DNA from: Nevskia sp. | GTDB lineage: Bacteria > Pseudomonadota > Gammaproteobacteria > Nevskiales > Nevskiaceae | NCBI GenBank assembly: GCA_016779605.1 | Contig: JADHNH010000031.1 | Location: forward strand, 2,125 to 34,124 | Direction: 5' to 3' | Length of the DNA stretch: 32,000 nt | Part shown: positions 1-32,000 of the stretch, in pieces | Position numbering within the stretch: the stretch's first letter is position 1 | Layout: each line of letters begins with the position of its first letter | Notes under the pieces: model-generated | The model's input: the letters and a program-made list of their open reading frames with translations, nothing else | The model's database searches: none | What the model was told of the DNA's origin: nothing | Position numbers and translations under genes: made by a program

Positions 1-1108
1 CGATGGTCTTGCCGTCCTTGCCGCTCAGGCTGAGGGCAAGGTCGTGGGCATAATCGGTCGAAAACACCAGGGGCGCGCCCTCGACCGGCAGCAGCAGCGC
101 CGCCCGGCTGGCGCAGTAAACCTCTTTGGGATCCACGGCGTGCAGGGGCGGCGGCTGCGGCGGCTCCACCGCCGGCAGCGCCACCGCCAGCACCGATTTC
201 GGGTCGTAGAACGAAGGCACCGTGTTCAGGGTCAGCGCCAGCTTGTCGCCCTGCGGCGAAACCAGCGCCGGAATGTATTGATACTCCGCGGTGCGGAACG
301 AATCGAAGATGCGGGCAATGTCCAGCACCGACGCGAAATAGGGGCTGTAGTAGCCGTAACCCAGCTGCTGGGTGGCGCTGGCCTCCATCAGCAGGTCGCT
401 GCCCGGGGTCGAGGTGAGCGCCTCCACCATCGACGTGCTGTGCCCGTCGTTCAGGATCAGCGACTCCCTGCCCTGCATCAGGCAAGGCGCCTGCAGTTCC
501 GGACTCCGGTCCAGGCACTTGTCGTCGACCTTGATCGCCAGGCTCCGCGCCAGCAGCGGCGCCACGTCCTTGAGCCTGGACGGGTCGGCGTCGTCGAGCG
601 CGCGGATCGTCACCAGGTAGCGCTCGAGGCGGGAGCGGTCTAGCTCGGCCTGGTTCAGGTCCTGCGAGGTGCGCACGAAGGCGCCCGGCCGTCCGCGCAC
701 CGCGTTCCGGAGCGTGCGGAAATCGCCGCCGGTGGCCGGCGCCAGGAACACCAGCACCTGCCCGGCGCCGGGCGGCACGGTGACGGTGAGCCCGTCGCGC
801 GCGCACTTGCCGGTCCAGGTCTTGCAGGGAAAGAACCAGCTCTCCGGCGGCGGATTGGTGGACCCGCTCAGGAAAGCGGCCACCATCAGGTAGTGCGCCG
901 ACTGGGTGGGCGGCAGGTCGGCCTTGATCCACAGCCGGTCGCCCTCGGCGAGATTGGGCACTTGCGAGGCCGGCAGGGTCGTCTCACCACGGGTAACCCT
1001 GACCTCCAGGGTCGGCCCGGCGAGGTCGAACGGCGCAGGGACGGCGTGGGCCGCTCCTGCCAGGACTGTGGCAAAAAGCAAAAGCCAGCGGCTGCATCGC
1101 GATACCAT
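1..1108 (-). CDS. Secreted hypothetical protein, N-terminal 369 codons only (C-terminus lies beyond the left edge)
   Basis: Minus-strand frame is open from ATG at 1108-1106 to base 2. It is absent from the ORF track because there is no stop in the window. My translation starts MVSRCSRWLLLFATVLAGAAHA|VPAPFDLAGPTLEVRV..., a typical Sec signal peptide with an AHA cleavage site. GC3-rich codons throughout. No family recognised. Confidence 0.6.
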   Translation of the reverse strand, partial: MVSRCSRWLLLFATVLAGAAHAVPAPFDLAGPTLEVRVTRGETTLPASQVPNLAEGDRLWIKADLPPTQSAHYLMVAAFLSGSTNPPPESWFFPCKTWTGKCARDGLTVTVPPGAGQVLVFLAPATGGDFRTLRNAVRGRPGAFVRTSQDLNQAELDRSRLERYLVTIRALDDADPSRLKDVAPLLARSLAIKVDDKCLDRSPELQAPCLMQGRESLILNDGHSTSMVEALTSTPGSDLLMEASATQQLGYGYYSPYFASVLDIARIFDSFRTAEYQYIPALVSPQGDKLALTLNTVPSFYDPKSVLAVALPAVEPPQPPPLHAVDPKEVYCASRAALLLPVEGAPLVFSTDYAHDLALSLSGKDGKTI

Positions 1109-1278
1109 GGCAATACTCTAGGCATCCGCCGCGGAATAGATCAATCTTGATTGGTCAAAATGACGGCCAAGCGATAGACATCCATCCGCGCCGAACGTTG
1201 CACGAGGTCGACCGCTGTGCTTCACATCGGGCAACGCGCCGGTTTGCCGGCATCCCCACGCAGATAAGTCGCTCGACG

Positions 1279-1476
1279 CTACCGGCGTGGAGACACGGGC
1301 ACGCTCCGCTGGTGCGACGAGGCGCCGGCCCGCAGATCGACCCGGCGCATCGCATCAAACGCGACTTCCATGGCACCCTCGGCGCACAAACCGCTGATCC
1401 GCGCATCTTCGTAAGCGCGCAAGCCGCCTTCGATCAAGGTTCGCCGGATCCTCTCGACCTGGGATTGCACGAGCAT
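1279..1476 (-). CDS. Small hypothetical protein (65 aa), possibly co-transcribed with the nitronate monooxygenase gene
   Basis: Internal ATG of track ORF 1279..1545. Product is MLVQSQVERIRRTLIEGGLRAYEDARISGLCAEGAMEVAFDAMRRVDL.... It starts 19 nt after the upstream stop and has a GC3 bias. No clear Shine-Dalgarno and the family is not recognised with certainty. Confidence 0.35.
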   Translation of the reverse strand: MLVQSQVERIRRTLIEGGLRAYEDARISGLCAEGAMEVAFDAMRRVDLRAGASSHQRSVPVSPRR

Positions 1477-1495
1477 TGGCGCGGACTGCCAGGCT

Positions 1496-2479
1496 CTAGC
1501 GCAAAAAGCTTGTTGCCGACTGCAGCCGCTGCTCGGCGTCGGCACTGATCTTCGCCACCAGCGCTGCGGCGCTTTCGACGCCCTTGATCAGACTGGCGCC
1601 CTCGCCGGCCCAGACGACGGCCGTGTCGTAGTCCTCCTCGCCCACCGCGGCCTGGTAGGCGGTTCTCGCGGCGTCCGCATCTGCCGCCAGGTCCGCTTCC
1701 CGGCCGTCCCAGCGCTCCATGAAACGGTTGCGCAGCGCACGGCCAAGAAAGTGCCCGGGCCAGGTGTATCCGCGGACGATATCGAACACCCGCGTGCGCG
1801 CGGTATTGCCGCCGTCGGACGCAACGATGCGCCGCTTGGCCGCGTCCCGGCCCAAGGACTCCGCCGACGCATAGAAGCGCGTGCCGAGCATGGCCCCGCA
1901 GGCCCCCAGCATCAGCGCCGCGGCCAGGCCGCGGCCGTCGCCGATCCCGCCGGCCGCGAGGACCGGAATCGGCGCCACCGCGTCGACGACGGCCGGAACC
2001 AGCGGCAGGGTGGCACGCGCGCCGCCATGCCCGCCCGCCTCGGTGCCTTCGGCGACGATGAGGTCGGCGCCGGCTGCACGGGCGACACGGGCCTGCTCGA
2101 GGTCCTGCACCTGGCAGATCAGCTTGCTGCCCGCTGCCTTGATTGCCGGCGCGTAGGGCCGCGGATCCCCGAAGGACAGCAGGAACGCGCTTGGGCGGTA
2201 GCCGAGCGCAAGCTCCAGCACTTCGGGCCGGAGCGACCAGGTGATGAGTCCCACGCCCCATGGCCGCTTTGTCTCCCCCCGCAGCAGCGACAGCTCGTTG
2301 CGCAGCCACGCGGCATCGCCGTAACCGCCTCCGACCAGGCCGAGCCCGCCGGCGTTCGAAACCGCCGCGGCCAGTCGCCCGCCGGACACTCCGCCCATCG
2401 GGGCCAGGACAATCGGGTGCCGCAAGCCGAACAGTTCCGTCAGTGCAGTGGCAATCATCGCCTCACCCGTCCCGTGCAT
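1496..2479 (-). CDS. Nitronate monooxygenase (2-nitropropane dioxygenase / NMO family, FMN-dependent)
   Basis: 327-aa ORF. N-terminus is ...LTELFGLRHPIVLAPMGGVSGGRLAAAVSNAGGLGLVGGGY, followed by LIVAEGTEAGGHGG and IPVLAAGGIGDGRG, the hallmark NMO TIM-barrel motifs. An alternative start is the ATG at 2458 (MIATALTELFG). Confidence 0.9.
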   Translation of the reverse strand: MHGTGEAMIATALTELFGLRHPIVLAPMGGVSGGRLAAAVSNAGGLGLVGGGYGDAAWLRNELSLLRGETKRPWGVGLITWSLRPEVLELALGYRPSAFLLSFGDPRPYAPAIKAAGSKLICQVQDLEQARVARAAGADLIVAEGTEAGGHGGARATLPLVPAVVDAVAPIPVLAAGGIGDGRGLAAALMLGACGAMLGTRFYASAESLGRDAAKRRIVASDGGNTARTRVFDIVRGYTWPGHFLGRALRNRFMERWDGREADLAADADAARTAYQAAVGEEDYDTAVVWAGEGASLIKGVESAAALVAKISADAEQRLQSATSFLR

Positions 2480-2503
2480 GGATAAAACAGGAGTATTAAA
2501 TGC

Positions 2504-2518
2504 ACGATATCATATCGT
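2504..2518. promoter_or_regulatory. Perfect 15-bp palindrome ACGATAT-C-ATATCGT in the AT-rich stretch upstream of the NMO gene (candidate operator)
   Basis: Read directly: acgatatcatatcgt, 7-bp arms around a central C, 25 nt upstream of ATG 2479. On the minus strand it lies between a GTTACG -35-like and a TTTAAT -10-like hexamer. AT-rich island in GC-rich DNA. Confidence 0.35.
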
Positions 2519-2626
2519 AACCGGGCGCTTGCCTCGCACGCCGGCCCGCGCAGTGCAGCGCCCGGCGATGCGCGGCATGGCGCGCCGGGGCTGCCCGCGT
2601 CCCGGCAGCGGGACAGGACGCGCCTC

Positions 2627-3832
2627 CTAGCGGTCTGCGCTGGCCAGGATGCCGGCTTGTGCGAGGGCGCCGATGCGCGCCTCGCTGTAGCCCAGCACGC
2701 CGGAAAGCACGGCGGCATTGTGCTGGCCGAGCAGCGGCGCCGTGAGATCCGGCAGATCGGGTTGCGCCGAGAAGCGCAACGGGAACCCCGGGATCGAGAA
2801 CTGGCCGAGGACGGGATCGACGATGGTGCGGACCGTGCCGCGATCCCTGAAATACGGATGGTCGATCGCGTCGGCCGGGCTGAGCACCGGCGCCGACGGC
2901 ACGCGATGGCGCTCCAGCAGCTCCAGGGCGCTGTCCTGGTCCTTGAAGCCCGCCAGCCAGGCCTCGATGACCGGCGTCAGCTCGCGCTGGTTCTGCGCGC
3001 GCAGCGTGCCGGTCTCGAAGCGCGGGTCCCGCTTCAGGTCCGGCCGCTGCATGGCGTCGCACAGCCCCTCCCACTGGGACTGCAGGGCGAGGATCACGAT
3101 ATGGCCGCCGGGAACCTTGAAGATGCCGAACGGCGAAACCAGCGGATGATGCGGGCCGCTGCGCATCGGCACATAAGCGCCCTTGCCCAGGGAGGCGGCC
3201 TGGATCGGAATCTCCAGCATGTGGAAGACCGAGTCGACCATCGAGATGTCGAGCCACTGGCCCTGGCCGGTGCGGCTGCGGTGGAACAGGGCATAACCGA
3301 TGGCCGAGAAGGCATGAACGCCGGAGGAGACGTCGGCCAGGGAAATGCCGGCCGGCAGCGGCGGGCCGTCCGCATTGCCGGTCATGTGCATGACGCCGGC
3401 GAAGGCCTGCGCCACCCAGTCGTAGCCGGTCTTGTGCGACAGCAGGCTGTTGCGCCCATAGGCGGAAATGGACGCCATCACGAGCCCCGGGTTGAGCCGC
3501 TTGAGGTCGTCGTACGCCAGGCCGCGCTTTTCCATGACGCCGGGGCCGAAGTTCTCCACCACCACGTCGGCCTTGGCGGCCAGCTCGCGCGCGATGGCGA
3601 CGGCTTCGGGCTTGCGCAGGTCCATGCACAGGCTCTGCTTGCCGCGGTTCTGCTGCACGAAGTAACCGCTGCGGCCGTCCACCACCAGGGGCAGCAGGCG
3701 CGAGGGGTCGCCGCCCGGCGCCGGCTCGACCTTGATGATCTCGGCGCCCATCTCCGCCATCAGGCGCGTCACCGTGGGCCCGGAAAGGTACTGGGTGAAG
3801 TCGAGTACCCGGATGCCCTCGAGGATGTTCAT
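2627..3832 (-). CDS. Family III CoA-transferase (CaiB/BaiF family)
   Basis: 401 aa. Begins MNILEGIRVLDFTQYLSGPTVTRLMAEMGAEIIKVEPAPGGDPSR, the canonical family III CoA-transferase N-terminus. Length is typical. Confidence 0.92.
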   Translation of the reverse strand: MNILEGIRVLDFTQYLSGPTVTRLMAEMGAEIIKVEPAPGGDPSRLLPLVVDGRSGYFVQQNRGKQSLCMDLRKPEAVAIARELAAKADVVVENFGPGVMEKRGLAYDDLKRLNPGLVMASISAYGRNSLLSHKTGYDWVAQAFAGVMHMTGNADGPPLPAGISLADVSSGVHAFSAIGYALFHRSRTGQGQWLDISMVDSVFHMLEIPIQAASLGKGAYVPMRSGPHHPLVSPFGIFKVPGGHIVILALQSQWEGLCDAMQRPDLKRDPRFETGTLRAQNQRELTPVIEAWLAGFKDQDSALELLERHRVPSAPVLSPADAIDHPYFRDRGTVRTIVDPVLGQFSIPGFPLRFSAQPDLPDLTAPLLGQHNAAVLSGVLGYSEARIGALAQAGILASADR

Positions 3833-3845
3833 GGTCGTTGGTGGC

Positions 3846-4655
3846 TCAGATGATCTTGTGCTTGCGGCAGAACGCGGTCACCAGCCCGGCGATGAGCTTC
3901 GGGTCTTCGAACATCGGGTAGTGGCCGATATTCTTGAGGTGCAGCACCTCGGCGTTCTTGAGCAGGCGCCCGGTTTCCTCGACCAGCTCGCGCGGCACCC
4001 AGAAGTCGTCTTCGCCGCGGATCAGCAGGATCGGGCACGTCACGCCCTTGAGCCTGGCGCGAACGTCGTGCCGGGCCCAGCCTTCGAGGTCGCCCACCGC
4101 GCTGACCTGGGAATTGCGGTGCTGCCAGCGCAGCTCGGCGATCTTGTCGGCGGGGCACTTGCGGTTGAGCGATTCCGTCGCCGCCCGTTCCATCTGATCC
4201 TGCCAGCCGGGCGCCCATGACGGATGAACCATGCCGGAGGGCAGCGGGAATGTCGGCGTGCGCGCACAGCCCTCCATCGGCACGCCGGCGGCCATTTCGC
4301 GCCAATGATGGGCGGCATAATCCAGCGTGATGTCGCCGCCGATCGAGCAGCCGAGGATGACCGGCTTTTGCAGCCCGAGCGCCTGCACGAACGCGTGCAC
4401 GAACTCGGCGTGTTCGTGGATGGTGCGGTGCTGCTGCCAGTTGACCGGATAGGAGCGCGAGTGCCCGGGCAGATCCGGCGCGTAGGCATGGAAGCCGCTC
4501 TTCGCCAGCAGCGGCAGCAGGTACTGGTACTCCAGCGAACTGGCACCCGCCGTATGCACGCAGACGATGGGCCGGCCTTCGCCCAGTTCGTCGTAGAACG
4601 TCCGGGTGCCGTTGACCTTGACGTAGTGTCCGCGGATGTCTTCTGGCGTTGCCAT
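3846..4655 (-). CDS. Alpha/beta-fold hydrolase
   Basis: 269 aa. Has VCVHTAGASS (oxyanion region), nucleophile elbow G-C-S-I-G (ILGCSIGGD) and C-terminal HLKNIGHYPMFE (catalytic His region). Lies 13 nt upstream of the CoA-transferase start. Confidence 0.9.
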   Translation of the reverse strand: MATPEDIRGHYVKVNGTRTFYDELGEGRPIVCVHTAGASSLEYQYLLPLLAKSGFHAYAPDLPGHSRSYPVNWQQHRTIHEHAEFVHAFVQALGLQKPVILGCSIGGDITLDYAAHHWREMAAGVPMEGCARTPTFPLPSGMVHPSWAPGWQDQMERAATESLNRKCPADKIAELRWQHRNSQVSAVGDLEGWARHDVRARLKGVTCPILLIRGEDDFWVPRELVEETGRLLKNAEVLHLKNIGHYPMFEDPKLIAGLVTAFCRKHKII

Positions 4656-4671
4656 GGTGGTTCTCGTCGAG

Positions 4672-5100
4672 TTAGCGCTTGGCGGCGCAATCTTTGATCG
4701 CGTATGCGAGCAGGAACATCGCCTCGCTCATCCGTCCCGCTTCCAGGAGATTGCCCTCGGTGGCGATTTCCACCGAGCTTTCCCCCACTCGTTCGAGGCC
4801 CGGGTCGTCCTCGAAGTAGCGCTTGCCCGGGAACGTCAGGTCGGCCCACAGCCGCTTGCCGCTCAGCAGCAGGTTCCAGGACGCCTCGCTGCCGGCGAAC
4901 TTGAAGGTGTAGCCGAAAGGGGGAACCGCCGTCTGGTGGTCGATGACCTTGCCGCAATAGATCTTCAGCCATAGCCGATCGTCGTCCACCTGCAGCAGAA
5001 CCGAGCCGTCGAACCAGCGTGTCTGCTCGCAGAAAGCGGCATTGGCAGCGAGCGCTTTCAACAGCCGCGCCTGAAATGCGGGATTTGCGATGAAACTCAT
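4672..5100 (-). CDS. SCP2 sterol/lipid-carrier-like domain protein
   Basis: 142 aa. Strong RBS AAGGAGG upstream of the ATG. The pattern FQARLLKALAANAAF...WLKIYCGKV...FKFAGSEASWNLLLSGK...EGNLLEAGRM resembles SCP2 domains. The family call is by pattern only. Confidence 0.65.
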   Translation of the reverse strand: MSFIANPAFQARLLKALAANAAFCEQTRWFDGSVLLQVDDDRLWLKIYCGKVIDHQTAVPPFGYTFKFAGSEASWNLLLSGKRLWADLTFPGKRYFEDDPGLERVGESSVEIATEGNLLEAGRMSEAMFLLAYAIKDCAAKR

Positions 5101-5243
5101 GCCCGGCCTCCTTTGTCAGCGGTCAGACCCGCGCCTGTTGCAGGCGCCGGGAGCGAACGATTGCGCGGAAACGATCTTCTCACGTGCGGTCTCCCGGCAT
5201 CGGTGTTTCGGCGGCATCCATTTGCGGCCTGCGATCGCGCCCG

Positions 5244-6344
5244 TCACGCCCGTGCGCCCAGCAGCGGAACGCCCATCTTGCGCAGCAACGGCAGGATTTC
5301 CCGTTCGAAGCGCAAGGTGTCCTTGTAATAGTCCAGGAAGATCATCAGGAAGCCGTCCATGCCGGCCTCGAACAGGTCGCGCAGCTTTTCCGCCACCTGC
5401 TCGCGCGTGCCGATCACCGGCTGCGCGCCGGCGCCCAGGGCGAACTGCTCGGCGGTGAAGTTGTCGTAGGAGCCGCTCTGCACGTTCAGGCCGCGCGCCC
5501 AGTTGTCCACGGCAACGCGGTCGATGTTGTCGAGGATGCGGCGGCGCTCCTCTTCCGCTTCCCGCTCGGTGTCGCGCCACAGCACGAAGGGGTAGCAGGC
5601 GCATTGCACGCTGCGGCCGAGCCGCTGCGCGCGCCGCTTGATGTCGGCCACCACCTCGCGCGAAGCCTCCAGCGTCGGCGGGCTGATGAAGGACCAGTCG
5701 CATACCCGCGACACCACTTCCTTGGCGTCCTCGGAGCTGCCGGCGTTGGCAATGACGGGATGCGGCTTCTGCAGCGGCTGCGGGCGCACGTAGCCGCCGG
5801 TGATCTTGTACCAGGGGCATTCGTAGTTGAAGCTGCCCGGCTCCTGCGTCCACAAGCCCTTGAGGATTTCGATGTAGGCCTCGGTGCGCCGGTAGCGCTC
5901 CGCGTGCGGCATCACCTCGATGCCCATCATGCCGAATTCCAGCTCGCTCCAGCCGCTGACGATGTTCAGCCCCCAGCGGCCCTTGCCGATGTGGTCCAGG
6001 GTGGCGCCCATCTTCGCCGTCGCCACCGGGTGGAACACCGGCACATGCACGGTGGAAAAGACCCGTATGCGCGAAGTGTTGGCCAGCAGGGCCGCGGCCC
6101 AGGTCATGGTTTCCTGCGAATTGCCTAGGTAGTCGGTCTTGCCGCCGTAGCCTTTCCACTTGGCGACCGGAAACAGGAAATCGAAGCCCGCCGCCTCCGC
6201 CGCCAGGGCGATGCGCAGGTTTGATTCGTACGTCCAGTCGTCCGGTTCGGGCTTGTAGGTGCTCATCGAATAGGCGTAGCTGCAGTTGGGCATGAACAGC
6301 CCAAGCTGCATGCGCCTGCCGTCATCGCCCGGCGTTGGTGACAT
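5244..6344 (-). CDS. LLM-class flavin-dependent monooxygenase (luciferase-like; RutA/SfnG-like subgroup)
   Basis: 366 aa. KWKGYGGKTDYL and GRWGLNIVSGW parallel RutA KLRGFGGKTEFW and GRFGVNLVTGW. GGAG lies 9 nt upstream of ATG 6344. An alternative start is ATG 6311 (MQLGLFMPN). Confidence 0.9.
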   Translation of the reverse strand: MSPTPGDDGRRMQLGLFMPNCSYAYSMSTYKPEPDDWTYESNLRIALAAEAAGFDFLFPVAKWKGYGGKTDYLGNSQETMTWAAALLANTSRIRVFSTVHVPVFHPVATAKMGATLDHIGKGRWGLNIVSGWSELEFGMMGIEVMPHAERYRRTEAYIEILKGLWTQEPGSFNYECPWYKITGGYVRPQPLQKPHPVIANAGSSEDAKEVVSRVCDWSFISPPTLEASREVVADIKRRAQRLGRSVQCACYPFVLWRDTEREAEEERRRILDNIDRVAVDNWARGLNVQSGSYDNFTAEQFALGAGAQPVIGTREQVAEKLRDLFEAGMDGFLMIFLDYYKDTLRFEREILPLLRKMGVPLLGARA

Positions 6345-6457
6345 CGAAGCTCACTCCAGATTTGCGGCGGCGCCGCTTGTTGACACGGATGAACGCGAGC
6401 GGCCGCGCGCCTGCCGGACTCCCCTGCCGCCGGCGGGCGCGCCACCCGGTGCGCGGG

Positions 6458-7672
6458 TCAATACGCCATCTCCAGCACCTCCATCACTTCGTCCACGGAT
6501 TGCACCGGCCGGGGGTTGGTGGCGACGATCATGTCGGCGATCGCGTCGGCGGCGATGGCGGGAAAGTCCTGCCGGCTCACGCCGACGTCGCGCAGGCGCC
6601 ACGGCTGATCCAGAGCCTTGACCAGCTGCAGCACGGCGTCGCGGCCGGCCTTGCGGGCGGACTCCGCATCCATGCCGGCGGTGTCGACGCCCATCAGCCC
6701 GGCGATCCAGCGCTGCTTGTCGCCGACGTGGTCTTTGTTCCAGGTCATCACGGCGTGCATCATCACGCAGGAGGTCTGGCCGTGCGGCACGTTGCAGCGC
6801 GCGCCGAGCTGATGGCCGATGCCGTGGCTGAGGCCCAGCGTGACGTTGGCCAGGCCCGATACCGACATCCACGCCGCGAGGTGCGCGCGGGTGCGGGCGG
6901 CGAGGTCGTCCGGCTGCGCCCGGCACTGGCGCAGCGTGCGCGCCAGCGTCTGCAGCGCATGGGCGGCCAGGGCGTCGGTGAACGGATGGGCGTTGCCGGA
7001 ACAGATCGCTTCGATGCAATGGTCCACCGAGCGCATGCCGGAAGACAGCCACAGCCACTGCGGCGTATCCAGGGTGAGCGCGGCGTCGAGGATGATGGCC
7101 TTGGCGGTGAGCTTGCGGTCGATGTACAGATCCTTCACCCGGCGCTTTTCGTCGGTGATGCCGACGAAGTGCGTGCATTCGCCGCCGGACAGCGTGGTGG
7201 AGATGGCGACCAAGGGGACGCAGGCGCCCTTGATGGGAGGGATCTCCAGCGTGGCGGGATATTCGAAGCGCGTGCGCATGCGTTCGAATCCGCCGGTGTC
7301 GGTGATGTTTTCCGCCAGCGCCAGGAGCACCGCCTTGGCCGTATCGTTGGGCGAGCCGCCGCCGAAACTGACCACGCCGTCCGCTCCCAGGCTGCGCGCG
7401 TAATCGGCCGCGCGCAGCACGGACCCCGCGTGCACGTGCTGCACCGTTTCGCTGAACACACCGGCGATGCGGCCCTTGGCCGCCGCCAGCACGCGGTCCA
7501 CCAGACCGGTTCTGCCGGCCAGCGAGCGCCCGGTGACGAGCACGGCGCGGCGCACGCCGTTGCTTTCCAGGATGTCCGCCAGGCTGGAGACGCTGCCGGG
7601 GCCGTAGTACACGTCGTCCAGCGGCAGCAGGGTGAAGCGCCCGGCCAGGGGCTTGTCCTCGCCAGCAAGCAT
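6458..7672 (-). CDS. Iron-containing (group III) alcohol dehydrogenase / maleylacetate-reductase-like oxidoreductase
   Basis: Track ORF is 6458..7687. The second ATG (7672, MLAGEDK) is directly preceded by GGAGGAGAGG, so it is preferred. GGGSPNDTAKAV (NAD-binding) and the His-rich metal region GLSHGIGHQLG...PHG are typical Fe-ADH motifs. Confidence 0.9.
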   Translation of the reverse strand: MLAGEDKPLAGRFTLLPLDDVYYGPGSVSSLADILESNGVRRAVLVTGRSLAGRTGLVDRVLAAAKGRIAGVFSETVQHVHAGSVLRAADYARSLGADGVVSFGGGSPNDTAKAVLLALAENITDTGGFERMRTRFEYPATLEIPPIKGACVPLVAISTTLSGGECTHFVGITDEKRRVKDLYIDRKLTAKAIILDAALTLDTPQWLWLSSGMRSVDHCIEAICSGNAHPFTDALAAHALQTLARTLRQCRAQPDDLAARTRAHLAAWMSVSGLANVTLGLSHGIGHQLGARCNVPHGQTSCVMMHAVMTWNKDHVGDKQRWIAGLMGVDTAGMDAESARKAGRDAVLQLVKALDQPWRLRDVGVSRQDFPAIAADAIADMIVATNPRPVQSVDEVMEVLEMAY

Positions 7673-7766
7673 CCTCTCCTCCGTCATTTTTGTCGCGTCG
7701 CGGTCGGCGCCAGCTCAGCGCGGTACCGTCACCTGCGCGAGCCGCCGCGCCGTGCACCGCCGTCGA

Positions 7767-7807
7767 CTTATAGTCCTCTATAAGACGATGCTATAGGTCG
7801 ATATAGG
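7767..7807. promoter_or_regulatory. Cluster of TATAG-type repeats in the divergent ADH/GST intergenic region (candidate operator array)
   Basis: Perfect inverted repeat CTTATAG-N4-CTATAAG (7767-7784), followed by direct repeats TATAGG at 7792-7797 and 7802-7807 (10-bp period). AT-rich island in GC-rich DNA. Confidence 0.4.
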
Positions 7808-7965
7808 GACTGGCAAGCGCCGACGCAGCGACGTCACGCGCCGCCTGGCCAACGAGGGCCGCGGCCGGGAGCCCCGATCGCCGTGCTACCCTTTCGAAAA
7901 AGGCGCGGCATCCAGGCGGCCGCGCCGCGTCGAGTGCGCGTACCAATCCGACCGAGGAGCCGGCG

Positions 7966-8751
7966 ATGATCCTGTTCGAACACCCGCTGTCGCCTTACGC
8001 CCAAAAGGTCAAGATCGCGCTGCGCGAGAAAGGTCTGCCCTTCGAGCTGCGCCTGCCGGACGGCCTGGGCAGCGGCTCGGGCTACCAGGCGGACTTCACC
8101 GGCTCTTCGCCGCGTGCCGAGGTGCCGGCGCTGATCGACGGCGGGGTGCGGGTGTTCGATTCGACCATCATTCTCGAATACCTCGAGGACAAATGGCCGG
8201 AGCCGGCACTGCTGCCGGATGATCCGGCCGGCCGCGCCCGGGCGCGCATGATCGAAGACGCCATGGACACGCATTACGAGGCGATCAACTGGGGCTTGAT
8301 CGAGCTGCAGTTCATGGGCCGCGCGAAAGGCGCCCTGGCAGAACAGCTGGCGGCAACGGCGGCCCGGCAGGCAGCCGCCTGGCATCGGTGGCTGGGTGGG
8401 CAGCTCGGCGATGCGCCCTGGTTCGGCGGCGAGCGCTTCGGCTGGGCCGACCTTTCGGTCATTCCCTATCTGAACGGCTCGGTCAGCTTCGGCATTCCGC
8501 CCGCGCCGGGATCAAAACTGGCGCAATGGCTGGCCCGTGCCAATGCCAGGCCCGCGGTGGCGCAAACCGCCCGCGAGGCGGCCGACTCGATTCCCACCCT
8601 GGTCGGCCTCGACCAGTTGATCGCGCAGGGATTGTTCAAGCGCGAATACCGCGACCACCGGCTCGAATGGATGATCAAGTCTGGCGGCTTGCAGGTGGTG
8701 CTCGATGGCCTTGCGCAGGACAACATCCGGTTCACGCCTGACTTCGAGTAG
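7966..8751 (+). CDS. Glutathione S-transferase family protein
   Basis: 261 aa. RBS GAGGAG. N-terminal thioredoxin-like GST domain MILFEHPLSPYAQKVKIALREKGLPFE...EVPALIDGGVRVFDSTIILEYLEDKWP, followed by a helical C-terminal domain. Confidence 0.9.
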   Translation: MILFEHPLSPYAQKVKIALREKGLPFELRLPDGLGSGSGYQADFTGSSPRAEVPALIDGGVRVFDSTIILEYLEDKWPEPALLPDDPAGRARARMIEDAMDTHYEAINWGLIELQFMGRAKGALAEQLAATAARQAAAWHRWLGGQLGDAPWFGGERFGWADLSVIPYLNGSVSFGIPPAPGSKLAQWLARANARPAVAQTAREAADSIPTLVGLDQLIAQGLFKREYRDHRLEWMIKSGGLQVVLDGLAQDNIRFTPDFE

Positions 8752-8825
8752 CGGCATAAGCAGCAAGCGACCACCAAAGCTGCGGCCGCTTGCGGCCGCC
8801 TTGAATGATTGACGCAGGAGCAGCC

Positions 8826-9656
8826 ATGAAATTCTGGGAAACCGAGCTACGCGGCGCCGTCGCCATCGCCGCCTACTGCAACCCGCCAACCAACTACCTG
8901 GTGGCCGAGGCCACCGCCGAGCTGGCCGCGCTGATCCAGTCCTGGCGCGAGCCGGAGGTGCGCGCCGTCGTGCTGACCGGCGCCGTGCCGGAGCGTTACA
9001 TCACGCATTACAGCGTGGAGGAATTGGTGGTCTGGGGCGACGAGCCGGACAAGCTGCGCCAGCTCGCCCACGGCATGATCTACGGCTACCACACCTTGCT
9101 GCGCTCGCTGGCCTACCTGGACAAGCCGGTGGTGGCGGCGCTCACCGGCGACACCATGGGCGCGGGCCTGGAGCTGTCCCTGAATTGCGACATCCGCGTG
9201 GCGCAGCGCGGCGACTTCCGCATCGGCTTCCCCGAGGTGGCCCTGGGCATCCTCACCGGCACCGGCTCGCAGCTGCTGGCGCGCATGATCGGCCACGGCC
9301 GCGCGCTCGACTTCCTGCTGCGCAGCCGCACGGTCACGCCGCAGGGCGCGCTGGAGCTGGGCATCGTCAACGAGCTGGCGGACGACGCCCGCACGCGCGG
9401 CATCGAAATCGCGCAGGGCCTGGCGCGGCTGTCGCCGGTGTCGGTCACCGCCGCCAAGCGCTCGATCGTGCGCGGCGCCAACCTGCCGATCGAGGAAGGC
9501 CTGCGCATCGAGGCCGAGGAATGGCTCAAGACCATCGTCACGCCGGAGGCGATGGCGCTGATGCGCGACTACGTCAGCCAGCCGTTCGAGAAGCGCCGCG
9601 ACTGGGTGCAGGCGCACGGCGTGCCGCCGGCCAAGGGCGCGGCAACCGGTGCTTGA
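8826..9656 (+). CDS. Enoyl-CoA hydratase/isomerase (crotonase) family protein
   Basis: ATG 8826 is preceded by AGGAG at a 6-nt spacing (the track ORF starts at 8805). VVAALTGDTMGAGLELSLNCDIRVA and FPEVALGILTG are the crotonase oxyanion-hole motifs. Confidence 0.9.
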   Translation: MKFWETELRGAVAIAAYCNPPTNYLVAEATAELAALIQSWREPEVRAVVLTGAVPERYITHYSVEELVVWGDEPDKLRQLAHGMIYGYHTLLRSLAYLDKPVVAALTGDTMGAGLELSLNCDIRVAQRGDFRIGFPEVALGILTGTGSQLLARMIGHGRALDFLLRSRTVTPQGALELGIVNELADDARTRGIEIAQGLARLSPVSVTAAKRSIVRGANLPIEEGLRIEAEEWLKTIVTPEAMALMRDYVSQPFEKRRDWVQAHGVPPAKGAATGA

Positions 9657-9692
9657 TCCGCTGCTTCGGCGCGCCGCAAGGCGCGCCGAGCT

Positions 9693-10070
9693 TCAACGCC
9701 GGGCGCCGTTCCAATCCAGCGAAAGGCTTTGCGCCACCGCTGCAAGACGCCGGTCGCGCGTCCACAGGTGCGCGTCGCCGGCCAGGGTTGCAGCGGCCAG
9801 CAGGTGCACGTCCACATAACCGATGCCACGGCCGGCCAACCGATGCGCTTCGATGAATCCCAGCGCTTCCTCGTCGCTGGCCACGGGCGCCGCGGAGAGC
9901 TCGCGCAGCAGCGCCAGAAATTCCAGGCGGCCGGGGCCAAGGCTGCCGCAAGCCAGCTCGCCGACAACAAATGGATGGATCAGCACTTGCCCGGACTCGA
10001 GCGCGCCGGCCAATGCCGGCACGCCCTTGCGCAGGTGTTCGATCCAGACCGAGGTGTCGACCAGGATCAT
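9693..10070 (-). CDS. vapC: Type II toxin VapC (PIN-domain ribonuclease)
   Basis: 125 aa. Begins MILVDTSVWIEHLR, the PIN acidic residue context, then later GIGYVDVHLLAAA and WTRDRRL. The start overlaps the vapB stop by 4 nt. Confidence 0.9.
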   Translation of the reverse strand: MILVDTSVWIEHLRKGVPALAGALESGQVLIHPFVVGELACGSLGPGRLEFLALLRELSAAPVASDEEALGFIEAHRLAGRGIGYVDVHLLAAATLAGDAHLWTRDRRLAAVAQSLSLDWNGARR

Positions 10071-10276
10071 CGCGCCGCGGGCACGCCCCGCGGCCGCCGG
10101 CGCGGAACCGCACGCGCCTCCGGTTGGCTGCCGCCGAGGCGCGCCAGGCGGCGCGCGCTTTCCCTCTGGATCAGGGCACGCAGCCCCTCGTGCAGCAAGG
10201 CGGTGCGCTCGTCGAGGCCGGCGAGCCGCTGGGCTTCGCGCAGCAGTGCGTCGTCGAGGTTCACGGTGGTCCGCAT
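10067..10276 (-). CDS. vapB: Type II antitoxin VapB (small DNA-binding antitoxin)
   Basis: 69 aa. MRTTVNLDDALLREAQRLAGLDERTALLHEGLRALIQRESARRLARLGG is the typical antitoxin N-terminus found upstream of PIN toxins. ATGA overlap with vapC. Confidence 0.85.
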   Translation of the reverse strand: MRTTVNLDDALLREAQRLAGLDERTALLHEGLRALIQRESARRLARLGGSQPEARAVPRRRPRGVPAAR

Positions 10277-10293
10277 GATCGGGGCATCCCTCG

Positions 10294-10324
10294 GTTGATG
10301 CCTAAATCATACATCAGTTGATGC
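10294..10324 (-). promoter_or_regulatory. Direct repeat GTTGATGC x2 (23-bp period) flanking a TATGAT -10-like box upstream of vapB (candidate autoregulatory operator/promoter)
   Basis: GTTGATGC at 10294-10301 and 10317-10324. On the minus strand, TATGAT lies between them about 30 nt upstream of the vapB ATG. TA operons are normally autoregulated at such repeats. Confidence 0.35.
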
Positions 10325-10361
10325 TCGCCGCATGTGCATGGCGCGGACATCGCGAGCCCGC

Positions 10362-11297
10362 CTAAGCGAACCGCTGCTTCAGCCAGCCGCAGGCCTCGCC
10401 GATCGCCACTCGCCCGAGGTCGATGAGGCCGAAGCGCGAGAAGAAGCCGTGGTTGGCGCCGTCGTAGCGGCTGAGCTGCGTCGCCACGCCGGCCCGCTGC
10501 AGCGCGCGCGCATAGGCTTCGCCCTCGTCGCGCAGCGGGTCGTACTCGGCGGTGATCACCAGCGCCGGCGGCAGGCCGGCCAGCGACGCGGCGCGCAGCG
10601 GATTGGCGTAGGGATTGTCGATGTCGGCCGGCGCTGCCAGGTAATGGTTGGTGAACCAGGCCATGTCGGCGGCGGACAGGCCGTAGCCCTGCGCATTGTC
10701 CACCATCGAGACGGTGGGGCGGCTGTAGTGGTCGGTGGCAGGGTACACCAGCAGCTGGCCGGACAGCGCCGGGCCGCCCTCGTCGCGCAGGCGCAGCGCG
10801 GTGGCCGCGGCCAGGTTGCCGCCGGCGCTGTCGCCGCCCACCACGACGCGCCGCGGGTCGGCGCCGATGCCGGCGGCATGCGCATGCACCCAGCGGGTGG
10901 CGGCCGCGCAGTCGTCGGCGGCGGCCGGAAACTTGTGCTCCGGCGCCAGCCGGTAGTCCACCGACACCACCACGCAGCCGGCCAGGCCGCACAGCTCGCG
11001 GCACAGCGAGTTGTAGATGGCGACGTCGCCCACCACCCAGCCGCCGCCATGGCTGAACACCAGCACCGGGAACGGCCCCGTGCCGATCGGCTGGAATACG
11101 CGCAGCGGAATGCGCCCGCCGGGTCCGTCGATGGACAGGTCGCGGCTGCCGGCGATCGGCTGCGTGCTCTGCGGCAGCGCGGTGATGACCTGTGCGAACA
11201 GCTTGCGGCAGGTCTCCACGGGGAGCTGGTGGAACGGCGGGATGCCGGAGGCGGCCGCCTTGTCCAGCATGGCTCTGATTTGGGGATCCAGGGGCAT
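10362..11297 (-). CDS. Family IV (hormone-sensitive-lipase-like) carboxylesterase / alpha/beta hydrolase
   Basis: 311 aa. HGGGW oxyanion motif (VFSHGGGWVVGD), nucleophile G-D-S-A-G (VVGGDSAGGNLAA), and late DPLRDEG and HGF catalytic Asp/His regions. Confidence 0.9.
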   Translation of the reverse strand: MPLDPQIRAMLDKAAASGIPPFHQLPVETCRKLFAQVITALPQSTQPIAGSRDLSIDGPGGRIPLRVFQPIGTGPFPVLVFSHGGGWVVGDVAIYNSLCRELCGLAGCVVVSVDYRLAPEHKFPAAADDCAAATRWVHAHAAGIGADPRRVVVGGDSAGGNLAAATALRLRDEGGPALSGQLLVYPATDHYSRPTVSMVDNAQGYGLSAADMAWFTNHYLAAPADIDNPYANPLRAASLAGLPPALVITAEYDPLRDEGEAYARALQRAGVATQLSRYDGANHGFFSRFGLIDLGRVAIGEACGWLKQRFA

Positions 11298-11332
11298 GAT
11301 GCGGGTTCCGAATGCGGGGTGTCCCCCATCAT

Positions 11333-11371
11333 AGAAACAACCGCGCGCCGGCGCGAACGCGCGGCGCCGGC
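11333..11371 (-). terminator. Candidate intrinsic terminator of the pmo-cop operon
   Basis: On the minus strand, 5 nt after the stop at 11376: an 8-bp GC stem (GCCGGCGC / GCGCCGGC, 11364-11371 pairing with 11347-11354), a 9-nt loop, then 6 nt and TTGTTTCT (11333-11340). The U-tract is interrupted. Confidence 0.4.
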
Positions 11372-11375
11372 CCGC

Positions 11376-11825
11376 TCAGGGCGCCGGGTCCGGCGTCACC
11401 CGCACGCGCACCGTGCGCACCGAGCTTTCGATAGTGTCGTGAGCAGGGTCCGCCCAGAACGCGCTGATGCGGTGCGGGCCGGGCTTCACCGGCAGGTCGA
11501 ACACGAACAGGTAACGCTGGCCGCCCAGCCGGATCAGCTGCTGCTGCGCCGGCATCAGCACGGTGTCGTCCACCGCCACGTGCAGATGCACGCCCACCAC
11601 CGGCGCGCTCATGGTCAGCTTGCTCATGTCGCCGGGCGTGGCGAACACCAGGGCGAGCTGCGTGCCCACCTCGGCGCCGTCCCTGGGCAGCACGATCTTC
11701 AGCGGCGGCACCGCCGGCGCTGCGGCGGGCGCTTGCCGCGCTGGCGCCTGGGCCCGCGCCGGCACCACGGCGATGATCGTCGCGGCGCCCAGGAAGGCGG
11801 ACAGGGCAAGGGCTGGAACGCGCAT
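11376..11825 (-). CDS. Small secreted protein, last gene of the pmo-cop operon (possibly DUF4399-like beta-sandwich)
   Basis: ATG 11825 is preceded by AGGAG, which overlaps the copD TAG stop. Signal peptide MRVPALALSAFLGAATIIAVVPARA|QAP. The mature part contains VVGVHLHVAVDD, reminiscent of the GHHH..D element of DUF4399. The family call is tentative. Confidence 0.65.
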   Translation of the reverse strand: MRVPALALSAFLGAATIIAVVPARAQAPARQAPAAAPAVPPLKIVLPRDGAEVGTQLALVFATPGDMSKLTMSAPVVGVHLHVAVDDTVLMPAQQQLIRLGGQRYLFVFDLPVKPGPHRISAFWADPAHDTIESSVRTVRVRVTPDPAP

Positions 11826-11835
11826 TATTTTGCTC

Positions 11836-13821
11836 CTAGTGGACATGCTCGTCGGGCGGCGGCAGGATCTGCGGCTCGCGGTTGAGCGCGGCCACCTGCT
11901 CGCGCAGGCCGGCCGGGTCGGACCATCCGTCCGCCTCCTCCTCCGGGATCCAGCGCGCGCGGATGTAGCCGAAGCGGTCGATCAGGAACGCCATGCCGTC
12001 GCGCGGAATGTCGATGCGCTGCGGATCGCCGCGGTTCGCCACGGTGCGCGACAGCAGGTCGTAGCTGCCGCGGATTTCCCCGGCGCCGCGCGTCACCACG
12101 GTATACGGCGGCGTTTCCGTGGAAGCCTCCTGCCCGACCACGATCACGGCGAATTGCGGCCAGCCGGCGGACGCCGCCGACTGCGCGAGCCGGCGCAGCC
12201 GCGCGTCGCCGCCGGGGAACACCAGCAGCACCGCGCTGACGCCGCGGAAATCCTTGAGCTGCCGCGGCGTGCCGTCGGCCGACTCGTAGTAGAAATCCGG
12301 AGCGCCCAGCCAGGGCCGGTAAGGCACCATCTTCGGCGACAGGATGCGCGCCTGGAAGCCCTGCGAGAACGCGCGCAGGAAGTTGACCAGGTCCCAGCGG
12401 TCCTCCTCGGTCAGGACATCGGCAAAGCCGGGCATTTCGCTGCGCGGGATGCCGTGGCCCATCCACCAGTACATGTCGCCGGCGGTGTGCAGCGCGGTGT
12501 GCGGCTGGCTCAGGTTCGCCGGCGGCCTGGGCAGCGGCCTGCCCGCGGCGCCGTCGCCCAGCCCGCCGCCGCCGTGGCACATCACGCAGTGCGCCTCGTA
12601 GCTGGCCTGGCCGTGGGCGATCGACACGGTCAGGTAGGCCACTTCGGAGCGCCGGTAGGTGTCCGGAAACGCCGGCACCGAGAGCTGCCAGACCAGCAGG
12701 CCGCCGATGCCGGCCAGCGCGCCGGCGCCCACCGCCAGCCGCGTGCGCAGCGGCTTGGCGCGCCCGCCGCGGGCCAGCCAGACGCCCGCGGCGAGAGCCA
12801 GCGCAGCCGCCGCGCCGATCGCGTACGGGCCGCTGGGCAGCAGCCAGATCGGCCAGGTCGCCGCCGCCGAGATGCGGAACGGCAGCCACCAGTACGGCTG
12901 GGCATGGTTGGCGGGAGTGGTCTGCCCCAGCGTGCTGGCCAGCGCCAGCACCACCAGCGCGAGCGTGAATTCGGCCGCCACCAGCGTGCCGGCGCGCCGG
13001 TACAGCAGCCCGGCCTGCGCAGGATCGCCCAGGCCGGCCAGGTAGCCGCCCCGGACACGGTTGGCGACCGCCAGCGCCGCGGCCAGCACGGCCACCTTGG
13101 CGCACACCAGCAGGCCGTAGAGGGTCCCCAGCAGATCGCCCTGGCTGGCGATGTAGCTCCAGGCCAGGGTCGCGCCGGTGGCGATGATGAGCGCAACGCA
13201 GGCCGCCGCCAGGCGCGAAAAGCGCCGCAACGCCGCGGCCGCATAGGCGCAGCGCCCGGCGTCCGGCGCGGCGGCGATGCCGCGCACCAGCGCGATCCAG
13301 GCCGGCAGCGCGCCCACCCAGACCGTCACCGCCAGGACGTGCGCCACCTGCACCGGCAGCAGATACGGCGCCTCGCTGCCCGCGGCATGGCCGGACCAGG
13401 CGCCGGCCGCGGCGGCGGCGGCCGCGGCCAGCAGCACGGCCGCCGCACGCGCCGCCGCCAGCCCGCTGCGCACGGGAATCACCGCGATCGCCAGCATAGC
13501 CGCGCCGGCGGCCATGCGCAGCGCCCAGACCTGGCCGTACTGCGTGCCGGCGGCGAACTCGCGCAGCAGCGCGGGCTGTCCCAGCAGGGCGCGGATCGGT
13601 TGCTCGAGGGTGGCGGCCGCCTGCACCGGCAGCGCCAGCGCGACGGCGGCCAGGAACAGCGCCGCCGCGGCGGCCGGCAACATGCCGCAGCGCCTGCGCC
13701 AGTGCGACACCAGGGGATCGGCGGAAGCGCCCGCCAGCGCCAGGAACACCGTCAGCCCGATCACCAGGGCCAGGCCCAGGTGCGCGCCCAGCCGCGCCAG
13801 CGCGCCGACCGCTGCGGTCAC
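11836..13821 (-). CDS. copD: CopD-family copper transport membrane protein fused to a mono-haem cytochrome c domain and a Cys-less thioredoxin-fold (TlpA/AhpC-like) domain
   Basis: GTG 13821 overlaps the copC stop (GTGA). The upstream part of track ORF 11836..14058 lies inside copC. The first ~385 aa are polytopic and hydrophobic, as in CopD. Then come CVMCH (nt 12574-12588) and a downstream GIPRSEMPGF Met-ligand region (class I cytochrome c). Then APDFYYESADGTPRQLKDFRGVSAVLLVFPGGD...GMAFLIDRFGYIRARW follows the redoxin-fold pattern but contains no Cys. Confidence 0.85.
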   Translation of the reverse strand: MTAAVGALARLGAHLGLALVIGLTVFLALAGASADPLVSHWRRRCGMLPAAAAALFLAAVALALPVQAAATLEQPIRALLGQPALLREFAAGTQYGQVWALRMAAGAAMLAIAVIPVRSGLAAARAAAVLLAAAAAAAAGAWSGHAAGSEAPYLLPVQVAHVLAVTVWVGALPAWIALVRGIAAAPDAGRCAYAAAALRRFSRLAAACVALIIATGATLAWSYIASQGDLLGTLYGLLVCAKVAVLAAALAVANRVRGGYLAGLGDPAQAGLLYRRAGTLVAAEFTLALVVLALASTLGQTTPANHAQPYWWLPFRISAAATWPIWLLPSGPYAIGAAAALALAAGVWLARGGRAKPLRTRLAVGAGALAGIGGLLVWQLSVPAFPDTYRRSEVAYLTVSIAHGQASYEAHCVMCHGGGGLGDGAAGRPLPRPPANLSQPHTALHTAGDMYWWMGHGIPRSEMPGFADVLTEEDRWDLVNFLRAFSQGFQARILSPKMVPYRPWLGAPDFYYESADGTPRQLKDFRGVSAVLLVFPGGDARLRRLAQSAASAGWPQFAVIVVGQEASTETPPYTVVTRGAGEIRGSYDLLSRTVANRGDPQRIDIPRDGMAFLIDRFGYIRARWIPEEEADGWSDPAGLREQVAALNREPQILPPPDEHVH

Positions 13822-14216
13822 TGTGGGCCGGCGGCAGGCCCCACGGTGAACCGGTACCCGTAATCGACGAGATGGCCGTCGCGGGACAGCACGTGGTACC
13901 TGAGGGTGTAAGTGCCCGGCCCGGCGGCAGGCGCCGCGGCGGTAAGGCACTTGGGATTGTCTGCCACCGCCTGCGGCGGCCCCAGCGCCAGCGGCTGCTC
14001 CTTCGCGTCCAGCAGCTTCACGGTGGAGAACTTCACTTCCACCGCCTCGTTGAAGCACAGCTCCAGCTTGTCCGGCATGCGGCTGACCACCGCCCGGCTG
14101 CCGGGAACGGCGCGCACCAGGGCGGCATGCGCCAGCACCGGCCCTGGCATCGCGCAGGCCGCGGCGACCGCCAGCAGAACGCCCAGGCCAGCGCCCCGCG
14201 GCGGCTTCCGATTCAT
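13818..14216 (-). CDS. copC: CopC periplasmic copper-binding protein (Cu(II)-site-only, C0-1-like type)
   Basis: 132 aa from the internal ATG 14216, which overlaps the upstream stop (ATGA). Signal peptide ...MPGPVLA|HAALVRAVP gives a mature N-terminal His. D-G-H near the C-terminus (SRDGHLVDYGYRFTV) matches the His1/Asp/His Cu(II) site of CopC. No Met-rich Cu(I) site. Confidence 0.9.
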   Translation of the reverse strand: MNRKPPRGAGLGVLLAVAAACAMPGPVLAHAALVRAVPGSRAVVSRMPDKLELCFNEAVEVKFSTVKLLDAKEQPLALGPPQAVADNPKCLTAAAPAAGPGTYTLRYHVLSRDGHLVDYGYRFTVGPAAGPQ

Positions 14217-14806
14217 GCCTTCGGCTTCGGTGCGCGGCCGGTCATCCGGTACAGCACCAGCGACAGCGCGACCACGATCAGAAAGTACGGGAAGTAGCGC
14301 CAATACGACTTCACGCCGACGCGGAACGGGAACACCGAGTGGTAGACCTCGCCGGTGCGCTCGTTGGTGGCATTGAGCACGCCGATGTACCAGCCCGGCG
14401 CGGAGAAGGTGTTGTCCACCGTCACCGTGCCGCGCGGGTACTTCTGCGCGTCGGTGCTGAACAGCGTCGCCGCCTTGATGTCGTCGGCGCTGCCCAGGTC
14501 CATATACATGGCGCGCTTGCCCAGGCCGTGCACGTCCTTGAGCACCAGGAACTGCACGCCCATGTCGCGCAGCGGCGAGTCGATGAAGTCCATCACGATG
14601 ATCGCGCGGCCGAGCTCCGGGATGTCCTCGCAGAACTCCTGGGTGGCGCGCAGCTCGGGCTGGTAGCCGACGAAATGCGACTTGAACGGGCCGATGTGCA
14701 TGATGCACACGTCGTCCTTCATCGACACGCCGCCATGGGCGCGCGCCTGCGCGCCGCACAGCAGCATGGCCAGCGCCAGGCCGGCGGCGAGGCTGCGCAG
14801 CCTCAT
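14213..14806 (-). CDS. Exported, C-terminally membrane-anchored protein of unknown family in the PmoD/AmoD position
   Basis: 197 aa from the internal ATG 14806, which overlaps the pmoB stop (ATGA). Signal peptide MRLRSLAAGLALAMLLCGAQARA|HGG, a soluble domain of ~140 aa, one C-terminal TM helix YFPYFLIVVALSLVLY and a basic tail RMTGRAPKPKA. A C-I-M-H cluster sits at aa 34-37. Confidence 0.8.
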   Translation of the reverse strand: MRLRSLAAGLALAMLLCGAQARAHGGVSMKDDVCIMHIGPFKSHFVGYQPELRATQEFCEDIPELGRAIIVMDFIDSPLRDMGVQFLVLKDVHGLGKRAMYMDLGSADDIKAATLFSTDAQKYPRGTVTVDNTFSAPGWYIGVLNATNERTGEVYHSVFPFRVGVKSYWRYFPYFLIVVALSLVLYRMTGRAPKPKA

Positions 14807-16032
14807 CCGAACACCGGGATCATCGGGCCGCCGACCTCCACCGGGTAGCGCTTGCCGTCGCCGTCGTAGAAGAACAGCATCACGGCGACGATGGCGTCCG
14901 GCGAGTCGATCATGGTGGTCATGCGCTCGGTTTCCCACAGCGCGTCGTCGGCGTACACCACGATGTCGCGCGTCTCGCCCGGCGCGACCGGCCCGCCGTC
15001 GACGTGCAGGGCGTCGGACGCCACCAGGTCGTCGGCGTCGGCCGGCTTGACCTGCAGCACCGAGGAATTGACGAAGCGCACGTTGCCGGCGTCGAGCTCG
15101 CCGACCGTCACCGGGCTGCTGCCCCTGTTCGTGACGGTGAGGGCCACGCGGAAGCTGCGGCCGGGGATGCGGTAGCGCGCTTCGTTCATGCGCACGTCCA
15201 GCGGCACCGCCGGGCGCTGCGCCGGCGGCGCGGCGATCTTGCCGGCCTGCAGCGCCGTGGTGATCGGCCACTTGTCGTCGGCGTACATGTAGCCGCCGAC
15301 GATCAGCGACAGCGTCAGGACCAGAAAGCCCAAGGCCACCCGGCGGTCGCCCAGCGTGATCATCTGGTCGGCGTTGGCGCCCAGCTCGGCGGCGCGGCGG
15401 AAGCGCGGCAGGATGATCGGCACCCGCAGCAGCCACCAGACGAACCAGGCCACGCCGACCACCGCCCACAGGATGGACCAGTGCACGGCGTTGGCATAAC
15501 CGAACGACTCGAGGTCGATGTCCTGGCCCAGCAGGGTCTTGGCGGTGTTGGTGAACGCCGCCTGGTCGCCGCCGATCTCCACCCACAGGCCGGGCCCGAT
15601 CAGCGGGCCAGTGTCCTTGACGTTGATCACCGGGTGGATGTGGTAGCGGCCCGGCTTGCGCGCCTTGAGCGTGATCTCGAAGTTGTACTGCAGCTCCGGG
15701 TGGAACGAGGTGGAGCGGATCATCGGCACGCCGTTGACGCGCGAGTCCAGGCGCACGAACGAGGGCCCGGGCACGCCGATGTTGAGGAACGCCGTTTCCT
15801 CCGCCGACGGGAACTGGGTGGGCCAGAAGTCCGAGGGGATGAAGCTGCCCTTCACCACCAGGATCTGGTTGACGTCCAGCTTGGTGGCCGACACCGTCAC
15901 GTCGAACCAGTGCACCGTGCGCATGCGCACCTGCGGCATCTGCGCGCGCTCGCCGTGTGCTGCGGCGAGCGGGGAGAAGCCGCCGACGCAGGCGGTGGCC
16001 AGGGCGATGGCCAGTATCTTGAGGATTTTCAT
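14803..16032 (-). CDS. pmoB: Copper membrane monooxygenase subunit B (PmoB/AmoB family)
   Basis: 409 aa. After signal peptide ...SPLAAA|HGERAQMPQVRMRTVHWFD it aligns by eye with M. capsulatus PmoB HGEKSQAAFMRMRTIHWYD. Also KARKPGRYHIHPVINV vs KARRPGDWHVHTMMNV, two central TM helices, a C-terminal cupredoxin region (RYRIPGRSFRVALTVTNRGSSPVTVGE) and the terminus PMIPVFG. Confidence 0.95.
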   Translation of the reverse strand: MKILKILAIALATACVGGFSPLAAAHGERAQMPQVRMRTVHWFDVTVSATKLDVNQILVVKGSFIPSDFWPTQFPSAEETAFLNIGVPGPSFVRLDSRVNGVPMIRSTSFHPELQYNFEITLKARKPGRYHIHPVINVKDTGPLIGPGLWVEIGGDQAAFTNTAKTLLGQDIDLESFGYANAVHWSILWAVVGVAWFVWWLLRVPIILPRFRRAAELGANADQMITLGDRRVALGFLVLTLSLIVGGYMYADDKWPITTALQAGKIAAPPAQRPAVPLDVRMNEARYRIPGRSFRVALTVTNRGSSPVTVGELDAGNVRFVNSSVLQVKPADADDLVASDALHVDGGPVAPGETRDIVVYADDALWETERMTTMIDSPDAIVAVMLFFYDGDGKRYPVEVGGPMIPVFG

Positions 16033-16042
16033 GGCAGTGGCC

Positions 16043-16795
16043 TCAAATGATCTTGCGCAGCCAGGTGGTGCGCGACACCAGAGACCCGATCCAGACCCAG
16101 AACCAGTAGCTGAGCACCGTCAGGAAGCCGGCGAACACCGCCGTCAGCGGCGTCACCACGCCGCCGAAGGTGCGCAGGGTGGAATGCTCGATGATGCGCA
16201 CGTACTCGGGAATCGCCGTGCGCACGTACTCGAAGCCCATCAGGTCGGCCACCGTCAGCATGTTGCCGTGCAGCTCCAGCGGCACGTGGTAAGCGGCCAG
16301 CAGCGGCCAGTTGAGCGGGTAGATCAGCGCACCGAACAGGTAGCCGCCGATCAGGCCGGTCCAGAACCAGCTGCGAGTCAGCACCAGCACGGTGTCCAGG
16401 ATCAGGCCCAGCGCTATGAAGGTGGACGGGAACACCATATCCATCGGGAAGCCGCCGAAGCCATGGAAGTTCATGTAGCGGCTGACCCAGGCGGCCGCGG
16501 ACAGGGCCAGGATGGTCAGCGTGCCGCCCACCGGCAGGCGCAGGCGGTCCCACAGCAGGTAGCCGAACACGCCCGGGATCACCGACAGCGCCAGCGGCGT
16601 CACCAGCGGCCACCAGCGGCGGTCGCGCCAGTCGATCCAGTAGTCCCAGTCGCCCACCAGCAGGGCGAAGTGCACGCTGAACACGGCGGCGAACAGCATG
16701 ATCACCAGCGGAATGACCAGCCAGTCCACGGTGATGTCCAGGCGGTGGCGGAAATCGGCCACCTGGGCCGGTGTATTGGTGGTGACGGCGCTCAT
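16043..16795 (-). CDS. pmoA: Copper membrane monooxygenase subunit A (PmoA/AmoA family)
   Basis: 250 aa from ATG 16795 (RBS GGAGAGG); the track ORF extends to 16912. VHFALLVGDWDYWIDWRDRRWWPLVTP, YVRTAIPEYVRIIEHSTLRTFGG and similar blocks match the PmoA/AmoA blocks HAMLTMGDWDFWSDWKDRRLW and [22 protein letters not shown]. Confidence 0.95.
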   Translation of the reverse strand: MSAVTTNTPAQVADFRHRLDITVDWLVIPLVIMLFAAVFSVHFALLVGDWDYWIDWRDRRWWPLVTPLALSVIPGVFGYLLWDRLRLPVGGTLTILALSAAAWVSRYMNFHGFGGFPMDMVFPSTFIALGLILDTVLVLTRSWFWTGLIGGYLFGALIYPLNWPLLAAYHVPLELHGNMLTVADLMGFEYVRTAIPEYVRIIEHSTLRTFGGVVTPLTAVFAGFLTVLSYWFWVWIGSLVSRTTWLRKII

Positions 16796-16927
16796 AAACC
16801 TCTCCAGATCGAACGCAAAAAACCAGGCCCCCTGCGGCGGGAGCTCTCTATCATGATTGAGTGAAAGACCGGATCGCGGCGAGGCTCGAAAAGCCCCGGT
16901 GACAACCCGCATTCCGGCGACACCGGC

Positions 16928-16951
16928 CGGCGCGTATTCCTTTACGCGCCG
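16928..16951 (-). other. Stable 9-bp GC-rich hairpin in the pmoC-pmoA intercistronic spacer (possible RNA processing/stability element)
   Basis: CGGCGCGTA (16928-16936), 6-nt loop, TACGCGCCG (16943-16951), perfect complementarity. It lies 64 nt after the pmoC stop inside a 219-nt untranslated spacer. No U-tract follows. Confidence 0.4.
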
Positions 16952-17014
16952 CCGGTTGGTTCATCCGACTGCTTCTCCCGCGCGGGCCCTGGCCGGGGCG
17001 CCGCGCAGCTTGGC

Positions 17015-17821
17015 TCAGGCGGGCCGGGCCGCAGTTTCCATGCTGCGCACCAGCTCGCTCATGCGCGAGAACATCTGCACCAGCAAGCCGCCGGCGGCGA
17101 AGAACGACCAGCCCAGCACCACGAAGCCCCAGTGGATCGGCGCGGCGAACAGTTCCTCGGCATAGAAGAACGTGTGGCCCCATTCGTTGAAGCCGACGTT
17201 GGGCATGATCAGGATCGGGCCGGCCACGATCATCGCGTGCGGCACCGACAGCCTGGCCGCGAACTGCGGCAGCCGGGTGCGCGCATACATGAAGTGGATG
17301 GCCGAGAACAGGATGGTCATCGGCGTGCCGAAGTAGAACAGGCCGACGTGCGTGGGCGTGAAGTCGGTATCGCGCACGGTGATCTGGTGCCAGGTCGCAT
17401 CGGATTCCGCATACAGCGAAAAGATGATGTAGGCGCAGATCGTGGTGGCCATCAGCTGCACGATCAGGAACATGTAGCGGCGCAGCTCGTCCATCGGGCT
17501 GAGCGCTTCCATGTGGCGGTCGCGCGTCTTCCACAGGTAGGAGACGGACGCCACGCCGACCACGCCGATCACGATCAGCTGAACGAACATCAGGTTCATC
17601 CAGTACGTGCGGAAATCCGGGCTGAAGTAGTCCATCCCGTGGGTGAAGGCGGTGGCCTCGGTGTACCAGCGGTACAAGCCGAACAGCAACAGCATGCCAA
17701 CCAGCCCGGCGGAGAACTTGCCCCAGGGCAGGTTCAGGCTCAGCATGCGCGCGGCGGCGGCGGCCTTTGTCGGCCTGGCGCCTTTGGCTGTCATGCCGTC
17801 GTTTGGAATCGTTGCGGCCAT
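17015..17821 (-). CDS. pmoC: Copper membrane monooxygenase subunit C (PmoC/AmoC family)
   Basis: 268 aa. RBS GGAGAG 7 nt upstream. YLWKTRDRHMEALSP, DATWHQITVRDTDFTPTH, RTRLP and ILIMPNVGFNEWGHTFFYAEELFAAPIHWGF match M. capsulatus PmoC YLWKTRDRNLAALTP, DGTWHQTIVRDTDFTPSH and [29 protein letters not shown]. Confidence 0.95.
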   Translation of the reverse strand: MAATIPNDGMTAKGARPTKAAAAARMLSLNLPWGKFSAGLVGMLLLFGLYRWYTEATAFTHGMDYFSPDFRTYWMNLMFVQLIVIGVVGVASVSYLWKTRDRHMEALSPMDELRRYMFLIVQLMATTICAYIIFSLYAESDATWHQITVRDTDFTPTHVGLFYFGTPMTILFSAIHFMYARTRLPQFAARLSVPHAMIVAGPILIMPNVGFNEWGHTFFYAEELFAAPIHWGFVVLGWSFFAAGGLLVQMFSRMSELVRSMETAARPA

Positions 17822-17910
17822 CAGTCGTCTCTCCAGTCAAAAGAAAATTTGACGCACCCGAAAAGGCAAAGTCACAAGCACACGCAATGCTTCGCTCTCT
17901 TAACGATTCA

Positions 17911-17939
17911 ACAATGGCATGGTGCCCTGCCACTGTCAA
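17911..17939 (-). promoter_or_regulatory. Candidate sigma70-type promoter of the pmoCAB operon (TTGACA-N17-CATTGT)
   Basis: On the minus strand, TTGACA (17939-17934), a 17-nt spacer, then CATTGT (17916-17911). This would give a 5' UTR of roughly 80 nt. The -10 matches only 3 of 6 positions. The spacer contains the inverted repeat TGGCA-N8-TGCCA (17915-17932). Confidence 0.3.
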
Positions 17940-18113
17940 TAGTGCGTATCTTTAGTACGCATTTTTTCTCTGTACACGCAAAATCAGCCCTTGTCGAGTC
18001 GATCGGACGGCAGGCCACCTCTCTGAACCGCCATTCCCTCCGGCCCGGCGCCACCGCGCCGCGCCCTGCCGCACGTCGCCCATACCCTCGAACAATTTCC
18101 GACGACCATCCTC

Positions 18114-18551
18114 ATGAAACCTTCCGAACGTCCCCGCCGCGCCGCCGCCAGGCCCGCGGAACAGCGCGTCGCCGCCCGCCGCAGCCCGCTCAACGGCACC
18201 GGCCTGTTCGCCCGAACCCGGCTGCCCGCCCGCCGCAAGATCGGCGAGCTGAGCGGCACCCTGGTGCGGCTGCCCGCGGCCTGGGCGACCGTCGCCGGGG
18301 CGCGCAAGATCTACCTGGTGCAGGTCAGCGCGCGTTATGCGCTGGAATGCTCCGACGGCAACGATTTCAAGTTCCTGAACCACAGCTGCGAGCCGAACTG
18401 CTTCCTGCGGGTGTACCGCCGGCGCGTGGAGGTCTATGCCCTGCGCAGCCTCGCCGCGGGCACCGAGCTGACCGTCGACTACGGCCAGACCCCGCATCGC
18501 AACGGCATGCGCTGCACCTGCGGCGCGGCGCGGTGCCGCGGCGTGGTTTAA
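18114..18551 (+). CDS. SET-domain protein (putative protein lysine methyltransferase)
   Basis: 145 aa. RRSPLNGTGLFA (SET N-terminus), NHSCEPN (aa 89-95), ELTVDYG, and the post-SET Cys cluster C-T-C-G-AAR-C-RG at the C-terminus. Confidence 0.85.
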   Translation: MKPSERPRRAAARPAEQRVAARRSPLNGTGLFARTRLPARRKIGELSGTLVRLPAAWATVAGARKIYLVQVSARYALECSDGNDFKFLNHSCEPNCFLRVYRRRVEVYALRSLAAGTELTVDYGQTPHRNGMRCTCGAARCRGVV

Positions 18552-18767
18552 CCGTGTGACCGGGTGCCGGACCGCAGGGAACATCGGAGCCCAATTGCGC
18601 ACGCTGCATTCCAGTGCCGTATCGATGCGGTAGCCTGAGCGGCGGCCGCGGCGACGGCATTGATCCAGGTCAACCATCGGCGACCGCCGATGTCGAACGC
18701 TTGACGCCGGCAGCGCAGCGGGCCGCGCCGCCAGGACCAGGCGCCAAGGCACGGCGGGTTCCAGGCC

Positions 18768-18793
18768 TGATGCACGTCACTTGATGCACGTCA
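18768..18793 (+). repeat. Tandem 12-bp direct repeat TGATGCACGTCA x2 (14-bp period) upstream of xfp; candidate regulator binding site
   Basis: Read directly: TGATGCACGTCA at 18768-18779 and 18782-18793, separated by CT, 86-111 nt upstream of the phosphoketolase ATG. Confidence 0.4.
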
Positions 18794-18878
18794 TCGGCCG
18801 TTCGCCGGCCGCGGACTATCCTGAGCGGCACTTGCGCTGCGCCCGCCCCCTGCCCCGCTTGCCGCCCGGACACCGCTC

Positions 18879-21269
18879 ATGAACGACCTCGCCCAGACAC
18901 CCGCACCCGCCACCCAGCCGCTGGACGCCGCCGAGCTGGCCCGCCTCAACGCCTGGTGGCGCGCAGCCAATTACCTCTCGGTCGGGCAGATCTACCTGCT
19001 GGACAACGCGCTGCTGCGCGAGCCGCTGCGGCCCGAGCACGTCAAGCTGCGCCTGCTCGGCCACTGGGGCACCACGCCGGGCCTCAACTTCGTCTACGCG
19101 CACCTGAACCGGCTGATCCGACGCGACGGTGTGCGCATGATCTACATCGCCGGCCCCGGCCACGGCGGGCCGGGCATGGTCGCCAACACCTGGCTCGAAG
19201 GCAGCTACAGCGAGCTGTTTCCGAACATCGGGCGCGACGCCGCCGGCATGCAGCAGCTGTTCCGCCAGTTTTCGTTTCCGGGCGGCGTCGGCAGCCATGT
19301 CACCCCCGAAACCCCGGGCTCGATCCACGAGGGCGGCGAGCTCGGCTACAGCCTGGCCCATGCCTACGGCGCGGCGTTCGACAATCCCGACCTCGTCGCC
19401 GTGTGCGTGGTCGGCGACGGCGAGGCCGAGACCGGCCCGCTGGCAACCGCCTGGCATTCGAACAAGTTCCTGAATCCGGCGCGCGACGGCGCGGTGCTGC
19501 CGATCCTGCACCTGAACGGCTACAAGATCGCCAACCCCACCGTGCTCGCCCGGATTCCGGGCGAGGAGCTGGCGAGCTTGCTCGCCGGCTACGGCTACCG
19601 GCCGCTGTTCGTCGCCGGCGAAGACCCGGATGCGGTGCACCAGCAGATGGCGGCCGCGCTGGACGATGCGTTCACCGAGATCCGCAGAATCCAGGCGGCG
19701 GCGCGGACCGGCGGTGCGGTGCAGCGGCCGCGCTGGCCCATGGTCGTGCTCAAGACGCCCAAGGGCTGGACCGGCCCCAAAACGGTGGACGGCAAGAAAA
19801 CCGAAGGCTCATGGCGCTCGCACCAGGTGCCGCTGGCCGAAGTGGCGACCAACCCGGCCCACCTGACGCAGCTCGAAGCCTGGATGCGCAGCTACCGGCC
19901 GGAGGAACTGTTCGACGAACAGGGCCGACCGCGTCCGGCGGTGACGGCGCTGGCACCCGACGGTGCGCTGCGGATGGGCGCCAGCCCGCACGCCAACGGC
20001 GGCCTGCTGCTGCGCGACCTGCGGCTGCCGGACTTCCGCGGGCATGCCGTCGAGGTGCCCCGGCCGGGCGGCCTGGAAACCGAATCGACGCGCGTGCTCG
20101 GGCGCTACCTGCGCGACGTGATGGCGCTGAATGCCGAGGCCGGCAACTTCCGCGTATTCGGCCCCGACGAAACCGCTTCCAACCGCCTGGACCCGCTGTT
20201 CGAGACCACGGCGCGCAGCTGGATGGCCGCGCTGGAGGACGGCGACGACCACCTGGCCGCCGATGGCCGGGTCATGGAGATCCTGTCCGAGCACACCTGC
20301 CAGGGCTGGCTGGAAGGCTACCTGCTGACCGGGCGCCACGGCCTGTTCTCCTGCTACGAGGCGTTCATCCACATCGTCGACTCGATGTTCAACCAGCACG
20401 CCAAGTGGCTCAAGACCAGCAAGGAAGTGCCGTGGCGGCGGCCCATCGCCTCGCTCAACTACCTGCTCACCTCGCACGTCTGGCGCCAGGACCACAACGG
20501 CTTTTCGCACCAGGATCCCGGCTTCATCGACCACGTCGTCAACAAGAAGGCCGACATCATCCGCGTCTACCTGGCGCCCGACGCCAACACGCTGCTGTGC
20601 ATCGCCGACCGCTGCCTGCGTTCGCGCAATTTCATCAACGTGGTCGTCGCCGGCAAGCAGCCGCAGCCGCAGTGGCTGGACATGGACGCCGCGATCAAGC
20701 ACTGCGCCGCCGGCATCGGCATCTGGGAATGGGCCAGCAACGACGGCGAGTCCGAGCCCGACGTGGTGCTGGCCTGCGCCGGCGACGTGCCGACGATCGA
20801 GGTGCTGGCGGCGGTGGATATCCTGCGCCGGCACGCGCCCGAGTTGCGCATGCGCGTGATCAACGTCGTGGACCTGATGACCCTGCAGCCGCACGAGGAA
20901 CATCCGCACGGCCTGTCCGACCGCGACTTCGACGCCCTGTTCACCCGCGACAAGCCGATCATTTTCGCCTACCACGGCTACCCCTGGCTGATCCACCGCC
21001 TGACCTACCGCCGCGTCAACCACGACAACCTGCACGTGCGCGGCTACAAGGAGGAAGGCTCCACCACCACGCCGTTCGACATGGCGGTGCGCAACGACCT
21101 GGACCGCTTCCACCTCGTCGCCGACGTGGCGGACCGCGTGCCCAAGCTGGCCTACCGCGCGGCCTATCTCAAGCAGCTGGTGCGCGACAAGCTCACCGAG
21201 CACCGGCAATACATCACCCGCTACGGCCAGGACCTGGAGGAGATCCGCAACTGGCAGTGGCCGTATTGA
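18879..21269 (+). CDS. xfp: Phosphoketolase (xylulose-5-phosphate/fructose-6-phosphate phosphoketolase, ThDP-dependent)
   Basis: 796 aa. [40 protein letters not shown] and [11 protein letters not shown] are the phosphoketolase signature blocks. Length is typical. Confidence 0.95.
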
Positions 21270-21365
21270 GGCGGAAAGTGCGCCGGCAGAGCGCGCCGCG
21301 GCGCAGCTTGACTGCGATGCCGCCGGTCAGCGGTGCGGCCGGCGGCTTGCGCAGCGGCGCCGCGG

Positions 21366-22496
21366 TCACTTCCGCGTGTGGTGCCGTTCCTTGATCTCGT
21401 TGACCGTCAAGGTCGACGCCTCGCTGGCGGTGTGGTGCTCCGACAGGCGGATGCGCAGCGCCAGGTCGGTGCTGGAGTCGGCATAGCGCAGCGCGTTGTC
21501 CAGGCTGACCTTGCCGGCCACGAACAGGTCGTACAGCGACTGGTCGAAGGTATGCATGCCGATCTCGTTGCCCTTGCCCATCACATCCTTGATCTCGTCG
21601 ACGCGGCCCTTCTGCACCAGGTCCGAGACGTACGGGGTGAGCAGCAGCACTTCGGTGGCCAGCGCCAGCCGGCCGCTGGTGGAAGGCAGCAGGCGCTGCG
21701 AGATCACGCCCTTGAGGTTGAGCGACAGGTCCATGAAGACCTGCTTGTGCGCCTGCTCGGGAAAGAAATTGATGATGCGCTCGATCGCCTGGTTGGCGTT
21801 GTTGGCGTGCATGGTCGACACGCACAGGTGGCCGGTCTCGGCGTAGGCGATGGCGTGCTTGGCGGTCTCCTGGTCGCGGATCTCGCCGATCATGATCACG
21901 TCGGGCGCCTCGCGCAGGGCGTTGCGCAGCGCATCGCCGAAGGTGCGGGTGTCGATGCCGACCTCGCGCTGGTCCACCAGCGACTGGCGGTGCTGGAACA
22001 GGAATTCGATCGGGTCCTCGATGGTCAGGATGTGGCCGTCGGCATTGGCCGCGCGGTAGCCGACCATGGCGGCCAGCGAGGTGCTCTTGCCCGAGCCGGC
22101 GGCGCCGACGAACAGCACCAGGCCGCGCTTGAACATGGCCAGGGTCGAACAGGCCGGCGGCAGGCCCAGCTGCTCGAAGGTCGGGATGTCGGACTTGATC
22201 AGACGCGCCACCAGCGCCACCTCGCCCCGCTGGTAGTAGACGTTGACGCGGAAGCGTCCCACGCCTTCCACCGAAAACGACAGGTTCGACTCCATCGTTT
22301 CCTCGAAAGCGGCGGTCTGCCGGTCGGTCATGATGGAGTAAGCCACCTGCTTGACCTCGCCGCGCTTCAGCGGCGGCGCGTTCACCGACAGCGTCACGCC
22401 CTCGATCTTCAGGTGCGGCGGAGCGTTGCAGGTGAGGAACAGGTCGGACGCGCCCTTGTCCACCATGAGCTTGAGCAAGGCGTGAATATCGGTCAT
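21366..22496 (-). CDS. pilU: Type IV pilus retraction ATPase, PilT/PilU family (PilU-like by length)
   Basis: 376 aa. ASDLFLT, Walker A GAAGSGKST, ILTIEDPIEF, MIGEIRD and the ETGHLCVSTMHANNA His box are typical of PilT/PilU hexameric ATPases. Confidence 0.88.
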   Translation of the reverse strand: MTDIHALLKLMVDKGASDLFLTCNAPPHLKIEGVTLSVNAPPLKRGEVKQVAYSIMTDRQTAAFEETMESNLSFSVEGVGRFRVNVYYQRGEVALVARLIKSDIPTFEQLGLPPACSTLAMFKRGLVLFVGAAGSGKSTSLAAMVGYRAANADGHILTIEDPIEFLFQHRQSLVDQREVGIDTRTFGDALRNALREAPDVIMIGEIRDQETAKHAIAYAETGHLCVSTMHANNANQAIERIINFFPEQAHKQVFMDLSLNLKGVISQRLLPSTSGRLALATEVLLLTPYVSDLVQKGRVDEIKDVMGKGNEIGMHTFDQSLYDLFVAGKVSLDNALRYADSSTDLALRIRLSEHHTASEASTLTVNEIKERHHTRK

Positions 22497-22602
22497 CTGC
22501 AGGGCCCTTTCGAATGAACCGCGGCCGCCGGCCGGTCGTCGAAGCGGTGAAACGGCCGCCAGCTGGATAAATTCAAGTTAGGCGCGAAATTGCGGCGATG
22601 CA

Positions 22603-22659
22603 TTGACATGTGTCAACTTTGTGCCGGCGGCGCGCCCGGGCGCGCTTGACCTGCGTCAA
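22603..22659. promoter_or_regulatory. Two FNR/FixK-type boxes (TTGAC-N4-GTCAA) in the pilU / diguanylate cyclase divergent intergenic region
   Basis: TTGACATGTGTCAA at 22603-22616 and TTGACCTGCGTCAA at 22646-22659. Both fit TTGA-N6-TCAA perfectly. Centres are 43 bp apart. Confidence 0.45.
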
Positions 22660-22825
22660 TGCCGGTGCCGGTGCCGCCTGTATCGTATGCAGGGTGGAGT
22701 TTGCCTGAACAGGAAGACTCCTTCGGGGGAAAGCGGCTCCGACGGCATCGGTGCCTGAAAAAAGTCGCTGTGCTGTAGATATTTTTTACTGGGCCTGCCT
22801 CAAATCAAATAAAGAGCGACTGTCG

Positions 22826-24214
22826 ATGCATGCAGCAGATTGGTCCGACCCGGCGCTTTGCCGCGTCGGCGGCGCCGGGCCGGAAGCACCCGCGCTGAGC
22901 GACCGGATATTCCGCGAGCTGGTCGACCGCAGCGTGGTGGGAATGGCCGTCGTCCAAGATCGGCGGTTCGTCTATGCCAATCCCCGGTTCGCCGCGGAGT
23001 TCGGCTACGGCCGCGAGGAGATCCTGCGGATCGCGCCGCGCGAGCTGGTGGCCGAGCAGGATCGCCCGCTGGTTGCCGACCTGATCGACAAGCGCCTGAG
23101 CGGCGCCATCGAACAGGCCGACTACACGTTCCGCGGCCGCTGCAAGGACGGCAGCGTGCGCGAGTTCGACGTGCACGGCACGCACATGATGCTGGACGGC
23201 AGGCCGGCCCTGATCAGCGTGGTGCTCGACGCCAGGGAACACGACGACGCCGGGCAGGCCCCTGCCGCCGGCCGCATCGAAAGCGCCGCCGTCGCCGGCG
23301 GCGAGTTCCGCGGCGCGATCTTCCGTCATCTGGTGGAGCAGAGCCTGGTCGGCATTGCCATCATCCAGGACGGGCGGTTCGTTTACGCCAATCCCCGGTT
23401 TGCCGATATCTGCGGTTACACGGTCGACGAAATCGAGCGGCTGGGTCCGCGCGACGTCGTCGCCGACCAGGATCTCGCACTGGTCGCCGAGCAGATGCGC
23501 AAGCGCCTGAGCGGCGAGGTCGAGCAGTCCAATTACACGTTCCACGCAAGGCGCAAGGACGGCGCGGTGCGCGTTCTCGAAGTGCACGGGTCGCGCATGA
23601 CCTTGGGCGGGCGGCCGGCGCTGGTCAGCGTCACGGTGGATGTCACCGAACGCGTGCGCACCGAGCAGGAGCTCAGGGCGCTGCAGGTGCGGCTGCAGAA
23701 CCTGGCGATCCACGACCCGCTGACCGGCCTGTACAACCGGCTGTACCTGGACGACGCGCTGGAGCGCGAACTGCTGCGCTCGCGGCGCAGCGCACAGCCG
23801 ATCGGACTGGTCATGGCGGACTTGGATCATTTCAAGCGGATCAACGATTCGCACGGCCACCTGGCAGGCGACCGCATCTTGCGGGAAATCGCGCGGCTGC
23901 TCGCCACGCAAGCGCGCGCCAGCGATATCTGCTGCCGCTTCGGCGGCGAGGAATTCCTGCTGATCCTGCCGCAGATGAGCAAGGGCAAGGCGCTCGAGCG
24001 TGCCGAGCGCATGCGGCAAGCCGTCGCGGCCATGGAGTTCCGCGTCGGCTCGAGCGTGCTGCGGATTACCGCTTCCTTCGGCGTATCGTCGTTCCCGGAC
24101 GACGGCAGCACGGCCGATGAACTGCTGGCGACCGCCGACAATGCCCTCTATGCCGCCAAGGCGGCCGGGCGCAACCGCGTCGAAGCAGCCCAGGCCCCCG
24201 CGGCGCAGGGCTGA
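22826..24214 (+). CDS. PAS-PAS-GGDEF diguanylate cyclase with I-site
   Basis: First ATG is at 22826; the track ORF begins at GTG 22751. There are two PAS modules. The GGDEF domain has DPLTGLYNR, DLDHFKRINDSHGH and the active site GGEEF (nt 23942-23956). R-A-S-D lies five residues upstream, the RxxD inhibitory site. Confidence 0.92.
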   Translation: MHAADWSDPALCRVGGAGPEAPALSDRIFRELVDRSVVGMAVVQDRRFVYANPRFAAEFGYGREEILRIAPRELVAEQDRPLVADLIDKRLSGAIEQADYTFRGRCKDGSVREFDVHGTHMMLDGRPALISVVLDAREHDDAGQAPAAGRIESAAVAGGEFRGAIFRHLVEQSLVGIAIIQDGRFVYANPRFADICGYTVDEIERLGPRDVVADQDLALVAEQMRKRLSGEVEQSNYTFHARRKDGAVRVLEVHGSRMTLGGRPALVSVTVDVTERVRTEQELRALQVRLQNLAIHDPLTGLYNRLYLDDALERELLRSRRSAQPIGLVMADLDHFKRINDSHGHLAGDRILREIARLLATQARASDICCRFGGEEFLLILPQMSKGKALERAERMRQAVAAMEFRVGSSVLRITASFGVSSFPDDGSTADELLATADNALYAAKAAGRNRVEAAQAPAAQG

Positions 24215-24261
24215 AGCCCGCCGCGTCGGCCGCCTCCGGCCCCCGCTGTGGCGCGCCTGCC

Positions 24262-25479
24262 TCAGGGCAGCAGCACGTCGGCAGCCACCCACAGGCCGCC
24301 CAGCAGGTTCGCCGCCAGCACCGCCGCACGGTGTTGCCGGCGCAGCCGCCCATGCAGCCAGGCGATTCCGCACAGGACCAGGCCGGCAATCGGCACGTAC
24401 ACCGGCGCCAGGTAGCGGTCGCCGGGAATGTCGAGGAACGTCCGATGGGTCGCCCACAGCACGAACAGCACGTACACCACCGAAAAGCCGGCCGAGGTCG
24501 CCAGCAGCTGCTCGCGCAGACCGCCCGCGCCGCTGCCGGGCGCAGCCGCCGGCAGCTTGCGCAGGTGCAGCGCCAGCGCGGCCAGCGGCACCGCCAGCAG
24601 CGCCAGGCAGGCCGCCACCGCCAGCGGATCGCCGCCATGCAGGAATACGCCCGGCACCAGCCAGTGCGACAGCGTCGCCGCCAGCCCGGAGAGCAGCGCG
24701 CCGAGCGGTTGCGGCTGCGGCACGCGGTGCCCGGCCAGGGTCCCCGACAGCGCATAGACATGCCCCAGCCACAGCAGTGACGGCAGCGCCGCAAGCGCAA
24801 TGGCGGCAAGCACGGCGCCGCGGTGCCATGTCCGGCTGCCGCCGGCGGGCAGGATCGACATCGCCACCATGACGGCCGTCATCGGCATCGCGGCGTGGCG
24901 GGTCAGCAGGCACAGGCCGTAGGCCGCGCACGCCAGCGCCAGGTCGCCCCGCTTGCCGTGCGCCGCGAACCGGCTCCAGGCCAGCAGCCACAGCAGCGAC
25001 AAGGGAATGAAGAGCGTCTCGCTCCAGACCATCGGAAAGACGAAGCGCATCGGAGCCGCGTGGGCGACCACGATCCCGGCCAGCAGCGCCAGGCCGAGGC
25101 CGCAGTGCAGCGCACGGAAGATCAGCAGCGCCGCGAACACGCTGGCCGCCAGCAGCAGGAAGTTGAGCAGTCCCAGCCAGGCTTGCGCATGCAGCGCCAC
25201 GAATGGCGCCAGCACCACCGGGTACAGCGGCGGCCACGACAGGTAGCCGGCGCCCAGGCTCCCGTGCTGCGTGAACGTCCGCGCCGCATCCAGGTAGGCC
25301 AGGGAATCGGGCGTCGTCGCCGGGGCCACGGTGGGCGCGAGGAACAGGGCGGCGACCACCAGCGAATAGGCCAGCAAGCCGAAAAGGCCGCGCGGGCCCG
25401 CTGCAGCCGCCCCGTCACCGCCCGGCACGCGCAACGCCGCGACGGCGGCCAGGAATTGTCGGATCGGGGACGTGTTCAT
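24262..25479 (-). CDS. Polytopic membrane protein, probably a GT-C-type (ArnT/PMT-like) glycosyltransferase
   Basis: 405 aa from ATG 25479 (MNTSPIRQF...). At least 10 hydrophobic helices. The first loop TTPDSLAYLDAARTFTQHGSLG resembles the D-x-x-Y-x-x-x-A loop of ArnT/PMT-type enzymes. The functional call is by pattern only. Confidence 0.6.
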   Translation of the reverse strand: MNTSPIRQFLAAVAALRVPGGDGAAAAGPRGLFGLLAYSLVVAALFLAPTVAPATTPDSLAYLDAARTFTQHGSLGAGYLSWPPLYPVVLAPFVALHAQAWLGLLNFLLLAASVFAALLIFRALHCGLGLALLAGIVVAHAAPMRFVFPMVWSETLFIPLSLLWLLAWSRFAAHGKRGDLALACAAYGLCLLTRHAAMPMTAVMVAMSILPAGGSRTWHRGAVLAAIALAALPSLLWLGHVYALSGTLAGHRVPQPQPLGALLSGLAATLSHWLVPGVFLHGGDPLAVAACLALLAVPLAALALHLRKLPAAAPGSGAGGLREQLLATSAGFSVVYVLFVLWATHRTFLDIPGDRYLAPVYVPIAGLVLCGIAWLHGRLRRQHRAAVLAANLLGGLWVAADVLLP

Positions 25480-25584
25480 GCGTGGCGGATCGGGCGCGCG
25501 ACGCACGAAGCATATTCGAACGCCGCTGCCGGCGTGGCTCCGCGCGCGGCGCGCCGCCGTGGGCCATCCGCGCCGCCGCCGCAG

Positions 25585-25604
25585 ATCATATAATCGGATA
25601 TGAT
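25585..25604. promoter_or_regulatory. Inverted repeat ATCATAT-N6-ATATGAT overlapping a perfect TATAAT hexamer, between the membrane protein gene and the BVMO gene
   Basis: Read directly: 7-bp perfect arms (25585-25591 and 25598-25604). TATAAT at 25589-25594 on the plus strand. Lies within a ~45-nt AT-rich island, 145 nt upstream of the BVMO ATG. Confidence 0.35.
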
Positions 25605-25748
25605 TTGTTACGATATTACTTAGACGGCCATCCCGCGCCGCCGCACACGGCACCGATGGGCCGGCCGGCCGCCATGCCGGAGCCGGTCCGTCGGCTCGCA
25701 GGGCAGGCGCCGCTCTCCATTGGCTTTTTGGATTTTCCAGGCTCGCAA

Positions 25749-27677
25749 ATGAACCCGTACGCCGACAAAATCCCCGCCGCCGATGCCCGCCAGTTCGCCG
25801 AAGCCGTGGCGATGGCCAACATCCCGGTCCTGTTGATGGTGCTGGTGCAGCTCACCGGCGAACTGCGCTGGCTGGAGCCGCCCTACCTTCCGCAGCGCCC
25901 GCGCGGACTGAGCGACAACGACAGCGGCGGCTTGCCGGTGGAGATCCAGGATGAAATCCGCGCGGCCGCGCTCGACGCCATCCTGGCCTGGCGCGGCGGC
26001 CGGCCGGTGGCGCTGCCGCTGCCCGAGCGCGCCTTGCGCCTGAAGATGCTGTCGGCGGCGATGGCGGAGGAGATTCCCGAAGGCTACGACTCCATCATCG
26101 AGGCCGAGCTGCCGCCGCTGCGCGCAGAAGCGCCGCGCAAGCCCGCGATTCCGCCGGGCTTCGAGGTGCTGGTCATCGGCGCCGGCGTATCCGGCCTGTG
26201 CGCGGCGGTCAACCTGCAGCGCATGGGCGTGCCGTTCACCGTGATCGAAAAGACCGGCAGCGTGGGCGGCATCTGGCGCGACAACCGCTATCCGGGCGCC
26301 GGCGTGGATACGCCCAACCACCTGTATTCGTTTTCGTTCGCGCCGTATGACTGGTCGCTGTACTTCGCCCTGCGCGACGAGCTCAAGGGCTATCTCGAGC
26401 ACGTGGCCGACAAGTTCGCGTTGCGCCCGCGCATCGAATTCAACACCACCGTCGAGGCGCTCGACTACGACGCCGCCAGCCAGCGCTGGCGCGTGCGGCT
26501 GCGCACGCCGTCCGGCGAAATCCAGACGCGCACGCCGAACGTGGTGATCAGCGCGGTGGGCATCTTCAACCCGATCAAGTTCCCCGACATCGAGGGGCTT
26601 GACCGCTTCGCCGGCCGCTGCTTCCACACCGCCGAGTGGCCCGACGACGTCGACCTCGCCGACCAGCGCGTGGCGATCGTCGGCAACGGCGCCAGCGCCA
26701 TGCAGGTCTGCCCCGAAATCCAGCACCAGGTGCAGTCGCTCAGCATTTTCCAGCGCTCGCCGCACTGGGCCGCGCCGCACGAACAGTTCCGCAAGGCGAT
26801 CCCGGAGCCGCTGCGGTTCCTGCTGCACGAGGTGCCGCTGTACCGGGCCTGGTACCGGCTGCGCCTGGGCTGGGCCTACGGCGACCGCATCCACGCCGCG
26901 CTGCAGAAAGATCCGGCGTGGCCGCACCCGGAGCGCTCGCTCAACCGCATCAACGACGGCCACCGCGCGTATTTCACGCAATACGTGGTGTCCGAGCTCG
27001 GCGACCGCCAGGACCTGCTGGACCAGGTGCTGCCCACCTATCCGCCGTTCGGCAAGCGGCTGCTGATGGACAACGGCTGGTACCGCATGCTGCGCAACGA
27101 GCGCGTGGAGCTGGTGTCCACGCCGATCGCCAGGATCGAGGCCGACCGCGTCGTCACCCAGGACGGCCGCGAATTCCCCGCCGACATCCTGATCATCGCC
27201 ACCGGCTTCGACGTGCTGCGCTTCCTCACCTGCTACGAGGCGCGCGGCCGCTCCGGCCGCAGCCTGCGCGAGGTCTGGAACGACGACGACGCCAAGGCCT
27301 ACCTCGGCACCGTCATTCCGGATTTTCCGAACTTCTTCTGCCTGTACGGCCCGAACCTGCAGCCCGGCCACGGCGGCAGCCTGATGTTCGTGGTCGAGAT
27401 GCAGATGCGCTACGTCATGGACCTCATCGGCAAGATGCTGCGCGAGGGTGCCGGCGCCGTCGAGTGCCGCCAGGACGTGCACGACGCCTTCAACGAGGAC
27501 GTCGACCGCGCGCACGCCGACATGGTGTGGACCCATCCCGGCATGCAGACCTACTACCGCAACTCGCGCGGGCGCATCGTGGTGAACTCGCCGTACCTCA
27601 ACGCCACGTTCTTCGACCTGACCCGCCAGGCCAAGCCCGAGGATTTCATCGTCGAGCCGCGCCGCACTGGTACCTGA
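25749..27677 (+). CDS. Type I Baeyer-Villiger monooxygenase (FAD/NADPH), 4-hydroxyacetophenone-monooxygenase-like with N-terminal extension
   Basis: 642 aa from ATG 25749. FAD Rossmann motif VIGAGVSG, BVMO fingerprint F-A-G-R-C-F-H-T-A-E-W-P (FxGxxxHxxxWP) and NADPH motif IVGNGASA. An N-terminal extension of ~140 aa (ANIPVLLMVLVQLTGELRWL) is as recalled for HAPMO. Confidence 0.92.
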   Translation: MNPYADKIPAADARQFAEAVAMANIPVLLMVLVQLTGELRWLEPPYLPQRPRGLSDNDSGGLPVEIQDEIRAAALDAILAWRGGRPVALPLPERALRLKMLSAAMAEEIPEGYDSIIEAELPPLRAEAPRKPAIPPGFEVLVIGAGVSGLCAAVNLQRMGVPFTVIEKTGSVGGIWRDNRYPGAGVDTPNHLYSFSFAPYDWSLYFALRDELKGYLEHVADKFALRPRIEFNTTVEALDYDAASQRWRVRLRTPSGEIQTRTPNVVISAVGIFNPIKFPDIEGLDRFAGRCFHTAEWPDDVDLADQRVAIVGNGASAMQVCPEIQHQVQSLSIFQRSPHWAAPHEQFRKAIPEPLRFLLHEVPLYRAWYRLRLGWAYGDRIHAALQKDPAWPHPERSLNRINDGHRAYFTQYVVSELGDRQDLLDQVLPTYPPFGKRLLMDNGWYRMLRNERVELVSTPIARIEADRVVTQDGREFPADILIIATGFDVLRFLTCYEARGRSGRSLREVWNDDDAKAYLGTVIPDFPNFFCLYGPNLQPGHGGSLMFVVEMQMRYVMDLIGKMLREGAGAVECRQDVHDAFNEDVDRAHADMVWTHPGMQTYYRNSRGRIVVNSPYLNATFFDLTRQAKPEDFIVEPRRTGT

Positions 27678-27744
27678 TCGTCGGCAACCGGCTCATCGAC
27701 GGGCCGGGGTTCGAGCGGCAGGCCACAGCCGCCCCCGAAGCTCG

Positions 27745-28728
27745 TCAGCGCCGTGCCCGGCGCCGGCGGCGCAGCCCCAACAGGCACGACAGCCCGGCCA
27801 GGAGGCCGGGCGCGAACGCGCCGCCGCCACCGCCGCTGCCGCCGGACATCGGGCTTAGTGGTACGTCGTTCGGGATGACCGTCATGCCCAGCAGGTTGAG
27901 ACTTTCGGTTCCGACCTTGCCCACAAGGGTCGCCACGCCGGACACCAGATCCACCGTGTACAGCTTGCCGTGGCTGCCGACGCCGGGACCGAAATCGTAG
28001 TCGAACATGTAGGCGATGCCGCTCGCCCCGGAGATGTCGAGCGGGCCGCCGCCTACGCCGGCCCCCAGGCCGGTGCCGATCGTGGTCAGTGTCGTCGGCG
28101 GCTCGATCGGGCTGGTATCGGCACCGACGCGCACCAGCGTGTGCGCCGTCTCGTCGATGGCGAACAAGCTGGTCTGGCCGGCGCTTGCAACAACCGTGTT
28201 GTGGTCGTAGGCCGTGTCGCGAACGTCCGGCGTGCTGCCCGAGCTGAAATCGCCGGTGGCCGGATAAGCCGCATCGGCTCTGCGCACGGCGACAACGTCC
28301 GGCAACTGCACGACCGCCCCGTCGATGTTCACGTCGAACACCGACACGCCGCCGATGAAGCGGCTGTTGTTGTCGAACGGATTGATGTCGATGTCGCTGA
28401 CGATGTTGCAGCGGAAGCGGTTGTTGCCGATCGGCGTGACCGCGGCCGCCGCCGTGTCCAGCCGGTAAAGCTGGCATTGGCCCGTCGCCGGTCCGCGCAC
28501 CACCGCGTAGACGGCGCGAGTGGCCGCGTTGAAGTCGATGGCCGAAAGCTGAGTGCCGTCCGGCAGGCCGGTGAGCGCACGGTCGCCGGTGATCGCGCCG
28601 GGCGCCTCGCTGTCGAAGCTGATCAGGTGGCCGTCCGCCTCGCGTATGCCCAGGATCGTTTCCGCGTGAACCTGAAACGCGAGCAGCGGACAGGCCCACA
28701 GCGTTGCAGCAACAAGATTGCGCAGCAT
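27745..28728 (-). CDS. DUF4394-domain secreted protein with a GlyGly-CTERM-like C-terminal sorting signal
   Basis: 327 aa. Signal peptide MLRNLVAATLWACPLLAFQVHA|ETI. The pattern GHLISFDSEAPGAITGDRALTGLPDGTQLSAIDFNAATRAVYAV...LYRLD is the DUF4394 pattern. The C-terminus SGGSGGGGGAFAPGLLAGLSCLLGLRRRRRARR is a Gly run, a TM helix and an Arg cluster. Confidence 0.8.
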   Translation of the reverse strand: MLRNLVAATLWACPLLAFQVHAETILGIREADGHLISFDSEAPGAITGDRALTGLPDGTQLSAIDFNAATRAVYAVVRGPATGQCQLYRLDTAAAAVTPIGNNRFRCNIVSDIDINPFDNNSRFIGGVSVFDVNIDGAVVQLPDVVAVRRADAAYPATGDFSSGSTPDVRDTAYDHNTVVASAGQTSLFAIDETAHTLVRVGADTSPIEPPTTLTTIGTGLGAGVGGGPLDISGASGIAYMFDYDFGPGVGSHGKLYTVDLVSGVATLVGKVGTESLNLLGMTVIPNDVPLSPMSGGSGGGGGAFAPGLLAGLSCLLGLRRRRRARR

Positions 28729-28788
28729 GATCCCTCCCTTCGGTTGTTGCTCTTGCGCTGCGCTCGACGCTGCAACGGATGCCGGTTG

Positions 28789-30012
28789 TCAATTCGCGCC
28801 GGGCGGATCGAACAGCCCGAGCGCCGCCTTGCCCAGGTGCTCGTAGGTCTGGTCAGTAGTCAGCGGATGGAACGGGCCGCTGCGGGCATCGCGGTACAGC
28901 CGCTCCAGGATATGGCCGCGCAGGAACGAGCCTCCGCCGACCAGCCGCATCGCGTTGTGCACCACGCGCACCGCGTTCTCGGTGGCCACCACCTTGGGCA
29001 CTTCGAGCATGCCCAGCCGCTGCACCGGCTCCCATTGCCGGTCGCGCCCTTCCATCAGCGCGCGCGCGGTGTTTTCGATGGTCGCCGCCGTGGTCTCGTT
29101 GAGCACCCGCAGCTCGCCGAGGTCGCGCTGCACGTAGCCGACCGAACGCGCCTGGACATCCCGCGCGCCCTGCACCGGTCCGCTGGATTTCTTGCGCAGG
29201 ATCGCCACCGTCTCGTCGTAGGCGCGGCATGCGAGCCCGTAATAGATGGAGGCGAAAGTCAGCGACTGCCATTCGAGGTTGGCGAACAGCCTGGTACGGA
29301 ACTCCGTGGATACCAGGTCGCCCGCCGGAACGAAGAGATTGTCGAACACCACCGTGTGGGTGCCGCTGGCGCGCATGCCCATCGCATCCCAGGTCTTCTC
29401 CACGCGGACGCCGCGCGCGCTGGCCGGGCAGATCAGCATCACCTCGCGGCCGAGACGGACAGCGGGATCGTCCGGCACCGAGCCGTCGGCGTCGGTGATG
29501 GTGACGTTGAACGTGTGATAGTCCGCCGCCAGCGACAGCGTGCCCCAGGTCTTCCTGCCGCTGACACGGAAGCCGCCCTCGACCGGCACCGCAACCGTAT
29601 CCGGCAGGCCGATGACGCCGGCACGCGCCTCGCTGTACACACCGTCGAGCAGGGCCTGTTCCTTGGCCACCTTGGTGAAGAAGCGCTGCTGATGGGCCTC
29701 GCTCCACATGCCCAGGAAGAACCCGACCACGCCGAGGTGCATGTTGAAGGCCAGCGTGCACGCGGCGTCGCCGCGGGCCAGCTCCTGCACGCAGCGCGCC
29801 GTGGTCCACAAGTCCGCCCCCAGCCCGCCGAAGCGCTTGGGCACGTTGAGCGCGGCCAGGCCGCTGCGCTTGAAGACCGGCACCAGCTCGTCGGGAAAGC
29901 TGTTGTTGGCGTCGTGCCTTGCGCCTACCCGGTCGAACTCCGCGGCCACCCGGCGCGCAGTGTCGATCGCGCGTTGGGCTTCGTCCCCGGTCATCTCGCC
30001 ATGTACCGACAT
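28789..30012 (-). CDS. Acyl-CoA dehydrogenase-fold flavoprotein (ACAD family; could be a dehydrogenase or an ACAD-type oxygenase)
   Basis: 407 aa. FGGLG, GGFRVSGRKTWGT, WDAMGMRASGTHTVVFDNLFVP and C-terminal RLYRDARSGPFHP are typical ACAD middle and C-terminal domain blocks. Confidence 0.9.
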   Translation of the reverse strand: MSVHGEMTGDEAQRAIDTARRVAAEFDRVGARHDANNSFPDELVPVFKRSGLAALNVPKRFGGLGADLWTTARCVQELARGDAACTLAFNMHLGVVGFFLGMWSEAHQQRFFTKVAKEQALLDGVYSEARAGVIGLPDTVAVPVEGGFRVSGRKTWGTLSLAADYHTFNVTITDADGSVPDDPAVRLGREVMLICPASARGVRVEKTWDAMGMRASGTHTVVFDNLFVPAGDLVSTEFRTRLFANLEWQSLTFASIYYGLACRAYDETVAILRKKSSGPVQGARDVQARSVGYVQRDLGELRVLNETTAATIENTARALMEGRDRQWEPVQRLGMLEVPKVVATENAVRVVHNAMRLVGGGSFLRGHILERLYRDARSGPFHPLTTDQTYEHLGKAALGLFDPPGAN

Positions 30013-30187
30013 CGCGTCCTCCGCGCTTCGGAAATCGTTCGTTTTTTTGCCGGCTTATTTTGACGGCAACCTGTTCCGGCGACAGCCTAGCACGCGCATC
30101 CGGGAGCGCGAGCGGGGATCGCAGGCTTGACCACGCAAGCCGGATTTTGAGCTAAGCTGAAACGGCACAGGCCCAGGAGATCCAATC

Positions 30188-30445
30188 ATGCCTCGTCAGC
30201 TAACCAATGAAGCGGAGTTGCTGAACCTGCTGCGCGCCAAGGCCGAGAATTTCTACGAACCGCGGATCGGCCGGCGCGCGTCCGCCTACATGCCCAAGTC
30301 GCTGCGCGCTTTCCCCGATGCCGGCGACCACGAATGCAACTGGGACCTGGGCGGCCTCGAAGGCGTACCGCCGGCCATCGCCAACTTCCTCCGGGACGAA
30401 GCCGGCAGGCTGCAGCAAGCGCACAACGTTCGCGTCAAGCACTGA
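30188..30445 (+). CDS. Hypothetical small protein (85 aa)
   Basis: ATG is preceded by AGGAG at a 7-nt spacing. The composition is non-repetitive (MPRQLTNEAELLNLLRAKAENFYEPRIG...), unlike neighbouring junk ORFs. No family recognised. Confidence 0.5.
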   Translation: MPRQLTNEAELLNLLRAKAENFYEPRIGRRASAYMPKSLRAFPDAGDHECNWDLGGLEGVPPAIANFLRDEAGRLQQAHNVRVKH

Positions 30446-30869
30446 GCGGGATCGCCGCGGCAGGTGCTGATCCTGCTGTGATCCGCCTCCGCGCGGATGC
30501 GGGCGCGCCGCACGAGCGAAGGCGCGGCGTCCGCGATACGTGTCACCAAATGATCAGAACTTGGCACGTGCGCGGCTTCAAACCGGGCATTGCCGGGCCT
30601 AAGCTTGCGCCTGAGCAATGCTGCGGTGCACTCAGCGGATTCGCCGCAACGCGCCGCGCAGACGCTCGCCTATAACGACTGTGAGGAGGCGCGTTCGCGC
30701 GCATGCAAGGCGGTCCGGGCTGCTGGGGCGCCATCCGGGCGTGCTCGCAGGAGCCGCCCGCATGGCACCCGGCGCAATTGCAGCGCCGCCTGCCGGCGAG
30801 TGCTGCGGCATTAGCGGGCGCGCCGGCAACCCCTCTGGCAACCGCCCAACCTGAACCCGGAGCGATCCG

Positions 30870-31808
30870 ATGGCCGAGCTGATCCTGCACCACTACGATG
30901 AAGCGCCGTTCGCCGAAAAGATCCGGCTCGTGTTCGGCATCAAGAACCTGGCGTGGCGCTCGGTGATCCAGCCGGCGGCGCTGCCCAAGCCGCACCTGCT
31001 GCCGCTGACCGGCGGCTACCGCCGCACGCCGGTGCTGCAGGTCGGCGCCGACATCTACTGCGACACGCAGCTGATCGCCGCGGTGCTGGAGCGCGAGTTC
31101 CCGCAGCCGTCGATCTTTCCGGACGGCAACGCCGGCCTCGGCTATGCCCTGGGCAGCTGGGCGCACGGGCCTTACGTGGTGACCTCGGTGGCGATCTACA
31201 TGGGCAGCGAAGACCCGTTCGCCGGTGCGGTGAACCTGCCCGCGCATTTCTTCGAAGACCGCAAGAAGATGTGGAAGACGCAGTTCGACACCGACACCCT
31301 CGGGCCGCGCCTGCCGCTGCTGCGTTCGCAGCTCGACGCGCATACCGACTTCATCAACATGCAGCTCGCCGACGGCCGCGCGTTCCTCACCGGGGCCAAG
31401 CCGGGGCTGGCCGACCTGCATGCCATGTGGGACCCGTGGTTTCTGTACCGCTTCGCGCCCAAGGAGGCGCAGCGGGCTTACGACCGCTTCCCGCGCATCG
31501 GCCAGTGGCTGGCGCGGCTCGCCGCAGTTGGCCAGGGCAAGCGCAGCGAGATGAACCCCGAGGAAGCCCTGGACGTCGCCAAGGCCGCTGCACCGAAGCC
31601 CGCCACCGGCGTGGACCCGCACGATCCCATCGGCATCAAGGCCGGCACCCGCGTCTGCGTTTCGCCCAGCGACTATGCGGAGGTCAACGTCGTCGGCGAG
31701 CTGGTCGGCACGACGGTCGGCAGCGTCTCGGTGCTGCGCTCGGATCCGCGGGTCGGCGAAGTGGTGGTGCACTTTCCCAAGATTGGCTACCGGATCGAGC
31801 CCGCCTGA
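30870..31808 (+). CDS. Glutathione S-transferase-like protein (GST N-terminal fold with extended C-terminal region)
   Basis: 312 aa. MAELILHHYDEAPFAEKIRLVFGIKNLAWRSV...YRRTPVLQVGADIYCDTQLIAAVLEREFP is a thioredoxin-like GST N-domain pattern. RBS GGAG upstream. Confidence 0.8.
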   Translation: MAELILHHYDEAPFAEKIRLVFGIKNLAWRSVIQPAALPKPHLLPLTGGYRRTPVLQVGADIYCDTQLIAAVLEREFPQPSIFPDGNAGLGYALGSWAHGPYVVTSVAIYMGSEDPFAGAVNLPAHFFEDRKKMWKTQFDTDTLGPRLPLLRSQLDAHTDFINMQLADGRAFLTGAKPGLADLHAMWDPWFLYRFAPKEAQRAYDRFPRIGQWLARLAAVGQGKRSEMNPEEALDVAKAAAPKPATGVDPHDPIGIKAGTRVCVSPSDYAEVNVVGELVGTTVGSVSVLRSDPRVGEVVVHFPKIGYRIEPA

Positions 31809-31826
31809 GCACACCCGTGCTGTGCC

Positions 31827-32000
31827 TCAAAACTCCAGCCAGGTGAACAGGTAAAGCGTGTTGTTGTCGGCGGCGTCGCGGCCGCTGCCGTCGTAATTGC
31901 GCACGCCGCCGTTGAACTGCAGATACTGCGTGTATTGCAGCGCCATCCGCAGGTTCAGCCAGGTCCGGGCGTAGGGCCCGCCCTTGCCGAACGGAATGTA
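31827..32000 (-). CDS. 3' end of a probable outer-membrane beta-barrel protein (N-terminus beyond the right edge)
   Basis: Minus-strand frame enters from the right edge and ends at TGA 31829-31827. My translation is YIPFGKGGPYARTWLNLRMALQYTQYLQFNGGVRNYDGSGRDAADNNTLYLFTWLEF*. It shows alternating hydrophobic/aromatic strands and a terminal Phe typical of OMP C-termini. Confidence 0.5.
   Translation of the reverse strand, partial: YIPFGKGGPYARTWLNLRMALQYTQYLQFNGGVRNYDGSGRDAADNNTLYLFTWLEF

Follow-up and report, generated by a model that had tools for sequence, protein, structure and literature searches.

Copper membrane monooxygenases (CuMMOs) are promiscuous enzymes, and substrate shifts have occurred repeatedly within the family (PMC6215863). 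Their substrates extend beyond methane and ammonia to ethylene, acetone and possibly methylcycloalkanes (PMC6215863; PMC8630023; bioRxiv 10.1101/2022.11.07.515388). Extended operons of alpha-methanotrophs and beta-AOB have the gene orders pmoCAB-pmoD-copC-copD-pCuAC and amoCABED-copCD (Fisher et al. 2018, PMC6189053). CuMMOs of a Nevskiales/Burkholderiales 'xmoCABD' clade have been named in the literature, where they are listed as non-methane, non-ammonia enzymes (PMC6215863, PMC8630023). PMC9562985 cites a further source that names them, Rochman et al. 2020 (ISME J 14:714), and the isotope-probing and qPCR approach of that study is outlined in PMC8784404. The xmoA of a Nevskia MAG was among groundwater transcript data in 2022 (PMC9562985).

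The locus described here lies in a 32,000-nucleotide stretch of DNA (the window) from Nevskia sp. (Nevskiales, Gammaproteobacteria), a heterotroph-like, GC-rich context with a GC content per kb of 61-77%. It is a seven-gene operon (xmoC, xmoA, xmoB, xmoD, copC, a copD-cytochrome c fusion and X156) that constitutes an intact CuMMO unit. Its genes and associated elements are:

17934-17961, minus strand: putative promoter/operator block 5' of xmoC, with TTGACA at 17939-17934 and a perfect inverted repeat, TGCGTA-N7-TACGCA, at 17943-17961
17015-17821, minus strand: xmoC, PmoC/AmoC homologue of 268 aa with the CuC and CuD ligand sets (Pfam AmoC 9.8e-79, profile 8-243/245)
16796-17014, minus strand: structured xmoC-xmoA intergenic spacer of 219 nt, with a hairpin and U-run at 16844-16827
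16043-16795, minus strand: xmoA, PmoA/AmoA homologue of 250 aa (Pfam AMO 3.4e-78, profile 9-237/238)
14803-16032, minus strand: xmoB, PmoB/AmoB homologue of 409 aa with a signal peptide (Pfam Monooxygenase_B 1.1e-117, profile 1-380/380)
14213-14806, minus strand: xmoD, PmoD homologue of 197 aa (PDB 6cpd_A PmoD, E 4.3e-12)
13818-14216, minus strand: copC, periplasmic copper-binding protein of 132 aa (Pfam CopC 3.1e-18)
11836-13821, minus strand: copD fusion of 661 aa (Pfam CopD 6.7e-14, Cytochrom_C 1.5e-13)
11376-11846, minus strand: X156, seventh gene, 156 aa (149 aa from the NCBI start), conserved after copD in relatives
11340-11365, minus strand: terminator-like GC-rich hairpin directly 3' of the last gene (10-bp stem, 7 GC pairs, then TGTTTCT)

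The initial annotation had recognized PmoC, PmoA and PmoB homologues in C-A-B order on the minus strand, and full-length Pfam matches bear this out. The subunit lengths (268/250/409 aa for PmoC/PmoA/PmoB) match public gene calls and no frameshifts were seen in xmoC, xmoA or xmoB; the earlier description of the CuMMO operon as complete and apparently functional, in a GC-rich setting that resembles a heterotroph's, holds. The stretch at 11333-14802 contains four more co-oriented genes of the same operon, which had been overlooked. Overlaps of 4 nt are present at xmoB/xmoD, xmoD/copC and copC/copD, consistent with translational coupling from xmoB to copD. The GC3 of the operon genes (0.89-0.93) is in line with that of the surrounding genes.

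When the subunits were aligned to the M. capsulatus Bath pMMO chains using phmmer, the ligand equivalences previously proposed were all recovered: PmoB H26/H131/H133 with His33/137/139 (CuB), PmoC D141/H145/H158 with Asp156/His160/His173 (CuC), PmoC N212/H216/H230 with Asn227/His231/His245 (CuD), and replacement of the Bath bis-His ligand His72 by Ile (I65 of PmoB). His26 of the CuB site is N-terminal, and PmoB H41 aligns to Bath His48. The CuB, CuC and CuD ligands are invariant across the 58-60 homologues compared (58 for the six PmoC residues), actinobacterial Hmo and Pxm included. Judged from sequence, such conservation is a sign of integrity and says nothing on specificity.

The full set of pMMO copper ligands, the Bath pMMO chains as best PDB matches of all three subunits and a phosphoketolase gene 1 kb upstream would suit a bona fide methane monooxygenase, with Nevskia as an unrecognised (facultative) methanotroph. 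We regard this as very improbable: the ligands are equally conserved in alkane-oxidising actinobacterial Hmo, all three subunits fall under the TIGR03078/79/80 cut-offs (pMMO/AMO models), and the window lacks methanol dehydrogenase, RuMP and serine-cycle genes. The subunits share only 40-45% identity with Bath pMMO (41.7% for A, 40.4-40.5% for B and 43-45% for C), in agreement with the divergence from methanotroph PmoA noted initially. An ammonia monooxygenase serving heterotrophic or cryptic nitrification is also improbable, if somewhat less so. AMO chains score nearly as high as pMMO chains in the PDB search, PmoB clears the AmoB_BACT equivalog threshold of NCBIfam (501 bits against 336), and Nevskia xmoA has been reported beside amoA in a nitrogen-cycling study (PMC9562985). 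However, the AmoA_BACT and AmoC_BACT equivalog cut-offs are missed (271 < 290 and 284 < 319 bits, respectively), the pMMO/Pxm reference pair stands apart from the clade in the tree, and no HAO or cytochrome c554/cM552 domains are present in the 32 kb. A domain search of the 32 kb returned neither methanol dehydrogenase nor HAO, and nothing of the RuMP or serine cycles, confirming the earlier statement that the window holds no C1 or nitrifier module. Evidence from related Betaproteobacteria also weighs against both substrates: in isotope-probing by Rochman and colleagues (2020) these are said to have assimilated ethane and propane but not 13C-methane, and ammonia catabolism was reportedly not predicted in them. 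One or other of the Rhodoferax/Polaromonas lineages of that study may correspond to the sister clade loci discussed below.

In neighbour-joining (NJ) trees of 812 concatenated CAB columns, the window's CAB falls in a 16-member clade of Nevskiales and Burkholderiales with 100% bootstrap, whose members include Solimonas aquatica, Sinimarinibacterium, Polaromonas, Rhodoferax and Hydrogenophaga. The Bath pMMO and Pxm pair (93%) and actinobacterial Hmo lie outside this clade, and the next-outer groups are Pseudomonadales and Porticoccaceae MAG enzymes. PmoA is 63-72% identical to the PmoA of Solimonas aquatica, Sinimarinibacterium, Oceanococcus, Polaromonas, Rhodoferax and Hydrogenophaga; the closest public relative is a metagenomic PmoA (87% identical). 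The window's PmoA is 100% identical to the NCBI entry 'MAG: methane monooxygenase/ammonia monooxygenase subunit A [Nevskia sp.]'; the proteins of the window already stand in NCBI under a Nevskia sp. MAG, with CuMMO subunit annotation. By these sequence comparisons the locus belongs to the already described Nevskiales/Burkholderiales 'xmoCABD' clade. The initial proposal of a novel-lineage candidate finds no support, given this 100% bootstrap nesting, the presence of PmoA in NCBI, the appearance of the clade in the literature and the published Nevskia MAG with xmoCAB and xmoA transcript data (PMC9562985).

The xmoD product has a signal peptide, a periplasmic domain and a TM helix at the C-terminus. 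Alignment to PDB 6cpd_A reveals the motif Cx9HxnC, not the CuA-forming Cx7MxHxnC, with Lys replacing Met49. The mature N-terminus HGG(V/M)(S/G/A) is kept in the aligned XmoD homologues, and an xmoD homologue lies 3' of xmoB in 54 of 57 related loci (the other three contigs stop just past xmoB). CopC matches NCBIfam copper_CopC at 4.9e-20, under its cut-off. The copD fusion joins a CopD domain of approximately 10 TM helices to a cytochrome c domain (CVMCH) and, at the C-terminus, a thioredoxin/AhpC-like domain that lacks CxxC; this last domain has weak TlpA and AhpC-TSA similarity, with a PF00578 match in some homologues. The same architecture adjoins CuMMO genes in six of the seven sampled contexts (those uncut by a contig end). 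X156 is a predicted secreted Ig-like beta-sandwich with invariant HxH, M-P and W-x-D-x2-H motifs, kept after copD in loci L001, L008, L064-66, L068 and L070. It has no above-threshold Pfam or NCBIfam match and is not PCuAC (no PF04314 match), all 32 of its homologues are annotated 'hypothetical', and its AF2 model (pLDDT 84) has generic Ig/FnIII structural matches only. The homology of PmoD and the association of CopC/CopD with pmo/amo operons (PMC6189053) suggest an accessory copper-supply role, in which PmoD, CopC, CopD-cytochrome c and X156 would take up and reduce periplasmic copper and pass it on to XmoCAB.

When the region is aligned to its two closest metagenomic relatives (L059, L060), the block upstream of xmoC is near-invariant inside a 79%-identical region, and the arms of the inverted repeat are kept while its spacer varies. 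The repeat was found in only L058-L060 among 60 loci compared, and a consensus sigma-70 scan upstream of xmoC found no full promoter; we infer a promoter/operator role from the sequence. The xmoC-xmoA spacer has an RNA MFE of -108.2 kcal/mol (z = -2.83 vs shuffles) and a terminator-like site was detected within it. A hairpin of different sequence occupies the equivalent position in L059, and the element may act in processing, stability or attenuation. The operon likely ends at the 11340-11365 hairpin, whose folding (z = -0.81) is no better than that of shuffles and is weak evidence.

Downstream alcohol/aldehyde genes that are kept beside the operon in relatives are missing from the window, as might befit a silent or decaying relic without current function. 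The chance of this appears extremely slim, as the seven reading frames are complete and uninterrupted, GC3 resembles that of neighbouring genes, the copper ligands are invariant, the promoter block is kept in an 87%-identical relative, and Nevskia MAG xmoA is found in transcript data (PMC9562985).

The flanking genes are those originally listed: an HSL-type esterase, vapBC, GST, enoyl-CoA hydratase (crotonase), BVMO and ACAD. The BVMO carries the FxGxxxHxxxWP fingerprint and the window holds two GSTs. Two features of the flank are located as follows:

9693-10276: vapBC
6458-7687: Fe-alcohol dehydrogenase, approximately 3.7 kb from the operon, unrelated and overlooked initially

None of the 57 relatives shows synteny with the window's flanking genes, and the alcohol dehydrogenase, aldehyde dehydrogenase and acyl-CoA synthetase neighbours of relatives are absent from the window. 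The BVMO, esterase and two GSTs could process ketones, esters or epoxides, and the Pseudomonadales and Porticoccaceae enzymes are the next-outer tree groups; both would fit another small organic molecule as the physiological substrate: an alkene like ethylene (proposed for Haliea), acetone (cf. Methylacidiphilum PMO3) or cyclic/branched alkanes (proposed for Porticoccaceae). We consider this possible but unlikely: the BVMO, esterase and GST genes are syntenic in 0/57 relatives and stand apart from the operon, with the terminator-like hairpin, the vapBC pair or over 7 kb in between, and the conserved neighbours in relatives outline a terminal alcohol to aldehyde to acyl-CoA route, not an epoxide or ketone one.

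The alcohol, aldehyde and acyl-CoA genes beside xmo in relatives support an alkane context, as do the listing of these CuMMOs as non-methane, non-ammonia enzymes (PMC6215863, PMC8630023) and the presence of Nevskia MAG xmoA in groundwater transcript data (PMC9562985). The ethane and propane assimilation that Rochman and colleagues are said to have seen points the same way. Our favoured reading, which we think reasonably probable, is a seven-gene CuMMO operon of the Nevskiales/Burkholderiales clade with a short-chain alkane as its most likely natural substrate; judged by the ecology of relatives and the genes around their xmo loci, oxidation of short-chain alkanes or hydrocarbons is the most likely function. 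The initial label 'substrate unknown' is formally true, although clade-level evidence points to short-chain alkanes. XmoCAB would form a trimer of trimers in the inner membrane, and its PmoC copper site would hydroxylate a small hydrophobic molecule with O2 and electrons from quinol. A C2-C4 alkane, possibly somewhat longer, would be the natural substrate, and the alcohol product would enter ordinary heterotrophic metabolism.

Among known systems, Solimonas aquatica DSM 25927, Sinimarinibacterium sp. CAU 1509 and Oceanococcaceae/Nevskiales MAGs share the order-level host group, with 67-72% (PmoA), 61-68% (PmoB) and 56-59% (PmoC) identity to the window (tblastn). They form one subclade with it (66-71% bootstrap), in which the window's branch is deepest. 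Solimonas (L008) and Oceanococcaceae (L001) have exactly the gene order of the window's operon, xmoCABD-copC-copD/cytc-X156, whereas the flanking genes are wholly unlike: GMC oxidoreductase or ALDH neighbours occur in L003, L005 and L008 (Sinimarinibacterium, Oceanococcus and Solimonas have GMC nearby, with or without ALDH) and are absent here. In Panacagrimonas, an AlkB-like desaturase, its reductase and a PQQ-ADH adjoin xmoCABD.

The xmoCABD loci of the alkane-utilising Betaproteobacteria Polaromonas, Rhodoferax, Hydrogenophaga and Acidovorax (Rochman et al. 2020) form the sister subclade (union 100% bootstrap; PmoA 63-67% identical to the window). Like the window, they have xmoD immediately 3' and copC, copD/cytc and X156 homologues within a few kb. 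They differ in a PQQ-ADH-cytochrome c inserted straight after xmoD, in upstream genes for acyl-CoA synthetase, a GMC oxidoreductase and an aldehyde dehydrogenase and, often, in a MalT/LuxR regulator, all of which the window lacks. The xmoCAB of Nevskia MAG nzgw585 (Mosley et al. 2022, PMC9562985) agrees in genus assignment and gene cluster type; its best database match is ~86% identical, similar to the 87% for the window. SRR12042686 was the only run carrying the window's sequence in a look-up; no link from this run to BioProject PRJNA699054 was found.

Bath pMMO (PDB 3rgb, 7ev9) shares the three-subunit architecture, C-A-B order and CuB/CuC/CuD ligands, but belongs to a separate clade at 40-45% identity; His72 is Ile in the window, whose host context is heterotrophic. 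The hmoCAB of Mycolicibacterium chubuense NBB4 and Rhodococcus sp. ZPP has the same order and copper ligands, and its function, C2-C4 alkane oxidation in a heterotroph, is likely similar. It is nevertheless the tree outgroup, with 36% (A), 26-28% (B) and 32-36% (C) identity, and is plasmid-borne; pmoD/copC/copD do not follow it, their place being taken by an AMP-binding gene and small hypothetical ones. The extended pmo/amo operons differ from the window in the Cx7MxHxnC motif of alpha-methanotroph in-operon PmoDs (Cx9HxnC here; PMC6189053) and, for pmo, in ending with pCuAC rather than an unannotated Ig-like family, yet they present a PmoD-family protein, CopC, CopD and a small periplasmic protein in the same order as the Nevskia operon (PMC6189053).

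The xmo operon lies on the minus strand and comprises seven genes in the order xmoC-xmoA-xmoB-xmoD-copC-copD/cytc-X156. The initial annotation had described a three-gene unit; xmoC, xmoA and xmoB are indeed present, but four more co-oriented genes follow xmoB. Successive genes from xmoB through copD overlap by 4 nt, according to both ORF coordinates and public gene calls. The genes are as follows:

17015-17821, minus strand: xmoC, 268 aa; Pfam AmoC (9.8e-79)
16043-16795, minus strand: xmoA, 250 aa, starting at the Met of MSAVTT; Pfam AMO (3.4e-78)
14803-16032, minus strand: xmoB, 409 aa; Pfam Monooxygenase_B (1.1e-117)
14213-14806, minus strand: xmoD, 197 aa, secreted, with a C-terminal transmembrane (TM) helix; overlaps xmoB by 4 nt
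13818-14216, minus strand: copC, encoding CopC
11836-13821, minus strand: copD/cytc fusion, 661 aa (CopD of approximately 10 TM helices, CVMCH cytochrome c, C-terminal domain)
11376-11846, minus strand: X156, 156 aa (149-156 depending on the start), secreted, no family assignment

The C, A and B subunits each cover nearly the entire Pfam profile, as full-length copper membrane monooxygenase (CuMMO) subunits do, and their lengths are those of the independent gene calls publicly available for a Logan contig. In phmmer alignments to the PDB chains of Methylococcus capsulatus Bath pMMO, PmoB H26, H131 and H133 correspond to His33, His137 and His139 (CuB), PmoC D141, H145 and H158 to Asp156, His160 and His173 (CuC), and PmoC N212, H216 and H230 to Asn227, His231 and His245 (CuD), so that all three sets of CuMMO ligands are present. 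PmoB H41 corresponds to Bath His48, and I65 occupies the position of His72. A C-A-B operon with intact copper sites had been proposed from the sequence, with each ligand equivalence given relative to the Bath enzyme; the Pfam matches and this residue-by-residue alignment bear out both. The ligands are invariant across the 58-60 homologues aligned, among them a Pxm sequence and the enzymes of Mycolicibacterium NBB4 (Hmo) and Rhodococcus ZPP. Since these homologues include the alkane-oxidising Hmo, the ligands indicate integrity and not substrate; beside such integrity, the idea that the operon is a silent relic is scarcely credible.

An NCBI protein encoded on a 34-kb contig and annotated as 'MAG: methane monooxygenase/ammonia monooxygenase subunit A [Nevskia sp.]' has the same sequence as PmoA (100% identity); the second-best match is a metagenomic sequence (87% identical). 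A hypothetical protein of this MAG bears the NCBI locus tag ISP90_07305. With one genome searched per GTDB species, 57 related loci came to light. Among the best of them, PmoA is 67-72% identical to sequences from Oceanococcaceae and Nevskiales MAGs, Sinimarinibacterium sp. CAU 1509 and Solimonas aquatica DSM 25927, and 63-67% identical to those from Acidovorax, Polaromonas, Rhodoferax and Hydrogenophaga. Against reference sequences taken from PDB alignments and from the plasmid records of NBB4 hmoCAB, Rhodococcus ZPP and Methylomagnum pxmABC, its identity is 41.7% (Bath pMMO), 40.2% (Pxm), 36.4% (NBB4 HmoA) and 36.0% (ZPP).

Trees were built by neighbour joining (NJ) from Kimura distances, not by maximum likelihood, using 812 concatenated C+A+B columns and 100 bootstraps; the references were Bath, Pxm, NBB4 Hmo and Rhodococcus ZPP, a set that excludes the published lineages of Rochman et al. 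The window sequence falls in a 16-member Nevskiales and Burkholderiales clade with 100% bootstrap support in the NJ tree, grouping with Solimonas, Polaromonas and Rhodoferax as xmoCABD-clade members do; the Nevskiales subclade that contains it is supported at 66-71%. Pseudomonadales and Porticoccaceae MAG enzymes form successive outer groups, and Bath and Pxm form a separate pair (93% bootstrap). Membership of the actinobacterial Hmo/Bmo group is contradicted by the 26-36% identity to NBB4 HmoCAB and ZPP, a pair that forms the outgroup with 100% bootstrap. Another mark of the xmoCABD clade, a pmoD-family gene directly 3' of xmoB, is also present. Judged by its sequence, the operon is a further member of this heterotroph clade. 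Because the gene tree follows host taxonomy and the third-position GC content of the xmo genes (0.89-0.93) is the same as that of adjacent genes, ancient residence in Nevskiales appears more likely than recent transfer; GC content per kb across the window is 61-77%.

Family-model scores are consistent with this placement. All three pMMO/AMO TIGR cut-offs are missed (TIGR03080, 247.7 against 318.2; TIGR03078, 254.6 against 280.6; TIGR03079, 371.3 against 394.9), as are the NCBIfam cut-offs for AmoA_BACT (271.3 against 290) and AmoC_BACT (283.6 against 319); only AmoB_BACT is passed (501.4 against 336). The enzyme is thus predicted to be neither a canonical AMO nor a pMMO. That it is an ammonia monooxygenase, as the AmoB_BACT score might be read, is improbable; no hydroxylamine oxidoreductase or associated cytochrome genes occur within the 32-kb window. 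A methane monooxygenase, the other function named in the NCBI annotation of PmoA, is very improbable; neither methanol dehydrogenase nor C1 assimilation genes occur within the same 32 kb. The initial annotation's account of a heterotroph-like genomic context is correct.

Its suggestion of a novel-lineage enzyme does not survive, given the 100%-identical NCBI Nevskia protein, the 100% bootstrap within a known clade and a published Nevskia xmoCAB. The Solimonas aquatica operon was named as a CuMMO of unknown function by Khadka et al. 2018 (PMC6215863), and the Polaromonas, Rhodoferax and Solimonas CuMMOs were listed as of unknown function by Awala et al. 2021 (PMC8630023). Mosley et al. 2022 described a Nevskia MAG, nzgw585, with xmoCAB and plotted groundwater transcript abundance for amoA, pmoA and xmoA (PMC9562985), and Nevskiales MAGs carrying pmoCAB also appear in a data-mining paper of 2026 (PMC13603553). 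For an oil-sands tailings pond, the isotope probing and qPCR of Rochman et al. are cited in a further paper (PMC8784404). With these CuMMOs and a Nevskia xmoCAB already published, the lineage was known beforehand, and so was its presence in Nevskia.

The neighbourhood of the operon was compared with those of its relatives by searching the 57 related loci with every window protein (tblastn). xmoC, xmoA and xmoB were found in every locus where the contig permits; 54 of the 57 have a PmoD homologue next after xmoB, and the other three are on contigs that stop just past xmoB. In Solimonas and Oceanococcaceae, xmoD is directly followed by copC, copD/cytc and X156, which in Polaromonas and two further Burkholderiales loci are no more than a few kb away. 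None of the synteny of the window's flanking genes is kept in the 57 loci. ORF clustering of the 18 closest loci showed which neighbours are conserved among the relatives themselves. Burkholderiales loci carry acyl-CoA synthetase, GMC oxidoreductase and aldehyde dehydrogenase (ALDH) genes upstream, a PQQ alcohol dehydrogenase (PQQ-ADH) with a cytochrome c domain immediately 3' of xmoD and, often, a MalT/LuxR regulator. A GMC gene, with or without ALDH, is present in the Sinimarinibacterium, Oceanococcus and Solimonas loci, and the xmoCABD genes of Panacagrimonas adjoin a PQQ-ADH gene and those for an AlkB-like desaturase and its reductase. Alcohol/aldehyde oxidation and acyl-CoA activation neighbours thus occur in the Burkholderiales loci and in loci L003, L005, L008 (Solimonas) and L067 (Panacagrimonas), and together constitute the gene set of a terminal route from alkane through alcohol, aldehyde and acid to acyl-CoA.

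Xmo clusters of the CABD type were reportedly described by Rochman and colleagues in 2020 in Rhodoferax and Polaromonas, whose hosts are said to have assimilated ethane and propane and not methane. The alkane-route neighbours of the relatives and this literature make a short-chain alkane (hydrocarbon) monooxygenase the best-supported reading, and the operon probably encodes such a putative enzyme. By tblastn, none of the relatives' alcohol/aldehyde oxidation or acyl-CoA activation neighbours is found in the 32-kb window, a contextual and not strictly defining feature; the window has only an unrelated Fe-alcohol dehydrogenase (Fe-ADH), 3.7 kb from the operon. Another small organic compound as the natural substrate is a lesser possibility, set against the alkane-route genes that adjoin the operon in its relatives.

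We also considered the short-chain alkane reading in the form of a subterminal propane route (propane to 2-propanol to acetone to methyl acetate), built on the flanking esterase, Baeyer-Villiger monooxygenase (BVMO) and Fe-ADH genes. This evidence was rejected because the flanking genes are non-syntenic in the 57 relatives and because a terminator-like hairpin and a vapBC pair lie between them and the operon. The BVMO (25482-27677, plus strand) is of type I, and its fingerprint, FAGRCFHTAEWP, falls at residue 376 of the ORF; ahead of the Rossmann motif, the longest ORF carries approximately 190-220 extra residues, which may reflect a later true start or an N-terminal extension. A co-oriented catabolic run (1496-7687, minus strand), absent from the initial annotation, encodes a nitronate monooxygenase-like protein, a family III CoA-transferase, an alpha/beta hydrolase, a 142-aa ORF, a luciferase-like monooxygenase and an Fe-ADH, and may be a separate degradation cluster.

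On the other side of the operon, a SET-domain gene (18114-18551, plus strand; Pfam SET, 6.8e-16) is divergent from xmoC, an arrangement kept in the two closest metagenomic relatives (L059 and L060, 87% identical) and not in remoter loci. Bacterial SET-domain proteins are uncommon. A full-length phosphoketolase (18879-21269, plus strand; XFP_N, XFP and XFP_C, E down to 9e-175) lies approximately 1 kb upstream of the operon and is non-syntenic in relatives. In the metagenomic relative L070 (10799-12820), AmoA and Monooxygenase_B are called as one 673-aa product, either a natural fusion or a frameshift or assembly artefact. Locus L069 (3667-8878), syntenic with the Panacagrimonas locus, carries TetR, reductase, AlkB-like desaturase, PmoD-like, copC and copD/cytc genes without xmoCAB, which suggests that the catalytic genes were lost and the copper accessory genes kept.

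The region 5' of xmoC (17934-17961) contains a TTGACA hexamer abutting a perfect inverted repeat, TGCGTA-N7-TACGCA. This block is near-invariant in L059 and L060, where the arms are kept and the spacer varies, and the repeat is absent 5' of xmoC in the other 57 loci; it is a candidate operator for some regulator. A promoter scan gave no sigma-70 consensus site 5' of xmoC, and a sigma-54 promoter (TGGCAG...TGC) was rejected by eye, the GG-to-GC spacing being one base too long. The 219-nt xmoC-xmoA spacer (16796-17014, minus strand) has a minimum free energy of -108 kcal/mol (z = -2.8 against shuffles) and holds a hairpin with a U-run at 16844-16827; at the equivalent site L059 has a hairpin of other sequence without the U-run. 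The structure may act in mRNA processing, stability or attenuation. Directly 3' of the last stop codon is a GC-rich hairpin with a T-rich tail, whose folding is no better than that of shuffles. Rfam and tRNA scans of the window gave no matches.

The window adds a well-preserved Nevskia representative to a heterotroph CuMMO clade, a probable consumer of short-chain alkanes in groundwater and sediments that confounds pmoA/amoA surveys of methane and ammonia oxidisers. Its value is comparative: it holds the conserved core xmoCABD-copC-copD/cytc-X156 without the variable alcohol/aldehyde genes, and this helps to tell which accessory genes accompany the enzyme. As the clade has cultured members, the substrate question is directly testable, and such a test would most likely confirm the existing suspicion. 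The main by-products of the analysis are the delimitation of this seven-gene core and an unannotated seventh gene family.

The C-terminal domain of the CopD fusion is thioredoxin/AhpC-like, with weak TlpA/AhpC similarity and no CxxC. The architecture is identical in all 191 close homologues, and full-length homologues form at least 340 representative clusters at E ≤ 1e-30. Genomic context was sampled for nine homologues, two of them cut at a contig end. CuMMO genes, a PmoD-like gene and CopC adjoin the fusion in six of the seven uncut contexts (Bradyrhizobium, a Sphingobium plasmid, Panacagrimonas, two MAGs and one 30%-identical member, which adjoins Monooxygenase_B and a PCuAC-like gene). One context has PmoD-like and CopC genes without pmoCAB, and one fusion cut at a contig end lies beside CopC, with a cytochrome P460 gene on the same contig that hints at an ammonia or methane oxidiser. 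The number of clusters, the 30%-identical CuMMO-adjacent member and the P460-bearing contig weaken the case for a heterotroph-specific novelty. Because homologues are many and the sampled contexts mostly CuMMO-adjacent, the fusion probably corresponds to the ordinary 'copD' found in extended pmo/amo operons. No description of its cytochrome c domain was found in the literature searched.

All 32 database homologues of X156 are annotated as 'hypothetical', and the literature searched yielded no description of it. HxH, M-P and W-x-D-x2-H motifs are invariant in the family; a His-rich N-terminus, present in most homologues, is absent from the window's X156. AF2 models X156 with confidence (pLDDT 84) as an Ig-like beta-sandwich, whose fold matches are all of the generic Ig/FnIII kind. 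A divergent PCuAC or cupredoxin was rejected, with no match to PF04314 and only sub-threshold matches to DUF6130 and DUF4399. X156 sits where the Methylosinus operon has PCuAC (PMC6189053), and by this analogy a copper chaperone, perhaps replacing PCuAC, is a reasonable guess.

The seven genes might together form a self-sufficient module, the four accessory proteins being obligatory partners and not generic copper homeostasis; the periplasmic cytochrome c of the CopD fusion could reduce Cu(II) for insertion, or even join the long-sought electron path to the CuMMO active site, and the substrate in an oligotrophic groundwater Nevskia might differ from C2-C4 alkanes. We consider this combination unlikely; the fusion family is CuMMO-adjacent in six of the seven uncut contexts, and both the fusion and X156 are undescribed in the literature searched.

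The remaining accessory proteins, PmoD and CopC, share a feature with PmoB: the predicted signal-peptide cleavage sites (PmoB, AAA|HGE; PmoD, ARA|HGG; CopC, LA|HAA) each leave His as the first residue, which suggests amino-terminal copper sites. The xmoD product matches the PmoD crystal structure (6cpd_A, E = 4.3e-12) and has no Pfam or NCBIfam match. The CuA-forming PmoD motif is Cx7MxHxnC, with Cys41, Met49, His51 and Cys65 of Met49242_1452 as the relevant residues (PMC6189053). Aligned to 6cpd_A, the window's PmoD reads C-x9-H-xn-C, a Lys standing where the CuA ligand Met49 would be, and does not carry the CuA-forming motif. That position is K, R or Q in every aligned PmoD homologue of the gamma/beta super-clade, whose in-operon PmoDs have in common the mature N-terminus HGG(V/M)(S/G/A) and Cx9HxnC. 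These substitutions place the window's PmoD in the Cx9HxnC class, which binds copper and forms no CuA (Fisher et al. 2018, PMC6189053); in this it contrasts with the in-operon PmoDs of alpha-methanotrophs, which differ from that class (PMC6189053).

Follow-up and report, generated by a model that had tools for sequence, protein, structure and literature searches.

A PmoD/AmoD-family protein of the Cx9HxnC subclass encoded between xmoB and copC in an uncultured Nevskia species

The 32,000-nucleotide stretch of DNA analysed here (the window) carries on its minus strand a string of genes in which Pfam names xmoC, xmoA, xmoB, copC, and copD (Table 1). An open reading frame between xmoB and copC translates to the 197-aa protein quoted in an earlier note on this DNA, which had placed it directly after pmoB and before copC with a 4-nt overlap on each side. 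Both junctions do read ATGA: the start codon ATG (14806..14804) overlaps the xmoB stop TGA (14805..14803), and the stop codon TGA (14215..14213) overlaps the copC ATG (14216..14214). The likely start of copD is a GTG that overlaps the copC stop (GTGA), and 4-nt start/stop overlaps chain xmoB to the pmoD-family gene, to copC, and to copD. The GC content of the pmoD-family reading frame at the three codon positions (0.62/0.42/0.95) resembles that of the flanking xmo genes, and tblastn detected no further PmoD copy in the window. The source of the protein is the metagenome-assembled genome of an uncultured Nevskia sp., in which it is annotated as hypothetical.

The mechanical reading frame of xmoA extends to 16912, but Met40 is the likely start and would give a subunit of about 250 aa; xmoA orthologues have 226-256 aa. 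The copD product carries a fused cytochrome c domain and a C-terminal region without a family match, and the same fusion is found in relatives at 639-673 aa. The last gene of the string encodes an exported Ig-like protein of 149 or 156 aa that had no match in Pfam, NCBIfam, or PDB sequences. Its predicted fold is a generic beta-sandwich, it has 32 homologues, M72, H80, H82, M91, and H129 are invariant, and the gene follows copD in many related loci.

Table 1. Features of the gene string and of the pmoD-family product; residue numbers are those of the 197-aa protein.
Feature	Position	Strand	Evidence
xmoC, CuMMO subunit C, 268 aa	17015..17821	minus	PF04896, E 9.8e-79
xmoA, CuMMO subunit A	16043..16795	minus	PF02461, E 3.4e-78, residues 57-285 of 289-aa ORF
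xmoB, CuMMO subunit B, 409 aa	14803..16032	minus	PF04744, E 1.1e-117
pmoD-family gene, Cx9HxnC subclass	14213..14806	minus	translation 197 aa; phmmer, profile, and Foldseek to 6CPD; GC3 0.95
Signal peptide, residues 1-23 (MRLRSLAAGLALAMLLCGAQARA), predicted cleavage between ARA and H	14738..14806	minus	hydropathy, model helix 2-17
Codon of His24, predicted first mature residue ("H1" in the Fisher 2018 tables, PMC6189053)	14735..14737	minus	
Periplasmic cupredoxin-like beta-sandwich domain, residues 24-165	14312..14737	minus	AlphaFold model, 6CPD match
Putative metal-binding segment C34-x9-H44-x14-C59 (CIMHIGPFKSHFVGYQPELRATQEFC)	14630..14707	minus	alignment to 6CPD
C-terminal transmembrane helix, residues 168-189	14240..14305	minus	model helix; hydropathy maximum, windows starting 167-175
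Basic cytoplasmic tail, residues 190-197 (TGRAPKPKA region)	14216..14239	minus	read from sequence
copC, periplasmic copper-binding protein	13818..14216	minus	PF04234, E 1.1e-18
copD-cytochrome c domain fusion	11836..13821	minus	PF05425, PF00034, PF13442; NF033808
Exported Ig-like protein, 149/156 aa, last gene of the string	11376..11846	minus	family unassigned

The position in the PmoD/AmoD slot and the topology described for the 197-aa protein from its letters (signal peptide, soluble domain, C-terminal helix, and basic tail) agree with hydropathy and with the AlphaFold model. Hydrophobic stretches cover residues 1-21 and 167-193, helices 2-17 and 168-189 of the model flank a beta-rich domain, and the tail (RMTGRAPKPKA) is basic; in homologues a Y-R-x-T/S-G-R motif follows the C-terminal helix. 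At the cleavage previously predicted between ARA and HGG, homologues keep the A-x-A motif before HGG, with Ala, Gly, or Ser at position 23 and His at position 24 in 116 of 119. A lipoprotein signal at LLC17G was also considered and rejected, the lipobox being non-canonical and Cys17 not conserved. The model has a mean pLDDT of 86.7, with values above 90 for residues 71-160 and lower confidence at residues 21-30 (pLDDT 60) and 51-60 (67).

Scans of the 197-aa protein against Pfam-A and NCBIfam gave no match, which is probably why it is annotated as a "hypothetical protein"; the silence is due to missing family models, not to missing relatives. The protein had been called unassignable to any family, but phmmer, profile, and structure searches all match PmoD (PDB 6CPD). 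With phmmer the match to 6CPD_A has an E-value of 4.3e-12 over residues 32-164, and a profile of 26 homologues matches the same chain at 1.3e-20. A Foldseek search with the AlphaFold model returned 6CPD as the top PDB match (E 1.6e-10, target TM 0.86-0.87, rmsd 2.3 A over 132 columns, 26% identity), with the runner-up about six orders of magnitude weaker. The protein has the soluble-domain homology to cupredoxin-like 6CPD that marks the PmoD/AmoD family (Fisher et al. 2018), together with the two invariant cysteines (C34 and C59) and the signal peptide and single C-terminal transmembrane helix seen in hydropathy, model helices, and the conserved AxA-H junction. The genomic setting of the family, found only in CuMMO genomes and often beside pmo/amo or cop genes, also holds in the loci examined. 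The gene at 14213..14806 almost certainly encodes a member of the PmoD/AmoD family, in the Cx9HxnC subclass.

The subclass follows from the motif. C34, H44, and C59 align with Cys41, His51, and Cys65 of 6CPD, and among the Cys41/Met49/His51/Cys65 positions only Met49 differs, being Lys42 here. The segment reads C34-IMHIGPFKS-H44 ... C59, with no Met at C1+8 or C1+9, which defines Cx9HxnC. The observation that C-x7-M-x-H is absent is literally correct, because K42 stands in place of the Met; H44 lies at C34+10, exactly the His position of that motif, and C59 is the second invariant Cys of the family. Compared with the CuA-forming Cx7MxHxnC subclass, the Cys at C1 and the His at C1+10 are present and the Met at C1+8 is not. 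AmoD-type Cx8MHxnC proteins have Met at C1+9, just before the His, where the window protein has S43. The canonical CuA cupredoxin motif Hx34Cx3Cx3Hx2M is likewise absent, the mature protein having two cysteines 25 residues apart; PmoD sequences are generally without this motif.

Conservation separates these residues from others nearby. C34 and C59 are present in all 119 close homologues, H44 in 118, and H24 in 116, and in 110 distant representatives H24 is kept in 98 and C34 and C59 in 109. A cluster-member look-up gave no informative names for distant representatives. Position 42 is Arg in 99 and Lys in 8 of the close homologues, and position 43 (C1+9), Ser here, is Ala in 111. The cluster C34-I-M36-H37 with H44 and C59, proposed in the earlier note, is present as described, and C34, H44, and C59 hold up, but position 37 is His in only one of the 119 (Arg in 69, Lys in 42) and position 36 is Met in 78 (Leu in 40); C-I-M-H was therefore rejected as a conserved site.

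The literature already covers the family, the motif class, and the operon layout of an orthologue. Of all PmoDs, 22.2% belong to the Cx9HxnC class, whose genes often lie near copC (Fisher et al. 2018, PMC6189053). The supplementary tables of that study list the Solimonas aquatica DSM 25927 orthologue Ga0070002_104146 as a PmoD of the Cx9HxnC class in a CuMMO operon with the neighbourhood "cabdcd". This orthologue, locus L032 among the loci examined here, is 56% identical to the window protein and shares with it the topology, the H1...C-x9-H...C motif, and the gene order pmoC-A-B-D-copC-copD. MettrDRAFT_0370 from Methylosinus trichosporium OB3b, also Cx9HxnC, binds 1.40 Cu per protein and gives two type-2 EPR species and no CuA (PMC6189053). 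Its H1 is His and it has Lys at the Met position (PMC6189053 tables), so that family, topology, motif, and this Lys are all shared with the window protein; unlike the window gene, however, it is not in a pmo operon (neighbourhood code "none"). Met49242_1452 from Methylocystis sp. Rockwell (6CPD; Cx7MxHxnC) likewise has a signal peptide and a C-terminal helix, and its gene, like the window gene, lies directly after pmoB and is followed by copC-copD. It differs from the window protein in having Met49 for Lys42, Met42 and Met44 for Ile35 and His37, and Glu at the H1 position, where the window protein has the conserved His24. The 6CPD protein forms CuA, whereas CuA is not expected for the window protein. 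Among the closest distant relatives are AmoD-type Cx8MHxnC proteins (orf5/amoD of ammonia oxidisers; profile E about 1e-57) with the same A-H-G-G mature N-terminus and with Met at C+9 instead of Ser43; P0126, one such protein, is likewise encoded directly after xmoCAB.

As judged from the sequence, the conserved Cys and His residues very probably mark a copper accessory protein. Translation of the product would be coupled to that of xmoB, and its Sec signal peptide would direct export, with cleavage before His24. The C-terminal helix would tether it to the inner membrane with the cupredoxin-like domain of about 140 residues facing the periplasm. By homology to 6CPD, H24, C34, H44, and C59 would cluster in space, and by analogy with the family copper may be bound at a surface site near the N-terminus of the domain by Cys34 and His44, possibly with His24. 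Cys59 would lie next to this site, where it could be disulfide-bonded to Cys34. In the 6CPD crystal there is an intramolecular Cys41-Cys65 disulfide and His51 is near Cys41; the copper site of PmoD needs Cys41 and not Cys65. Because Lys or Arg replaces the axial Met of CuA-forming PmoDs, the mode of binding is expected to be mononuclear, and a type-2-like Cu(II)/Cu(I) site is probable in preference to a dimeric CuA centre.

Proposals for the role of characterised PmoDs still include electron donor, copper loader, and structural stabiliser, and a pmoD deletion mutant of Methylosinus trichosporium OB3b has a growth defect that depends on copper. That the window protein is a copper-handling accessory of the CuMMO is suggested at slightly less than even confidence. 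In that role it might hold copper, or hand it on, between the CopC/CopD import pair, whose genes lie just downstream, and the metal sites of XmoB/XmoC. The window and about 30 of 85 related loci have copC-copD downstream; as these two genes are not adjacent to the pmoD-family gene in about two-thirds of the related loci, a hand-off with CopCD is not a universal mechanism. The explanation taken whole, with PmoD-family identity, anatomy, and copper role together, is considered likely.

Genomic linkage to xmo genes, which the earlier note had proposed as a check, is complete, with xmoB immediately upstream of the PmoD homologue in 85 of 85 loci. This adjacency and the overlapping stop and start codons, seen where junctions were read, suggest stoichiometric co-production and are also what would be expected of a mainly structural or assembly subunit, with its helix docked on XmoC/XmoA, its periplasmic domain on XmoB, and copper binding incidental. 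The conserved C-terminal helix and Y-R-x-T-G-R motif are consistent with such a subunit, as is the inclusion of stabilisation among the roles proposed for PmoD. [quoted passage not shown]

A homodimeric, CuA-forming PmoD that delivers reducing equivalents to the monooxygenase, as in Methylocystis sp. Rockwell, is less probable still and quite unlikely. The operon position is that of the CuA-forming PmoD of alpha-proteobacterial methanotrophs, both the bridging Cys and the His ligand are retained, and the cytochrome c domain of the downstream CopD places the gene for a periplasmic redox partner close by. Against this, the equivalent of Met49 is Lys, with Arg or Lys in 107 of 119 homologues, and the change Met49Ala abolishes CuA in PmoD. 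The Cx9HxnC protein that has been tested also has Lys at this position and binds copper without CuA, and CuA formation is limited to the Cx7MxHxnC class (Fisher 2018, PMC6189053).

No residues of the PmoD family other than the two cysteines are universally invariant, and the pair is disulfide-bonded in the 6CPD crystal, as might be expected of a periplasmic thiol-disulfide protein in which a C34/C59 cycle keeps the cysteines of the CuMMO or CopC, or copper itself, reduced. This is very improbable, as all five PmoD homologues tested bind copper, at 0.5-1.9 Cu per protein (PMC6189053), the requirement is for Cys41 and not for Cys65, and the fold is not thioredoxin-like. The earlier suggestion of a previously unrecognised accessory copper protein family in the PmoD slot, with a new site made of C-I-M-H and His24, agrees with the empty Pfam and NCBIfam scans, the name "hypothetical protein" on every database copy, and the literal absence of Cx7MxH, but can effectively be set aside given the sequence homology and predicted fold match to 6CPD, the poor conservation of H37 and M36, and the cataloguing in 2018 of the Cx9HxnC class with the Solimonas orthologue listed as PmoD (PMC6189053).

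The conserved His that starts the predicted mature protein, in a region of low model confidence (pLDDT 60 at residues 21-30), recalls histidine-brace proteins, in which one Cu is bound by the amine and imidazole of an N-terminal His and by a second His; this is a resemblance that does not by itself show membership. A broader proposal, considered unlikely but less so than the alternatives above, is that H1-bearing PmoDs bind copper by a histidine brace (the amine and imidazole of His24 with His44 and/or Cys34) and act as a dedicated periplasmic donor, encoded by a near-universal fourth gene of proteobacterial CuMMOs outside the methane and ammonia genera too. The published recombinant constructs carried an extra Ser-Met before His1, and these two vector residues would mask a brace site. 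The next-best specific fold matches after PmoD are AA10 LPMOs, but these are weak (TM 0.35-0.43, E 6e-4 or worse), and LPMO membership was rejected. Sequence homology to the histidine-brace proteins CopC, the PmoB CuB site, and AA10 LPMOs was not detectable, and a literature search for PmoD together with the histidine brace found nothing.

In all the loci examined, xmoB is followed by a PmoD gene of the same operon whose product has His1 and Cx9H; these loci belong to Nevskiales, Polaromonas, Rhodoferax, Hydrogenophaga, Aquabacterium, Porticoccaceae, Macondimonas, and many uncultured Proteobacteria. The CuMMO that the window protein serves is that of an organism not belonging to the methane- and ammonia-oxidising genera; the substrate of this CuMMO, guessed from neighbouring genes, may be a short-chain hydrocarbon or ketone. 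As the family, the class, and the layout of the orthologue were known, the assignment changes little for the field, although the PmoD label now annotates about 130 "hypothetical proteins." PmoD/AmoD has been called specific to methane and ammonia oxidisers (in 2018, restated in a 2026 review), and the PmoDs of these 85 loci fit awkwardly with that claim. The PmoD family is widespread in bacteria beyond the methane- and ammonia-oxidising genera, and culturable heterotrophs are thereby offered for the genetic study of PmoD function.

The 197-aa product of the gene after xmoB has no match in Pfam or NCBIfam, which probably explains why the identical GenBank protein (locus tag ISP90_07320, from a metagenome-assembled Nevskia sp. 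genome) and every listed homologue with a source name are labelled "hypothetical." Its sole phmmer match in the PDB is the CuA-forming PmoD from Methylocystis sp. Rockwell (6CPD; E 4.3e-12), with the alignment (query residues 32-164) covering essentially the complete crystallised domain; a profile from 26 homologues improves the match to E 1.3e-20. The AlphaFold model (mean pLDDT 86.7) also has 6CPD as its best Foldseek match (E 1.6e-10, target TM 0.86-0.87, rmsd 2.3 Å, 26% identity), the others being about a million-fold weaker. On these sequence, profile and model matches, the protein is a PmoD/AmoD homologue. The earlier note was right to place it in the PmoD/AmoD slot, with the corresponding topology and a possible accessory role with copper, but its view that the protein was unassignable and perhaps a new family gives way to the homology with 6CPD and to an orthologue already catalogued.

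The gene is real, since its GC content at third codon positions (0.95) matches that of xmoC, xmoA and xmoB (0.92-0.97; the window has 69% GC), and hydropathy and the AlphaFold model (helices 2-17 and 168-189 flanking a beta domain) bear out the proposed exported, tail-anchored topology. Both 4-nt overlaps proposed earlier are present, as ATGA at 14803-14806 (xmoB/pmoD) and 14213-14216 (pmoD/copC); copC and copD share GTGA, and copD and the last gene overlap by 11 nt. Overlapping stop and start codons join these five consecutive genes (11376..16032, reverse strand), which implies that the whole accessory set would be translationally coupled to xmoB. The mechanical xmoA reading frame (16043..16912, reverse strand; 289 aa) probably begins about 39 codons too early, the likely start being Met40 (nt 16795), because the Pfam match starts at residue 57 and orthologues have 226-256 aa.

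Features of the window, with Pfam matches where reported
Feature	Position	Strand	Remarks
CoA-transferase III	2627..3877	-	
Luciferase-like monooxygenase	5244..6350	-	
Iron alcohol dehydrogenase	6458..7714	-	
Enoyl-CoA hydratase	8805..9656	+	
VapB antitoxin and VapC PIN-domain toxin	9693..10276	-	PF09957, PF01850; overlapping genes
Abhydrolase_3 esterase	10362..11297	-	
Last gene of operon	11376..11846	-	
CopD-cytochrome c fusion	11836..13821	-	PF00034/PF13442 (cytochrome c)
copC	13818..14216	-	PF04234
pmoD	14213..14806	-	197-aa translation, identical to that in the earlier note
xmoB	14803..16032	-	PF04744, E 1e-117
xmoA	16043..16795	-	PF02461; mechanical ORF to 16912
xmoC	17015..17821	-	PF04896
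Small bacterial SET-domain protein	18114..18551	+	PF00856; divergent, upstream of xmoC
Phosphoketolase	18879..21269	+	XFP, E 9e-175; divergent, upstream of xmoC
FMO/BVMO-like flavin monooxygenase	25275..27677	+	800 aa
Acyl-CoA dehydrogenase	28789..30054	-	

The CuA ligand motif C-x7-M-x-H is absent, as had been claimed, but its Cys and His are kept at the same spacing, which had been overlooked. By the phmmer and profile alignments, C34, H44 and C59 correspond to Cys41, His51 and Cys65 of 6CPD, with K42 at the position of Met49, so that the motif reads C-x9-H-x14-C. Conservation was counted in 119 close homologues and in 110 distant representatives, drawn from the 700 hits at E <=1e-3 that HMMER returned against 1.84 billion cluster representatives.

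Residues at motif positions among homologues
Position	Close (n=119)	Distant (n=110)
H24	H 116	H 98
C34	C 119	C 109
M36	M 78, L 40	mostly L
H37	H 1, R 69, K 42	mostly R/K/T/Q
42	R 99, K 8	variable
43	A 111	M 55 (AmoD-type Cx8MH), A 34
H44	H 118	H 87
C59	C 119	C 109

From these counts, the conserved set in sequence is H24, C34, H44 and C59, and the C-I-M-H cluster picked out in the earlier note is peculiar to the window sequence.

Five PmoD classes have been described: Cx7MxHxnC, Cx8MHxnC, Cx8MxnC, Cx9HxnC, and CxnC (Fisher et al. 2018, PMC6189053). The Cx9HxnC class makes up 22.2% of the family and often adjoins copC; its purified representative, MettrDRAFT_0370, bound 1.40 +/- 0.18 Cu per protein and showed two type-2 Cu(II) EPR species without forming CuA (PMC6189053). 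Like the window protein, MettrDRAFT_0370 carries His at H1, the predicted first mature residue, with Lys in place of the Met (PMC6189053, table). The supplementary tables of the same paper list Ga0070002_104146 from Solimonas aquatica DSM 25927 (198 aa, 165511-166107 on a 334,756-bp scaffold) as a PmoD of class Cx9HxnC, "in CuMMO operon," group "other," neighbourhood "cabdcd." This protein was recovered in the genome scan (NZ_FOFS01000004.1, 334,756 bp, match 165577-166089) and shares 56% identity with the window protein; the 2018 paper (PMC6189053) had therefore already recorded this orthologue together with its class and operon layout, and the window protein adds a member to a known PmoD class, not a new family.

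Beside the established family membership, topology, conserved residues and strict coupling to xmoB, a working can be proposed from characterised relatives. The periplasmic domain would bind copper at a surface cluster around Cys34 and His44, with Cys59 probably adjoining Cys34, because the equivalent pair is a disulfide in 6CPD. Loss of the axial Met abolishes CuA in PmoD, and with Lys or Arg in its place a mononuclear site is expected, not a dimeric CuA. From context, the gene and xmoB would be translated together, joined in this lineage by copC and copD, which makes copper supply to the monooxygenase, or its retention there, the preferred role; electron transfer and structural stabilisation are alternatives, and all of these roles are still proposed in the literature even for methanotroph PmoD. 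One report claims that a heterologously expressed verrucomicrobial PmoD enables acetone oxidation by a pMMO, which would show functional coupling beyond methane oxidation while not revealing its mechanism.

The predicted mature N-terminus is the conserved His24 (site A-x-A|H-G-G). Published constructs of H1-bearing PmoDs begin at that His preceded by a vector-derived Ser-Met (PMC6189053), so histidine-brace coordination would have been masked in them. The next specific fold matches after PmoD are AA10 LPMOs, which are weak (TM ~0.4); a histidine brace at the PmoD N-terminus is a lead, not a finding.

The CopD protein carries a fused cytochrome c domain and roughly 200 additional C-terminal residues without a family match; Panacagrimonas and a metagenome relative have the same architecture (639-673 aa). 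With the copper importer encoded beside a CuMMO, its haem domain may serve to reduce Cu(II) or to relay electrons. The product of the last gene is exported and has 149 or 156 aa according to which start is taken; it has no match in Pfam, NCBIfam or PDB sequences (DUF4399 reaches only E 0.15) and has 32 homologues, every named one "hypothetical." Residues M72, H80-x-H82, M91, W124, D126 and H129 are invariant, whereas the His-rich H-D/E-H-H-x-H-H after the signal peptide of most homologues is missing from the window copy. The protein is predicted to fold as a generic Ig/FnIII-like sandwich, matching neither PCuAC nor CopC. At the end of the operon, the gene occupies the position of pCuAC in the Methylosinus pmo operon (Fisher et al., PMC6189053). 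Its product may represent a periplasmic copper protein not yet characterised, and there is a case for calling it more novel than the pmoD-family gene.

Oxidation of hydrocarbons or ketones would be a fit for the window's esterase, BVMO-like, iron alcohol dehydrogenase and beta-oxidation-type genes, but only as context; taken with the luciferase-like monooxygenase, CoA-transferase III, enoyl-CoA hydratase and acyl-CoA dehydrogenase, they would suit a subterminal route for alkanes or a route for ketones. The VapB/VapC pair lies about 1.1 kb past the operon end, beyond the esterase gene. In related loci, genes for PQQ-ADH-cytochrome c, GMC oxidoreductase and aldehyde dehydrogenase lie beside xmoCAB.

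A homologue directly follows xmoB in all five contigs read gene by gene (Panacagrimonas perspica DSM 26377, a metagenome-assembled Hydrogenophaga genome, and three metagenome contigs), and a tblastn survey of all loci fetched by then placed the xmoB end within about 230 nt upstream in 85/85. Downstream, copC-copD were found in about 30 of the 85, in many cases with the 149/156-aa gene behind them; Polaromonas has these genes at a distance of a few kb. On one metagenome contig (ENA ERZ26167216, 6001..6618), an AmoD-type Cx8MH distant relative directly follows xmoCAB and is succeeded by multicopper oxidase, MerT-like, and HMA-domain genes in place of copCD, so PmoD homologues appear to accompany different copper-handling neighbours in different lineages.

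The hosts include Nevskiales (Nevskia, Panacagrimonas, Solimonas, Sinimarinibacterium, Polycyclovorans, Stagnimonas), Burkholderiales (Polaromonas, Rhodoferax, Hydrogenophaga, Aquabacterium), Porticoccaceae, Macondimonas, and many unnamed Gamma- and Alphaproteobacteria; none of 80 genome loci carries a methanotroph or ammonia-oxidiser genus label. The Polaromonas and Rhodoferax strains are presumably those of Rochman et al. The CuMMOs of Solimonas, Polaromonas, and Rhodoferax are regarded in published sources as enzymes of unknown function. The main text of PMC6189053 and a 2026 review treat PmoD/AmoD as specific to, or as unique to, organisms that oxidise methane or ammonia; the loci surveyed here show a large in-operon PmoD clade in other Proteobacteria.
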